The notes under the pieces were generated by a model that was not told the DNA's origin, made no database searches, and saw nothing but the letters and a program-made list of their open reading frames with translations. Both the position numbers and the translations under genes were made by a program. A stretch of DNA of 64,000 nucleotides from Longimicrobiales bacterium (GTDB lineage Bacteria; Gemmatimonadota; Gemmatimonadetes; Longimicrobiales; Gaopeijiaceae), in the NCBI GenBank assembly GCA_965202805.1, contig OZ241869.1:1248001-1312000 (forward strand), read 5' to 3'. Below are positions 1 to 64,000 of the stretch, one piece after another. Within the stretch, counting starts at the first letter, position 1. Each line of letters begins with the position of its first letter.

Positions 1-738
1 CAGGGCGGCCGCGGCGAGGATGCCCGCCTGGCGGAAGCCGCCGCCGAACTGCTGCTTGAAGCGCCGCGCCCGCGCCACCAGCTCCTGCGAGCCGGCCAGA
101 GCGGAGCCCACGGGAGCTCCGAGGCCCTTGCTGAAGCAGACGTTCACGGTGTCGAAGGGCGCGGCGTACCGGGCCTCGGAGACGCCGGAGGCCGCCGTGG
201 CGTGCCAGAGGCGGGCCCCGTCGAGATGGGTGGCGAGGCCGTGGCGGCGCGCGGCCACGCACACCTCCTCGACCTGGCCGAGCGACCACACCGTGCCCCC
301 TCCCCCGTTGTGGGTGTTCTCCACGCACAGCAGCCGGGGCGGCGATTCCAGGTGGGTCGGGTTGAAGGGATGCTCCGGCTCCACGGCGTCGTCCACGTCG
401 GCCGCGGTGAAGACGCCGCTGCGTCCGGGAAGGGGCTTCATGGACACCCCGCTGAGCGCGGCGGGAGCACCCGATTCGCTGCGCACGATATGGGCGCTCC
501 GGTCGATCAGGACCAGGTCGCCGGGCTCGGTGTGGGCGCGCACCCCGATCTGGTTGGACATCGTGCCCGTGGGGACGAAGACCGCGGCCTCCTTGCCCAG
601 CAGCTCCGCGGTGCGCGCCTCCAGCCCGTTCACCGTGGGGTCGTCGCCGTAGACGTCGTCGCCCACCGGGGCGGCGGCCATGGCCTCCCGCATGGCCGGG
701 GTGGGGAGGGTCACGGTGTCGCTGCGCAGATCGATCAT
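1..738 (-). CDS. ltaE: Low-specificity L-threonine aldolase (PLP-dependent), 3' end runs off the window
   Basis: Not in the ORF track. Reverse strand from ATG at 738 reads [64 protein letters not shown], the characteristic threonine aldolase N-terminus. Confidence 0.9.
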
Positions 739-775
739 GACCCGCGATACCCCGGGCGGGGCGGGTGGTGTCGCA

Positions 776-1801
776 TCACCGCTGCGGCCCCGGAGCGCCG
801 AAACCGCGACCGGGCGATCCACCCGAAGGCGCCAGCGGCACACCGGCGATCTGCCGTCGCAGCGCGCGGATGCCCGCCGGACCGACGCGGCAGCACCCGC
901 CGACTCCTGCCGCGCCGCGCGCGATCCAGCCGCGCGCCTCCAGGAACGGCTCGCCGGCCTCTCCGGCGTCGGCGGGCCAGTGCCACGTGCCGGTGTGGGC
1001 GTCGTACACCTCCCCCGAGTTGGGATAGACGATCACGGGAAGATCGGTCTCGCCCCGGATTCGTCCGATGAGTTCCCCGACGTCGGCGGGCGCGACGCAG
1101 TTCACCCCCACCGCCCCCACCCTTTCCGCCCGATCGCAGAGGCGCGCAGCCTCCTCCACCGGCGTGCCGTCCCAGAGCCCCGCGCCATCCGCGCAGCAGA
1201 AGCTCATCCACACCCACGCTTCCGGCGTCTCGGCCAGAATCCCGAGCAATGCCTCGACCTCGAGACCCGAGGGGATGGTCTCGCAGAGGATCAGGTCGGC
1301 GGCCGAGCGCGCGAAGAGCCGGAAGCGGCGCCGGTGGAACTCGTCCAGCACGCCGCGCCCGACGCCGTACCGGCCATCGTACTCCGACCCGTCCGCGAGA
1401 TACGCCCCGTATGGGCCGGCACTCGCCGCCACCAGCGGCCGCAGCCGCCCGCTGCGGTTGGCCTGAACCGCCCAGTACCGGTCGCGCGCCTCTACGGCCA
1501 GCGCGATCGAGAGCTCCAGGAAGCCGGCCGCCTCGGCATCGCCGTAGCCCTGCTCGCGGAAGCCGGGGAAGCTCGCCTGGTAGCTGGCGGTGGAGACGCA
1601 GTCCGCACCTGCGGCAAGGTATTCGGCGTGGGTGCGCCGGATGGCGCCGGGGTTCGAGACGAGCAGTTCGGCGGACCAGAGCCGGGTGCCGAGCCGGTGT
1701 CCCCGGGCTTCGAGCGCCGTCGCCAGACCCCCGTCGGCGATCAGAGGCCTTCCGCGTGCCAGAAACGGCGCAAGAGGTCCTGTCCGCTCCGCCGGGCTCA
1801 T
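776..1801 (-). CDS. mmuM: Homocysteine S-methyltransferase
   Basis: Motifs [61 protein letters not shown] (Zn-binding Cys). Start taken at ATG 1801, which overlaps the upstream stop (ATGA), rather than 2140. Confidence 0.92.
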
Positions 1802-2160
1802 CCCTCCGGGCTGAGCAGCGTCGCGAACATCTCCGCGTTGTATCCCACCAGCAGCCGATCCCCACTGCGCATCGTGGGCGCGCGCAGCTTTCCGAAGCGG
1901 CTGCAGAGGAGGCCCACCAGATCCTCGTCGGCGGGCCGCGCGGCGTTCAGATCGACGTGCACGATCTTCTTTCCCCTGGCGACGTAGAGGTCGCTCACGC
2001 CCTCCAGCACGCCCAGGACCTCGTCGCTCGTCACGGGATTGCGCGTGGCGTTCCGCAGTTCCTCCGTCGCGATCTCGTTCTGCGCAAGAAACTCTTGCGT
2101 GCGCTTGCAACTGTTTCAGCCCGGGCGGTGATACCGCCATTCAACGGACGACGTGGCCAT
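1798..2160 (-). CDS. ArsC/Spx-like thioredoxin-fold selenoprotein, 120 aa, Sec at codon 15 (UxxC)
   Basis: GGAGG RBS then ATG 2160: MATSSVEWRYHRPG-TGA(2118-2116)-NSCKRTQEFLAQNEI..., in frame with track ORF 1798..2034, which has the ArsC-like GKLRAPT...LLVGYN. U-N-S-C sits where ArsC/Spx proteins have CxxC. Confidence 0.85.
2083..2099 (-). promoter_or_regulatory. Putative bacterial SECIS hairpin
   Basis: Perfect 7-bp stem CGCAAGA-GTT-TCTTGCG begins 16 nt after the in-frame UGA, with G as the first apical loop base. This fits the general bacterial SECIS geometry. Confidence 0.7.
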
Positions 2161-2338
2161 GGGTCCCTCCGGCGAGTGTGGCGGCGCGAACGGAAAAGAG
2201 TTCAGAAGGGCAGCGCCGGTGTGCCCTGACCTAATGTCGAACACCCGGGCTTGCGGCGCTATCGCGGCGGTCCGATTCTTGGGGCGCATCCGGGACCCGG
2301 GCCGACGCCGCCCCGCGACACCAACCGTGGAGACCAGG

Positions 2339-3067
2339 ATGACCCTTTTCCGATGTGCCGCGCTGGGTTGCCTGGCGCTCCTGGCCGCCGACGCCGGCGC
2401 GCAGTCCCTCGAAGACGCCAGATCCGCCTACGCGGAAGGCCGCTTTCTCGAGGCGGCAGAGCTCGCCGAGGCGCCTGGGACCTCCGACGGCTACGCGCTG
2501 GCGGCGGAATCGCTCGCGATATACGCCCACTACTTCACGTCCGGGGATGAGTGGGAGGAGATGGTCGCTCGCGCGATAGAGATGAGCGACGAGGCCATGG
2601 GCGCCGACTCCACCAACGCCGAGGCACACTATCAGGCGGCCCACGCCCTCGGCCGCTACGCTCAGGGTATTGGTGCGTTCACGGCGCTACGCCAGGGCCT
2701 CGCGGGGAGAATCCGCGAACGGCTGGATGCAGCGATTCGCCTCGATCCCCATCTCTGGGAAGCCAGACTGGCGCTCGGCGGATGGCACGCCGATATCGCG
2801 GCCGAAGGGTTCATCGCGCGACGGATGTACGGAGGGAACAGACCGGCCGCCATCGTCCTGTTCGAGCAGGCGCTGCAAATGGCGCCGGAGTCGAGGGTCG
2901 TGCTCTACGAATACGCGATCCGGCTGCCCGACCTCGACGAGGAGAACGGCGAGGAACGGGCGCGGGAGATGCTCGACACGGCGGGTCAATTGCCGATCGT
3001 CGACGCCTACGACGGACTCATCCAGGAGCTGGTGCTCGAGGCCATCGCGAACCGGGAGGGCGGGTAG
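2339..3067 (+). CDS. Secreted TPR-like helical repeat protein
   Basis: Signal peptide MTLFRCAALGCLALLAADAGAQ; TPR-like segments (NAEAHYQAAHALGRYAQ, AAIRLDPHLWEARLALG, LFEQALQMAPE). Confidence 0.7.
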   Translation: MTLFRCAALGCLALLAADAGAQSLEDARSAYAEGRFLEAAELAEAPGTSDGYALAAESLAIYAHYFTSGDEWEEMVARAIEMSDEAMGADSTNAEAHYQAAHALGRYAQGIGAFTALRQGLAGRIRERLDAAIRLDPHLWEARLALGGWHADIAAEGFIARRMYGGNRPAAIVLFEQALQMAPESRVVLYEYAIRLPDLDEENGEERAREMLDTAGQLPIVDAYDGLIQELVLEAIANREGG

Positions 3068-3089
3068 CCCGGCGGCCCGGGCGGGGACC

Positions 3090-4172
3090 ATGCGCATCGC
3101 GATCACCACCGGCGGCGGAGACGCGCCCGGCCTCAATGCCGTCATTCGCGCAGCGGTGCACGCGGCCCGGGCTCGGGGCTGGGACGTGTTCGGGATCCGG
3201 AAGGGCTATTCGGGTCTCTTCCAGGCGGGCTACGGCGGGGTGGTGGTGCTCGACGAGGCCGCGGTCCGCGGGATCACCCACGAGGGCGGCACCATCCTCG
3301 GGACGACCAGCCAGGGCAACCCGTTCTCGTTCCAGGTGACTCAGCCGGACGGGTCGGTGCGCACCGTGGACCGTTCCGGCGAAGTCATCGATCGCTTTCG
3401 CGAGATGGGGATCGACTGTCTCATCGCCATCGGCGGTGACGGCTCGCTCCGGATCGCGCGCGACCTGGCGCGCCAGGGCCTCAGCGTGATCGGCGTACCC
3501 AAGACCATCGACAACGACCTGGACGCCACCGTGGTCACGTTCGGCTTTCACACCGCCGTGCAGACCGCGACCGACGCCATCGACAAGCTTCATTCCACCG
3601 CCGAGGCGCACGAGCGCATCATGGTCGTGGAGCTGATGGGGCGGCATGCCGGCTGGATCGCGCTCTTCGCCGGCCTCGCGGCGGCCGCGGACGTGATCCT
3701 CATCCCGGAGATCCCCTACCGGCTCGACCGAGTGGTGGCGGCAATCGAGGCTCGGTGGAGCGGGGGCCACGAGTACGCGATCGTGGTCGTGGCCGAGGGC
3801 GCCCTTCCGGTAGGGGGCGAGGCCTCCTATCTGGACGACGGGACCGGCCTGAAGCGGCGACTGGGAGGGGCCGCGAAGCTGCTGAGCCACCAGCTCAGGG
3901 AACGGACCCGCCACGAGACCCGCAGCCTGGTGCTCGGACACCTGCAGCGGGGCGGCGCGCCGACCGCCTACGACCGCATCATTTCCCTGCGATTCGGATC
4001 CGCGGCCATCGAACTCGCGGAGCGCGGGCAGTTCGGCTGCATGGTCGCGCTGGAGCCGCCCGACGTGAAGGCGGTGCCCCTCGCCGAAGCCGTCAAGCGC
4101 CTCAAGATCGTGCCCGTCGATGGGGACGTCGTGCGGACCGCCCGGGCCCTGGGGATCTCGTTCGGCGACTGA
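3090..4172 (+). CDS. pfkA: 6-phosphofructokinase (mixed-substrate group III type, probably ATP-dependent)
   Basis: TGGGDAPGLNAVIR, GGTILGT, IGGDGS, PKTIDND, MGRHAGWIA, LGHLQRGG. GGDG rather than GGDD favours ATP. Confidence 0.93.
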   Translation: MRIAITTGGGDAPGLNAVIRAAVHAARARGWDVFGIRKGYSGLFQAGYGGVVVLDEAAVRGITHEGGTILGTTSQGNPFSFQVTQPDGSVRTVDRSGEVIDRFREMGIDCLIAIGGDGSLRIARDLARQGLSVIGVPKTIDNDLDATVVTFGFHTAVQTATDAIDKLHSTAEAHERIMVVELMGRHAGWIALFAGLAAAADVILIPEIPYRLDRVVAAIEARWSGGHEYAIVVVAEGALPVGGEASYLDDGTGLKRRLGGAAKLLSHQLRERTRHETRSLVLGHLQRGGAPTAYDRIISLRFGSAAIELAERGQFGCMVALEPPDVKAVPLAEAVKRLKIVPVDGDVVRTARALGISFGD

Positions 4173-4229
4173 TCTGACGAGACCGGACGGTCCCCGTCCC
4201 CTTGCCGCTACCCGAGTCGTGATCGCTGC

Positions 4230-4259
4230 TTGACAAGCCCTTATCCCGCTCCGCACTTT
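4230..4259 (+). promoter_or_regulatory. Sigma70-type promoter of the rightward glucan operon
   Basis: TTGACA (4230-4235), 18 nt, CACTTT (4254-4259). The same layout occurs at 16327-16298 on the minus strand. Confidence 0.65.
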
Positions 4260-4283
4260 GTTCGAGAGTCGAACAAAGTGCGG
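4251..4283. promoter_or_regulatory. Palindromic operator, probably for the ROK repressor
   Basis: Perfect 15-bp arms CCGCACTTTGTTCGA-gag-TCGAACAAAGTGCGG; core ACTTTGTTCG-N5-CGAACAAAGT overlaps the -10 box. Second copy at 16278-16302. Confidence 0.8.
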
Positions 4284-4345
4284 CGTGCTCCCACGCTGTT
4301 CAAGGCGCATTCACCGGCGGCGCCCCCCCGGGTCCGGAGCGAATC

Positions 4346-6793
4346 ATGACATCGAACACCTCCCTCGCACCGCCAGCCCTGGCATGCGCGCTCCTCCTGG
4401 CGGCTTTGGGCTGCTCCCGCGATCTGGGTCCGCTCGAGCCGGCGCCGTTTCCGACGAGCGGGGTTGTTTTCGAGGATGATTTCACCGGCGGCGTGCAGTT
4501 CCAGGCGTTCTCCACGTCCAAGGTCGACGCGCTCGCCATCGACCGTGTGGAGCGCTACCGGGGCGTGACCTCGCTCAAGTTCACGGTGCCCGGGCCGGGA
4601 GATCCCTCCGGCGGGTACTCAGGGGGCGCGTTCGTCTCCGCGATTCCCCGTGACCTGACCGGCTTCAACGCGCTCACCTTCCGGGCCAGGGCGAGCACCA
4701 GCGCCATCCTCAACTCCGTCGGATTCGGCAACGACAACACCGGCACCTCGCGATTCGTGGCGGATGTCGGCGGTCTTCCGCTCTCGACGACCTGGACGAA
4801 GTACGTCATCCCGATTCCGCTCGCTTCCAGACTGGACCGGGAGCGCGGCCTCTTCTTCCTCGCGGACGCGCCCGAGCATCAGGTAGGCTACGAGCTCTGG
4901 CTCGACGACATCCAGTTCGAGAGCCTGGGAACGATCATCAATTCACGCCCGGAGATCGCAACCCGGACGGTCAATGGAGAAGTGGGCGGCACACTCGACG
5001 TGACGGGCACGCAGGTCACCTTCGACGTGAACGGCAGGGACGTGACCGTGAACGCCATGCCCGGCTACTTCACGTTCCGGTCCTCGGACGAGAGCGTTGC
5101 CGCCGTCAACCAGGAGGGAGCCGTCGTCCTGGTCGGGGCGGGCACGGCCACGATCACGGCGAGCCTCGGCGGAACCGCCGCGCACGGCACGGTCACCGTA
5201 AACGTCGCGGCGCCGCCCACGACGGGCCCGCCGACGCCGGACTTCCCCGCGGACAACGTCATCTCGCTCTTCAGCGACGCCTACGACGACGTGCCCGTGG
5301 ACACCTGGTCGGCCGACTGGGACCAGGCGGACGTGCAGGATGTCGTGATCGACGGCAATACGCTGAAGCAGTACTCCAACCTGGTGTTCGCCGGCGTCGA
5401 GTTCACCTCGCAGCCGATCGACGCATCGGCCACGACCCACATGCACCTGGATCTCTGGACCTCCGATCCCTCGGCGTTCCGGATCAAGCTGGTGGACTTC
5501 GGCGCGGACGGCGCCTTCGGCGGCGGCGACGACAGCGAACACGAGATCACGCTCAACGAGGGTTCCGTGCCGTCCATCGGCGTCGGAGCCTGGAACGTCC
5601 TGGATATCCCGCTGGCCGACTTTGCGGGACTGTCATCCACGGGTCATCTCGCGCAGCTGATCATCTCCGGCGCCAGCCCGACCGTGTACCTGGACAACAT
5701 CCTGTTCTACAGTTCGGAGCCGATGGTGCCTGTGACCCCGGCGGCGCCCGCGGAGCCTGCGCCCACCCCGACGGCCGCGGCCGGCGATGTCGTCTCGCTC
5801 TTCAGCGATGCGTACGACGACGTTGCCGTGGACACCTGGTCCGCGGAGTGGGACCAGGCCGATGTCGAGGATGTCCTGATCGCCGGCAATGCGGCCAAGA
5901 AGTACACCAACCTCGGCTTCGCCGGCATCGAGTTCACCTCGCAGACCGTGGACGCCTCGGGCATGAGCCACTTCCACATGGACATCTGGACGCCGGATTC
6001 GTCGATGGATCCCGCCGCCTTCCGGGTGAAGCTGGTGGACTTCGGAGCCGACGGGGCCTGGGGAGGGGGGGACGACGTCGAACATGAGCTCGCGTTCACG
6101 GAAGCCTCCGACCCCGCGCTGGCCACGGGGAGCTGGGTCGGGCTGGATGTCCCGCTCCCGGCCTTCGAGGGACTCACAACGCGCGGGCATCTCGCCCAGA
6201 TGATCATCTCCGGCGATCCGAACACGGTGTACGTGGACAACGTCTACTTCTACGCCGTTTCGATGGAGCCTCCCACGGAGCCGGCCGAGCCCGCGCCGAC
6301 GCCGTCGCCGGCCGCCGAGAACGTCATCTCGTTCTTCAGCAACGCCTACGAGAACGTCACGGTGGACACCTGGTCGGCCGATTGGGACCAGGCGGACGTG
6401 GAAGACGTTCAGATCGGCGGGGACGACGTGAAGAAGTACACGAACCTCGCCTTCGCGGGCATCGAGTTCACCTCGGCCACGGTCGATGCCTCGGGCATGA
6501 CCCACTTCCACATGGATGTCTGGACACCGGATCCCACGGCGGACCCGGCCGCGTTCCGGATCAAGCTCGTGGACTTCGGGGCCGACGGGGCGTGGGGAGG
6601 CGGTGACGACGTCGAGCACGAAATCGCGTTCACCCAGGCGTCCGATCCCGCGCTGACCACCGGGAGCTGGGTCGCCATCGAGGTGCCCCTTTCCGCATTC
6701 GAAGGGCTCACGACCCGGGGGCATCTGGCCCAGATGATCATCTCCGGCGACCCGAACACGGTCTTCGTCGACAACGTGTACCTGCACAACTAG
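4346..6793 (+). CDS. Lipoprotein, putative surface glycan-binding protein: N-terminal beta-sandwich, Ig-like (Big_2) domain and three tandem CBM-like repeats
   Basis: Lipobox LAALG-C; Big_2-like FRSSDESVAAVNQEGAVVLVGAGTATITASL; three ~165-aa repeats (PTP...VISLFSDAY...DTWSADWDQAD...KLVDFGADG...HLAQ.IISG...DNVYFY) joined by Pro/Ala linkers; no catalytic motif seen. Confidence 0.75.
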   Translation: MTSNTSLAPPALACALLLAALGCSRDLGPLEPAPFPTSGVVFEDDFTGGVQFQAFSTSKVDALAIDRVERYRGVTSLKFTVPGPGDPSGGYSGGAFVSAIPRDLTGFNALTFRARASTSAILNSVGFGNDNTGTSRFVADVGGLPLSTTWTKYVIPIPLASRLDRERGLFFLADAPEHQVGYELWLDDIQFESLGTIINSRPEIATRTVNGEVGGTLDVTGTQVTFDVNGRDVTVNAMPGYFTFRSSDESVAAVNQEGAVVLVGAGTATITASLGGTAAHGTVTVNVAAPPTTGPPTPDFPADNVISLFSDAYDDVPVDTWSADWDQADVQDVVIDGNTLKQYSNLVFAGVEFTSQPIDASATTHMHLDLWTSDPSAFRIKLVDFGADGAFGGGDDSEHEITLNEGSVPSIGVGAWNVLDIPLADFAGLSSTGHLAQLIISGASPTVYLDNILFYSSEPMVPVTPAAPAEPAPTPTAAAGDVVSLFSDAYDDVAVDTWSAEWDQADVEDVLIAGNAAKKYTNLGFAGIEFTSQTVDASGMSHFHMDIWTPDSSMDPAAFRVKLVDFGADGAWGGGDDVEHELAFTEASDPALATGSWVGLDVPLPAFEGLTTRGHLAQMIISGDPNTVYVDNVYFYAVSMEPPTEPAEPAPTPSPAAENVISFFSNAYENVTVDTWSADWDQADVEDVQIGGDDVKKYTNLAFAGIEFTSATVDASGMTHFHMDVWTPDPTADPAAFRIKLVDFGADGAWGGGDDVEHEIAFTQASDPALTTGSWVAIEVPLSAFEGLTTRGHLAQMIISGDPNTVFVDNVYLHN
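5228..6790 (+). repeat. Three intragenic tandem domain repeats (about 5228-5710, 5759-6253, 6293-6790)
   Basis: Near-identical protein blocks and shared nucleotide stretches such as GTGGACACCTGGTC and GATCATCTCCGGCG in all three copies; repeats 2 and 3 are the most similar. Confidence 0.9.
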
Positions 6794-6821
6794 CCCAGGC
6801 ATCCCGGGGACGGGGGAGACA

Positions 6822-8057
6822 ATGTCCAGCGCGATGACCGCTCCGCAGGCGGCGGGCTCCAGAGCACGCGGGCCCTCGCTCTCGAACCTGATGCTCAAGC
6901 TCATCTGGCGGCGGAAGGAGATCTCGCGGGCCGACATCGCCCGGGTGATGGACCTGTCCAGATCCACCGTCTCAAGGATCGTCTCCGACCTTCAGTCCAC
7001 CGACCTCGTCGCCGATGTCGGCGTCGGGCCCAGCCGAGGCGGACGCCGTCCCGTTCTGGTGGCCTTCCAGGACGGCGCGCGCGTGATTCTCGGGGTCGAT
7101 GTCGGCGCCAGCCATGTCTCGGTGGCGCTGACCGACCTGAGGGGACGCGTGCTGGCCTGGCGGGAGCGAGGACATCCGGTGCGCTCCGACCCCGCCGGCA
7201 CCCTGCGGCTGATCGGCGAACTGTGCGACGCCTGCCTGGCTGCCCGCGACCGGCCTTTCTCCGACCTGGTCGGGATCGGTGTCGCCGTGCCCAGCCCGGT
7301 CGATCCCCGCAATCCGGGCCGCATGTTCGACCGGATCTTCCCGGCATGGCGCGGACACAGCGTCGTGGACCATCTGCAGACGCGCTACGACACCGCCGTG
7401 GTCGTGGACAACGACGCCAACCTGGGAGCCGTGGCCGAGCACCGGTGGGGATGGGGCGTCGGCGTCGACGATCTCACCTACCTGAAGGTGTCCACCGGGA
7501 TCGGTGCGGGACACATCATCGGCGGCAGACTCAACCGCGGCTCTGCCGGGATGGCCGGGGAGATCGGACACCTGGCCACCGCATCGGACGGTCCACCCTG
7601 CGTCTGCGGCAACCGGGGATGCCTGGCCACGTTCGCGGGAACCCTCGCCGTCCTGAACCGCGTGGAAGCCCTGCTCCCGGAGCATGCCGACAGCCTGCTC
7701 GCCGACCGCCGGCTCAGCATCGCCGCCTTCGAGGAGGCGGCTCTGGCCTCGGACCGGCTGGCACTGCGGGTCGTCCACGAAACCGCCCAACACCTGGGAA
7801 CCGCCATCGCGGGCGTCCTCAACCTGATGAACCCGGCCACGGTGATCCTCGGAGGCAGCCTCGCGCGTCTGGGCGACCTTCTGCTGGAACCGCTCCGGGA
7901 CGCGGTGTCGCGCAGAACGTTTGCGGGCTCCCTCGCCTCCGCAACCATCCGCACGAGCGCCCTGGGCCCGCAGTCCATCGCGCTCGGCGCGGCCACCCAT
8001 ATCCTCGACAGCGCCCTGGCCGATACCCGCCTCTTCCTGCGAGCAGCCGCCAAATGA
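6822..8057 (+). CDS. ROK-family transcriptional repressor (XylR/NagC/Mlc-like)
   Basis: N-terminal HTH (ISRADIARVMDLSRSTVSRIVSDL), GGRRP, GVDVG, DNDANLGAVAE, GEIGH...CVCGNRGCL Zn motif. Confidence 0.93.
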   Translation: MSSAMTAPQAAGSRARGPSLSNLMLKLIWRRKEISRADIARVMDLSRSTVSRIVSDLQSTDLVADVGVGPSRGGRRPVLVAFQDGARVILGVDVGASHVSVALTDLRGRVLAWRERGHPVRSDPAGTLRLIGELCDACLAARDRPFSDLVGIGVAVPSPVDPRNPGRMFDRIFPAWRGHSVVDHLQTRYDTAVVVDNDANLGAVAEHRWGWGVGVDDLTYLKVSTGIGAGHIIGGRLNRGSAGMAGEIGHLATASDGPPCVCGNRGCLATFAGTLAVLNRVEALLPEHADSLLADRRLSIAAFEEAALASDRLALRVVHETAQHLGTAIAGVLNLMNPATVILGGSLARLGDLLLEPLRDAVSRRTFAGSLASATIRTSALGPQSIALGAATHILDSALADTRLFLRAAAK

Positions 8058-8899
8058 ACGCCTTACGCAAGCATCTGCGAGAATGCCGGGTCCGGTTTCG
8101 GATTCCGGTCCGTCCCGTCCTGCTGGTCCCCGCGCTGGCTCTCATCGCGGCGTGCGAAGCGGACGAGGGCCCGATCTGGACGCTGGTCTGGGAGGACGAG
8201 TTCGAAGGAGCCGCCGGCCAGCTCCCCGACCCGCAACGCTGGACCTTCGACATCGGGGGTCACGGCTGGGGCAACGCGCAACTCGAGTACAACACGGATC
8301 GCGCGGAAAACGTGTCCCTGGACGGAAACGGCAACCTGGCGATCGTCGCGCGACGGGAGTCCTACCAGGGCAACGGCTACACCTCCGGCCGCATCAAGAC
8401 CCAGGGACGTTTCGAACAGGCCTATGGCCGCTTCGAGGCCCGCATCCGCCTGCCGGTGGGCGCCGGCATCTGGCCCGCGTTCTGGATGCTTGGCCACGAC
8501 ATCGACGCCGTCGGCTGGCCCGAGTGCGGCGAGATCGACATCATGGAATACCGGGGCCAGGAGCCCGGGGTCATCCACGGGAGCCTCCACGGGCCGGGCC
8601 ATTCGGGCGGCCAGGCGGTGACCCGGCGCCATGCCCTCCCCGACGGGCGCTTCGACACCGACTTCCATGTGTTCGGGATCGAGTGGGACAGCGAGTCGAT
8701 CTCCTGGTTCGTGGACGGCGAACGATACAACGTGGTCCGCAGTGGAGACGTCTCCGGGCGCTGGGCGTACGACCACCCCTTCTTCCTCCTGCTCAACGTC
8801 GCCGTGGGCGGGAACTTCATCGGTCCGCCGAACGACGCCACCGTCTTCCCGCAGACGATGCTGGTGGACTGGGTTCGCGTCTATGAGCGAGCCGGATGA
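8054..8899 (+). CDS. GH16 endo-1,3-beta-glucanase (laminarinase-like), lipoprotein
   Basis: LVWEDEF, GWGNAQLEY, YTSGRIKT, GIWPAFWMLG, catalytic WPECGEIDIME, LLNVAVGG; lipobox LIAA-C; ATG 8054 overlaps the ROK stop (ATGA). Confidence 0.92.
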   Translation: MNALRKHLRECRVRFRIPVRPVLLVPALALIAACEADEGPIWTLVWEDEFEGAAGQLPDPQRWTFDIGGHGWGNAQLEYNTDRAENVSLDGNGNLAIVARRESYQGNGYTSGRIKTQGRFEQAYGRFEARIRLPVGAGIWPAFWMLGHDIDAVGWPECGEIDIMEYRGQEPGVIHGSLHGPGHSGGQAVTRRHALPDGRFDTDFHVFGIEWDSESISWFVDGERYNVVRSGDVSGRWAYDHPFFLLLNVAVGGNFIGPPNDATVFPQTMLVDWVRVYERAG

Positions 8900-10956
8900 T
8901 GAGCCAGGAGACCGCTCCCCGCGACCGCATCTCCTTTCCCCACAAGATCGCCTACGGGATCGGCGGCTTCGTAAACAACCTGCTGGCGCAGGGCATCGGC
9001 AACATGATGATCGTGCTGACGCTGGCGCTGGGGATGGACTTCCGCGCGGTCGGCCTGCTCGGCAGCCTGCCGCGCGCCTTCGACGCCGTCACCGATCCCC
9101 TGGTCGGGTTCATCTCCGACAGGACCAGATCCCGATGGGGCCGGCGCAGGCCGTTCCTCTTCGCCGGGGCGATCGCGTCGGGGATCGTCTTCGTCCTGCT
9201 CTGGCAGATGCCGGCGCCGACCCAGTTCCGGCTCAAGCTGGTCGACTACGGCGCGGACGGGGTCTACAGCGGCGGCGAGACGGGCGAGCCGGTGGGGCTG
9301 CTGGCATCCGTAGGGGAATCGCTCAGGGGCATCGTCAGCGTCGAACTGATCGACGATGTCGAGGACGAAGTCACCGTCCTGCCCCCAACGCTGGTCACCG
9401 GCGCCTGGGTGAGCATCGACATACCGCTTGCCGACTTCGACGAGCTCGCGACCCGCGAGCATCTTTCGCAGATCCTGATCTCGGGGGACCTGACCGAGGT
9501 TCATGTCGACAACGTCTACCTCTACCGCAGCGCCGACACTGCCCGGGCGGGGCCCGCGGGAGAGGACGTGGAGGGAGTGGCCGCGCCGAACACAGCCGCG
9601 CCGGCGCCAACGCCGGCTGCGGAAGACGTCATCTCGTTCTTCAGCGGCGCCTACGACGATGTCCCGGTCCAGTTCTGGTCCACGGACTGGGACCAGGCGG
9701 ACGTCGCGGACACCGAGGCCGGCGGCGACGCCGTCAAGCACTACACGAACATGCGCTTCGCCGCGATCGACTTCGGCGAGACCCCCGTCGACGCCAGCGA
9801 GATGACGCACGTCCACATGGACGTCTGGACCCCGGAGCCCACCGGCGAGGGCCGGAGCCAGAGCTACTACTTCTGGTACTTCCTGATCGGATCGCTGGTC
9901 TTCTTCCTGGCCTACACCGTCTTCGCGACACCCTGGGTGGCCCTCGGATACGAGCTGACGCCCGACTACAACGAACGCACGCGGCTGATGGGGGTGCAGA
10001 ACTTCGTCTCCAACATCGCCTTCGTCATCGGGCCCTGGTTCCTCGTGATCATGACCAATCCGGCGTGGTTCAGGAACCAGATGGCCGGGGCCAGGTTCCT
10101 CGCGCTCGCCATCTGCATCACGACCATCGTGCTGGGCGTGCTTCCGGCGATCTTCCTGCGGGAGCGGGTGCCGACGAGAGATGCCGCAACGGACGGCAGC
10201 AGCTTCGGGGAGAGCGTGATGCAGTTCCTCAAGGGGCTGCTGCAGACGGTCAGGACGGGTCCCTTCCTTCTGCTCTGCGTCGCGACGTTCCTGATCTTCA
10301 ACAGCTTCATCATGATCTCCCAGTTCCAGTTCTGGGTGTTCGCCTACTACATCTCCGGCGGGAACATCGGCGACGGAGCGGCCCTGGCCGGGCTGGTCGG
10401 GACACTGGGCATCGTCGCGGGCTTCGCGGTGATCGTGTTGGTCACCTGGCTGGGCACCAGAATCGGGAAGAAAAACGCGTTCTTCGTGTCGACGGGCATC
10501 TCGATGTTCGGCTATGCGCTGAAGTGGTTCTGCTATTCGCCCGAATATCCGATGCTGGCGCTGCTGCCCGCCCCGTTCCTGGCCTTTGGTCTGGGCGGAC
10601 TCTTCACGCTCATGGGATCCATGATCGCGGATGTGGTTGATCTGGACGAAATCAGCACCGGCGAGCGGCGCGAGGGGATGTTCGGGTCGGTCTACTGGTG
10701 GGTCGTCAAGGTGGGCCAGAGCCTCGCGATACTCGCGGGAGGATTCCTGCTCTATTCGACGGGGCTCGACCCGGCGCTGGGAGCGAACCAGCCCGAAGGG
10801 ACGATCTTCTGGCTGCGTTTCTACGACGCCTTCGTGCCGCTCGCCGCATCGGCCATCGCTGTGTACGCCGTCTACAGGTACCCGATCACCGAAGAGAGCG
10901 CGCTCAGGGTGCGGGACGAGCTGGAGCGCAGGCGGGGAGCGAGGGCGACGGCCTGA
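8896..10956 (+). CDS. MFS glycoside-pentoside-hexuronide (GPH) sugar transporter with a ~205-aa inserted periplasmic CBM-like domain
   Basis: GPH motifs DAVTDPLVGFISDRTRSRWGRRRPF, ELTPDYNERTRL, MIADVVD...TGERREG, YPIT. At 686 aa it is about 200 aa longer than a typical GPH permease; the extra lies at 9226-9834, between TM3 and TM4. Confidence 0.9.
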   Translation: MMSQETAPRDRISFPHKIAYGIGGFVNNLLAQGIGNMMIVLTLALGMDFRAVGLLGSLPRAFDAVTDPLVGFISDRTRSRWGRRRPFLFAGAIASGIVFVLLWQMPAPTQFRLKLVDYGADGVYSGGETGEPVGLLASVGESLRGIVSVELIDDVEDEVTVLPPTLVTGAWVSIDIPLADFDELATREHLSQILISGDLTEVHVDNVYLYRSADTARAGPAGEDVEGVAAPNTAAPAPTPAAEDVISFFSGAYDDVPVQFWSTDWDQADVADTEAGGDAVKHYTNMRFAAIDFGETPVDASEMTHVHMDVWTPEPTGEGRSQSYYFWYFLIGSLVFFLAYTVFATPWVALGYELTPDYNERTRLMGVQNFVSNIAFVIGPWFLVIMTNPAWFRNQMAGARFLALAICITTIVLGVLPAIFLRERVPTRDAATDGSSFGESVMQFLKGLLQTVRTGPFLLLCVATFLIFNSFIMISQFQFWVFAYYISGGNIGDGAALAGLVGTLGIVAGFAVIVLVTWLGTRIGKKNAFFVSTGISMFGYALKWFCYSPEYPMLALLPAPFLAFGLGGLFTLMGSMIADVVDLDEISTGERREGMFGSVYWWVVKVGQSLAILAGGFLLYSTGLDPALGANQPEGTIFWLRFYDAFVPLAASAIAVYAVYRYPITEESALRVRDELERRRGARATA

Positions 10957-11034
10957 CCGGGGTCGGCCACCTGAGTCGGCGTGCGTCCGCGGACGAGTCG
11001 AGTCACGAGCGGCCGGCGGCGCCCGCGCGCGACC

Positions 11035-12963
<1,929 letters not shown>

Positions 12964-13012
12964 GGATCGGCGACGGGGACCTGGGAGTTCACGCAGCCGG
13001 GCAGGCTCGTTC

Positions 13013-16000
13013 CTACAACCCGATGTGCAGATAGGTGCGGACTTCCCACTCACTTCCCTGCCGGCTGCCGCCAGCCATGGGGTTGCACACCTGTTTGCCC
13101 GCCTGGTCGGACATCATGGCCGGACAGAACCTGGGAGAATACTCGTCCAGGCTGCGCCACGTCGCGCGCACGCCGAAGCGGGTCTGGGGAAGATCGAACC
13201 AGCCGGGCACGCCGAGCACGTAGGAAACATCCCCCATGACCTGCATCGGGAAGGTGTGGTTGTAGTCCCGGTGGTAGTCGTAGGGGCCCCAGTCGTTGAA
13301 GCGAAGGAAGCTCTGGATCTTGACCGGTCCCGTGATCATGCGGATGTCGCCTCCCAGCCGTTTCACAAGCCGCTGGTCGCTCCCGTTGGGCTCCGCCGTC
13401 CCGGTATACACGTTGGCCACGAAGCCCCCGCCCCCCGGACGCTTCGAAACCAGGCGCGCCCGCAACTCCCAGAGATCTCTGGCCGCCGGCGCGCTGGGGA
13501 AGGCGAAGGCAGTGCGCCCGTCGGGCAGAATGCCGATGCCGGCGTCCTGGGTCGTGGCGAAACTCCGGTACACGAAACCCACCGACGCGGCGAACGGGGC
13601 GTCCTCGCGGATATCGCTGTCCCAGTTGTACATCCAGGTGGCGGGAGTGGGATCGTAGGTGATGAGCAGCTCTGCCGCGGTGCTCTCCCGGTTCCCGCCG
13701 CGGACCGCGAACGGGTCGTCGAGGATGTTGCGGGGACGGGCGGGCGCCGGGAGCCCGGCGGGGATCGGTCCCACCAGGGGCTTCTGCCACATGAAGTTGG
13801 GCGCCACCTGCCAACTGCCGGAGTTGATGGCCAGACCGGTGAGGAAGCTCCACCGGTTGCCGATGCCCGAGTCCTTCAGGTGCCATCCGGTGAAGGTGAG
13901 CGTCTGCGTGGGGCCGCCATCGGCAACCAGGCCCATGGCCGCTCCCTCGGCGTACCAGTTCCAGCGTCCCCTGGTCACGGTGAGCTTCGCCTTGGCCCCC
14001 AAAGCGTCGGATGCCTGGATCTCGTCCCCCAGCACCCGGCCGTTCTCGGCGATCTGGAAGGCTTCCCCCACCTTCGTGGAGCCCGACCAGATGCCACCCA
14101 GATCGAGCCCGACTCCACCGCTGGAGGCGGCCGCGAGGTGAAGCGTCGCCTTGCGGGTGGGCGGCAGCGGAATCGCGAACGAACTCGCGACCGACTGCTG
14201 CTCCGCCAGGTCCTCCTGGAAGATGCCCGTGACCTGGAAGGGGCCCGTCTGCCGCTGGTACTTGGCGAGCACGGCCGGGTTGGCGCCCCACCACAGCTCG
14301 GGACCGATGGCCACCTTGAGGCCGCTCAGGGCGCGCTTGCCCATGACCTCCATCCCGAGCGGGGCCACACCGTTGTATATGTCGATGTTGGGCCCGTAGT
14401 TGGCCTCGGGATACAGGCCGAAGAAATCGCCTTCGTATCCCCAGTGATAGTGGCCGGTGCGGTAGAAGCCGTCCAGCCGGAACCAGCGGTCGTCCCAGGA
14501 CACGTTGGCCCGATAGACCTTGACGCGCTCCAGATCGTTCAGCGCCAGCGGCTCGCCGTCGGAACTCACCATGCGCGACCGGCCGCGGTTCTCGTAGAAG
14601 ATCTCGTCAATGGGGTTCGACGGCACGTCGCCGAGCACGTTGAACGACAGGGTGGCGAGCATGTTCTGGGTCGGGCGCGCGGTGAGGTCGGCGTAGAAGG
14701 ACTGCTTCTTGTCGAATCCCATGAACCCCGGACGCGCGATGCTTCCCGGGACCGGGTTCGCGGGTGTGCTCAACAGTGAACCGCCCGTGCTGTAGGTTTC
14801 CAGCTCGATGCGAAGGCCGCTCAGGTGCACGCGGTCACGCGCGGACGCCAGCAGCGCGGCGCGGTCGCCCAGCGCCTGCAGTCCCGCGTCGGCCGCCTCG
14901 ATGGAGCCGAAGTGCTCGCGGATCGTATCCAGATCCGTACCGGGCGCATACGGGTCGAGCCGGTAGGCCTCCTGCAATGCGTAGTAGGCCGCCCGCGGGT
15001 ACAGGTCGTAGAGCTTCCGGTGGTCGGCCGGCCCCTTGGCCACGATCCCCCACCACTCCTCGTTCATGTTGTTGTCGCCCGCCACGAAATCCTCGGGATA
15101 GGCGTCGTTGGCCCAGGACGCGTTCGTGTCCTGGATGTCCAGGCGGTCTTCCTGGCCGAACTTCCACCACCCGTCCGTCCACTGGAAGGTCAGGCCGCCG
15201 ATGGAGTTGCCCACGAGGCCCTTCCCCGCCGACTGCTCGTAGATCTCCTGCCACTGGCCCACCAGGTAGCGGGCCTGGGTGACCTGGTCCTCGCGCATGC
15301 GCCGCGCGTCCCACACGTCCGCGCCGAACTCGGTGAACATCACGGGCACGCCGACAACGTCGTGGACGTCCTGGAAGAGCTGGCCGAAGGAGATGCCCCG
15401 GTACACGTTGGTGCCGAAAACGTCCAGATCCGGAATCTCCTCGGCGATGATGTCGAGGTACTGCAGATCGCCGTTGGCCATGGCGATGGGCCGGGACGGA
15501 TCCATCTCCTTGATCCTTCGGGCGACGTCGCCGAAGAGCGAGTACATGTAGCGCGCACGCACGGCGTCCGCCTCGCCCTGGGGCAGATCCTCGGTTTCGG
15601 CTGAACTCCACACGAGGCCGTAGTTGTTCTCGTTGCCCAGCAGCCACATGAGGACGCCCGGGACGTCCTTGAACTCGTCCACCATGGCCTCGATCTCGGT
15701 CATCACGACTTCCCGCGCGCGCGGATCCGAGTAATCGGTGTTGGCATTGAAGACGCCGCCCACCGTTACGCCATAGCGGGCCACCGCGTGGTTGAGGACG
15801 GTGAAGATCCCGTAGCGCTCGTAGATGTGCCGGACCCATTTCGGCTGGATGCCGACGTATGCGCGGATGGCGTTTCCACCCATCGCCTTGAGCACGGTCA
15901 TCTCCCGCTCGAGCGCGGCCTCGATGACCTCGTCGGACTCCGACCAGAAGTTGTAGTTGTAGGTCGTTCCGATGGGGAAATAGTCCCAGTTCACGCCCAG

Positions 16001-16195
16001 CACCATGAAGTCCTCGCCGTCCACCTGCAGCCGCTGGCCGGAATCGTCGGTGACGATGCGGATTTCGGGGAGGTGGGTCTCGTCGGTCTGGCTCGAGGCC
16101 GGAGTGGCGGCGGCCAGCAGGAAAACCGCCGCCATCGGGGCGCCGATCCAGGATCGGACGACGAAGCCGGCTGAGTGGTGATGTATCCGGTTCAT
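13013..16195 (-). CDS. Clan GH-A (GH2/GH158-like) TIM-barrel hydrolase fused to a C-terminal putative outer-membrane beta-barrel
   Basis: Signal peptide; GVNWDYFPIG, MGGNAIRAY, acid/base WLLGNEN, nucleophile MFTEFG, FQWTDGWWK. The C-terminal ~600 aa is rich in alternating amphipathic strands and ends in a beta-signal-like WEVRTYLHIGL. RBS GGAGGA. Confidence 0.75.
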   Translation of the reverse strand: MNRIHHHSAGFVVRSWIGAPMAAVFLLAAATPASSQTDETHLPEIRIVTDDSGQRLQVDGEDFMVLGVNWDYFPIGTTYNYNFWSESDEVIEAALEREMTVLKAMGGNAIRAYVGIQPKWVRHIYERYGIFTVLNHAVARYGVTVGGVFNANTDYSDPRAREVVMTEIEAMVDEFKDVPGVLMWLLGNENNYGLVWSSAETEDLPQGEADAVRARYMYSLFGDVARRIKEMDPSRPIAMANGDLQYLDIIAEEIPDLDVFGTNVYRGISFGQLFQDVHDVVGVPVMFTEFGADVWDARRMREDQVTQARYLVGQWQEIYEQSAGKGLVGNSIGGLTFQWTDGWWKFGQEDRLDIQDTNASWANDAYPEDFVAGDNNMNEEWWGIVAKGPADHRKLYDLYPRAAYYALQEAYRLDPYAPGTDLDTIREHFGSIEAADAGLQALGDRAALLASARDRVHLSGLRIELETYSTGGSLLSTPANPVPGSIARPGFMGFDKKQSFYADLTARPTQNMLATLSFNVLGDVPSNPIDEIFYENRGRSRMVSSDGEPLALNDLERVKVYRANVSWDDRWFRLDGFYRTGHYHWGYEGDFFGLYPEANYGPNIDIYNGVAPLGMEVMGKRALSGLKVAIGPELWWGANPAVLAKYQRQTGPFQVTGIFQEDLAEQQSVASSFAIPLPPTRKATLHLAAASSGGVGLDLGGIWSGSTKVGEAFQIAENGRVLGDEIQASDALGAKAKLTVTRGRWNWYAEGAAMGLVADGGPTQTLTFTGWHLKDSGIGNRWSFLTGLAINSGSWQVAPNFMWQKPLVGPIPAGLPAPARPRNILDDPFAVRGGNRESTAAELLITYDPTPATWMYNWDSDIREDAPFAASVGFVYRSFATTQDAGIGILPDGRTAFAFPSAPAARDLWELRARLVSKRPGGGGFVANVYTGTAEPNGSDQRLVKRLGGDIRMITGPVKIQSFLRFNDWGPYDYHRDYNHTFPMQVMGDVSYVLGVPGWFDLPQTRFGVRATWRSLDEYSPRFCPAMMSDQAGKQVCNPMAGGSRQGSEWEVRTYLHIGL

Positions 16196-16277
16196 GGCAA
16201 GACTCCTCCGATGGGCTCCAGCCCGCGCGGGGCGTGCCGTTCAGGACGGCGCAATCTGCCCCGGCGCTCCGCGCGTA

Positions 16278-16302
16278 ACTTTGTTCGCCATCCGAACAAA
16301 GT
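16278..16302. promoter_or_regulatory. Second ROK-type palindromic operator
   Basis: ACTTTGTTCG-CCATC-CGAACAAAGT, with the same arms as 4255-4279. Confidence 0.8.
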
Positions 16303-16327
16303 GAGGAGTCGTCCCGGGCCCTGTCAA
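16298..16327 (-). promoter_or_regulatory. Sigma70-type promoter of the leftward glucan operon
   Basis: Minus strand TGC-TTGACA (16327-16322), 18 nt, CACTTT (16303-16298). The -35 box contains the TGA stop of the upstream MutS-like gene. Confidence 0.65.
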
Positions 16328-18261
16328 GCAGAAAACGCGCGATTGTCGTCAGGCAAGGCGAGTCCCGCGAGCTCCAGCAGCCGCAAGGCGTTCGTCGAGG
16401 TGGCGATGCCGATCCTGAGGCGATAGTCGAAGGTGAGGCCCTCGCTCCCGTCGCCGACGGACTCGGTCAGGTGGACGGGGACGGCGCTCACGTTCAGATC
16501 TTCCGCGTCGGCCAGCGACAGGTCGTGAGTCGTGACGGCGCCGATGGCGCCCGAGCGGAGCAGCCTTCGCAGGACGGTTCGCGCGGCGATTCTGCGTTCG
16601 GCGCTGTTGGTGCCCTGGAGGATCTCGTCGAGGAGGTAGAGGACTCCGGGACCCCCGGACGCTGCGCCATCTGCCGATGCCCCTTCTCCGGCACCGGGTC
16701 CGGGCGCCGCGCCGGCCGTTTCGGCCGCATCCACGACCTGCTTGAGGCGCCGCAGTCCGGCCATGAAGAAGGACACGCCGTCGGCGAGGGAGTCCGCGAC
16801 ATGCATGCTGGTGACGACGCGCAGCGGTGGAATGCGGAGAGCTTCGGCGCACACCGGTCCACCCGCCTGGCCGAGCACGGCATTCAGGCCGACGGCCTTC
16901 ACGAGCGTGGACTTCCCGGACATGTTCGATCCCGTCACCAGGAGAAACGAGCCTGCCGGGCCCACCTCCACGTCGTTGCGCACGCAGAGTTCCGGAGCGA
17001 GAAGAGGATGGCCCAGCGCCCGCCCCCGGAGCGTGGTGGCTTCGGCGTCCAGCGTGGGCATGGTCCAGTCGGGATGATCGGCGGCGAGCGCCGCCAGGGC
17101 GGCCAGCGCCTCGGCTTCGCCAACGGCGTCGATCCACCCGCGGACGCGAGCGCCCGACCCCTTCTTCCAGCGTTCGAGCGCGGCCAGGACATGGACGTCC
17201 CAGAGCAGGACCAGGGAAAGGGGAACGTGGAAGAGGGGCGACCTCCTGACTTCCGCCATGTCCAGCAGCCGGCGCAGCGTCGCGATCTCCCGATGGGCGG
17301 GTCTCGTGCCGGCGCCCAGCCGTCGTCGGAGATCCGTCGCGTAGCGTGACTCGAGGGGTGCGTCGGCCAGGAGGCCGAGCAACGGCCCGTAGTGCCGCAC
17401 GCCCGATTCGCCATCGTCGGCCTCGGAGCAGGCCCGGTTGATCGCCTTCCACGCCGGCGCCATCACCAGAGCCGACACCAGCAGCGGCCAGGCGACGACA
17501 GCCGTGGGCGCCATCCCCAGAGAGTAGAGAATGATGGCGGCCAGATTCACCGGCGGAAGCAGAATCGCCGCCGCGCGAAGCCAGGTGCGCCCGGACAGCC
17601 AGCCCGGACTCTCGCACCAGCGCAGGAAGTCCTCCACCTCCTCCACCGAGTCGCCGTTCATCAGGCGGGCTTCGGCCGCGATGCGGTCCCGGAGATCGAA
17701 GGCGCCGTCCATCTCGCGCACCGCCTCCTGCCGCAAGGCGATGGTCTCCGGGTCCGCCGGAGCGAGAAGCCAGGACCAGAGCGTCGCCCGGCCGGGCGCG
17801 GTTCCGCAGACTCCCGTCAGGTGAACGAGCGACGCGCGACCGTGCAGGTCCAGGTCGTCCGCGTAGTCGTGGTTCCGCGGCACGGCCGGACTGAACGGCC
17901 GGGGCAGACCGGACCACCGGCGCTCGACGCGCGCGATCCCCTCCCGATTGAAGTCGGCCATCAGCTCGGCGCGGCGCAGACGCCGCCGGGCGGCCCGGTG
18001 TCGCGCGACCAGGATCGCGAAGGCCGCGACCGCGCCCGCCACGAGCAGCCAGGCGGCCTGGCCGCGTCCCTGGGAGATCAACAGCCAGGCGCCGACCCCG
18101 GCGGCCGCGAAGACCCCCAGCCGGAGCCGCTCGAGCAACCGGACCACGCCGGCCCTCCCGGCCGCCTCGCGATCGAAGCGGCGGGCGCGGTCCGCGTATC
18201 GGTCGGCGGGCGGTTCGACAGCTTCCGCGCCGGGTGAGGTTGGCTCCGTTCGGGTGCTCAC
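16324..18261 (-). CDS. Membrane-anchored MutS-like ATPase (MutS domain V only)
   Basis: Walker A VTGSNMSGKST, DSLADGVSFFMAGL, Walker B YLLDEILQGTNS, TTHDL, TFDYRL...STNALRLL; several hydrophobic helices in the N-terminal half; no mismatch-binding domain. Confidence 0.85.
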   Translation of the reverse strand: MSTRTEPTSPGAEAVEPPADRYADRARRFDREAAGRAGVVRLLERLRLGVFAAAGVGAWLLISQGRGQAAWLLVAGAVAAFAILVARHRAARRRLRRAELMADFNREGIARVERRWSGLPRPFSPAVPRNHDYADDLDLHGRASLVHLTGVCGTAPGRATLWSWLLAPADPETIALRQEAVREMDGAFDLRDRIAAEARLMNGDSVEEVEDFLRWCESPGWLSGRTWLRAAAILLPPVNLAAIILYSLGMAPTAVVAWPLLVSALVMAPAWKAINRACSEADDGESGVRHYGPLLGLLADAPLESRYATDLRRRLGAGTRPAHREIATLRRLLDMAEVRRSPLFHVPLSLVLLWDVHVLAALERWKKGSGARVRGWIDAVGEAEALAALAALAADHPDWTMPTLDAEATTLRGRALGHPLLAPELCVRNDVEVGPAGSFLLVTGSNMSGKSTLVKAVGLNAVLGQAGGPVCAEALRIPPLRVVTSMHVADSLADGVSFFMAGLRRLKQVVDAAETAGAAPGPGAGEGASADGAASGGPGVLYLLDEILQGTNSAERRIAARTVLRRLLRSGAIGAVTTHDLSLADAEDLNVSAVPVHLTESVGDGSEGLTFDYRLRIGIATSTNALRLLELAGLALPDDNRAFSA

Positions 18262-21119
18262 GAGTTGCCGCCGGCTCTCTTGCCGACGCCCGCGACCCTC
18301 TTCCTCTCTTCCTCCAGCTGTTCAAGCGTCACGCCGTGCGTGATCCACGACGGAGCCGGATCGCCCTTCAGGTAGTGGCCGAACCACTCCAGGATGCGGC
18401 GGTGATAGTCCTTCTGGTTGGCTTCCTCGCGCAGTCCGTGATCCTCGCCCTCGTAGACCAGCAGCACCATCTGTTTCCCGGCGCGGCGCGCGAAGTTGTA
18501 GAACTCGGTGCCCTGGTCCCAGTCGACCACCCCGTCGTCGTCGCCGAAGGCCATGAGCAGCGGCGTCTCCAGATTGTGGACCTCGTGGATGGGCGAGTTG
18601 CGCCGGTGGGCCTCGGGATCCTCCCAGAAGGGAACCTCCATGCGCGCCTGGCCGGTCTCCCAGTGGTCGACCTCCGGGATCCCCGGGTTCCAGTGGATGG
18701 CGCCCATGAAGCTCACGAAATCGGTGAGCGGCGCACCGGCCACCGAGGCGGCGAAGATGTCGGTCCGAGTGGGCAGGAAGGTCGCCTGATAGCCGCCCCA
18801 GGAGTGCCCGATGAGCCCGACCGCGTCCGGATCGGCCACCCCCATGTCGACCACCCTGGCCACGGCCGCCCGCACCGACTCCAGCGCGCTGACGCCCGGG
18901 TCGCGCGCCCGGTAGACGATGTCCGGGAGGAGCACCGCGTAGCCGTGCTGGGTCCACGCCGTGAAGTTGTAGTAGTCCCGCTCGCTGGGCGGGCTGAAAC
19001 GGTGCATCCCGGGCGAGAGCATCTCGTAGGTGTAGACGATGGTCGGCACCGCCTGCCCGGGCTCGTAGCCCGCCGGATGGAGCAGCACCGCCTGCAGATC
19101 CCGCCCGCCCTCGCTCGTGAAGTCCACCAGTTCGGCCCGGCCCCACGCCACCTCCGCGATGAACGGGTTGATGTCGGTGACCCGGACCGCGTCGGCCAGG
19201 CCGGGACCTCCGACGAAGTAGTCGGGCGGGTCGTCGAAGGCCTGGGCGCGGTAGAGGAGGACGTCGGCGCTGTCCGCCCGCGCGAGGCCATCCACCAGGC
19301 GGTCCTCGAACACCAGCGTCTCCGGCGGCCCGGCCCGGCCTGACGCGAGGCGCGCGTAGCCCCGCTGCTCGGTCTTCTCGTCGTAGAGGGTCAGGTAGAG
19401 CGGGGCTCCGGGATCGATGCCGGGAGTGTCGTCGTCGGGCAGACGGGCGACCCGGTGCGTGACCCCGGTCTCGGCACCGCCGGTGAGCCGCGTCGCGCCG
19501 CTCCCGTCCAGCGCCACCCGCCAGATGTCGTGCTCGTCGTACAACAGCACGCCGGCGTCATCCTCCAGCCATCCCCCGGGCCCGAAGCCGAAGGGCGGGA
19601 TGACATCGGTGGGGACGTCGTATTCCGTGTTGGCGAAGGAGGTCGGCAGGCTCGAGGTCAGGTCGCGCCGCTCCCCGGTGGCCACCTCGAGGCTCCAGTA
19701 GTTGGCGCCGTCGTACCAGACCAGCCAGCCGCCGCCCGAACTCGGCCACTCGTAGCGGACCCGGGTGAGGAGTCGGCGCCGTTCCCCGCTCCCGACCTCG
19801 ATGGACCAGACATCGTGATACGGACGGCCGAACATCGCCCCGAAGGGATAGGGCCCGGAGATGTCTTCGAGGGCGAACTCCCAGCCCTGAAGCAGCGTCG
19901 CGTCCGCCATCAGGTCGGAGCCGACGGTTACGACCCGGTGCTCGTCAAGATGCCAGACCGCCGGCAGAGTGCGGGTCGCGTCCCGGGCCTCCGCCGCCCG
20001 CTGCTGCGGGAAGATGCGGACGTCCCGGCTGTGCCAGATCTGGAGTCCGGGAAGGTCGGGTTCCTCCTCGGGAGGGTCCGCAGGCCGTGGTTCCCCGGCG
20101 CCTGCCTCGCCGCCTTCCCCACTACCGGAGTCATCCGCGGCATCTTCCTCGCCGGGTCGGAGCCCGATGGAGATCATGGCCCCGTCGTCGGACCACCGCG
20201 GTGCCCGGTTCACGATCTCCAGCGTGTCGGCGATGCCGGTCACACGCTCGTCCAGGACGACCATCTCCAGCCCCCGGTCGAGGCCCCGCCACGCCAGTAC
20301 GTCGTAGGAGGAACCGTCGGCCGAGGCATCCTCCCGCGAGCGCAAGGCCGCCAGGTCGGTGGAGTTCGCCCGCCACCCCAGCCCCCGGTAGCGGGCGCCC
20401 GACGCGTCCGCCGACCGCAAAGTGCCCGAGCCGGCATCGTAGACCTGCACGCCGTTGCCCAGGTCGGTCCCGGTCGCGATCACCATCGCAAGCAGCGACC
20501 CCGGGGAACTCCACTCCATCTCGGCGACGTTGCCGAAGCTGGCCTCCGATCCCGTGGCCAGCGTCACGATCCGCAGGTCGGCACCCTTTCCCTCCGGGTC
20601 GTCGGGCGCATCTCCGCGCAGCGCGAGAAACCGTCCCGACGAATCGAAGCTCCGCCCCGAGACCGCATCGAACTCGCGCATCTCCCCGGTGGCCAGGTCC
20701 AGCAGCGCCGTCCCCTCCCGGAGTGTCTCGCCCTCCTCCTCGAGTCGTTCCCTCTCCTCCGGCGAGAGCCCCACGGTCCACGTCAGCCAGCGCCCGTCGG
20801 GGGAAAAAACCGGGGATCCGCCCCACGGGAAGACGCGCGTCGAGTCCTCGCCCATCCGCCGCACCCGCAGCTCCGCAGTCTCGTCGACGCGGCTTACCTC
20901 GTACGCGATCCAGTCTCCATGCGGCGAAAGCACCGCCGGCCCAAGGCTCTCCCAGCGTCCGTAGTCCTCGGGCGCGACGCGGGGAAGGTCCTGGGCGGAG
21001 AGCGGAAGCGCAACGGCGAGCAACCCCGCGGCCAGTCGGCCCATGGCGGAGCGAAGGCCGCGAGGCGAAAACGTTGGGCCGAGGATGGACACCGGGGAGA
21101 AGGCTGCGGATGAACTCAC
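18258..21119 (-). CDS. S9 prolyl oligopeptidase-family serine peptidase, secreted
   Basis: Beta-propeller repeats (LSPHGDWIAY, FSPDGRWL), GHSWGG nucleophile, DDGVVD, EDHG; AAGGAG RBS 6 nt before GTG 21119. Confidence 0.9.
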   Translation of the reverse strand: MSSSAAFSPVSILGPTFSPRGLRSAMGRLAAGLLAVALPLSAQDLPRVAPEDYGRWESLGPAVLSPHGDWIAYEVSRVDETAELRVRRMGEDSTRVFPWGGSPVFSPDGRWLTWTVGLSPEERERLEEEGETLREGTALLDLATGEMREFDAVSGRSFDSSGRFLALRGDAPDDPEGKGADLRIVTLATGSEASFGNVAEMEWSSPGSLLAMVIATGTDLGNGVQVYDAGSGTLRSADASGARYRGLGWRANSTDLAALRSREDASADGSSYDVLAWRGLDRGLEMVVLDERVTGIADTLEIVNRAPRWSDDGAMISIGLRPGEEDAADDSGSGEGGEAGAGEPRPADPPEEEPDLPGLQIWHSRDVRIFPQQRAAEARDATRTLPAVWHLDEHRVVTVGSDLMADATLLQGWEFALEDISGPYPFGAMFGRPYHDVWSIEVGSGERRRLLTRVRYEWPSSGGGWLVWYDGANYWSLEVATGERRDLTSSLPTSFANTEYDVPTDVIPPFGFGPGGWLEDDAGVLLYDEHDIWRVALDGSGATRLTGGAETGVTHRVARLPDDDTPGIDPGAPLYLTLYDEKTEQRGYARLASGRAGPPETLVFEDRLVDGLARADSADVLLYRAQAFDDPPDYFVGGPGLADAVRVTDINPFIAEVAWGRAELVDFTSEGGRDLQAVLLHPAGYEPGQAVPTIVYTYEMLSPGMHRFSPPSERDYYNFTAWTQHGYAVLLPDIVYRARDPGVSALESVRAAVARVVDMGVADPDAVGLIGHSWGGYQATFLPTRTDIFAASVAGAPLTDFVSFMGAIHWNPGIPEVDHWETGQARMEVPFWEDPEAHRRNSPIHEVHNLETPLLMAFGDDDGVVDWDQGTEFYNFARRAGKQMVLLVYEGEDHGLREEANQKDYHRRILEWFGHYLKGDPAPSWITHGVTLEQLEEERKRVAGVGKRAGGNS

Positions 21120-21327
21120 GGGAATCTCCTTGATCCAGGCGATGTCGGGGCAGCAAGGCGCATCGTGTCCCGCCGGGGGGTGGCGCCGTCCCGGGCCACG
21201 GTCCGGTTGCCGCGGCGCAGCAGGGAAGATAACCACCGCGAGCACTCTTTCCTCGGGCTCGCCGGCTCCATCCGCTGGCGGTCAACCAGGCTGTGCAGGT
21301 CGGACCATCGATCAGGCGTTCCCTCCT

Positions 21328-21774
21328 TCAGCCGGTCTGCGGCAACTTCCCTGTCACCCGTCGAAGCCCCTTCCGCACGCGCTCGACCCGCCGCCGGTTC
21401 ACGCCGAAGTCGTAGAGCCCGACGCGCGAGGCCGAGCGAACGTGGACGACCCCGTCATCGGGCGAATACCGGAACTCGAGGTCGTCGCGGAACCCGAAGA
21501 TCCGCGTCCGGCAAACCGCGTGCAGGCAGGTGTCCGTGGCCGTGACGATGCGCGTGCGCGGCATGGAGCGGACGACCTTCTCCAGTAGGCGCAGCGCACT
21601 GGCCGGATCGCCCGACACGGAAAACGGCGCCACCCGGTGAATCCGCCATCCGCCGGGCCGGCTGCTTACGTAGTTGAGCAGAAGTGGATGGAACGACCGC
21701 TCCGGGGGTCCTGTTTTGGACGGCATGGCGCCTGGCTCATCCACCCACGGCTCGCGTCCGGACGGCATGTGCAT
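21328..21774 (-). CDS. DUF1499 family protein
   Basis: NYVSS, RTRIFGFRDDLEF, VHVRSASRVGLYDFGVNRRRVERVR match the family pattern. Start uncertain. Confidence 0.8.
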   Translation of the reverse strand: MHMPSGREPWVDEPGAMPSKTGPPERSFHPLLLNYVSSRPGGWRIHRVAPFSVSGDPASALRLLEKVVRSMPRTRIVTATDTCLHAVCRTRIFGFRDDLEFRYSPDDGVVHVRSASRVGLYDFGVNRRRVERVRKGLRRVTGKLPQTG

Positions 21775-21776
21775 CC

Positions 21777-22994
21777 TCAGAGCACCGGGCCGGCTGGTTG
21801 CTCCGTCCAGGAATCCTCCAACATCGGCACCACCTCCGCCAGCCCCGCCACCGCCTCATCCAACTGGGTGTCGGTGACGTAGGGTGCAGGGCCCAACCGC
21901 AGGGTGCTGCCCCGGAAGTCCACGTGGACACCGCGTGCCCGCAGCTGGCGGCAGATCTCCGCCGCAAGCGGCGACTCCAGGGCCAGGAAGCCGCCACGAC
22001 GCGACAACGGCACGGTCCGGTCGCGCGCCAGGACTGCGGGATCCAGGTCCAGCGCGTCGATCCCCGACGCCAGCCGTCGAATCCGGCGCAGACCCATCTC
22101 CCGCAACCGGCCGACTCCCAGTCCCTGCTCGCGGAAGAACGCGAACACCGCCGCGGCGCGGTAGTGGCTGACCGGATCGTAGGTCGCCCCGGCAAAACGA
22201 AGGTGTCCCTCGGCGTACGCGACGCCGTCGCCCGGCGCATGGGCACGGGCCGCGAACTCGGTGAACCACCCGGTCAGAACGGGCCGCAGCCGGCAGTCCC
22301 GGGGGAAGCGCAGGAAGCAGTTCCCTTCCCCCAGCTGGCAGTACTTGTACCCGCCTCCCACCACGAACGCGTTCTCGAGCCCCATCTTCACCACCGAGAA
22401 CGGGACCGCGTTGAGCGCGTGGTAGGCGTCCACGAGCAACTCCGCACCCACCCGCCCGCAGGTCTCCGCCAGCTCGCGCAGTCCATCCACAATGCGGGCA
22501 TCCCGATAAAGCACGGATGACACCAGCACCGCCGCCGCTCGATCGTCCACTGCCCGTGCGAGCCCCTCGGCCAGGGGCACCTCCCCGCGCGCCGGCACCC
22601 TGACGATCTCGAGCCCCTCGCACTCGAGCCGGTCGAGCTGTCGCCGGATGGTATGGAATTCACCGTCCGTGGTGACCAGACGGGGCCGGTCGCGCAACGG
22701 GAGCGCCGACAGGAAGCGGGTCACCAGCTCGTGGGTGTTGTGGCCGAGCGCGATGTGCCCGTCGGGGTCGTCCAGCAGTTGCCGGTAGCCCGCGCGCACC
22801 TTGTCGGCCATCCCGAACGCCCGCTCCCATTTGTCGTCCACATGCTCGGCGGCGTCGAGCCAGGCCTGTTGTTGAGCCTCGAAGGCGACATCCGGCCAGG
22901 CCTGGTGCGAATGCCCGGTCAGCAGCACGCGATCCGCCACGCGAAAGCGCGAGTAGTGGCTTGCCAGAGTGACGGATCCGCGCTGATTGCTCAA
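21777..22994 (-). CDS. kynU: Kynureninase-like class V PLP-dependent enzyme
   Basis: LLTGHSHQAWPD, LLVDAYH, PLP lysine in GGGYKYCQLGEG, GWF, RFAGATYDP, VDFRG..LRLGPAPY. Start uncertain (TTG 22994 or 23051). Confidence 0.7.
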   Translation of the reverse strand: MSNQRGSVTLASHYSRFRVADRVLLTGHSHQAWPDVAFEAQQQAWLDAAEHVDDKWERAFGMADKVRAGYRQLLDDPDGHIALGHNTHELVTRFLSALPLRDRPRLVTTDGEFHTIRRQLDRLECEGLEIVRVPARGEVPLAEGLARAVDDRAAAVLVSSVLYRDARIVDGLRELAETCGRVGAELLVDAYHALNAVPFSVVKMGLENAFVVGGGYKYCQLGEGNCFLRFPRDCRLRPVLTGWFTEFAARAHAPGDGVAYAEGHLRFAGATYDPVSHYRAAAVFAFFREQGLGVGRLREMGLRRIRRLASGIDALDLDPAVLARDRTVPLSRRGGFLALESPLAAEICRQLRARGVHVDFRGSTLRLGPAPYVTDTQLDEAVAGLAEVVPMLEDSWTEQPAGPVL

Positions 22995-23259
22995 GATGAC
23001 ACCCTGGCAGCGGTTTCGATCGCGGCGTGCCGTCGAGGAGTTCGCAGCCACCCGTGCCTTCGAGGCTCCGCCGTCAGATGCGGCGCTCGCGTCGGGAATC
23101 GCACGTCGCCGCTCGCCAACAACATACTGAACGTCAGGCTGAATTCATTCGTCACACTGGACCGAAGACAGGCGATGGTGGCTGCAGGGCTGGGTTTCCG
23201 AGGCTGCGCGGTGTAGGCTGACTGCAACCCAGTACGCCCGCACCCCGGGAGGAAACGAG

Positions 23260-25926
23260 ATGGTTTCGCGTGTTCATCCATGCAGGACGTTCCTCTACGC
23301 CGCCATGCTCCTCCCGGCAACGTTGATTCCGGTCGGCACCGCGCACGCGCAGCTCCCGTCGCCGCCGGAGTTGGCGACGCTCTCCGTACCCCGCTTCGAC
23401 ATCGCCACCTCCCCCATCGAACTCACCGGCCCGGTGCGGCCCGGCGAATACCTCGGCGTGGTCGGCCCGCGCGCCGCATGGCTGGGGCTCGAGACCGGTG
23501 AAGCCGAGCTGTGGGTCCATCCGCTGAAGGTCGGCAACGGCTTCCGCCTGAGCTTCTCTGCCTCCGGCAACGCCGCGCCGGTTCCGGGGAGCGAAGTGGC
23601 GCGTACGGTTCGGGTGCGGCCCGAACTCACCACCATCACCTACAGCCACGCGGCCTTCCAGGTGCGCCAGCACATCCTCGCGCCCGCTGACACGGCCACT
23701 TCCGGCCTGCTCGTGCTGCTGCAGGTCGACGCTCCCCAACCCCTCGAGATCATCGCCGAATTCGAGCCCGTGCTGAACTACATGTGGCCGGGCTCGCTGG
23801 GCGGACAGTACGCGTACTGGGATGCGGAGCGCCGGCTTTTCGTTCTCTCGGAGAGCCTGCAGACCCGCAACGCGGTCGTGGGCTCGCCCTGGGCCACGAA
23901 CTCGGTCGAGCACCCCGCGCACCAGTTGGGCGAGGCCCCGCGCACGATGGTGATCCCCGTAGACCCGGAGCGGGCGAGGCGCGAGTTCATTCCGATCGCG
24001 ATCGCGGCCGGCACCGGTCTCCGTGAAACCGTCTTCGAGAGCTACCGGGGACTGGTCGCGAACGCCGAGGCGCTCTACTACGACAAGCGGTTGTGGGCCA
24101 GTCGGGCCCTCGAGTCCACCGTCTCCATCGAGACCCCCGATCCCGAGCTGGATCTCGCGCTCGAGTGGGCGAAGATCAACCTGGAGGAACAGCGGGTGTG
24201 CAACCCGGATCTGGGGTGCGGCTTCGTCGCCGGGTGGGGGTTGTCGCGCAACGGCACCCGCCCCGGGTTCGGCTGGTTCTTCGGCGGCGATGCGGCCATC
24301 AACACGTTCGCCATGGACGCGCTGGGCCAATGGGACCTGGTGGCCGAGGAGCTGGCGTTTCTCGCCCGCTACCAGCGCGCCGACGGCAAGATCACCCACG
24401 AAATCTCGCAGGCCGCGGCGCACGTCGACTGGTTCGGCGAATACCCTTACGCGTACTACCACGCGGACACCACGCCGTACTGGATGCTCGCGCTCTACGA
24501 GTACTGGCGGGCCAGCGGCGACGACGAGCTGGTGCGCGAGCTGTGGCCGGCCTACCGGCGTGCGTGGGCGTGGTGCCTCAGCGCCGAGACCGACGGCGAC
24601 GGCATCATCGAGAACACGGTGGGCGGTCTCGGCGCGGTCGAGGTGGGGGGGCTGGGGGAAGCGATCCATCAGGATGTCTACCTGGCCGCGGTGTGGGTGG
24701 CTGCGCTCGATGGGGCGCGCGTGCTGGCTCGGCACATGGGCGACGACGAGATCGAGGAGGACGCGGGGCTCCTCGGGATCAGCGCGCGGTCAACGATGAA
24801 CAGCGGATACTGGCGCGAAGCCGAGGGACATCACGCCTTCGGCATCCTTCGCGGAGGCGGCACAAACGACAACCTCACGGTGTGGCCCGCCACCGCGGCG
24901 GCCTTCGGACTGCTCAACGACCGCGAGGCTCGCTCGACACTTGCCCGTATCGCCGGCGACCGCGTCTCGTCCGACTGGGGCGCGCACATGCTCTCGACCG
25001 AGAGTGACCTCTATGACCCGCTCCAGTACAACATGGGCACGGTGTGGCCCTTCGTGACCGGGTTCGCGGCGTGGGCGCAGTACCGCCACCGCCGTCCATG
25101 GGCGGGCTTCCATCTCATCGACGCCGTCAAGCAGATGACATTCGACTGGAGCCTGGGCCGGCACCCGGAGCTGCTATCGGGGAGCTTCTATCAGCCCCTC
25201 GACCAGACCGTGCCGCACCAGTTCTTCGCGACCTCGATGCTCGTGACGCCGCTGCTCAGGGGCGTCGTCGGCTGGCGGCCGGACGCGCCCCTTGGACGGG
25301 CCCGGCTTGCCCCGCAGCTGCCGCCCGACTGGCCGGAGGCGACGGTGCGCGGCCTGCGCGCCGGCAACACGACGCTGGATGTGGAGATTCACCAGGACTG
25401 GACGTCCGCCGGGGGCCGGCAGCGAGCGATCATCCGCTGGCAAGGTCCCCGGCTGGATCTCGACTTCGTTCCGGATGTGCCCGCGGGAGCGCGGAATCGG
25501 TCCGTCACCGTGGACGGCGTCCCCACGTCGTCCACAGCAGCCGTCCGGGTCGAGGTGGGTCGCGACGCACCCGTACCGGAGGGTCCCGAATCCGAAGGCG
25601 TGGACCAGGACGACGTCACCGAGATCGAGGTACGATGGGAGGGCGGACTGGCGGTGGCCCCGCCCCGCATCGACCTGGTGCCGGGTCAGCGCAGCACGGG
25701 CCTCCGGATCATCGACCTGGTGGCCGACGGGGATGGTTGGCTGCTGACCCTCGAGGGCACACGGGGACGCGACTACGATGTTGAACTCTTCGGCACGCCG
25801 ATCGACGCTGCTCCGACCGACGCCGCCGCGAGCGCATCCGGCCGAACGGAGGGTACGATCCGCGTGAGCTTCGCCGGCGAGGGGAGCCGCGCGACGACGG
25901 TTGTGAGGCTCAACCCCGGGGCATGA
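23260..25926 (+). CDS. Secreted six-hairpin glycosidase (amylo-alpha-1,6-glucosidase/glycogen-debranching-like)
   Basis: GGAGG RBS; signal peptide ending AHA-Q; PGFGWFFGGD, YQRADGKITHE, YYHADTTPYW, ETDGDGIIEN, YDPLQYNMGTVWP, PELLSG. Confidence 0.75.
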   Translation: MVSRVHPCRTFLYAAMLLPATLIPVGTAHAQLPSPPELATLSVPRFDIATSPIELTGPVRPGEYLGVVGPRAAWLGLETGEAELWVHPLKVGNGFRLSFSASGNAAPVPGSEVARTVRVRPELTTITYSHAAFQVRQHILAPADTATSGLLVLLQVDAPQPLEIIAEFEPVLNYMWPGSLGGQYAYWDAERRLFVLSESLQTRNAVVGSPWATNSVEHPAHQLGEAPRTMVIPVDPERARREFIPIAIAAGTGLRETVFESYRGLVANAEALYYDKRLWASRALESTVSIETPDPELDLALEWAKINLEEQRVCNPDLGCGFVAGWGLSRNGTRPGFGWFFGGDAAINTFAMDALGQWDLVAEELAFLARYQRADGKITHEISQAAAHVDWFGEYPYAYYHADTTPYWMLALYEYWRASGDDELVRELWPAYRRAWAWCLSAETDGDGIIENTVGGLGAVEVGGLGEAIHQDVYLAAVWVAALDGARVLARHMGDDEIEEDAGLLGISARSTMNSGYWREAEGHHAFGILRGGGTNDNLTVWPATAAAFGLLNDREARSTLARIAGDRVSSDWGAHMLSTESDLYDPLQYNMGTVWPFVTGFAAWAQYRHRRPWAGFHLIDAVKQMTFDWSLGRHPELLSGSFYQPLDQTVPHQFFATSMLVTPLLRGVVGWRPDAPLGRARLAPQLPPDWPEATVRGLRAGNTTLDVEIHQDWTSAGGRQRAIIRWQGPRLDLDFVPDVPAGARNRSVTVDGVPTSSTAAVRVEVGRDAPVPEGPESEGVDQDDVTEIEVRWEGGLAVAPPRIDLVPGQRSTGLRIIDLVADGDGWLLTLEGTRGRDYDVELFGTPIDAAPTDAAASASGRTEGTIRVSFAGEGSRATTVVRLNPGA

Positions 25927-25962
25927 GCGGTCGCTGACCCCGTTGCCCGGGCACTCTGCCGC

Positions 25963-26100
25963 TCACAGATCCGTGACCAGGCGGAGACCCGCCTCAATTC
26001 GGCTCATGAGCACTGCCGGAATCTGTCCGGAGCACTCGGCAGGATGGTCCTCATCCACGGTCACGAGCTGGGTCACGTTGGCGACGGAGTCCCTCGGCAA
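25963..26100 (-). pseudogene. C-terminal remnant of a MazF/PemK toxin
   Basis: Not in the ORF track. LPRDSVANVTQLVTVDEDHPAECSGQIPAVLMSRIEAGLRLVTDL* resembles the PemK C-terminus; an in-frame TGA lies immediately upstream, and no N-terminal half or antitoxin is present. Confidence 0.75.
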
Positions 26101-26247
26101 TCATCGTCCGGAGCCTGCTTCGGTTGACCGTGGCATAACCGCAACCCGTGCGGTGAAGCCTGGCGCAACGTATTAGTTATTGGCTAGGGGGCGGTGTGTG
26201 GCTGCGGACACGGAGCAGACCTCTCCCGACCGTCTCGAGGACAGCGT

Positions 26248-28695
26248 ATGAAGCGACTTTCCCAGGGCTCGGTTCTCCTCGCAACGTGGTCCCTGGCCAG
26301 CCTTGGACTGATCCTGGGCGCCGGCAGACCCGATGTCGTCCGAACCGCATCCCTCCAGAGCCTTGCAGGCTCGGAGGTCTCGTTCGCGACGGGGTCCCCG
26401 GCGGCTCCCTCCCCCGCGCTGCCGTCACCCGCGCTCACGGCCGTAGTCCGGCAATACTGCGTCGTCTGCCACAACGACGCGCTCCTCACGGGCAACCTCT
26501 CGCTGCAGCACTTCGCCGTGGAGCACGCCCCGGAGAAGCGCGAGACGTCGGAGAAGATGATCCGCAAGCTGCGCGCGGGGATGATGCCGCCGCCCGGGAT
26601 TCCGCGGCCGTCCGCCGATACCCTGCTGTCGCTGGTCGAAACGCTCGAGTCGTCCGTGGACGAGGCTGCCCGAGCGGCTCCCAATGTGGGCACGCGGCGG
26701 TTTCAGCGTCTCAGCCGGCCCGAGTACGAGCGCGTCGTCCACGAACTGCTGGGAATCGAGGTGAACGCGGACAACTGGCTCCCGGCGGACCTGCTGGTGG
26801 GGAGCTTCGACAACATGTCCGCGGCGCAGGGGCTCTCGACGACGCTGCTGGACTCCTACCTGAAGGCCGCCATCGACGTCAGCCGGCTCGCCATCGGCAA
26901 CCCGCAGGCCCTTTCCTCCACCACCAAGCACCGCAACCCCCTGGAGGTGTCGCAGCACGCCTGGGAACAGGTCGAGGGCGCGCCCTTCGGCACCAGGGGC
27001 GGAATGGTGGTGACGCACGACTTCCCCGCGGACGGCGAGTACGTCTTCCGGGTGGAGACGGAGTTCGGCAGCGGCAACCAGGTCGCCGCCGAGGACATCG
27101 ACATCTCCATCGACGGGGAACCGGTCGCGCTCCTCAGGCTCGAGTACAACGCCGTGCGCACCGTGCCCGCCATCGAAACCGAACCCATCTTCGTGCGGGC
27201 CGGACAGCGCAAGGTCTCGGCGGCATTCGTCAATGTCATCGAGGGTCCCTACGAGGACCGCTTCAGCCCCGCTGCATGGTCGGCCGCGGGCACGGCGGGG
27301 GGCAGCTACGGAGTAACCGGCCTCACGCACCTGAAGGAGCTGCTCATCACGGGGCCGACCAACGTCTCGGGGGTGGCGGAGACCGAGAGCCGGCGGCGGA
27401 TCTTCACCTGCCGTCCATCCGTGCCCGAGGAAGCCCGTGCCTGTGCCGAGTCGATACTCGCCGGGCTCGCCACGCGCGCCTACCGGCGGCCCCTGCCGGC
27501 CGCCGATGTCGCCGACCTGATGAGCTTCTACGACGCAGCCGAGGCCGAGGGAGGCTTCGAGACCGGGGTGCAGATGGGCCTGCAGGCGATCCTGGTGTCC
27601 CCGGAATTCGTCTTCCGGCTGGAGCGCGAGCCCGCCGGCACCCGGCCGGGCGAGGGCTACCCCCTGAGCGACATCGACCTCGCCACCCGCCTCTCCTTCT
27701 TCCTGTGGGCGACGGTGCCGGACGAGGAGTTGCTCCAGGTCGCGGGGAGCGGTCGGCTCTCGGATCCGGAGGTGCTGGAGGCGCAGGTCGAGCGCATGCT
27801 TCGGGACCCCCGCTCCGAGACCCTCGCCACCCGCTTCGCCCACCAGTGGCTGAGGCTGCAGGACGTGGGCAAGGTGTGGCCGGAGTCGTACCTCTACCCC
27901 GACTTCTCGCAGCAACTGGCCGATGCCATGGTGCGGGAAACCGAGCTGCTCTTCGATTACCTGGTTCGCGAGGACCGGAGCCTGCTCGAACTTCTCGATG
28001 CGGACTACACCTTCCTCAACCGGCGGCTCGCGCGGCACTACGGGATCGAAGCGGACTTCCGGGGCGACGACTTCCGCCTCGTTCGCTACCCGGACGACCG
28101 CCGCCGTGGCGTGCTCGGCCACGGGAGCGTCCTGCACCTCACCTCCATGTCGGGCCGGACCTCGCCCGTGTTGCGCGGGAAGTGGGTGATGGAGGTGCTG
28201 ATGGGAACGCCGCCACCGCCCCCGCCGCCCAACGTCCCGACGCTCGAGGGAAGTCCGGACGCCGAGGGGGACCGCATCCTGACCACGCGCGAGCGCATGG
28301 AACTGCACCGGTCCAGCCCCGTATGCAGCTCCTGCCACAATTTCATCGATCCCATCGGCCTGGCACTCGACAACTTCGACGTGACCGGCCGCTGGCGGGT
28401 GCGCGAGAACATGGCCCCGCTGGACACTCGCGGCACCTTCTACGACGGCACCGCCCTGAGCTCGCCTTCGGAGCTGGCGGCGGTGCTCCTCAAGCGTCCG
28501 ATCCCGCTCGCCCGCAATTTCACCGAGCATCTGCTTTCGTACGCAATCGGGCGGCCCGCCGACCATCTCGATCAGCCGACCATCCGCGCCATCACGCGGG
28601 CGGCGGCGGACCGAAACTACAGCATCTCGTCGATCGTGGTGGGAGTCGTCAGGAGCGCTCCCTTCCGCATGCGACAAACCCAGGAGGTTCAATGA
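26248..28695 (+). CDS. DUF1592/PSD-domain planctomycete-type c-type cytochrome protein
   Basis: Signal peptide; CxxCH twice (CVVCH, CSSCH); RKLRAGMMPP, RRFQRLSRPEY, ILVSPEFVFR, LATRLSFFLW, FAHQWL, RTSPVLRGKWV, TTRERMELHR, IDPIGLALDNFD..G.WR. Confidence 0.9.
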   Translation: MKRLSQGSVLLATWSLASLGLILGAGRPDVVRTASLQSLAGSEVSFATGSPAAPSPALPSPALTAVVRQYCVVCHNDALLTGNLSLQHFAVEHAPEKRETSEKMIRKLRAGMMPPPGIPRPSADTLLSLVETLESSVDEAARAAPNVGTRRFQRLSRPEYERVVHELLGIEVNADNWLPADLLVGSFDNMSAAQGLSTTLLDSYLKAAIDVSRLAIGNPQALSSTTKHRNPLEVSQHAWEQVEGAPFGTRGGMVVTHDFPADGEYVFRVETEFGSGNQVAAEDIDISIDGEPVALLRLEYNAVRTVPAIETEPIFVRAGQRKVSAAFVNVIEGPYEDRFSPAAWSAAGTAGGSYGVTGLTHLKELLITGPTNVSGVAETESRRRIFTCRPSVPEEARACAESILAGLATRAYRRPLPAADVADLMSFYDAAEAEGGFETGVQMGLQAILVSPEFVFRLEREPAGTRPGEGYPLSDIDLATRLSFFLWATVPDEELLQVAGSGRLSDPEVLEAQVERMLRDPRSETLATRFAHQWLRLQDVGKVWPESYLYPDFSQQLADAMVRETELLFDYLVREDRSLLELLDADYTFLNRRLARHYGIEADFRGDDFRLVRYPDDRRRGVLGHGSVLHLTSMSGRTSPVLRGKWVMEVLMGTPPPPPPPNVPTLEGSPDAEGDRILTTRERMELHRSSPVCSSCHNFIDPIGLALDNFDVTGRWRVRENMAPLDTRGTFYDGTALSSPSELAAVLLKRPIPLARNFTEHLLSYAIGRPADHLDQPTIRAITRAAADRNYSISSIVVGVVRSAPFRMRQTQEVQ

Positions 28696-31694
28696 AAGAC
28701 ATCACGTTGGCCACCAGTAACCCGGCGCTTCCAGGTCGGCGTACGGCTTCGGTTCATGCCGCCGTCCTGGGCCTTGCGCTCCTGCTGGCCGCCCCTCTGG
28801 CCGCTCAGCAGGGCCAGATCACGGGGCTCGTCACCAACGCCGCCACCGGCCAGCCCATCTCCTCGGCCCAGGTTTTCATCCCCGAGTTGAACATGGGAGC
28901 CCTCTCGGCTTCCAACGGCCGCTACCTCCTGCTGGGTGTGAACGCCGGCACACATACGGTGCGCGTCGAGCGCATCGGTTTCGCCGCAGCCACCACCGAG
29001 GTCACGGTCATGGTCGACCAGACCGCCGAAGCGAACTTCCAGCTCCAGGAGGTGGCCCTGAACCTGGACGAGATCGTGGTGACCGGGACCGGTGCCCCCA
29101 CCCAGCGGCGCCGGTTGGGACAGACCATTACCTCGGTCACGTCTGACGAGCTGGCGATCGCGCCCATCACAAGCCTTTCCGACGCGCTGGTGGGGCGGCT
29201 CGCCGGCGCCCGCGGCCTGATCTCGGGAGGTCAGACCGGCGCGGGGAGCGCGATCACGCTTCGGGGCACGTCGAGCATCAGCCAGCGGCAAAGTCCTCTC
29301 ATCTACGTGGACGGCGTCCGCCTCGACAACGCGCTTGAGGACGCCCAGTCCGCGACCACCGATCGGTTGCAGGACATCAACCCGCAGGACATCGACCGGG
29401 TTGAAGTCATCCGGGGCGCCGCCGCCGCCACCCTCTACGGCACCGAGGCCTCGAGCGGCGTGATCCAGATCTTCACCAAGCGGGGGCAGACGGGCGCGCC
29501 GGTGTACGCCTTTTCCACCGACCTCCAGCACCTGAGCTTCCCGCGCGCCTTCCCGGACAACTGCGGATACAACCGCGCCGAGCACCAGCTTCTCTGTGAC
29601 AGTCCCTGGGACGCGAACAAGGTCCTGGGATACCATCAGAACTACAACCTGTCCGTTCGGGGCGGGACACCCGGCCTGCGCTACTACCTGTCCGGGCGCC
29701 TGATGGATGAGAGGAATCCCTCACCCAACAACGAACTGGCCAACCAGTCCGTGCGTGCTTCCTTCGACTTCACCCACACCGAGAAGCTGAGCAGCCAGGT
29801 CGGGGTGAACGTCGTTCGGCGCAATCTGAGGACGGCCACCCCGGGCTGGGGCGACCTCTTCGGAAACCTCATGCTGGGGAATCCGCTGCGCGCGACCGAG
29901 ACCAACCCCCACGGCGCGTACACGCCGCTCCTGGCCAGCCGCATCACGGAGAACTTCCAGGAGTCCGTCAACACCATGCTGAGCGGCTCGCTGGTCTACC
30001 AGTGGGCCGACGGCCTCAGCTCCACTCTTCAGGTGGGACACAACTTCATCGACAGCCGCTTCAGCGAGTTCTTCCCCCAGGGCGTGGTCGCGGAGTCGGT
30101 CACAGGGTACAAAAGGGTGAGGAACTCGAGATTCGCCACCACGACTCTGGATTTCAGCACTCACTGGGAGACCCAGATCAGCGACCGGATGGTCGGAAAC
30201 GTGACCGTGGGCGGCCAGAGCTTCCGCGAAGTGCAGGCCTTCGAGGTGGCCTCCGTGCGCGAGTTCGGATCGCCCACGCTCAAGACCCTGAGCGGGGGAG
30301 CCCAGATCACCGGCGTGAGCGAAGGCTATGAGGAGGTGATCAACGCGGGCCTTTTCGTACAGGGTCAGGTCGGGCTCGACGACAGGCTGTTCCTCACCGG
30401 CGGCGTGCGGGCCGACGGCAACTCGGCCTTCGGTGAGGACTTCGGCCTGCAGGTCTATCCCAAGGCCGGCGTGTCGTGGGTCGTCTCCGAGTACGACTTC
30501 TGGAACGTCGGCTGGATGAACGAATTGAGGTTGCGCGCTGCCCTGGGAGCTTCCGGCCTTCAGCCGGGCGCCTTCGACGCGCAGCGCACCTGGAACCCCA
30601 ACAGCAGCGTCATCGGCGGCTACCTGACGCCCGAGAACCTCGGCAACTCGGAACTCAAGCCCGAACGCTCCACCGAGATCGAGATGGCGATCGAGACCGG
30701 GATGCTGGACGGCCGTTTCGGGATGGAGCTGGTCTACTTCAATCAGACCACCAACGACGCCCTGCTCCCGGTGCCGCCTTCGCCGGGTGACGGTTTCGTC
30801 AACTCGCAGCTCCGGAACCTGGGCACGCTAAAGTCGTGGGGGCTCGAACTGACGGCGAATGCGCGCCTGATTCAGAGCCCGGACTTCACCTGGGATCTGA
30901 CGCTGAGCCCGACCTATCTCAAGCAGTGGGCCGACGATCTGGGCGGGCAGCCCGACCGGCGGCTCGGCCGGCGCCGCCGCTTCCACTCCCTCTACGAGGG
31001 CATGTGGCCAGGTATCTGGATCGCCCCCATCGTCGATCCCAACCAGCCCTACATTCTCTCCGGACCCATCGACGAGATCCGCAGCCGCCGGGACATCGCG
31101 CCCAACATCCTGAAGGCGGCCGACGGCACCGACTCGCTGGCGGTAATCGGAAGACCCCAGCCGAACTGGACCGTCGACATCCGCAGCGCCATGCAGATCG
31201 GGAGCTTCACCTTCCGCAACATCCTCGAGGCGGCGGGCGGCTTCATCGTATCGAACGAGACCGACCATCTGCGCAACGCGCTCGGCAACGGCCCATTGGT
31301 GGCCACGCTGGAGCACACCCTCAACGACCCCAACGCCAGCACCGAGGAGAAGCAGCGGCTGGTCGACGAGTACGGACGAAAACACAACGGGGTCATCTCC
31401 AACACCGTATATCCGGGCGATTACCTGCGCTGGGCCGAGGCCACGGTCTCCTGGCAGCTGCCGGACGCGCTTGCCGAGCGCATTGCCGCCACCAGCGCGC
31501 AGATCAGCCTGGGCGTCAAGAACCTCAAGGTCTTCAGCGACTATCTGAGTTCGCCGAAGAACGGCTGGATCGATCCGGGTACCCGCGGCATCGAAGCAGG
31601 CACCGACGGAGACGACTACTTCACCCAGAACGTAGACTACCTGAAGGTTCCGGCTCCGAGACGAATCGTCTTCTCCCTCAGGGCCCAGTTCTGA
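28692..31694 (+). CDS. SusC/RagA-type TonB-dependent receptor
   Basis: AGGAGG RBS; ATG overlaps the DUF1592 stop; N-terminal carboxypeptidase-regulatory-like domain, LDEIVVTG, PLIYVDGV, DINPQDIDRVEVIRGAAAATLYGTEASSGVIQIFTKRG, GNSELKPERSTE, terminal Phe (SLRAQF). Confidence 0.93.
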   Translation: MKDITLATSNPALPGRRTASVHAAVLGLALLLAAPLAAQQGQITGLVTNAATGQPISSAQVFIPELNMGALSASNGRYLLLGVNAGTHTVRVERIGFAAATTEVTVMVDQTAEANFQLQEVALNLDEIVVTGTGAPTQRRRLGQTITSVTSDELAIAPITSLSDALVGRLAGARGLISGGQTGAGSAITLRGTSSISQRQSPLIYVDGVRLDNALEDAQSATTDRLQDINPQDIDRVEVIRGAAAATLYGTEASSGVIQIFTKRGQTGAPVYAFSTDLQHLSFPRAFPDNCGYNRAEHQLLCDSPWDANKVLGYHQNYNLSVRGGTPGLRYYLSGRLMDERNPSPNNELANQSVRASFDFTHTEKLSSQVGVNVVRRNLRTATPGWGDLFGNLMLGNPLRATETNPHGAYTPLLASRITENFQESVNTMLSGSLVYQWADGLSSTLQVGHNFIDSRFSEFFPQGVVAESVTGYKRVRNSRFATTTLDFSTHWETQISDRMVGNVTVGGQSFREVQAFEVASVREFGSPTLKTLSGGAQITGVSEGYEEVINAGLFVQGQVGLDDRLFLTGGVRADGNSAFGEDFGLQVYPKAGVSWVVSEYDFWNVGWMNELRLRAALGASGLQPGAFDAQRTWNPNSSVIGGYLTPENLGNSELKPERSTEIEMAIETGMLDGRFGMELVYFNQTTNDALLPVPPSPGDGFVNSQLRNLGTLKSWGLELTANARLIQSPDFTWDLTLSPTYLKQWADDLGGQPDRRLGRRRRFHSLYEGMWPGIWIAPIVDPNQPYILSGPIDEIRSRRDIAPNILKAADGTDSLAVIGRPQPNWTVDIRSAMQIGSFTFRNILEAAGGFIVSNETDHLRNALGNGPLVATLEHTLNDPNASTEEKQRLVDEYGRKHNGVISNTVYPGDYLRWAEATVSWQLPDALAERIAATSAQISLGVKNLKVFSDYLSSPKNGWIDPGTRGIEAGTDGDDYFTQNVDYLKVPAPRRIVFSLRAQF

Positions 31695-31719
31695 CCGGGC
31701 CGAACATGCGGAGGCAATC

Positions 31720-33150
31720 ATGAACGTGCATGAGAGACAAGGGAGTCGACCGATGACAAAGAACGGAAACGCAGGTGCCGGAAGATTCACGGGAACACCA
31801 CGACTGAGAGGTCTCGCGGTCCTCGCTTCGGGAGTGCTGCTGACTGCGGCCATCGGATGCAGCGACTTTCTGGAGGTGGACAACCCGGCCAGCCTGCTGG
31901 ACGAGGATCTGGAGCGGAAGGAGCTTCTGGGAACGCTGGCCAATACGCCGGAAGGGAATCTCGCCGGCACCTACTCCAGCCTGCTGACGCGACACGGGCT
32001 CCTGAGCGACGAACTGTTCCATCCCACCACGCAGCTCGAGAACATCGACGCCATGCGAGGAAACCGGCTCGCGTCCAACTCCGCCGTCGAAGGCCACTGG
32101 CGCGGGCTCGCGCAGGCACGCTGGCTCGCGGACGAGGTGGCCGAACGCCTCGCTGCGGCCGGAGGCAACGACCTGGGTGTCGCGCACGCGCACTTCTTCG
32201 GCGGGATGACCCGCATCACCATGGCGGATCACTACAACGTGATCGTGTACGGCGCGGAGGACCAGCTGCGCGGCCCGATCGACGTGATCGCGGAGTCCGT
32301 CGAGCGCTTCCAGCAGGCGGCCCAGGTAGCGCAGTCCGCAGGGGATGCGAACTTTGCCGCCGCCGCGATGGGACAGGTCGCGCGGGCCTACCGCTCGCTC
32401 TACTACGAGCGCACCCACCTCCAGGGCCAGATGGACCGCAGCCTGTTCGACCAGGCCGAATCGGCGGCCCGGCAGGCGCTTTCAACGGCCCCGGACTACA
32501 ACTTCTCGCTGCGCTTCGGCGCCCCCGGCGGCTCCAACTCGGGGGCCTCCCTGGGGGGGCCGTACGGAGGCACCAATCGGATCGACGAGATCTATCTCTT
32601 CCTTCCCGACCCCGTGACCGGAGATTGGGACCCGCGCATCGCGCACGAGGAAACGACCCGCGAGGAGCCGCTCGGCACCAGTTCCTACAACCTGAAGTAC
32701 ACCGCGCGCGAAACGCCGCTCCCGCTCAGCCGCGCCGCCGAAGCGATGCTCATCATCGCCGAATCCCGCCTGCTGGCCGGCGATCTGGCGGGCGCGGTCG
32801 AGTGGATCAACAACACGCGCGCGGCGGCGAGAACCCGGACGATGTCGTCGGACTGGGGCGACGCCTCACGCGGCTGGCCGCCCATGGGCCACGCGCTCTC
32901 CGATCTCAGGGACTTCGCCAGCATGGATGCCGGCGAGATCATGGCCCAGCTCCAGCACGAGCGCAGGGCCGAGTTCTGGATGGAGATGAGGCGCTGGCAG
33001 GACATGCGCTACTACGAGATCTTCCCCTATCGCTGGTTCGACCAGAACAAGGCGATGGGGATTCACCTGCGCTGGCCGCCCTCCCCCGAGGACGTGAACG
33101 CGAATCCCAACCTCACCAACGAAATCGCGCAAAGGCTCTATACCAACTGA
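31720..33150 (+). CDS. SusD/RagB-type lipoprotein
   Basis: Lipobox AAIG-C-SDFLEVDNP; AEAMLIIAES, AVEWINNTR, ERRAEFWMEMRRWQDMR, EDVNANPNL; directly follows SusC. Confidence 0.88.
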   Translation: MNVHERQGSRPMTKNGNAGAGRFTGTPRLRGLAVLASGVLLTAAIGCSDFLEVDNPASLLDEDLERKELLGTLANTPEGNLAGTYSSLLTRHGLLSDELFHPTTQLENIDAMRGNRLASNSAVEGHWRGLAQARWLADEVAERLAAAGGNDLGVAHAHFFGGMTRITMADHYNVIVYGAEDQLRGPIDVIAESVERFQQAAQVAQSAGDANFAAAAMGQVARAYRSLYYERTHLQGQMDRSLFDQAESAARQALSTAPDYNFSLRFGAPGGSNSGASLGGPYGGTNRIDEIYLFLPDPVTGDWDPRIAHEETTREEPLGTSSYNLKYTARETPLPLSRAAEAMLIIAESRLLAGDLAGAVEWINNTRAAARTRTMSSDWGDASRGWPPMGHALSDLRDFASMDAGEIMAQLQHERRAEFWMEMRRWQDMRYYEIFPYRWFDQNKAMGIHLRWPPSPEDVNANPNLTNEIAQRLYTN

Positions 33151-33175
33151 GTCGCCGGATGGAGGAAGCTCGTCC

Positions 33176-34597
33176 ATGAATTTCATCACCGGAAGACACC
33201 TTTCACGCCGCACCTTCGTGAGGGGTGCCGGAGCCTCCGTGGCTCTGCCCCTGCTCGACGCCATGGTCCCGGCGGGCAGGCCCTGGAGCGATGCGGCGCA
33301 GTCGCAATTCACGCGGCTGGTGTGCGTCGAGGAGTCGATGGGGTGCGCGGGCGGCAACGACTGGGGGGACGCGCAGAACCTGTTCGCGCCGGCGAAGGCG
33401 GGGCGCGACTTCGAGTTGAAGGCGGAGAGCCAGCTCAAGCCCCTGGAAGCCTACCGGGACTACCTGACCATCGTCAGCAACACCGACGTGCGCATGGCGG
33501 AGCCGTACCGGGCCGAGGAGATCGGCGGCGACCACGACCGCTCCACGGCGGTCTTCCTCACCCAGGCTCATCCGCTCCAGACCCAGGCCGACGTCTACCT
33601 GGGCAAGTCGCTGGACCAGGTGCACGCGGACCGCTTCGGGCAGGACACCGCCCTGCCCTCCCTCGAGATCACAACGGAGCAGATGGACCGCGGGGGCGGG
33701 TGCGCCTACAACTACCACTGCGCGTACACGACCACCCTGGCGTGGGCGTCGCCCACCCAGCCGCTTCCGGCGATCCGCGAGCCCCGTCGGGTGTTCGAGC
33801 AGCTCTTCGGCGCCGGCGACTCCCCCGGCGACCGCGCCGTGCGGCTGCGCAACAGCCAGAGCCTGCTCGACTGGGTGCTGGTCGAACTGAACGACCTGAA
33901 GCGGGAGCTGGGGGCGCTGGACCGCCAGGCGCTCGACCAGTATGCCACCCACATCCGCGAGCTGGAGCGGCGCATCGAGCTGGTCGAGGCGCAGAACTCG
34001 AGCGGCGAGGAGCGGCAGATGCCCGAGGCCCCGTCGGGCATCCCGGACCGCTGGGAAGACCACATGCGGCTGATGTTCGACCTTCAGGTTCTCGCCCTGC
34101 AGGCGGACCTGACGCGGGTCATCACCTTCAAGACGGGCTTCGACCTGCAGAACAGCACCTTCCCGGACAGCGGCACCAGCAAGTCGTTCCACGCTTCGTC
34201 GCACCACGGCAACGTGCCCGCGGCCATCATGGAGTTCAACGTCATCAACACGTATCGCCTGGGGCAGATGGCGTACTTCCTCGAGAAGATGAAGGACACC
34301 ATGGAGGGCGAGGCGTCGCTGCTCGACAAGACGGCCATCATCTGGGGATCCCCGATGGGAGACCCCAACCTGCACAACCACCGGCGCTGCCCGTTGCTGC
34401 TCATGGGCCATGCCAATGGGGCGCTCGAAGGCAACGTGCATCTGAGGGCCCCCAAGGGGACGCCGATGGCCAACGTCTTCGTGAGCCTGATGCAGCGCAT
34501 CGGGCACGACGACATGCGCGCCTTCGGAGACAGCGCGGGCGAGTTCCCGCTCAGCTTCCCGGCGGGCCGGTCGGTGAGCACGCGGAGGGAGCCATGA
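33176..34597 (+). CDS. DUF1552 (HxxSHH) family protein, Tat-exported
   Basis: Tat motif SRRTFVRG...ALPLLDAM; SLDQV, LPSLE, IRELERRIE, LALQADLTRV, FHASSHH, GDPNLHNH. Confidence 0.9.
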   Translation: MNFITGRHLSRRTFVRGAGASVALPLLDAMVPAGRPWSDAAQSQFTRLVCVEESMGCAGGNDWGDAQNLFAPAKAGRDFELKAESQLKPLEAYRDYLTIVSNTDVRMAEPYRAEEIGGDHDRSTAVFLTQAHPLQTQADVYLGKSLDQVHADRFGQDTALPSLEITTEQMDRGGGCAYNYHCAYTTTLAWASPTQPLPAIREPRRVFEQLFGAGDSPGDRAVRLRNSQSLLDWVLVELNDLKRELGALDRQALDQYATHIRELERRIELVEAQNSSGEERQMPEAPSGIPDRWEDHMRLMFDLQVLALQADLTRVITFKTGFDLQNSTFPDSGTSKSFHASSHHGNVPAAIMEFNVINTYRLGQMAYFLEKMKDTMEGEASLLDKTAIIWGSPMGDPNLHNHRRCPLLLMGHANGALEGNVHLRAPKGTPMANVFVSLMQRIGHDDMRAFGDSAGEFPLSFPAGRSVSTRREP

Positions 34598-36546
34598 GGC
34601 TCGGACGCGGGATGGGGGGCGCGGGCGCGGTTCTGGCGGTCGTGCTGGCCGCGGGCGCGGCGCCCCCGCAGGATGGGTTGCTGGATGCGGCCAGGCGCGG
34701 CGACGCGGATGAGGTGCGGGCGCTGCTTGAGGACGGCGCCGATCCCGACTTCGCGCAGGGAGACGGCCTGACGGCGCTGCACCTGGCCGCCCGCGAAGGT
34801 CACCTGGAGATCGTGGACATGCTGATCGGCGCGGGGGCCGAGACGGGGGCGGCGACGCGCATCGGCGACTACACGCCCCTGCACCTGGCCAGCGGCGCGG
34901 GACATGCGGAAGTGGTGGGCGCGCTCCTGACCACGGGAGCCGACCCGGGGGCGGTAACCACTTCCAGCGGCGTGACCCCCCTCCACCTGGCGGCGGAGGC
35001 GCGCGCCGGCGAGGACGCGGTGCGTCGGCTGCTGGAGCACGGCGCGCCGGTGAACGCGCGCGAGCGATCGGCCGGTCAGACGCCCCTGATCTTCGCGGCC
35101 GCGGCCGGACAGGCGGCCTCCGCGGCCGAACTGCTGCGTCACGGCGCCGATCCCTCGATCGCCACCGAGGTGGGGGACGTGCTGCGCCGCATGGCGACCA
35201 GCAGGGCGGCCCAGGGGCGTCTGCTGGAGGCGCTGTCCGAGATCCAGCGGGCAACCGAGGGCGGAACCGCCCGGGAGCCGACCGCCTCCGAAGTGCAGGC
35301 CGCGCTCGCCGTGCAGCGCGAGTTCCTCGCCTCCGGGGCGTTGCAGGAACAGCTGGCGGACTTCCACCCCGACGACCTTTCCAACGTGGTGCCCGCGTGG
35401 GACACACCTGCCGGCTACGTCAGCGAGAACGAGATCGTCCAGCGGCCCATGTACGAAACCCTGGTCGGCAGGACCGGCGGGATGACGGCGCTGCTGCACG
35501 CCGCCCGCGAGGGCCACCTCGAGGTGGCGCGGGTGCTCCTGGACGGCGGCGCCGACATCGACCAGGTCGCGGGCGACGGGGCCAGCCCGCTCACCCTCGC
35601 CGCGCTCAACGGCCAGTTCGACATCGCGATGCTGCTCATCGAGCGCGGCGCCGACCCCGACCTGGCCACCCACACCGACGGCATCGCTCCCCTGTTCGCG
35701 GTGCTGCAGACCCAATGGGCGTTCAAGTTCACCGACCACCCGCATCCGCGCGCGCACGACAACGAGGCGACCACGCACATGGATGTCCTGAACGCGCTTC
35801 TGCAGGCGGGCGCGGATCCCGACGTCCCGATCCGGACACACCTGTGGTACTCGGACTTCCTGCGCGGCAAGCTGGGGCTCAACCTGACCGGGGCCACCCC
35901 CTTCTGGCGGGCGGCGCTGGCCCAGGACCTGCCCGCCATGAAGGCGCTGGTGGCCCACGGAGCCGACCCGGACATCCCCACCACCTGGCCGGAACCGGGG
36001 ATGCGCGAGGGGCGCCAGAACGACGGCCGCCTGCAGGAGGACTCCGGGCTGCCCATGATCCCCGAGGGCACCCCCAACATGTACCCCATCCACGCCGCGG
36101 CGGGCGGCGGGTACATGGGGCTCGGCGCATTCCTGATGAACCACGTGCCGAACAACTTCCTCAACACCGTGAAGTACCTGGTCGAGGAGCACGGCGCCGA
36201 CGTCAACCTCCCCGACTCGTGGGGCTACACGCCGCTGCACTACGCCTCGGTGCGCGGCGGCAACGACCTCATCGAGTACCTGGTGTCACAGGGGGCGGAC
36301 GCAGGAGCGATCAGCCGGCTGGGGCAGTCCACCGCAGACATGGCGCGCGGCGGGCGGGCAGGGTACTTCTCCAGGCCGTCGTACCCCGAGACCGTCGACC
36401 TGCTGCTGGGGCTCGGGTCCGAGTTGCGGTGCCTGAACACCCATTTCCGCGGCACCGGCGACTTCTGCCCGGGGGCGGGAGTGGAGCCGTTCGAGACGGG
36501 CGAGATCGTCAGGCCGGGCAGCCCGCCTCCCGGCGGAAGGCGGTGA
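34594..36546 (+). CDS. Secreted ankyrin-repeat protein
   Basis: Many ankyrin repeats (GLTALHLAAREGH, YTPLHLAS, GVTPLHLAA, GQTPLIFAA, GMTALLHAAREGH, GATPFWRAA, GYTPLHYAS); signal peptide; ATG overlaps the DUF1552 stop. Confidence 0.92.
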   Translation: MRLGRGMGGAGAVLAVVLAAGAAPPQDGLLDAARRGDADEVRALLEDGADPDFAQGDGLTALHLAAREGHLEIVDMLIGAGAETGAATRIGDYTPLHLASGAGHAEVVGALLTTGADPGAVTTSSGVTPLHLAAEARAGEDAVRRLLEHGAPVNARERSAGQTPLIFAAAAGQAASAAELLRHGADPSIATEVGDVLRRMATSRAAQGRLLEALSEIQRATEGGTAREPTASEVQAALAVQREFLASGALQEQLADFHPDDLSNVVPAWDTPAGYVSENEIVQRPMYETLVGRTGGMTALLHAAREGHLEVARVLLDGGADIDQVAGDGASPLTLAALNGQFDIAMLLIERGADPDLATHTDGIAPLFAVLQTQWAFKFTDHPHPRAHDNEATTHMDVLNALLQAGADPDVPIRTHLWYSDFLRGKLGLNLTGATPFWRAALAQDLPAMKALVAHGADPDIPTTWPEPGMREGRQNDGRLQEDSGLPMIPEGTPNMYPIHAAAGGGYMGLGAFLMNHVPNNFLNTVKYLVEEHGADVNLPDSWGYTPLHYASVRGGNDLIEYLVSQGADAGAISRLGQSTADMARGGRAGYFSRPSYPETVDLLLGLGSELRCLNTHFRGTGDFCPGAGVEPFETGEIVRPGSPPPGGRR

Positions 36547-36609
36547 AGCAGCGGGGAGTGCGGGGATAGCGGAGAGATCGCGTCCCGGCCGCGACCGCAT
36601 CGCGGACAA

Positions 36610-36657
36610 GCCGCCCGGCCGGCGCCCTCGCGGGGGATAGTCGGCCGGGCGGCCTTT
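36610..36657 (+). terminator. GC-rich hairpin between convergent genes, possible terminator
   Basis: 12-bp arms GCCGCCCGGCCG ... CGGCCGGGCGGC followed only by a short CTTT tract. Confidence 0.35.
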
Positions 36658-36768
36658 CGTCGGATGGGCGGCCCGGAGGCCGGAGCGGCCGTCGCCGGGA
36701 CGGACCGCGACCGGTGCGGGGCGACCTCGGTGGGGCCAGCGCGGGCAACCCCCGGTCGGCCTCCGGTT

Positions 36769-38406
36769 CTACATGACCGGCGGCCTGCCCGGTGGTCGCG
36801 TCCGGGTCCGCGCCGGAGGAGGTCCTGACGACCGCGGCGGAGGACCCGAGCACACGGCCGGAGGCGACCGGTTCGCCGGCGGGCAGCCCGGGCTCGACCC
36901 AACCGCCGAACCCACCGGCTGCGGAGGCGGCCGACCGGCGGACGGAGGCGGCGGTTGGCCCGGTGGCGGGTTGCCGGGCGGCGTACCCGCACCCGGCCGC
37001 GCCCCGGACGGAGGCGGCGGTTCGCCGGGCGGCGTACCCGGGCGCGCCCCGGGCGGCGGAGCGGACCCGGCGGGGGGCGGTTCGCCCCGCCGCCGCAACA
37101 CGGGTCGCTCGTCACCGCCTTCGGCGGCGCGGGCCGCGGGCGGCGCAACCGCATCCGGCCGCGCTGCCGCATCGGTGGTAGCCGCGGCATCGGGGAGCGA
37201 CCCGTCCGGCCGCGAGGAAGCGGCGGGGAGCAGGGCCGCGGGCGGCGCAACCGTCACGCCATCCTCCACCGGTTCCCGCGACACCACGGGATCGGCCCCT
37301 TCCACCCGCACCTCGCCGACCGCGGCGGCGGGCTGCCCCTCCGGGACGCCGCCCGGTCCGGCGGGGCGCACCTCGACCGGCACACGCCCGCCCCCGCCCG
37401 GGCGCGGCTCCGCCGCCAGGGTCGGAACCCCCAATCCCGGCCGGGCAACCCGTGCCGGCAGCCCCGACCCTTCCGGCGCCGCCGCGCCTTCCGCCCGTAC
37501 CCCCGTCGTCGACTGCACAGGCTCGCCAAGTCCCGGAACCCGCGCGGTGGGTGCGAACCCCGGCTCGCGCACCGTGTCCCCCCCCGGCCCGTTCTCCGAT
37601 CGCGTGCGGATCAGGGGCGTCGCCGCTTCGCCCGCGGCGCGCGGCTGGAACTCGAACATGGGACGCGACGGCTCGAGCGGCCGCGTGTACACCACCCGGT
37701 CACCGCTGTAGCGGTACACGGGGTAGTAGTAGGGATCGTCGTGGATCACGACCCGGAAGTCGGTGCACCAGCGCGCGTACGGGTTCCAGTCGAACATCGG
37801 CCTGAACCCGTGACACTGGTAGCACAGGAAGCGCGGATAGTCGTGGGGACGGTCGATGTCGTAGGCGACGAAGTCGAGGGCGTATTCCCGTGACCCGCTG
37901 TCCGGAATCAGCGCCGCGACCAGGTCCTCCATCATCAGGAACGGATCGCGATACGGGGCCTGCGCCAGCGCCCCGAGGTTCCAGCCGCCCTGATACCTGG
38001 AGTAGGCGAAACCCGAGAACTCCAGGGGCGCCGGCGACGCGACCACGAAGAGGTAGCCCTTGCCCTCGTCTTCATCCACCTGCCAGTAGCGCGACTCGGG
38101 GAAGAGCACGCGGTAGTCGCGGCCGCCCAGCGCCACGTGGTCGTCGGTGGGGGAGCCGGGATGGAGCAGGCGCGCGAAGCCGTTGGTGTCGACGTGGAAG
38201 ATGCTCACGTAGGCATCGCGCGAGGCGCGGTAGAAGACGCGCACCAGATCGCCTCGCCGCAGCACCGGGCTCGTGCCGCGGTCCAGCCAGATGCGCGACT
38301 CCAGGGGTTGGTCGCGGACCGCAAACTGCTCCTGGGCGGGCATCTGCGTCGCGCAGAGGAGCGCCAGCCCGAATACCGGGCCGGTGGCAAGCCTTCCGAA
38401 GCGCAT
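36769..38406 (-). CDS. Secreted DUF4384-domain protein with a CxxCH motif and a long Pro/Gly-rich tail
   Basis: Signal peptide; RRGDLVRVFYRASRDAYVSIFHVDTNG..RLLHP (DUF4384-like); YPRFLCYQCHG; low-complexity PPPPG C-terminus. Confidence 0.75.
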   Translation of the reverse strand: MRFGRLATGPVFGLALLCATQMPAQEQFAVRDQPLESRIWLDRGTSPVLRRGDLVRVFYRASRDAYVSIFHVDTNGFARLLHPGSPTDDHVALGGRDYRVLFPESRYWQVDEDEGKGYLFVVASPAPLEFSGFAYSRYQGGWNLGALAQAPYRDPFLMMEDLVAALIPDSGSREYALDFVAYDIDRPHDYPRFLCYQCHGFRPMFDWNPYARWCTDFRVVIHDDPYYYPVYRYSGDRVVYTRPLEPSRPMFEFQPRAAGEAATPLIRTRSENGPGGDTVREPGFAPTARVPGLGEPVQSTTGVRAEGAAAPEGSGLPARVARPGLGVPTLAAEPRPGGGGRVPVEVRPAGPGGVPEGQPAAAVGEVRVEGADPVVSREPVEDGVTVAPPAALLPAASSRPDGSLPDAAATTDAAARPDAVAPPAARAAEGGDERPVLRRRGEPPPAGSAPPPGARPGTPPGEPPPPSGARPGAGTPPGNPPPGQPPPPSAGRPPPQPVGSAVGSSPGCPPANRSPPAVCSGPPPRSSGPPPARTRTRPPGRPPVM

Positions 38407-38471
38407 CGTCGTTATCTCTTCCCCCAAGCGGCGCGGGTGACCGCGCGAGACGAACCCCGAAGCTCGTTTCC

Positions 38472-38487
38472 TGCACCATGCGTGCCA
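38472..38487 (-). promoter_or_regulatory. Putative sigma54 (-24/-12) promoter
   Basis: Minus strand TGGCACGCATGGTGCA = GG-N10-GC, close to the TGGCACG-N4-TTGCW consensus, ~65 nt upstream of the DUF4384 ATG. Confidence 0.55.
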
Positions 38488-38665
38488 GCGCGCGAGCCTG
38501 TCGCCTTCCTCTAACCTATCCGACCCTGAAGTCCTTACCGCAAGTGCACATGAGCCTGATCTCCTCCCCCCGGGGTCTCGAACGGCACACCGCGCACGCC
38601 CGGCCGCATGACCCGACCCCCGGCGGGCATGGCATCCTCCCCCCCGGTTTTCTACACTACCCGTC

Positions 38666-39619
38666 ATGAACGAACCCAATACGCCCGCACCCGACCCCCG
38701 CCTCGCGACCGCTCCGGGCCGGCGGCGCGCCGACCTGATGGACCCGGTCGCGCTGTCTGAGGTCGGCGGCCTCGAGTTCATCGCGCGCGAGGTCGTGGAG
38801 GGATTCTACATGGGGCTGCACCGTTCGCCGCACCGCGGGTTCTCCGCGGAGTTCGCGGAACATCGGGCCTATCAGGCCGGGGATGATCTCCGCTACATCG
38901 ACTGGCGCATGTACGGACGCTCGGACCGATTCTACGTGAAGCAGTTCGAGGAGGAGACCAACCTGCGGGCATACCTGCTCCTCGACAACAGCCTCTCGAT
39001 GGCGTGGACCTCGCAGCCCGAGACGCTGGCCACCAAGTCGTGGTACGCGAAGCACCTTCTGGCCTGCATCGCGCTTCTGCTTCTGGGTCAGGGGGATCTG
39101 GTCGGCTTCGCGTCCTTCCACCACGAGATCCAGGCGAGGCTCGGACCCAGCGGAGGACGCAAGCAGTGGCACGAGATCATTCGGCGCGTCTCGCCGCTGG
39201 AGCCCACGGGGCTGACCTCCCCGCATTCAGCGCTGCGCGACATCGCCGGACGCCTGCGACGCCGCGGGCTGGTCGTGCTCCTGTCCGACCTCCTGATCGA
39301 CCCGGAGGAAACCCGGGTGGCGCTCCGCTTTCTGAAGCACTACGGGCACGAAGTGCTCGTCTTCCACGTTCTGGATCCGGGGGAGCGCGAGCTGCCTCCC
39401 GCCGGGGACGTGCGCTTCTTCGATCCCGAGAGCCGCGAGGAGATTCAGATCAGCGTGCCGGACATGCGCCGCGAGTACAGGGAGGCGGTGGAGAGCGCGA
39501 TCGCCGAGTGGGAGCGTGCCACAAAGCCCTACGGGATCGACTACTGCATGATCGAAACCAGCCAGCCCTTCTCGCTCGCCCTGAGGGCCTATCTGCGCAA
39601 GCGGCAGAGGCTGGGATAG
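38666..39619 (+). CDS. DUF58 (MoxR-associated, vWA-like) protein
   Basis: GLHRSPHRGFSAEFAEHRAYQAGDDLRYIDWR, YVKQFEEETN, LLDNSLSM, VLLSDL, LDPGE. Confidence 0.92.
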   Translation: MNEPNTPAPDPRLATAPGRRRADLMDPVALSEVGGLEFIAREVVEGFYMGLHRSPHRGFSAEFAEHRAYQAGDDLRYIDWRMYGRSDRFYVKQFEEETNLRAYLLLDNSLSMAWTSQPETLATKSWYAKHLLACIALLLLGQGDLVGFASFHHEIQARLGPSGGRKQWHEIIRRVSPLEPTGLTSPHSALRDIAGRLRRRGLVVLLSDLLIDPEETRVALRFLKHYGHEVLVFHVLDPGERELPPAGDVRFFDPESREEIQISVPDMRREYREAVESAIAEWERATKPYGIDYCMIETSQPFSLALRAYLRKRQRLG

Positions 39620-39631
39620 GAGCCGGGCGGC

Positions 39632-41593
39632 GTGGGCTTTCTGAACCCCCTCTTCCTCGCTGCCGCGGCGGTCGTTGCGGTCCCGCTGATTCTTCATCTC
39701 TTCCACCGCCACGAGTTGCGCCGGGTCCCGTTCCCCGCGCTGCGCTATCTGCTGCGCGCCACGCGCGATCACGCGCGCACCATTCGCATCCGCCAGCTGC
39801 TCCTGCTGCTCCTCAGGGTGGCCATCTGCCTCCTGCTCGTGCTGGCGGGCAGTCGGCTCTTCTGGAGGGGCGCCGGCGGCACCCACCAGCCCACCGCGCT
39901 GGTGATCATCCTGGACAACTCGCTCAGCTCGGGGCTGGTTCAGGGAGAACAGCGCATGCTCGATCGACTGAAGGCGCTGGCCCTCGAGACCCTCGACGAG
40001 GCCGGGCCCGAGGATCGCATCTGGGTGATGAGGGCCGGAGAGCCCTGGGATGTCGCGGTCCCGGGGTCTCCCGTCGAGGCTCGCGCGCGCGTGCTTGAGA
40101 CGCAGGTGAGCAGCGGACGGGGGGATCTCGGCGGCGCGATCGAAAGAGCCGGCGCCCTGGTCTCGGCGGCGCCCCTCGACGAAACCGAGATACAGCTGCT
40201 GTCGGACCTGCAGGCCACCGCGTTCCCGGACGGCGCTCCCCTGGCGCTGCCCGCCGACACCCGTCTCCTTGTGTACCAGCCACCGTCCTCCACGGAGGAC
40301 AACCGTTACCTGAGGGAGGTACTCGTGGGCGGGGGTCTCGCGCCCATGGCGAACGAGCGTTCCCAGGTGTCCATCGCGGTCGGCGGCACGAGAGAGGGCG
40401 CCGATACCCTGGCCGTGCGGCTGGTGGCGGGAGGGCGCACCGTCGGCGCGACCACCATAACGGCGGGATCGGAGGCGCTGCTCGGCGTGGGCCCGTTCGC
40501 CGGGGGCGTGGTGGTGAGCGGGTACGCCGAGATCGACCCGGACGCGCTACGCGGCGACGATCGCCGCTATTTCTCGGTCTCGGTGCGTCCTCCGGTGGCG
40601 GTGTCCCTCCGGGGAGAGGACGGATTCTTCCTCGAGCAGGCGATCGAGGTGCTGGCCCGGGCGGGGCGGGCACAGCGGACGGCGGACGCGGCGGCCGAGG
40701 TTGTCGTGAGCATCGGTGGAGAGGGGTTGGATGGGCGGCCCGGCAGCGCCGCCGCGGTCGTGCTTCCACCATCCGACGGAGCCATGCTTCCCGCCCTCAA
40801 CCGGCAGCTCCTGCTGGCGGAGATTCCGTGGCGCTACGAGAGCGAGACCGGCGCCGGGGAGATCGGCGTGGCCGACAGCCGCCTGCCGGTCGCGCTCGAC
40901 GAGGTGCGCATCCTCCGCCGCTATCGCCTGGTGGCCAACGGAGAGGAGGAGGCGGGGCTGGTGCAGGCCACCCTCGACTCGGGCGAGCCCTGGATCGTGA
41001 CCGGCGATGCGCCCGGCGGACCCTACCTGCTGGTCGGCTCTCCGATGGACGCCGAAGCCACCAGCCTGGCCGTATCCGCCCCCATGCTGCCCCTGGTCGA
41101 GTGGATGGTTTCGCGCTGGCCCTTCCAGAGCGAGGACAGATCGTTCACCGTCGGCGATGTTCTGCCGATCCCGGCCGGCGTTGACGCCATCGCCGACGCC
41201 GGCGGCGCGCGGACGCCGGCCGCGGTGGGCGCCCGGTTCGTCGCGCCCGCTCCGGGGCTCTATCGCCTCCTGGCCGGCGACTCCCTGGTGCAACAGGTCG
41301 CGGTCAACCCGCCCGAGGCGGAGTCGATCCTCGAGCCGGTCCCGGACGGCGTCCTCGGCAGCCTTCTGGGGGACGACTACGACCGGGCGGACGCGTCGTC
41401 CTGGCGCCGCTCGATCTTCGCCAGCCGGCAGGGCACCGAGGTATGGCGCTGGCTCCTGGTCGCGGCGCTGGCCCTCCTGCTCGTGGAGTCCCGGGTTGCC
41501 GCGACCGGCCGGCGCGCCCGCTCCCCGGGCCACGCGGCCATGACCGCCTCCCGCGGACCGTCCGCCCCCGGCCCCCTTTCGCGAGCCGGATGA
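39632..41593 (+). CDS. BatA-domain / vWA membrane protein
   Basis: BatA N-terminus FLNPLFL...VPLILHLF...VPFPALRYL; vWA MIDAS-like IILDNSLSS; C-terminal TM WRWLLVAALALLLVE. Confidence 0.85.
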   Translation: MGFLNPLFLAAAAVVAVPLILHLFHRHELRRVPFPALRYLLRATRDHARTIRIRQLLLLLLRVAICLLLVLAGSRLFWRGAGGTHQPTALVIILDNSLSSGLVQGEQRMLDRLKALALETLDEAGPEDRIWVMRAGEPWDVAVPGSPVEARARVLETQVSSGRGDLGGAIERAGALVSAAPLDETEIQLLSDLQATAFPDGAPLALPADTRLLVYQPPSSTEDNRYLREVLVGGGLAPMANERSQVSIAVGGTREGADTLAVRLVAGGRTVGATTITAGSEALLGVGPFAGGVVVSGYAEIDPDALRGDDRRYFSVSVRPPVAVSLRGEDGFFLEQAIEVLARAGRAQRTADAAAEVVVSIGGEGLDGRPGSAAAVVLPPSDGAMLPALNRQLLLAEIPWRYESETGAGEIGVADSRLPVALDEVRILRRYRLVANGEEEAGLVQATLDSGEPWIVTGDAPGGPYLLVGSPMDAEATSLAVSAPMLPLVEWMVSRWPFQSEDRSFTVGDVLPIPAGVDAIADAGGARTPAAVGARFVAPAPGLYRLLAGDSLVQQVAVNPPEAESILEPVPDGVLGSLLGDDYDRADASSWRRSIFASRQGTEVWRWLLVAALALLLVESRVAATGRRARSPGHAAMTASRGPSAPGPLSRAG

Positions 41594-44500
41594 ACGCGGC
41601 CGACAACGCCATTCTCGACCTGATCGAGGCGACCACGCCCTTCCGGTCGCTGCGGGCGCGGCTGCCGGCCGCAGGCAGCGAGTTGCGTCTCGGGGGCACG
41701 GCCGGCTCGCTGGGACACGCGGTGCTGGCCGCCCTGGCCCGCGCGACGCGGGACCGCCTGGTCGTGCTCCTCGCCCCGTCGCCGGACGGGGCGGTCGCGG
41801 CCGAGGCGGATCTGGAAGCCCTCGTGGGCTCCGATTGGGTCGCGGCCTATCCCCAGCGGGAGTCCCTCCCCTACGAGAGCGACGACTTCCACATCGAGAT
41901 CGAGGGGCGTCGGGTCGAGGCCGTGGAGGCCGTCTTCGGCAACCGCTGCCGCCTGCTGGTGACCACGCCGCGCGCCCTCCAGGAACGAGCCTCCTTCCCC
42001 ACCCGGCTCACCCACCTGCACCTCACGCTGAAGACGGGCGACGAAGTGGGGCTCACCGCTCTGGCGGGCAAACTGGCGGAGCGCGGGTTCCACAAGGCTC
42101 CCCTGGTGGAGGAAGTCGGTCAGTTCGCAGTGCGCGGGGGCATCGTGGATGTCTTCTCCTTCGGTTCCCCCGATCCGGTGCGCGTCGAGTTCCTGGGGGA
42201 CGAAATCGGCTCCATGCGCCGCTTCGACATCCTCGACCAGCGCTCCAAGGGGTCGATCGCCGAGGTACGCCTGCTCCCGGTCAGGCTGGACGACGGCGGG
42301 GGACCGGGCGCTCCGGGCGCGCCCCGCTCCCTGCTCGACCTGCTGCCCGCGGACACCCTGGTCGCGCGCTGGGCGGCCCACGACCTGAAGGACTCCGCCG
42401 ACCACACGTGGCGAGAGGTGGAACGCCGCCACGCCGAAGCCGTCGCGGGTGGGGACGACCCTCCCCCGCCGGACACGGTCTGCCTCCGCCCCGGCGGCCT
42501 GCTCGAGCGGCTGGCCGCCTTCCCCGGGCTGGCCCTTTCCCCCGCCGCCGACGGCCGGATCCTCTTCGACTCGGAGTCGCCCCCCGCCATCTCCCGTGAC
42601 ATGAAGCGGTTGAAGCAGGTGCTGCGCGACGGCGCCGCCCGCGGCGACCGCACCCTGATCCTCTGCGACAACGAGGGGCAGATTCAGCGCCTGGAGGAGA
42701 TCCTCGGAGGGCAGATGCGCCTGGCCGCGGGCACCCAGCTCGCCGTGGGAGCGCTGGAGCGGGGCTTCACGCTCAACGACTCGCTCCCGCGCCTGCGAAT
42801 CCTCACCGATCACGAGATCTTCCTGCGCACGCGCCGCATTCGCCGGCAGCGGCGCTTTCGCGGCTCGGCCTCGCTGGAGAGCGTCGCGCAACTCGCCCCC
42901 GGGGACGCGGTCGTGCACATGGACCACGGCATCGGCCGCTTCCGGGGGCTGGAGCACGTCACCATCGGAGGCGAGGAAATCGAGTCGATTCTGATCGAGT
43001 ATGCGGGCGCCGAGTTCCTGCGCGTTCCCGTGTACCGGCTCGATCTCCTGGAACGCTGGGTCGGCAGCACCGAGGAAGCGGAGCCGCCGCCCGTGCATCG
43101 CATCGGGGGGAAGCGCTGGAAGAATCTGCGCGCCCGCACCGAGCAGGCCATCCGCAAGGTCGCCACCGAACTTCTCGAGCTCTACGCCCGCCGCGAGATG
43201 GCCGGGGGTCACCCGTTCGCTCCGGACACCCGCTGGCAGAAGGAGATGGAGTCCTCCTTCCTCTACGAGGACACGCGCGATCAGCGGCGCGTGGTCGAAG
43301 AGATCAAGCGGGACATGGAGGCGGCCGCGCCCATGGACCGGCTGGTCTGCGGAGACGTGGGCTACGGCAAGACCGAGGTGGCGATTCGCGCCGCCTTCAA
43401 GGCGGTCCAGGACGGAAAGCAGGTCGCCGTGCTCGCGCCAACCACGGTGCTGGTCGAGCAGCACGCGCGGACCTTCGGAGAGCGTCTCGCCGACTACCCG
43501 GTGACCGTGGGGGCGCTGAACCGGTTCCGGAGCGCGAAGGAGACGACCCGCCTGCTGGAACAGATCCGCGGCGGAACGCTCGACGTTGCCATCGGCACCC
43601 ATCGCCTGCTTTCGAAGGATGTCGTCTTCCGCGACCTCGGACTCCTCGTCGTCGACGAGGAACAGCGATTCGGGGTCCGCCACAAGGAGCGGCTCAAGGA
43701 GCTGAGGGCCTCGGTGGACGTGCTCACCCTCACGGCCACGCCCATACCGCGCACCCTCCAGCTCTCCCTCGCGGGCCTGCGCAACCTTTCGCTCATCCGG
43801 ACGCCGCCCCGCGACCGGGTCCCCATCACCACCCATGTCATCCCCTGGAACGACCACATCCTGTACGACGGCCTGTGGCGGGAGCTCGACCGGGGCGGCC
43901 AGGTCTTCTTCCTCCACAACCGCGTGCAGACCATCCACAGCACCGCCGAGAAGGTGCGCGCGCTTGCGCCCGGCGCGGCTGTCGCGGTCGCCCACGGCCA
44001 GATGGGCGGCCGCCAGCTCGACCGCGTGATGCTCGATTTCGTCAACGGTGACCTGGACGTGCTGGTCTGCACGGCCATCATCGAGAACGGCCTGGACGTC
44101 CCCAACGCCAACACGCTGATCGTCGACCGCGCGGACCGCTTCGGGCTCGCGCAGCTCTACCAGATTCGTGGCCGGGTCGGGCGCTCCGACCGCCACGCGC
44201 ACTGCTACCTGGTCGTCCCCGACGGCGTTTCCAGAGACGCGATGCGGCGCGTGCGCGTGCTCGAGCGCCACACCGACCTGGGCAGCGGCTACGCCGTGGC
44301 GATGCGCGACCTGGAGATGCGCGGCGCCGGCAACCTGCTGGGAGAGGACCAGTCGGGGTACGCGCAGGCGGTCGGCGTCGATACCTACATGCGTCTGCTG
44401 CGCAAGACCGTGGAGCGAATGAAGCGGGGACGAACCGAGGAGCCCGCACCGCGCGATCCGGAGATCTCGCTCGCCGGATCGGCCTACCTGCCGGACAGTT

Positions 44501-44907
44501 ACGTGCCCGATTCGGGGCAGAAGCTCCACCTCTACCGGCGTCTGTCGCGCATCACGACCAAGACCGGACTCGACGAGTTCGCCGCGGAGTTGCGCGATCG
44601 CTTCGGGGCGCTGCCGCCCCCGGCCGACCGCCTGCTCGACGGCCACGTGCTGCGCCTGCTGGGCCGCGGGATCGGCCTCCGGCGCATCCTGGTGCGCGGA
44701 CGGCGCGCACGACTCACCTTCCGTGACGACATGGTGCCCCGGCTCGCCGCGCTGGAAGAGCCGCTCCGGGACCGATTGGTGGCCGTGGAGGTACGCAGGA
44801 TGTCGCCCCTGTCGCTCGTGCTCCGACAGGAGGGCGCGGATCCGCTGACCGCGACGCTGATCCGGGCGCTGGCCCGGCTGTCGGCGAACCGCGCCAGAGC
44901 CGCCTGA
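41590..44907 (+). CDS. mfd: Transcription-repair coupling factor
   Basis: FAVRGGIVD, VVHMDHGIGRF, MDRLVCGDVGYGKTEVA, VVDEEQRFG, TATPIPRTL, GLAQLYQIRGRVGRS, DLEMRGAGNLLG. Confidence 0.97.
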   Translation: MNAADNAILDLIEATTPFRSLRARLPAAGSELRLGGTAGSLGHAVLAALARATRDRLVVLLAPSPDGAVAAEADLEALVGSDWVAAYPQRESLPYESDDFHIEIEGRRVEAVEAVFGNRCRLLVTTPRALQERASFPTRLTHLHLTLKTGDEVGLTALAGKLAERGFHKAPLVEEVGQFAVRGGIVDVFSFGSPDPVRVEFLGDEIGSMRRFDILDQRSKGSIAEVRLLPVRLDDGGGPGAPGAPRSLLDLLPADTLVARWAAHDLKDSADHTWREVERRHAEAVAGGDDPPPPDTVCLRPGGLLERLAAFPGLALSPAADGRILFDSESPPAISRDMKRLKQVLRDGAARGDRTLILCDNEGQIQRLEEILGGQMRLAAGTQLAVGALERGFTLNDSLPRLRILTDHEIFLRTRRIRRQRRFRGSASLESVAQLAPGDAVVHMDHGIGRFRGLEHVTIGGEEIESILIEYAGAEFLRVPVYRLDLLERWVGSTEEAEPPPVHRIGGKRWKNLRARTEQAIRKVATELLELYARREMAGGHPFAPDTRWQKEMESSFLYEDTRDQRRVVEEIKRDMEAAAPMDRLVCGDVGYGKTEVAIRAAFKAVQDGKQVAVLAPTTVLVEQHARTFGERLADYPVTVGALNRFRSAKETTRLLEQIRGGTLDVAIGTHRLLSKDVVFRDLGLLVVDEEQRFGVRHKERLKELRASVDVLTLTATPIPRTLQLSLAGLRNLSLIRTPPRDRVPITTHVIPWNDHILYDGLWRELDRGGQVFFLHNRVQTIHSTAEKVRALAPGAAVAVAHGQMGGRQLDRVMLDFVNGDLDVLVCTAIIENGLDVPNANTLIVDRADRFGLAQLYQIRGRVGRSDRHAHCYLVVPDGVSRDAMRRVRVLERHTDLGSGYAVAMRDLEMRGAGNLLGEDQSGYAQAVGVDTYMRLLRKTVERMKRGRTEEPAPRDPEISLAGSAYLPDSYVPDSGQKLHLYRRLSRITTKTGLDEFAAELRDRFGALPPPADRLLDGHVLRLLGRGIGLRRILVRGRRARLTFRDDMVPRLAALEEPLRDRLVAVEVRRMSPLSLVLRQEGADPLTATLIRALARLSANRARAA

Positions 44908-44987
44908 CGCGATACCGGGGACGTGGGCGAGCGAACTCCGGGGAATGGGCATAGTATGTACGCAGGCCTGACCATCGGGAGTGAAAC

Positions 44988-46445
44988 ATGAAGGGTTCCG
45001 CACACACCGTCCCACGGATGCTTGGCATCGTCTGCCTCGCGGCTCTCCCCGCGATCGGCGGGTGCGGCGATTCCGCTCCGGGAGACGAAGTCGTCGCCCG
45101 CGCCGCCGGCTACGAGCTGTCCGTGGACGAGACCGCCGATCTGCTCGCGCGCCAGACGCAGCTTCCCGACCAGGCCGACGTGGTGGAGGCCATCGCCGGT
45201 CTCTGGATCGACTACACCCTGTTCGCCGTCGCCGTCCTGGAAGACTCGACCTTCCAGCACATCGACCTGCTCCCGCTGGTGAGGCAGGAGATCGAGCAGG
45301 AACTGGTGGCGCGCCTGCGCGAGCGCGTGATCCAGGTGGACACCGCCTTCACCGAAGAACAGCTGCGGCAGATCTACGAGGAGCAGTCGGCGGGGGCGGA
45401 GGTGCGCGCGCGCCACATTCTCCTTTCGCTCGATCCGGGAGCGGACGCCCCCACCGCCGACAGCGTCATGGAGTTCGCCGGCGGCCTGCGCGAGAGGATC
45501 CTGGCGGGGGAGGACTTCGCGGCACTGGCCGGTGAGTTCAGCCAGGATCCGGGGACGGCGACCCAGGGCGGAGACCTGGGCTCCTTCCGGCGCGGCCAGA
45601 TGGTTCCGGCCTTCGACTCCGCGGCGTTCTCGCTGGAGCCCGGAGAGCTGAGCGGCCCCGTGCGTACGGGCTTCGGCGTCCACATCCTGCGGGTCGACGA
45701 ACGGACCCAGCTCCCCTTCGAGGAGGCGCGCTCCCAGTTCGAGCCGCAGCTCAAGCTCGGTCTCGTCAGCCAGGCCGAGGAGGCCTACCTGGCCCGGGTC
45801 ATGAGCCGCGCGGAAATGGAGCCGGTGGATGGAGGCGCCGAGATCGCCCGCCAGCTGGCCGCGCGTCCCAGCCAGCGCCTCAGCAACCGGGCCGCGGCCC
45901 GTGAACTCTTCCGCTTCGAGGGGGGAGCATACACGGCGGCCGACTTCCACCGCTTCCTGGCCGAGCAGGGACCACCCTTCCGCGCGCAGGTGCGCACCGC
46001 CACCGATGACCAGCTGACCGGGCTTCTCGGGAACCTCGCCCAGAGCAAGGTCCTGGTGAACGAGGCCGAGCTGGCCGGCATCTCGCTCAGCGACGCCGAA
46101 CAGGACTCGCTGCTCGTGGTCGCCCGCACCCGCTTCACGCGCGCGGCCCGCGATCTGGAGCTGACCAGCGTGACGCCGGCGGAGGGGGAATCGACGCGGG
46201 ACGCCGTCGAGGCCATCGTGCGCGGCGTAATGCAGCGCATCATCGACGGAGACGAGAACATTCCGGCCCTCGGACACCTCTCGTTCGCGCTGCGGGAGGA
46301 GTACCGTTCCGACGTGTACGAGAACAGCTTCAACGCCGTGACGCAGCGCACCAGCGAGTTCAGGGTGATCCGGGGCCGCTCCCAGCCGATCCAGCCCCCG
46401 GACTCCCCGGCCGCGGCTCCCAACGCGCCGCCGCCCGGCAATTGA
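44988..46445 (+). CDS. Parvulin-type peptidyl-prolyl isomerase, lipoprotein
   Basis: Lipobox IGG-C; PpiC domain VRARHIL...GEDFAALAGEFSQDPG...GGDLG.F.RGQMVPAFD.AAF...VRTGFGVHIL. Confidence 0.88.
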   Translation: MKGSAHTVPRMLGIVCLAALPAIGGCGDSAPGDEVVARAAGYELSVDETADLLARQTQLPDQADVVEAIAGLWIDYTLFAVAVLEDSTFQHIDLLPLVRQEIEQELVARLRERVIQVDTAFTEEQLRQIYEEQSAGAEVRARHILLSLDPGADAPTADSVMEFAGGLRERILAGEDFAALAGEFSQDPGTATQGGDLGSFRRGQMVPAFDSAAFSLEPGELSGPVRTGFGVHILRVDERTQLPFEEARSQFEPQLKLGLVSQAEEAYLARVMSRAEMEPVDGGAEIARQLAARPSQRLSNRAAARELFRFEGGAYTAADFHRFLAEQGPPFRAQVRTATDDQLTGLLGNLAQSKVLVNEAELAGISLSDAEQDSLLVVARTRFTRAARDLELTSVTPAEGESTRDAVEAIVRGVMQRIIDGDENIPALGHLSFALREEYRSDVYENSFNAVTQRTSEFRVIRGRSQPIQPPDSPAAAPNAPPPGN

Positions 46446-46597
46446 AGGCGATGCCCGCGCACGTGGCCCGGCGACCTCGGGATCCCGCGGCCGCTCGCTC
46501 CGGAACCCGGCGCCAGCACGGGGTTTACACGGGATCGAAGCACGGATGTGCGTTCCGTCCTCCGCTCGATCCCCCGATAGCCGCAGGTCCAAACCGC

Positions 46598-47944
46598 ATG
46601 GCGAAGCCTCTTCTTCCGACCCCTGGCCGCCCTGCCCCGCGGCCTCTCCTCATCCTCGCGCTGCTCTTCTGCCCCGCCCTGGCGCGGGCACAGGAGCCGG
46701 GACGCCTCCCGGAAGTCGTCGACGGCGTCGTGGCGATCGCCGGCGATTCGGTGATCCTGCGATCCGAGGTGCAGGAACGCCTGCTCCAGATGCGCGCCAG
46801 CGGGGCGCCCATGCCGGAAGATCCGGCGGGCATCATGCGCCTTCAGGATGAAATCGTCGAATCCCTGGTCAACGAGCAGCTTCTCCTGCAGGCAGCCGAG
46901 AGCGACAGCACCATCATCGTCTCCGACGAGGAACTGGAGGCCATCGTCCAGCAGGACCTGGACGAGCGAATACGCAACGTAGGAGGAATGGGGCAGCTGG
47001 TGGCCCTCCTCGGCGAACAGGGACTGAACCTCATCAGCTACCGCGAAATGCTGAAGGAGCAGGCGCGCCGGCAGCGCCTGCAGTCCCTCTGGGTGGGCAG
47101 GCGACGCGCGGACATCGGCCCCATCGTGGTGACCGAAGGAGAGGTGCGCGACTTCATCGACGCGCAGCGCGAGCAACTGCCCAAGCGCCCGGCCTCCATC
47201 ATCTTCCGCCAGGTCCTCGTGCGCGCCGAGCCATCCGACTCCACCCGTGAGGCGGCCCGGCTGGAGGCGGAGCGCCTGCTGGGGCTCATCCGCGAGGGAG
47301 AGGACTTCGAGGAACTCGCCCGCCGGTATTCCCGGGATCCGTCGAGCGCGGCGCAGGGCGGAGATCTGGGATGGTTCCCCCGGGGACGCATGGTGCGCGA
47401 GTTCGAAGACGCCGCCTTCGGGATGTTCCAGGAGGGACAGGTGAGCGACGTGGTCGAGACCGACTTCGGCGCGCACATCATCCGCGTCGACCGCATCAGC
47501 CTCGGGGAACGGAGGGCGCGGCACATCCTCATCACCGCGGAAACCAACGCAGGCGATGAGGAGGCCGCGCAGGTTCTGGCGGATGAGCTTCTCGAGCGGG
47601 CACGCGGCGGCGAGTCCATGAGAGCGCTTCACGAGGAGTACGGGTACAAGGCCCAGCCGCCGCTGGATTCGCTCCAGATCTTCACGCCCCAGCTCGGATC
47701 GCTCCCCCCCGGATACGTCAGCGAGATCGGGTCGGCCGCGGATGGGGATGTCGTCGGCCCCATCGAATTCGATGACCGCGGCAAGGTGTTCGCGGTGGTC
47801 AAGGTGCTCGAGACGCGGCCGGAGGGCGACTACACCTATGACGATCTGCGGACCCGCGTGGAGGATCAGCTGCGCGAGACCAAGGTGCTGGACGAGATCA
47901 TCGAAGAGTTGCGCGCACGGGCGCACGTCGAGCTTCGGCCCTGA
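46598..47944 (+). CDS. surA: SurA-like periplasmic chaperone/PPIase
   Basis: Signal peptide ARA-Q; SurA N-terminal VDGVVAIAGDSVILRSEV; PpiC domain GEDFEELARRYSRD...GGDLGW; ends LRARAHVE; lies upstream of pdxA as in many bacteria. Confidence 0.8.
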   Translation: MAKPLLPTPGRPAPRPLLILALLFCPALARAQEPGRLPEVVDGVVAIAGDSVILRSEVQERLLQMRASGAPMPEDPAGIMRLQDEIVESLVNEQLLLQAAESDSTIIVSDEELEAIVQQDLDERIRNVGGMGQLVALLGEQGLNLISYREMLKEQARRQRLQSLWVGRRRADIGPIVVTEGEVRDFIDAQREQLPKRPASIIFRQVLVRAEPSDSTREAARLEAERLLGLIREGEDFEELARRYSRDPSSAAQGGDLGWFPRGRMVREFEDAAFGMFQEGQVSDVVETDFGAHIIRVDRISLGERRARHILITAETNAGDEEAAQVLADELLERARGGESMRALHEEYGYKAQPPLDSLQIFTPQLGSLPPGYVSEIGSAADGDVVGPIEFDDRGKVFAVVKVLETRPEGDYTYDDLRTRVEDQLRETKVLDEIIEELRARAHVELRP

Positions 47945-47974
47945 TCCCCCGTTGCCCATCGTTCCAGGACTGAC

Positions 47975-48976
47975 GTGACCGCTTTTGCCCCCGCTCCACC
48001 CGCGCGACTCGCCGTGACCCTCGGGGACCCGCGCGGCATCGGGCCCGAAGTGATGTCGGTGGCCGCCCGCCGCTTCCTGGACGAAGACCCGGGCGTCGAA
48101 CTGCTCGTGCTGGGACCGGCGGGGGCGGACCCGGGGGTGGGCGAGTATCGGGCCATGGGAACGTGGGACGGCTCGGAGGTGAGCGCGGGAGCGTTGTCGT
48201 TCGCCGCGCTGGAGAACGCGGTGGGGCTGGCGATGGAAGGTGTGGTGGCCGGGATCGTGACCGGACCGGTGCACAAGCCCGCGCTGCAGGCGGCGGGGAG
48301 CCGCCATCCCGGGCAGACCGAGTTGCTGCAGGCGCTCGCCGGGGCCGACGGATCCGGGATGCTCATGTGTGCCGAGCGGACGCGCCTGGGGGCTCCCCTG
48401 CGGGTTCTGCTGGCCACCCGGCACATCCCGCTGGCGCGGGTCGCTTCGCAGGTGACGGTAACCCTGCTCGTTCAACAGACCCGCCTCATGCTCGCGGGGC
48501 TGCGGACGGACTGGGCCATTGCCGAGCCGCGGGTCGCGCTGTGTGCGCTCAACCCGCACGCGTCCGATGGCGGCCTCTTCGGCGATGAAGAGGACAAGGT
48601 GTACGCGCCCGCCCTCGAAGCCCTGGCGCGCGAGGCCGGAAGGGTGGCCGGTCCTCTCCCCGCCGACACCGTGTTCGTGCGCGCGCTGCGGGGCGAGTTC
48701 GACGCGGTCGTCGCCCCCTACCACGATGTGGCGATGGCGGCCCTGAAGACGGTCTCCTTTGGCACAGGGGTGAACGTGACCCTGGGGTTGCCCTTCGTGC
48801 GCACCTCTCCCGACCACGGCACCGCCTTCGACATCGCCGGCCGGGGAGTGGCGGACGCCTCCTCCGCGCTGGAGGCATTGCGCCTTGCGAGCCGCGTCGC
48901 CGCCAACCGGTCGGCCACCACCCGTGGCGCCGGAGGGCAGGGAGACCGGACCGCGCCGCTGTCCGCGACCGCATGA
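47975..48976 (+). CDS. pdxA: 4-hydroxythreonine-4-phosphate dehydrogenase
   Basis: TLGDPRGIGPEV, VTGPVHK, LNPHASDGGLFGDEE, GPLPADTVF, YHD, VNVTLGLPFVRTSPDHGTAFDIAG. Confidence 0.95.
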   Translation: MTAFAPAPPARLAVTLGDPRGIGPEVMSVAARRFLDEDPGVELLVLGPAGADPGVGEYRAMGTWDGSEVSAGALSFAALENAVGLAMEGVVAGIVTGPVHKPALQAAGSRHPGQTELLQALAGADGSGMLMCAERTRLGAPLRVLLATRHIPLARVASQVTVTLLVQQTRLMLAGLRTDWAIAEPRVALCALNPHASDGGLFGDEEDKVYAPALEALAREAGRVAGPLPADTVFVRALRGEFDAVVAPYHDVAMAALKTVSFGTGVNVTLGLPFVRTSPDHGTAFDIAGRGVADASSALEALRLASRVAANRSATTRGAGGQGDRTAPLSATA

Positions 48977-50115
48977 CGCTACCGCCGGTCGCGGGGCACG
49001 AGCGGACTCGTGCGACCTTCGCCGGAGCGCACGCAAGAGATTCCCTCCCCGCCGCGCTCCTGCTCCACGGCCTGGCGGGAACCGGCAAGCAGCGCATCGC
49101 CCTCTGGCTGGGCCAGCTGCTTCACTGCGAAGCGCCGGACGCCCGGGGCCCGTGCGCCCGCTGCCGTTCCTGCCGGATGGCGGTCGGGCTGCAGCATCCC
49201 GACCTGCACTGGTTCTTCCCCCTGCCCCGCCCCAAGCGCACCAGCGGGGCGGAGCGGATGGTGGCCGCCCTAGAAGAGGCGCGCGCGGCCGCCCTGGAGG
49301 CCATCCGGGGCGAGCCCCTCCGCCCCACCCACGGCGGCCGGCCGCAGGGCATCTACCTGGGTGCGGTCACCACCATCCGGCGCATGGCTCTCAAGCGGCC
49401 GTCGCTGGGCGAGCGGCAGGTCTTCGTCATCGGCAACGCGGAGGAACTCATCCCCCAGGAAGCCAGCGACCAGGCCGCCAACGCGCTGCTCAAGCTGCTG
49501 GAGGAACCGCCCGCCGGCACGACCTTCATCCTCACGTCGAGCGAGCCGGGCCGGCTGCTCCCCACGATCCGGTCGCGCACGGTCCCCTTCCACCTGGGCC
49601 CCCTGCCCCGCGAACGGGTGGAGCGCTTCCTGGTGGAGGTCGCCGAAGCGCCCCCCGCCGACGCCCGCCTGGCCGCGGCGCTGTCACGCGGGTCGATCGG
49701 GCGGGCGCTGGCCTTCCTGCCGGCGGACGGCGAGCCGGGACCGCTCGAGCTCGAGCGCACGCAGGCCCGCGGCCTGCTGGAGGCCACCCTCGATGGCGGC
49801 ATCGGCGCGGCCGCCACGGCGGCGAGCCGGGTCGGGGTGTCAGGCGCGCGCGGATTGCTGGGTCTGTTCGGCGCGCTCGAGGACTGGCTGCGCGACCTGG
49901 CAGCCGTGGCGACCGGCGCACCGGCCTTCAACCACGATGCCGGCCCGTTCCTCGAGCAGGCGGTCGCGCGGCGGAGCATACACCCGGAGGGAGTCGCGCG
50001 CGCGGTGGCGGAGGTGGAGCAGGCCAAGCACCTCGCGGCCACCAACGTCAACCCCCAGCTGCTCGTCTACGGCATGGTGCGCGACGCATCCGCGGCCCTG
50101 GAGACACGCACATGA
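48973..50115 (+). CDS. holB: DNA polymerase III delta-prime subunit
   Basis: ALLLHGLAGTGK, Zn motif C...PCARCRSC, HPDLH, AANALLKLLEEPP, LLPTIRSR. Confidence 0.88.
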   Translation: MTLPPVAGHERTRATFAGAHARDSLPAALLLHGLAGTGKQRIALWLGQLLHCEAPDARGPCARCRSCRMAVGLQHPDLHWFFPLPRPKRTSGAERMVAALEEARAAALEAIRGEPLRPTHGGRPQGIYLGAVTTIRRMALKRPSLGERQVFVIGNAEELIPQEASDQAANALLKLLEEPPAGTTFILTSSEPGRLLPTIRSRTVPFHLGPLPRERVERFLVEVAEAPPADARLAAALSRGSIGRALAFLPADGEPGPLELERTQARGLLEATLDGGIGAAATAASRVGVSGARGLLGLFGALEDWLRDLAAVATGAPAFNHDAGPFLEQAVARRSIHPEGVARAVAEVEQAKHLAATNVNPQLLVYGMVRDASAALETRT

Positions 50116-50594
50116 GCGATTCGCCGAAACTCACGCACCTCGACGCACGCGGCCGACCGCGCATGGTCGACGTCAGCGACAAGCCGGGCACCCGGCGCAC
50201 CGCCGTGGCGGAGGGCCGCATCCGAATGGCGCCCGCGACCCTCGCAGCCATCGAGGAGGGTACGGTCGCAAAGGGCAATGTCCTGCGCGTTGCCGAGGTG
50301 GCCGGCGTCATGGCCGGCAAGCGAACCGGCGAACTCATCCCCCTGTGCCACATTCTCCCCGCCGCCTCCATCCGGGTGGAAGTGGCGCCCGACCCCGACC
50401 TTCCGGGTGTTCGCGCCCGCGCGGCCGCCCGCATCGAAGGCCGGACCGGAGTGGAAATGGAGGCGCTCACCGCGGTGTCGGTGGCGCTGCTCACGGTCTA
50501 CGACATGGCCAAGGCGGCCGACCGCGGAATGGTCATCGAGGGAGTGCGCCTGCTGCGCAAGGAAGGAGGACGCTCCGGCGTCTGGCAGGCCTAA
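50112..50594 (+). CDS. moaC: Cyclic pyranopterin monophosphate synthase
   Basis: LTHLD..G..RMVDVSDK, KGNVL..AEVAGVMAGKRT.ELIPLCH, TGVEMEALT, YDMAKAAD, KEGGRSG. Confidence 0.96.
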   Translation: MSDSPKLTHLDARGRPRMVDVSDKPGTRRTAVAEGRIRMAPATLAAIEEGTVAKGNVLRVAEVAGVMAGKRTGELIPLCHILPAASIRVEVAPDPDLPGVRARAAARIEGRTGVEMEALTAVSVALLTVYDMAKAADRGMVIEGVRLLRKEGGRSGVWQA

Positions 50595-50696
50595 CTTAGC
50601 CAGGCCTGGCCTTCAAAACGCCTTGCCGCCCCGGCGCCTCGCCGCCCTCGCCGCTCGCGCGGATTCGTCCACGGACCATGGGCAGCCCGCGGACTG

Positions 50697-53542
<2,846 letters not shown>

Positions 53543-53570
53543 TCAAACCCGGAAGTGCAGAACATTGCCG

Positions 53571-53600
53571 AGTCTACCCGGGTTCGAGATGAAGTGTCAA
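53571..53600 (-). promoter_or_regulatory. Sigma70 promoter of guaB
   Basis: Minus strand TTGACA (53600-53595), 18 nt, TAGACT (53576-53571), ~105 nt upstream of the ATG. Confidence 0.7.
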
Positions 53601-53637
53601 GCGCCGCGCCGCGACGCCGGGGCCGCGACCCGGACGG

Positions 53638-54045
53638 CTACTCGGAGGGGACTTCATCCTCGCGCGCCGAGGTGCCCCGGGTATCGTCCTCGCGACGGAT
53701 CGCACCGGCGCCCTCCCTGCGTTCTCCGGAGCCTCCCGTGCGCTCATCGGAGCCGTTCAGATCCCGCAGGAACTTCTGTCCGGCCGCCGAGACGTTGGAG
53801 AGGCCGCGATCCGCGGCCGCGAGGAGCTGAAACGCTTCACGGATGACGGCGGGTCTCACGGTGCGCTTGCGCAGGCTGTCCTCGAGTCTCTCGGCGAAGC
53901 GCTGGAAACCGGTGGGCTCCGGCTCCCCTTCCCGGTCACCGTACTTCTCCTCCAGGAACTCGATGTAGTCCAGAACCTGGTAGATCTGCCCGTCGGGCAG
54001 GCTCTCGATCTTCCTCAGCAGGCGGTTGCGCAGGGCATCATGCAT
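53638..54045 (-). CDS. Hypothetical protein, DUF2281-like N-terminus
   Basis: [35 protein letters not shown] pattern. Confidence 0.65.
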
Positions 54046-54324
54046 TGGCGGTCATCCTTTTCCGAATCCTGGGCGTCCTACGGAGGGCTCACGTGTCGAG
54101 TTCCGGCGCCGAAGGATGGCGTCCGGACACCGATGCACCGCTCCCGCCGATGCCGACGCGGGCGTTCCCGATGCAGGCCGGGGAACACTTCCCCCGCAAA
54201 CCTTGCTGCGGGTCCGGAACCGCGTATCCTTCTGGCAGGGCCGGAGCGTCCCGGCAATCATCCGCGACACCATCCCGTGATGTGCGCGGTTTCAACATAC
54301 AACCGAACGCGGGACTTCGCGTAG

Positions 54325-55170
54325 ATGGCCTATCTGCCGCTGAAAAGCGTTTCCATCACCGGCGAAGCGAGGGATGTCTACCATCGCTGGCTCCAGGGGA
54401 TCGACGACGAGCTGTCGAACCCCGACTGCGACCGGCGCGACCTGTGCCGGCGCTTACTGACCGACATCTACCGGCCGCGGGGCATGAACGCGTCAACCCC
54501 GGGGCGATTCTCCTCCGGGTTCAAGCCCGCCGAGGCCGAGCGCGTCCGGCACCTGCACATGGATCCGGCCAACGTCACCGTCGAACCGGAGCACTACGCC
54601 GACATCGATCCGGAGCGCTACGCACGGGTCAAGCCCCTGCTCTGGCTGTGGGAGATGTTCGACAGGAGCCCGATGGGCGAAAACCTGTACCTGGGCGTGC
54701 TCTTCCGGCGCATCCTTGCCCGGCGCATCTTCCGCCGCTGCGGCAGGGACTTCAAGGCATTCCACCAGGTGAAATTCTCCTTCGGCTACAACATGGAGGT
54801 CGGGGACGGCGTGGTCGTGCACCGGCACGTGCTTCTCGATGACAGGGGCGGCATCCGCCTCGGCGACGGCGCCTCGGTGTCGGACTACGTCAACATCTAC
54901 AGCCACAGCCACGACGTGGTGAACGCTCCCGAGATCACGAACCGGATGACGGTGGTCGGGGCCGGCGTGCGCATCGCCTACCATGCCACCATCCTCACCG
55001 GCGTGACCCTCGGCGACGACAGCATGATCGGCGCGGGCGCGGTAGTGTCCAGGGACACGAAGGCCAGCGCCATCTACGCGGGGATTCCCGCCAAGCTGGT
55101 GCGCAGGAAGCCCGATCTGCCCAGGAGATCCGCACCGCCGGACCCGTTCGCGGGGATGTTCAACGGGTAG
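54325..55170 (+). CDS. Hexapeptide-repeat (left-handed beta-helix) acyltransferase
   Basis: NMEVGDGVVVH, IRLGDGASVS.YVNIYSHSH, VGAGVRIAYHATILTGVTLGDDSMIGAGAVVSRD...AGIPAK. Confidence 0.85.
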   Translation: MAYLPLKSVSITGEARDVYHRWLQGIDDELSNPDCDRRDLCRRLLTDIYRPRGMNASTPGRFSSGFKPAEAERVRHLHMDPANVTVEPEHYADIDPERYARVKPLLWLWEMFDRSPMGENLYLGVLFRRILARRIFRRCGRDFKAFHQVKFSFGYNMEVGDGVVVHRHVLLDDRGGIRLGDGASVSDYVNIYSHSHDVVNAPEITNRMTVVGAGVRIAYHATILTGVTLGDDSMIGAGAVVSRDTKASAIYAGIPAKLVRRKPDLPRRSAPPDPFAGMFNG

Positions 55171-55236
55171 GGCCGCCCGGCCCCGGACCCTGCCTCCGGG
55201 CCCGTCGGGTCTCTCGGCCGGCACAGGTACTCCCAC

Positions 55237-56133
55237 ATGCTCCAGCGCTTCGACGAACGCAATCGGGACCTGATCGTCAACGTCAACGGACGCCTGCTGC
55301 ACCGGGACCAGGCGGGGGTCAGTCCCTTCGACTCGGTCGTGCAGGGCGGCGACGCGGTCTGGGAGGGGCTCAGGCTCTACGAGGGTCGGATCTTCAGGCT
55401 GGAGGAGCACCTGGCGCGGCTGCGGTCCTCGGCGCTCGCGCTCGCCTTCGCCGGGATTCCGCCGGACGAGGAGATCGTCGAGGAGATCCGGCGCACCCTC
55501 GCCGCGAACCGGATGCGCGACGGGGTGCACATCCGGCTGACGCTCACGCGGGGCGTCAAGTATACGAGCGGCATGGATCCCCGCCTCAACCGGTCCGGCC
55601 CCACGCTGATCGTGTTGGCCGAGCACAAGGCGCCCGTCTACGAGCGGTCCGGACTCCGGCTGATCACGAGTTCGCTCAGGCGGTTCGACCCCGATGCGCT
55701 CGACCCGAAGATCCACCACGCCAACCTGCTCCAGTCCATCCTCGCCAAGATCGAGGCGAATGCCGCGGGCGCGGATGACGCGCTCATGCTCGACCGGCGC
55801 GGCTTCATCGCCGAGACCAACGCCACCAACTTCTTCCTCGTGACCGGCGGAGTCGTGACGACCGGGCGGGCGGCGGCATGTCCCGAAGGGATCACGCGCG
55901 CGGCCGTCCTGGAACTGTGCGCCGACAACGGCATCCGTTACCGGGTGAAGGACCTCTCGCTGACCGAAGCCTACCGCGCCGACGAGGCCTTCTGCACGGG
56001 TACGATGGGCGAGCTGGCCAGCGTGACCGAAATCGACGGGCGTACGATCGGCACCGGCGAACCGGGCCCGGTGACGGGACGGCTCAGCGGGTTGTTCCGG
56101 GAGCTGACGGCGCGCTCGGGAACGGCGATCTGA
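55237..56133 (+). CDS. Class IV PLP aminotransferase (IlvE/D-amino-acid aminotransferase-like)
   Basis: SPFDS...GDAVWEGLR, FRLEEHLARLRSSA, IRLTLTRG, KIHHAN, ALMLD..GFIAETNATNFF, EGITR, ADEAFCTGT. Confidence 0.9.
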   Translation: MLQRFDERNRDLIVNVNGRLLHRDQAGVSPFDSVVQGGDAVWEGLRLYEGRIFRLEEHLARLRSSALALAFAGIPPDEEIVEEIRRTLAANRMRDGVHIRLTLTRGVKYTSGMDPRLNRSGPTLIVLAEHKAPVYERSGLRLITSSLRRFDPDALDPKIHHANLLQSILAKIEANAAGADDALMLDRRGFIAETNATNFFLVTGGVVTTGRAAACPEGITRAAVLELCADNGIRYRVKDLSLTEAYRADEAFCTGTMGELASVTEIDGRTIGTGEPGPVTGRLSGLFRELTARSGTAI

Positions 56134-56152
56134 GCCACCCCCCCGGCCATCG

Positions 56153-57562
56153 TCATCCTCGCCCGTCACCTTCCGGGGCCGAGGCGTCGCCATCGTCCAC
56201 CGAATGGAACGACTCCCCCTGCCACCGCCGCTCCAGCCGCCGGAAGGTCTCGACCAGTTCGCGGCGCATGCGGGCGAAGCGCATTCGCACATCGGGCCGC
56301 CCCTGAAGCTTCAGGAACAGCATCGTGTCCTCCTTCACCTCCCGGGCCAGTTCCACCCACAGGATGGCCAGATACCCGCACAGCGGCGCCACCACCGCCG
56401 CGCCCAGGGCGGCGAAGGGACCGCCGGCAGCATAGCCCAGGACCACCCAGAGCACCCAGGCCGCGAACACGCCGCCGAGGAGCGTCGCGAGCTTGAAGGT
56501 GGCCCTCACCTCGTAGTCGGGACGCAGGCTCCGGACCACGACCCCGGCCAACTGCGTCACGGGCACCCAGAATACCGATCCCGACAGGGCGAACGGCAGC
56601 CCCAGCAGGAGCAGGCTCCCCCGCACGGCGATGTAGCGCGCGACCGGCACGAGACCGTAACGGGGCGGCACGTCCCCCTCCCCCGCCCCAACCCGCGCAC
56701 TCAGGGCGGCGTAGTGCTCCACCATGCGCCTGAGTTCGCGGTGCTCGCCCGGGGCCTCGCGCCGGATCCACTCCAGCCCGGCGGCGAAACGCTGCAGGCG
56801 GGGAAAACGCGAGCCCAGCGCCTCCCGCGCCCGCCACGGGACCCAGCGCGACTCGCGCACGTAGAGCTGTTCCGCCACCTCCACCAGCGCCCGGTCCTCG
56901 TGATGAACGAAGTTGAGGGTGCGGGCGCGGATCCCGGCCTCGATCCGCTCGGTGAGCGCTCGCGCGGCCGCCATCGGGTCCTCGCGCCAGGCGTCCCTCA
57001 GGTCGGCGCACTCGAAGGCGGGCCCGAAGCGCACGGCCACCGCCGTCCGGGCCCGCTCCTTGCGCGAGTACGTGATCCCCACTGGCACGATCGAGAGCCC
57101 CAACTCCCATCCCGCCTCCGCCTCGGCCTGCAGCGCGATGCGGGCGGCCCCCGTGCGGAACTCGACCAGATGGGCCTCGGAGTGGCTCCGGCCCTCCGGG
57201 TAGATCTGGATCGCACCGCCCTCCCGGAGCACCCCTGTCGCCGCGCGGAACATGTCCTGGTTGCGGTGCATCGCGCCGGGGTCGTCCTGGCGACGGTAGA
57301 CCGGAATGCCGCCGAGCGCCCTCAGCAACGGCCCGAGCAAGAGCCCGTCGAAGAGCGGCGCCCGCGCCAGCGGCCGGGGCAAGCGCTCGCTGCAGAGGAA
57401 GATGAGGAGGGGATCCAGCAGGCTGTTGGGGTGATTGGCCGCGACCAGCAGCGGGCCCGCAGGCAGGGGAGGTCCGTGGTGGTCCACCCGGTAGAACACG
57501 CCCGCGGCTGCGCCCGCCACCCAGGTGATCAGCCTCGCGATGCGGCTTTGTGGCCTCGCCAA
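56153..57562 (-). CDS. PlsC-like lysophospholipid/glycerol-phosphate acyltransferase
   Basis: HX4D motif ANHPNSLLDP, IPVYRRQD, IYPEGRSH, RTGAARIAL, IVPVGITY; C-terminal TM helices. Confidence 0.88.
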   Translation of the reverse strand: MARPQSRIARLITWVAGAAAGVFYRVDHHGPPLPAGPLLVAANHPNSLLDPLLIFLCSERLPRPLARAPLFDGLLLGPLLRALGGIPVYRRQDDPGAMHRNQDMFRAATGVLREGGAIQIYPEGRSHSEAHLVEFRTGAARIALQAEAEAGWELGLSIVPVGITYSRKERARTAVAVRFGPAFECADLRDAWREDPMAAARALTERIEAGIRARTLNFVHHEDRALVEVAEQLYVRESRWVPWRAREALGSRFPRLQRFAAGLEWIRREAPGEHRELRRMVEHYAALSARVGAGEGDVPPRYGLVPVARYIAVRGSLLLLGLPFALSGSVFWVPVTQLAGVVVRSLRPDYEVRATFKLATLLGGVFAAWVLWVVLGYAAGGPFAALGAAVVAPLCGYLAILWVELAREVKEDTMLFLKLQGRPDVRMRFARMRRELVETFRRLERRWQGESFHSVDDGDASAPEGDGRG

Positions 57563-57764
57563 CCGTGCCTCCTCCCGCTCAGGTTTTCCGCCCGACGCCT
57601 TATCCTGGCTGCCGCCGCCGAACTTCGCACCCCGTTCCGGCGCCGCAAGGGCGTGATCCGTTCGCCAAGCGACCGTGGACCTGCGAACGGCCAGCTATCG
57701 CCGGTCGAACCGGTGTGACAGATTGGGCCCGGAGCCGCCGAATGACCACCAGCGAGGAAGCGAG

Positions 57765-58856
57765 ATGCCCGGACCCGATCTCTCACGCCGGAGTTTTCTT
57801 CAGGCTGCGACGCTCGCCATCGGCGGGCTGAGCACGGGCGCCTGCCGCCTGGACGAACCTGCGCCAAGCCCTCTCCGCATTCTCATCCTGGGAGGAACGG
57901 GCTTTGTGGGACCCCACCAGGTGAGGACTGCCGTGGCGCGCGGCCACGAGGTCACCCTCTTCAACCGGGGCATCACGAACCCCGGGCTCTTTCCCGACCT
58001 CGAGACCCTGATCGGGGACCGGGACGGCGACCTGGCCGCTCTGGAGGGCCGCGACTGGGACGTGGTCATCGACAATTCGGCCAACCTGCCGCGCTGGGTG
58101 CGCCTCTCGACCGAGGTGCTGCGCGGCTCCGTCGGGAAGTACCTCTTCGTGTCCTCGACCGGCGTCTACATCCCCTACCTCACCACCGACATCCACGAAG
58201 ACGCCCCGGTGGACACCATCGAGGACCCGGAGACGGAGGTCGTGAACGGCCGCACCTTCGGCGCCCTGAAGGCCCTTGCGGAGGGCGAGGCCCGCGACGC
58301 CTTCCCCGAGGCCCACCTGGTCCTGCGCCCGACCTACATCGTCGGACCCGGCGACCCGACCGACCGCTACACCTACTGGCCGGTGCGGCTGGCGCGCGGC
58401 GGCGAGGTGCTCGCGCCGGGGACCCCCGACGACCCCATGCAGCACGTGGACGTCCGCGACCTGGCCGCGTTCATGATCGACGCCGTGGAGGACGACCTGA
58501 CGGGCACCTGGAACGTGGTGGGCCCGCGCGAACCGCTCACGATGGGCAGCCTGCTCGAGCGCACGCGCGCCGCGGTGGGCTCGGACGCCACCCTCACCTG
58601 GGTGGACGCCGCCTTCCTGATGGACAACGGCCTGTCGGCCCTGACCTACTGGACCGAACCCGCGGGCGACTACCTGGGCATGATGCAGGTCAACGGGGAC
58701 AAGGCGTTCGACGCGGGGTTTGCGATGCGGCCGCTGGAAGAGACCGCGCGCGACACGCTGGAGTGGTTCAACGCCCAGGATGCGGAACGGCAGGAGTTGC
58801 GGTCGGGGCTGACGCCGGCGCGCGAGGCTGAGTTGCTGGCGGCGTTTCGGGGGTGA
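57765..58856 (+). CDS. NAD-dependent epimerase/dehydratase-family (atypical SDR) protein with a Tat signal
   Basis: SRRSFLQ twin-arginine motif; ILILGGTGFVG, GHEVTLFNRG, FGALK, LRPTYIVGPGD, QHVDVRDLA. Confidence 0.88.
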   Translation: MPGPDLSRRSFLQAATLAIGGLSTGACRLDEPAPSPLRILILGGTGFVGPHQVRTAVARGHEVTLFNRGITNPGLFPDLETLIGDRDGDLAALEGRDWDVVIDNSANLPRWVRLSTEVLRGSVGKYLFVSSTGVYIPYLTTDIHEDAPVDTIEDPETEVVNGRTFGALKALAEGEARDAFPEAHLVLRPTYIVGPGDPTDRYTYWPVRLARGGEVLAPGTPDDPMQHVDVRDLAAFMIDAVEDDLTGTWNVVGPREPLTMGSLLERTRAAVGSDATLTWVDAAFLMDNGLSALTYWTEPAGDYLGMMQVNGDKAFDAGFAMRPLEETARDTLEWFNAQDAERQELRSGLTPAREAELLAAFRG

Positions 58857-58866
58857 GAGCGGGTGA

Positions 58867-58946
58867 TGATACTACGCATCAGCCGAGGTGATACTACTCG
58901 TAGGGTCTGAGTGATACTACCCGACATCACGATGTGATACTACTCG
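58867..58946. repeat. Four direct repeats of TGATACTAC at 22-23 bp period
   Basis: Copies start at 58867, 58889, 58912 and 58935; copies 2-4 extend to GTGATACTACYCG; the intervening 13-14 nt differ. Confidence 0.9.
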
Positions 58947-58988
58947 GGCAAGACCCTCATCCCCAAGCCAGCTCGGTTGCCACGGTAG

Positions 58989-60077
58989 GTGCCATGGACC
59001 GCTGGCGTGGAGCACAACGTGGAGGAACGGCCCCGCATCGAAGGCAATCTGGCGACGGTGTTGGACAAAGCACGGACGGAAGTCGGTGGTCTCCTGCGAC
59101 GACGGTCCCGTCTCATGGGCACTCGCTTCCAGGAGATGCCGGAGTACCCCGATTTCGCCTGGCGCGAGGCGATGCACAACGCGGTCGCCCCACCGGGACT
59201 ACGCGATCCAGGGGGCGGGCACTGAGATCTGGATGTTCGAGGATCGCATGGAGGTGGTGAGCGCGGGCGCTTTTCCGGAGGGCGTGACTCTGGAACAGGT
59301 GCTCCGGCTGGAGCGTGTCCACCGGAGCCGTAACCCGCGAATCGTGCGCGTCCTGGTCGATCTCGGCTACGCCAAGGATCAGGGCGAGGGCATACCGCGC
59401 ATGTTCGCGGAGATGGAGGACGCCTTCCTGCCTCGCCCCGTTGTGGAGGTGCAAGGACAGCAGGTGATGGTGACGTTGCGCAACACGTCCACCCTGACCG
59501 CTGCCGACCGCCGATTCGTGGCAGGGCTCGGAGACGCGGAGTTGAGCCGTGGCGAATTCCGCGCGCTGCTCATGGCGTACCGGCGCGACCGGGTGGACAA
59601 CGCCCGGCTGCGCGCCGTCATGGGACTGGACACGCTGGCTGCGAGCCAGTTGCTGCGAGGACTACGGGACCGAGACCTGCTCACGTTGTATTCGCACGGA
59701 GCGGCCAGCTACTACACCCTGTCCCCCGCGTTGCGCGAGCATATCGGGGGGAGCTCGGCGCGGATCGGGGGGAGCTCGGCACGGATCGAGGGGAGCTCCC
59801 AGCCAATGTCCAACGCGCTATCGAGGATCTGGGCACCCGACCACGCAAGGAACACCTCCGCACCGTCATCAAAGCAATCTGCGTCGCGAGGGAATGGACG
59901 ACGTCGGGCGAAATCGCGCGCTTCCTGAACTTCTCCCAGCGGAAGCTGGGTAGCCGTCATCTGCTGCCGATGGTTGAAGCCGGTGTGCTGCTCCGGCGGT
60001 ATCCGGACAGCCCGACGCATCCCGAGCAGGCATACCGGGCAAGCCGCGGCCGGGCCAGCGACCGGAGCGGGGCGTAG
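58989..60077 (+). pseudogene. 5'-truncated, doubly frameshifted HATPase_c_4 (RecG-C-like) + wHTH protein
   Basis: PEYPDFAWREAMHNAVA continues as HRDY...SRNPRIVRVLVDLGYAKDQGEGIPRM in the +1 frame (extra C near 59190), then DRGELG repeats...LLPMVEAGVLLRRYPDSPTHPEQAY in another frame after ~59740; stop at 60077. Confidence 0.85.
59743..59800 (+). repeat. 21-bp tandem repeat, about 2.7 copies (codes DRGELGA)
   Basis: ATCGGGGGGAGCTCGGCGCGG / ATCGGGGGGAGCTCGGCACGG / ATCGAGGGGAGCTCCC. Confidence 0.85.
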
Positions 60078-60121
60078 TGGAGGTGAAATCGCCCGAGGAC
60101 GACACGCTGGCCTGAGGTTCG

Positions 60122-60823
60122 CTATCGGATCGTTGCTAGAGCCGAAAGACCCTTGCGATCAACAGACTCGGCTACCGCCACGGCACTGAGTTTTTTGGCG
60201 GAGAGCTGTTCGTCGATGCCCACTGTGCCCACCGCTAGTGCGTCAAGATTCGGCCCCAGCTCAGGACGCTCTATCTCATCCCAACCCCGCACCGAGAGTG
60301 CGAGTTGGAAGTCCGTTCTCAACGCGTAGTTCACGGCAAGGCAATTATCGTCAAGAAACCGAGCCCGATCGCGACCCTTTGGCAGCGATAGCGGCAGACA
60401 TTGAGTATACCGGAGACGCAGCTGTGGATCGACATTCATGAGAAGCTCTTCCAGGAAGAGCATCAAATCAAATGACTTGCGGTACACGTAACATTCGACG
60501 TACCAGTGTTTGCCCCGCACCACCGCAGAAAGATCAGGACTTCGCGCATTGTCTCCAGATTTACCCCATCGAACATCACGGCCTACCTCGCAAAGGTGCT
60601 CAGCTACTTGCAACTGCCACACCAATGCCCAGAAATCGGCTATCTCTGCTGTGTTGAGAAATGACCTGCTCTCGTTCTTCCAATTGGGCAGCTGATTCGC
60701 GCAACAAAGCAACTCTTCCAGCCGCTGAAACACATTCTCCGCCTCATAGACTCCCAGACGCCAGGCAAGATAGTGGCAAAAATACGGTGGACGCTCGCTG
60801 GAGTTCCTGAGCATCTCGCTCAA
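60122..60823 (-). CDS. Low-GC hypothetical protein, possibly degraded, with a PD-(D/E)xK-like motif
   Basis: 233-aa ORF; sampled lines are 27/60 and 30/60 GC versus 42/60 in the neighbouring SDR gene; SPDLSAVVRGKHWYVECY. Start uncertain. Confidence 0.55.
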   Translation of the reverse strand: MSEMLRNSSERPPYFCHYLAWRLGVYEAENVFQRLEELLCCANQLPNWKNESRSFLNTAEIADFWALVWQLQVAEHLCEVGRDVRWGKSGDNARSPDLSAVVRGKHWYVECYVYRKSFDLMLFLEELLMNVDPQLRLRYTQCLPLSLPKGRDRARFLDDNCLAVNYALRTDFQLALSVRGWDEIERPELGPNLDALAVGTVGIDEQLSAKKLSAVAVAESVDRKGLSALATIR

Positions 60824-60945
60824 GAAGATTCTCCCGATTGCCGGGTAACTCCGAAATCTACATTCGACGCGCCGCCAGTCGATTAGTTGGTGGACCAGCT
60901 TGCGCTGTGCAGGCTGGTAGGAAGGAATTGCCCATCAATTCCCCC

Positions 60946-62172
60946 CTACCCCGGCATCCTCCGGAACAGCCTAAGCACCGACGAGAACGCCAGCGCGTAC
61001 ATCACAGCCCCCAGCAGGAACGGCGCGCCCGGAAGCTCGATCGGCGCGCTCGCCGAGGTGAAGTAGCTGAATAGCCCCGCGGTGAAGATCAGGGGCGCAA
61101 CGATGCTGGTGAGGCTCATCAGGGACTGGATGCCGCCCTGCACCTTGCCCTGGTCCTCGGGAGGGACGGCGCCGGCCACCAGGCTCTGGATGGCAGGGCC
61201 CGCGACGCCCGAGATCGAACCGAAGACGATGCACGCGAGCAGCATCCACCCCGCCGTGGCCAAGCCGTAGCCCAGGAAGGTGACGACCGCCCAGACGAGG
61301 CCGTACAGGATCGCCCGGCGCTCGCCGATTCGCTTGATGACCGGCTGGACCAGTCCGCCCTGGACGATCGCGGACATGATCCCCACCAGGGCCAGCGACA
61401 GCCCGTTCGCCCGCTCGTCCCACCCGAACTTGTGACCGGTGTAGAGAACCCAGACGGTCTCGAGGCCGCGCTGGGCCAGAATGACGAAGACGAATGCGGC
61501 GGTCAGCCCCGCGACCAGCGGATACGACTTCAGCACGTGCAGGCTTCCCACCGGGTTGGCCTTGCGCCAGTTGAAGGCGTCGCGCTTCTCCGGGGGAAGC
61601 GATTCCGGCAGGACGAAGAAGCCGTACAGCCAGTTCACCAGCGCGAGTCCCGCCGAGGCGAAGAACGGCAGCCGCAGATCGATGCTTCCGAGCAGGCCGC
61701 CGATGGCGGGGCCGAAGATGAAGCCGAGCCCGAACGCCACGCCGATGAGCCCGAAGTTCCGGGCCCGGTTCTCGGGCTTCGAGACGTCGGCGATGTAGGC
61801 GTTTGCGGTGGTGGCGCTGGCCCCCATCACGCCGGCGATGAGGCGGCCCGCGAAGAGCCAGCCCAGCGTCGGCGCGAAGCCCATGATGAGGTAGTCGATC
61901 CCGAGCCCGAAGAGGGAGATGAGGATCACGGGCCGGCGGCCCACGCGGTCCGAAAGCGCTCCCAGCAGGGGCGCGAAGAAGAACTGCGTCACGGCGTAGG
62001 TGGCCGCGAGGATGCCGTACCAGCGCCCGGCCAGCGCGGCGCTCCCTCCGGCGAACTCCCTGATCAGTTCCGGGAGGATGGGGATGATGATCCCGATCCC
62101 CAGCATGTCGATGAAGACCGTGATGAGGATGAAGACCATCGCGGCCTTGCGGCGCGATCCGCTGGCCTTCAC
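60946..62172 (-). CDS. TCR/Tet-family (DHA1) MFS efflux transporter
   Basis: IDMLGIGIIIPILP, motif A LGALSDRVGRRPV, GRLIAG, AYIADVS..ENRARNFG, motif C GFIFGPAIGG, LPESL. Confidence 0.9.
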   Translation of the reverse strand: MKASGSRRKAAMVFILITVFIDMLGIGIIIPILPELIREFAGGSAALAGRWYGILAATYAVTQFFFAPLLGALSDRVGRRPVILISLFGLGIDYLIMGFAPTLGWLFAGRLIAGVMGASATTANAYIADVSKPENRARNFGLIGVAFGLGFIFGPAIGGLLGSIDLRLPFFASAGLALVNWLYGFFVLPESLPPEKRDAFNWRKANPVGSLHVLKSYPLVAGLTAAFVFVILAQRGLETVWVLYTGHKFGWDERANGLSLALVGIMSAIVQGGLVQPVIKRIGERRAILYGLVWAVVTFLGYGLATAGWMLLACIVFGSISGVAGPAIQSLVAGAVPPEDQGKVQGGIQSLMSLTSIVAPLIFTAGLFSYFTSASAPIELPGAPFLLGAVMYALAFSSVLRLFRRMPG

Positions 62173-62225
62173 GGGGAGTTGACTGTCTCGGGGGTCGGGG
62201 ATGGCGCGCTACGCCGGGCCGGCCC

Positions 62226-64000
62226 TCAGCAGGACACGCAGTTGTTGTTGTTCTTCGACCCCAGCCGCTCCAGCAGTGCGATGGTGGACGGGAACGGCTG
62301 TACGCGCTGCACCGGACCGTTGGCCATGTCGGCGGTGGTCTGCCCCTTGCGGCTCAGCACGGTCACGTCCCCACCGTGCTCCACGAGATAGAGCACCAGC
62401 TCGTCGTCGCCCCGGGACGCGGCGTGATGGAGCGCGGTGTAGGCGTTGGCGTCGCGCACGTTGACGTCGGCGCCGGCCTCCTCCACCAGGAACTTCACCG
62501 CCGCGAGCCAGTTGTCGGGGACGTAGCGGTGCGCGTTGCCCGCGAAGGACTGGCCGTAGCCGACGCCGGAGGCCGCGTGGATCGGGTAGATCGCGGGTCC
62601 GCCGACGGGCACGGGCGGCACTCCGGAGAGATCCTCGTCGTCGCCGCCGCCGTAGCGTCCCCCGGGAGGAGGTCCGGGCTCGTCTTCGTCGGTCTCGCCC
62701 TCGGCGTTGGCAAGCGCGGGCCCCGCGGGCTCGTCCTCGCTGGCGGCCTGCTCACCGGGCTGACCCTCGGCTTCGTCACCGGTTTCGGCGGCTGGGGACC
62801 CTCCAGCGGCTGCCTCGCCCTCCCCGGCCTCGGCGCCCTCCGCACCAGCTTCACCCTCGGCCATCTCCTCGCCCTCCACAGCTTCCTCACCGGCCTCGGC
62901 GACCGCTTCCTCCGCCAGCGTCGGCTCCGGGGGCGGCGGGGGACGGCGCCGGCGGCGCTGGGGCGGCTTCATGGTGGGGATGTCGGGATCGGCCCCGTGC
63001 TCCATGAGCAGCCGCATCGCGTCGACATCGAGGGCGTAGGCGGCCCGCCAGAAGGGCGTCGCGCCCTGCAGGTTGATGCCGCTGCCGCGCAGCACGCCGA
63101 AGGTGTACTCCATGAACCAGAGGTGGGCCTTCAGGCGCACGTTGGGATCCGCCCCGGCTTCCAGCAGAGCTTCCAGCATGTCGAGGTGGGTCGCGTTCTG
63201 CCGCAGATGCTCGGTGGGGTGCGCGTACGACGCCCGGGGCGCCCACTGCCGCTCGAGCACCGCGAAGAGCGGGGTGGTGCCCGCCTTGCTCGCCAGGTTG
63301 GGGTCGGCGCCGCGCTCGAGCAGCGTGAAGGCCAGGTCGAACTGACCGTTCACGGACGCCATGAGGATCGGCGAGGTCCGGTCGCCGTCGGAAACCTGGT
63401 TGACGTCCGCGCCGGCGTCGAGCAGCGCCAGGGTCGCCTCCTCGTGACCCTGCCGGATCGCGTGCAGGAGGGGCGTCAGTCCGCCCCAGGCGCCCACCAT
63501 CTGGGCATAGGACATGGGACGCGGCTCTTCGTCCGGGCGCGGGTCCCCGTCGTCGTCACCAGCCGACTCGGCCTCGTTCCCCTCGGCTTCCTCCGATGCA
63601 TCGCCGGACTCGTCGCCTTCGCCGGACTCGTCGCGCTGCTCCGCCTCGCCGGACTCCTCGTCCTGTTCGGCGGCATCGTCTTCAGCTTCGGGCGCCGCGT
63701 CGGCCTCGGTCCCGGATTCTCCGCCCTCTTCCTCCTCCGCCTCGATCTGGCCTTCCTGGTTGGCCATGGTCCGCCCGTCGTTCGCCGGATCGGGCACGTC
63801 GGGCCACCTGCGCCGGATCTCGCGCGAGGCCTCGATGGCCGCCTGCACCTGGCTGGGCGTGGGCTGCCAGTCCGGGCCCCCGCCCTCCTTCTCCTTGAAG
63901 TCGGCCAGGAACTCGTTCAGGCGGCGCTCGGCGGCGGCATCCGCCCGCTCCTGCTCCGCCACGTCCACCGACCAGGCTGCGAGCGACAGGTCGGCGCCGG
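62226..64000 (-). CDS. Ankyrin-repeat protein with acidic low-complexity inserts (5' end outside the window)
   Basis: GLTPLLHAIRQGH, GTTPLFAVL, GATPFWRAA, YPIHAASG.GYG, YTALHHAASRG; paralogous to 34594-36546; frame stays open to the window edge. Confidence 0.9.
   Translation of the reverse strand, partial: GADLSLAAWSVDVAEQERADAAAERRLNEFLADFKEKEGGGPDWQPTPSQVQAAIEASREIRRRWPDVPDPANDGRTMANQEGQIEAEEEEGGESGTEADAAPEAEDDAAEQDEESGEAEQRDESGEGDESGDASEEAEGNEAESAGDDDGDPRPDEEPRPMSYAQMVGAWGGLTPLLHAIRQGHEEATLALLDAGADVNQVSDGDRTSPILMASVNGQFDLAFTLLERGADPNLASKAGTTPLFAVLERQWAPRASYAHPTEHLRQNATHLDMLEALLEAGADPNVRLKAHLWFMEYTFGVLRGSGINLQGATPFWRAAYALDVDAMRLLMEHGADPDIPTMKPPQRRRRRPPPPPEPTLAEEAVAEAGEEAVEGEEMAEGEAGAEGAEAGEGEAAAGGSPAAETGDEAEGQPGEQAASEDEPAGPALANAEGETDEDEPGPPPGGRYGGGDDEDLSGVPPVPVGGPAIYPIHAASGVGYGQSFAGNAHRYVPDNWLAAVKFLVEEAGADVNVRDANAYTALHHAASRGDDELVLYLVEHGGDVTVLSRKGQTTADMANGPVQRVQPFPSTIALLERLGSKNNNNCVSC

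Follow-up and report, generated by a model that had tools for sequence, protein, structure and literature searches.

A pair of convergent operons in a 4.02 Mb Gemmatimonadota genome likely serves the use of β-1,3-glucans such as laminarin, and encodes a 1060-residue protein in which a glycoside hydrolase domain is fused to a predicted outer-membrane β-barrel. From sequence and modelled structure, we think it somewhat probable that the glucan is imported independently of TonB through this barrel, in the place of SusC. The rightward operon codes for a repeat lipoprotein, a ROK-family repressor, a GH16 enzyme, and a GPH-family symporter, and converges on a leftward operon for the GH-A/barrel fusion and a GH3 enzyme; carbohydrate-active enzymes, transporter, and regulator are thus co-located and appear from their sequences to be under common control. 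The features, numbered within the window (the whole stretch of 64,000 nucleotides that was analysed), are as follows.

3090-4172, + strand: pfk (profile match)
4230-4280, + strand: likely promoter TTGACA-N18-CACTTT with overlapping operator palindrome CACTTTGTTCG-N5-CGAACAAAGTG
4346-6793, + strand: 815-residue lipoprotein with lipobox Cys23, a CBM30/CBM11-like domain, and a Big_2 Ig domain
5234-5710, 5765-6253, and 6299-6787, + strand: three ~160-residue repeats of the lipoprotein
6822-8057, + strand: ROK-family repressor with HTH and ROK domains (profile matches)
8054-8899, + strand: GH16 laminarinase-type enzyme with EIDIME motif and lipobox cysteine
8896(8899)-10956, + strand: GPH-family (MFS_2) sugar:cation symporter (PF13347, TIGR00792)
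9214-9855, + strand: insert in the 6-residue loop that joins symporter helices 3 and 4, the lipoprotein repeat in circularly permuted form
11035-12963, - strand: GH3 exo-β-glucosidase without signal peptide (profile and PDB matches)
13013-16195, - strand: 1060-residue protein with signal peptide, GH-A TIM barrel, and then ~24 amphipathic β-strands
about 16078-14906, - strand: clan GH-A TIM barrel with E189 and E289
14830-13019, - strand: the ~24 amphipathic β-strands (predicted structure)
16277-16327, - strand: second likely promoter TTGACA-N18-CACTTT, carrying the operator palindrome found at the first

Gene organization and genomic setting

Gene order, strands, and families, the last assigned by profile search, are those of the original prediction, and the ATGA overlaps that it listed (8054-8057 and 8896-8899) are present in the sequence. 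None of the six locus proteins matched a TonB receptor, SusD, or ABC family in profile searches, in agreement with the claim that the locus has no TonB receptor or ABC transporter. A tandem susC/susD pair is absent from the locus, the nearest lying ~13 kb off amid unrelated genes. The genome contains 13 SusC/D pairs, with 13 SusD matches and 39 TonB-receptor matches over the cut-off; the latter could import sugar under other control, which counts against reading the barrel as the importer.

The pfkA gene, which had been pointed out immediately upstream, is indeed located there, but is not a member of the regulon: the operator sits after its stop codon and leaves it outside, no pfk is found beside the lipoprotein gene in the related loci L003, L006, L011, L012, and L017, and any pfk occurs in only 2 of 81 loci (30-36% identity), the adjacency not being conserved. 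Across 19 genomes of the genus, barrel, GH16, and repeat are each found in two, the same pair in every case. One sponge metatranscriptome run contains pieces of relatives of the locus; since these contigs also extend over the flanks, we do not take them as a demonstration of transcription.

Promoters, operator, and repressor

Each operon begins at TTGACA-N18, followed by an identical palindrome, and a scan of the 4.02 Mb genome found ACTTTGTTCG-N5-CGAACAAAGT exactly at 4255 and 16278 and no further copy at 1-4 mismatches with spacers of 3-7. As the palindrome is confined to these two sites, none of the 13 SusC/D pairs carries it. In related loci, the operator is found wherever the ROK gene is present (24 of 24) and is missing from three close loci that lack the gene; there are 76 operator sites against 0-2 for scrambled palindromes, and a -35-like hexamer lies near 67 of the 76 compared with 3.8% of random places. 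A generic scan returned no promoters, as CACTTT fits the -10 hexamer at only three of six positions, and five terminators against 4.6 expected. The regulator combines HTH and ROK domains with a co-occurring palindromic operator on promoters, as is characteristic of ROK repressors. The proposed co-regulation of the two operons therefore has a basis in sequence beyond chance, composed of the shared exact palindrome, its tracking of the ROK gene, and the -35-like hexamers.

The genome-wide operator scan, a check suggested along with the original prediction, thus revealed no distant SusC/D under this operator. A distant co-regulated pair was also rejected on gene content, since the 72 ORFs examined around the SusC/D pairs included no glycoside hydrolase (69 from 12 regions and three from the window, taken with a crude codon filter and excluding SusD ORFs and those >850 residues).

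Hydrolytic enzymes and likely substrate

The GH16 enzyme carries the ExDxxE motif with its β-bulge (EIDIME, residues 160-165), and its best PDB matches are β-1,3-glucanases (E 4e-80), including a close laminarinase match, with β-1,3(4)-glucanases also among the matches. The original scheme is corrected here at the GH16 step: the lipobox cysteine is conserved in homologues, and the GH16 enzyme is itself a lipoprotein. The GH3 enzyme best matches β-glucan exohydrolases (E 1e-150), its nearest solved relatives being barley ExoI and the exo-1,3/1,4-β-glucanase 3RRX. It has no signal peptide and neither, from reading their N-termini by eye, do its close homologues, which upholds the predicted cytoplasmic location.

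The N-terminal domain of the 1060-residue protein is a (β/α)8 barrel of the clan GH-A kind, its strands 4 and 7 each being followed by a glutamate; these residues, E189 and E289, are conserved at 95-96% among homologues. Its best profile match is GH158 (E 2.5e-11), and all top 10 rows of a Foldseek search with the protein are GH157/GH158. Structure alignment gave GH157 first (Z 29.5; rmsd 2.9; 314 aligned) and GH158 next (Z 28.0; rmsd 3.4; 298 aligned), with GH2 and GH5 structures near-equal (Z 27.9 and 27.4). The nearest family thus depends on the method, being GH158 by profile and Foldseek and GH157 by VIA-align, with GH2 less than two Z units behind. The solved members, BuGH158 (6PAL), GH158(Pro) (9ORO), and LaGH157 (9FZ9), are endo-β-1,3-glucanases of the common GH-A fold, and the NE acid/base and TEFG nucleophile motifs align with theirs at 18-21% identity; they comprise 400-530 residues and, unlike the 1060-residue protein, have no membrane barrel. 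The sequence and model together suggest that the fused domain is likely an endo-β-1,3-glucanase. For all three enzymes the top matches are active on β-1,3-glucan, and this agreement of GH16, GH3, and GH-A supports the substrate assigned previously.

Predicted membrane barrel and its distribution

The predicted structure of the 1060-residue protein is of high confidence (pLDDT 93.7; pTM 0.87), and its secondary-structure list contains 24 amphipathic strands joined by loops whose mean length is 23 residues on one side and six on the other. A signal peptide, an even number of amphipathic strands, and long loops opposite short turns are the marks of an outer-membrane β-barrel, and the barrel read earlier from the sequence is borne out in the predicted fold. 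Conserved polar and aromatic residues are concentrated in two of the long loops. The enzyme domain is joined on the short-turn side, predicted to be periplasmic; the fusion proposed earlier is real, but from its predicted position the hydrolase would cut chains that have already entered the periplasm. Neither plug nor TonB box was found in the protein, which has no PF07715 or PF00593 match; the start of the mature protein aligns to the opening strands of GH158 6PAL and, in the predicted structure, belongs to the GH domain. Pfam likewise gave no match of the barrel to ushers or autotransporters. The GH domain took up the lists returned by structure searches, so that no known channel was among the rows compared, and Atlas returned unnamed clusters and DUF6029 at 0.93.

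The barrel family comprises over 5,000 proteins, now labelled only GH2 or 'glycosidase', with Flavobacterium terrisoli and Flavilitoribacter nigricans among the cultured carriers. The lipoprotein gene directly follows the barrel gene in 23 of 24 Bacteroidota loci and in 4 of 5 from Ignavibacteriota, Calditrichota, and Delongbacteria; it was not found in two Gemmatimonadota loci with full flanks (L008 and L010). Of 38 loci flanked on both sides by 9 kb or more, 36 show no TonB receptor or SusD. Among 29 Bacteroidota loci, two (L069 and L072) have the barrel and SusC/D in one cluster, a count taken over flanks of up to 10 kb that may hide further cases. The barrel is therefore not always a replacement of SusC/D, and the label "SusC/D-free" given earlier fits this locus but cannot be extended to the family. 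Bacteroidota barrel loci also carry GH149-, GH17-, and GH30-like genes (labelled by resemblance, without family scan), and probes of these three kinds found no match in the source genome.

Lipoprotein repeat and its permuted copy in the symporter

The lipoprotein is likely located at the surface next to the barrel. Its repeat matched no Pfam family or solved structure by sequence, and no significant PDB match came from sequence searches that used the lipoprotein, a profile of the repeat, and a related protein of L069. Against the profile of the lipoprotein's own N-terminal domain the repeat reached a probability of only 24%; Atlas leads for repeat and insert are CBM_11 (12% of members) and CBM_4_9 (13%).

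The symporter matches PF13347 on both sides of the insert (202 bits; cut-off, 27), with TIGR00792 scoring below its cut-off (169 bits; cut-off, 231). The transporter-tethered module of the original prediction proved real, as a repeat-derived insert in loop 3-4. The insert has a single origin and is under purifying selection, and an assembly error was rejected. The best fold match of the insert model has Z 4.8 (rmsd 3.5; 105 aligned), and Foldseek gave no match at E 0.001; the insert is a likely sugar-binding domain. It offers a clean natural case of circular permutation arising from tandem repeats, the permutation letting the domain fit into a six-residue membrane loop.

Proposed mechanism and alternative explanations

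What the original prediction observed is confirmed as a whole, and its interpretation is partly supported in the following form. The ROK protein likely represses both promoters via the common palindrome and would be released by glucose or a short glucoside. The repeat lipoprotein, likely beside the barrel, may bind glucan chains, which the GH16 lipoprotein would cut, presumably at the same surface. Threading of the chains through the barrel would need no TonB; cleavage by the GH-A domain, predicted to face the periplasm, would maintain the inward gradient. The permuted module may hold the oligosaccharides near the mouth of the symporter, and the cytoplasmic GH3 enzyme would then release glucose.

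Alternatively, β-1,3-glucan may be degraded with the barrel as a mere anchor or scaffold for the enzyme and lipoproteins, the GH16 oligomers entering by general porins or an unlinked TonB receptor. The SusC/D genes in L069 and L072 would fit, as would the 13 SusD and 39 TonB-receptor matches of the genome, and one of the laminarin loci described as having a GH158 or GH2 gene also has SusCD (F. agariphila, 10.64898/2026.01.10.698779). We consider this unlikely: near the SusC/D pairs neither operator nor glycoside hydrolase was found (72 ORFs), the conserved loop residues cluster as in channel constrictions, and ~24 strands go far beyond the need of an anchor. Anchors need 8-12 strands. Fimbrial ushers, by comparison, have 24, which together with the tight barrel-lipoprotein gene pairing and the Ig domain of the lipoprotein could make the barrel a dedicated export pore that delivers the lipoproteins encoded nearby, or the GH domain fused to it, to the surface. 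Such a role appears improbable: the catalytic domain is intact, has conserved glutamates, and is predicted to face the periplasm, the barrel lacks Pfam matches to ushers or autotransporters, and in two loci the lipoprotein is not found nearby.

The system might also work as proposed on another β-glycan, such as mixed-linkage or β-1,6 glucan or a host glycan. The β-1,3(4)-glucanase matches of GH16, the 1,3/1,4 exo-glucanase matches of GH3, and the tie of GH2/GH5 with GH157/158 folds leave room for this, to which we attach little likelihood in view of the β-1,3-glucan-active top matches of all three enzymes and the GH149-, GH17-, and GH30-like genes (so labelled by resemblance) in the Bacteroidota loci of the family.

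Import through the barrel, if correct, bears on a wider question. In the ocean, laminarin is a main carbon currency whose uptake is judged almost entirely by SusC/D markers; a family of >5,000 proteins may then be a different importer, counts of laminarin use in genomes would change, and loci without SusC/D would be explained. More tentatively, and with appreciable doubt, we suggest that barrel and lipoprotein may represent an ancient class of outer-membrane importer for glycans, a second one alongside SusC/SusD, in Bacteroidota, Ignavibacteriota, Gemmatimonadota, and neighbouring phyla, with an ungated 24-stranded channel, laminarin entry driven by a periplasmic endoglucanase instead of TonB, and products passed to a symporter with a built-in capture domain.

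Comparison with known systems

The pairing of a large barrel gene with a lipoprotein gene directly downstream, often at the head of the genes behind the regulator, recalls the SusC/SusD arrangement. The 1060-residue protein differs from SusC in having no plug, in its N-terminal catalytic domain, and in its ~24 strands compared with the 22 of SusC; the locus has no TonB-receptor or SusD match, and its lipoprotein is all-β and CBM-like, whereas SusD is helical.

The laminarin PULs of marine Bacteroidota (Formosa agariphila, Formosa Hel1_33_131, Muricauda, and Christiangramia forsetii) share with this locus GH16, GH3, a GPH/MFS transporter, a multi-repeat lipoprotein, a GH2/GH158-type gene, and one local regulator. 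The barrel gene itself occurs in loci of that layout. The present locus differs in lacking SusC/D, in its ROK repressor in place of BguR, and in its two convergent operons, and the source genome in lacking GH149-, GH17-, and GH30-like matches; in the accessible parts of their descriptions, the GH2/GH158 genes of those PULs are given without mention of a barrel. A literature search, which did not reach most subscription papers and bioRxiv supplements, found no description of a barrel-fused glucanase, of a CBM inserted in an MFS loop, or of glucan use by Palauibacter.

The FbGH17B-MFS fusion of Formosa, with a GH17 enzyme after the last helix (PMC6246565), likewise comes from a laminarin locus and joins a carbohydrate-active module to an MFS transporter; the module here is non-catalytic, circularly permuted, and within loop 3-4. 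Cf-SGBP is a lipoprotein of a laminarin locus with Ig domain(s) and CBMxx repeats (10.1101/2023.09.07.556657). It resembles our lipoprotein in combining Ig domain(s) with tandem, highly similar β-sandwich repeats, a likeness of layout, as the repeat here has no sequence match to any solved structure, and differs in the N-terminal domain, which is CBM30/CBM11-like in ours. The CBMxx repeats are presumably CBM102. A SusD-adjacent protein in L069 with the Cf-SGBP layout matches the lipoprotein repeat (26% identity; E 8e-14).

In Thermotoga maritima, the ROK repressor BglR controls a laminarin/β-glucoside operon through a palindromic site, from which glucose or cellobiose releases it (PMC3553997). 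A ROK repressor with a palindromic site at a β-glucan locus is thus common to both systems, the BglR site being a 23-bp AT-rich motif of other sequence than the operator described here. Uptake in the Thermotoga maritima system is by an ABC transporter, unlike in this locus.

Organization of the locus and its operator

Six genes arranged in two convergent operons occupy 4346–16195 of the window.

4230–4279, + strand: start of the rightward operon; TTGACA, 18 bases, then the operator palindrome CACTTTGTTCG-N5-CGAACAAAGT
Rightward operon, + strand: 815-aa lipoprotein, ROK regulator, GH16, GPH-family symporter
16327–16278, − strand: start of the leftward operon; TTGACA, 18 bases, then the same palindrome
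Leftward operon, − strand: 1060-aa protein (weak match to GH2_C), followed by GH3

The locus, the shared operator, the fusion of a GH-A enzyme to a β-barrel in the 1060-aa protein, and the permuted repeat inserted in the symporter are real, and the whole system is a variant form of laminarin utilisation locus. ATGA overlaps are present at 8054–8057 and 8896–8899 of the rightward operon, and family profile matches gave no TonB receptor, SusD, or ABC component among the six proteins; the gene order, the overlaps, and the lack of a TonB receptor or ABC transporter at the locus, as originally noted, are borne out. The host genome is a single contig of 4.02 Mb (98% complete), with a GC content (68.4%) similar to that of the locus (67.7%). 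Longimicrobiales and Ca. Palauibacter are the closest named relatives, which places the genome in the Gemmatimonadota. Of 19 genomes of the genus, the same two have the barrel, GH16, and repeat, suggesting that these are gained and lost as a unit. Beside the locus, a MutS-like ATPase gene (16324–18261), not conserved in relatives, has a stop that overlaps the barrel operon's −35 hexamer.

The 20 specified bases of the operator are matched exactly at two sites in the genome, both being operon starts, and no further copies with 1–4 mismatches and spacers of 3–7 were found elsewhere in it. With ≤4 mismatches, the motif was found at 76 sites in 81 related loci (the GTDB loci being the best 80 of 601 matched), as against 0–2 sites for each of ten scrambled palindromes in the same loci, and a −35-like hexamer lies 18–30 bases away from 67 of the 76 sites (3.8% at random places). 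Among these 81 loci, the operator is present in all 24 with a ROK gene and in 1 of 29 from Bacteroidota/Rhodothermales; three close loci without ROK (L011, L012, and L029) also lack the operator, with the remaining genes kept. At the sequence level, the anticipated co-regulation of the two operons is thus upheld by the same operator at both starts and by its presence in every ROK-containing locus. The operator is placed as a repressor site overlying the −10 region would be, and a generic scan gave zero promoters because the −10 is weak. Thermotoga BglR (PMC3553997) is an experimentally tested analogue of this arrangement.

The adjacent pfkA, originally noted as lying immediately upstream, was rejected as a member of the system and is a bystander. 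In two related loci (L018:8869–9774 and L023:17131–18141), a distant pfk (30–36% identity) diverges from an operator-bearing promoter, and glycolysis may belong to the regulon in those lineages.

Enzymes, lipoprotein, and probable substrate

GH16, the only one in the genome, carries the EIDIME motif and has β-1,3-glucanases as its nearest solved relatives; both it and its homologues show a lipobox cysteine. Among solved structures, GH3 is nearest to ExoI of barley and to an exo-1,3/1,4-glucanase of bacterial origin. Close GH3 homologues likewise start without a hydrophobic leader, in agreement with the predicted cytoplasmic enzyme lacking a signal peptide, and an Ignavibacteriaceae locus (L046:1319–4642) encodes symporter and GH3 in a single frame of 1107 aa, through fusion or loss of a stop, in keeping with this location. 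The GH-A domain best matches GH158 by profile and GH158/GH157 by structure, with GH2 and GH5 close behind, and its Glu189 and Glu289 are conserved in 95–96% of aligned rows. Judging from these nearest relatives of GH16, GH3, and GH-A, β-1,3-glucan is very probably the substrate, and action of the system on another substrate is improbable. Muricauda laminarin loci are reported to include a GH2 gene (PMC13188888). Elsewhere in the window, 23260–25926 encodes a secreted protein of 888 aa that is not under the operator and whose catalytic match, of GH116 type, is weak (E 2.9e-7).

Profile comparison shows the N-terminal domain of the lipoprotein to be CBM30/CBM11-like (E 0.004), with Pfam hits for 6 and 4 of the 52 members. 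Its ~160-aa repeat had no match in Pfam or PDB and led only to CBM clusters in the Atlas search; it also matches a SusD-adjacent protein in locus L069, whose layout recalls the laminarin-binding Cf-SGBP (10.1101/2023.09.07.556657). Glycan binding by the repeat is plausible. A related genome (G009) has two tandem lipoprotein genes at the locus and, elsewhere (G009:C1:218082–220349), a frame of 1054 codons that contains a further three repeats; in another protein (P0328), lipoprotein-type repeats are joined to leucine-rich repeats.

Barrel fusion and proposed glucan entry

Of 7,999 candidates scored, at least 5,121 belong to the barrel family; a search of representatives at 50% identity gave 2,121 hits. 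The AlphaFold2 model of the 1060-aa protein (143 rows; pLDDT, 93.7; pTM, 0.87) has, by its secondary-structure list, 24 long strands at residues 456–1059, each with one face more hydrophobic, connected by loops averaging 23 residues after odd and 6 after even strands; conserved residues concentrate in the two loops that follow strands 5 and 15. In outer-membrane barrels, the short turns and both termini are usually on the periplasmic side. By this rule, the modeled GH-A enzyme would be periplasmic, unless the linker helix runs through the pore. Neither a plug nor a TonB box is present in the protein, since the mature N-terminus is already GH158-like. Both structure-search match lists were taken up by GH-domain matches, so that they gave no known fold for the barrel itself. 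In a 40-row tree, Bacteroidota and Gemmatimonadota each form one group (support, 99 and 84, respectively); the tree largely follows phyla, and the gene was found in just two of 41 related genomes, a pattern that points to ancient inheritance accompanied by frequent loss or intra-phylum transfer.

Among the best 80 of 601 matched GTDB loci, those with sufficient flank have the lipoprotein gene directly after the barrel gene in 23 of 24 cases from Bacteroidota/Rhodothermales and in 4 of 5 from Ignavibacteriota/Calditrichota/Delongbacteria; in Gemmatimonadota, GH3 follows in 18/18, the lipoprotein heading the facing operon. Of 56 loci, 54 showed the lipoprotein or its repeat, a ratio inflated because a testable locus was one with 6 kb downstream or a hit. 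Ten Bacteroidota loci have, within ~600 bases of the barrel gene, a 940-aa-type regulator labelled BguR on the basis of where it lies and how large it is; BguR of F. agariphila is immediately upstream of SusCD (10.64898/2026.01.10.698779).

The best-supported mechanism is that glucan would enter via the barrel and be cleaved by the fused GH-A domain on the periplasmic side, which we consider somewhat probable. That the barrel is only an anchor is rather unlikely, and an export pore is very unlikely. Sugar may also be imported by the genome's other receptors under other control: 13 SusD and 39 TonB-receptor matches exceeded the cut-off genome-wide. The genome-wide scan found no operator near these genes, consistent with the prediction that no distant SusC/D pair is under its control, and no glycoside hydrolase was found among 72 ORFs around the SusC/D pairs (a crude choice of ORFs, long ones being skipped); within the genome, barrel and repeat are found only at the locus. 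Probing with 45 receptor and SusD proteins of the host gave matches in 3 of the 81 loci (L009, L069, and L072) and, of the 38 loci flanked by ≥9 kb at either end, none in 36. In both L069 and L072, a single cluster combines SusC and SusD with the barrel, speaking against strict replacement of SusC/D. The outer-membrane part of the system may represent a new importer class, a possibility that falls short of probable. In the window, a SusC/SusD pair lies between PSD/DUF1592 and DUF1552 genes (26194–34597), and a PSD–DUF1552–ankyrin cassette also adjoins several other SusC/D pairs of the genome (L090, L091, and L094).

Permuted repeat in the symporter

Symporter residues 106–317 consist of the lipoprotein repeat's C-terminal half, followed by a linker and then its N-terminal half, inserted in loop 3–4, which by MelB topology is presumably periplasmic. 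The permutation cut lies inside a hairpin, so the new ends would be adjacent and suit a short loop. Among 29 symporters (the window's and 28 of 35 hits, those <440 aa being dropped), the loop has 6 residues in 20 and 216–231 in nine, and these nine form one group (100/99) when the insert is left out of the tree. The dN/dS of the insert is 0.14–0.62 in 35 of 36 pairs, one being saturated, with the core somewhat lower (0.05–0.39); 22 further homologues show 79–93% identity over the insert. A separate contig (X2, 8518–10309), from a run that is possibly the source sample, covers the insert with zero differences, and pieces X4 and X1 each bridge single junctions.

A literature search found no published description of a barrel–glucanase or symporter–insert fusion. 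The nearest published parallel is an MFS–GH17 fusion of Formosa (PMC6246565), in which the enzyme is C-terminal, unlike the permuted repeat in loop 3–4. Modeled alone, the insert is a single nine-stranded β-sandwich (pLDDT, 85.8; pTM, 0.82). Most conserved repeat residues are retained, with Trp171, Asp205, Asn206, Tyr253, and Tyr283 kept in 9/9 inserts, and Trp265 and Gln192 lost in two of nine. All nine carry 25 extra residues (window 9270–9350), variable in sequence and modeled with low confidence, within the DxGADGxxGGGDD loop.
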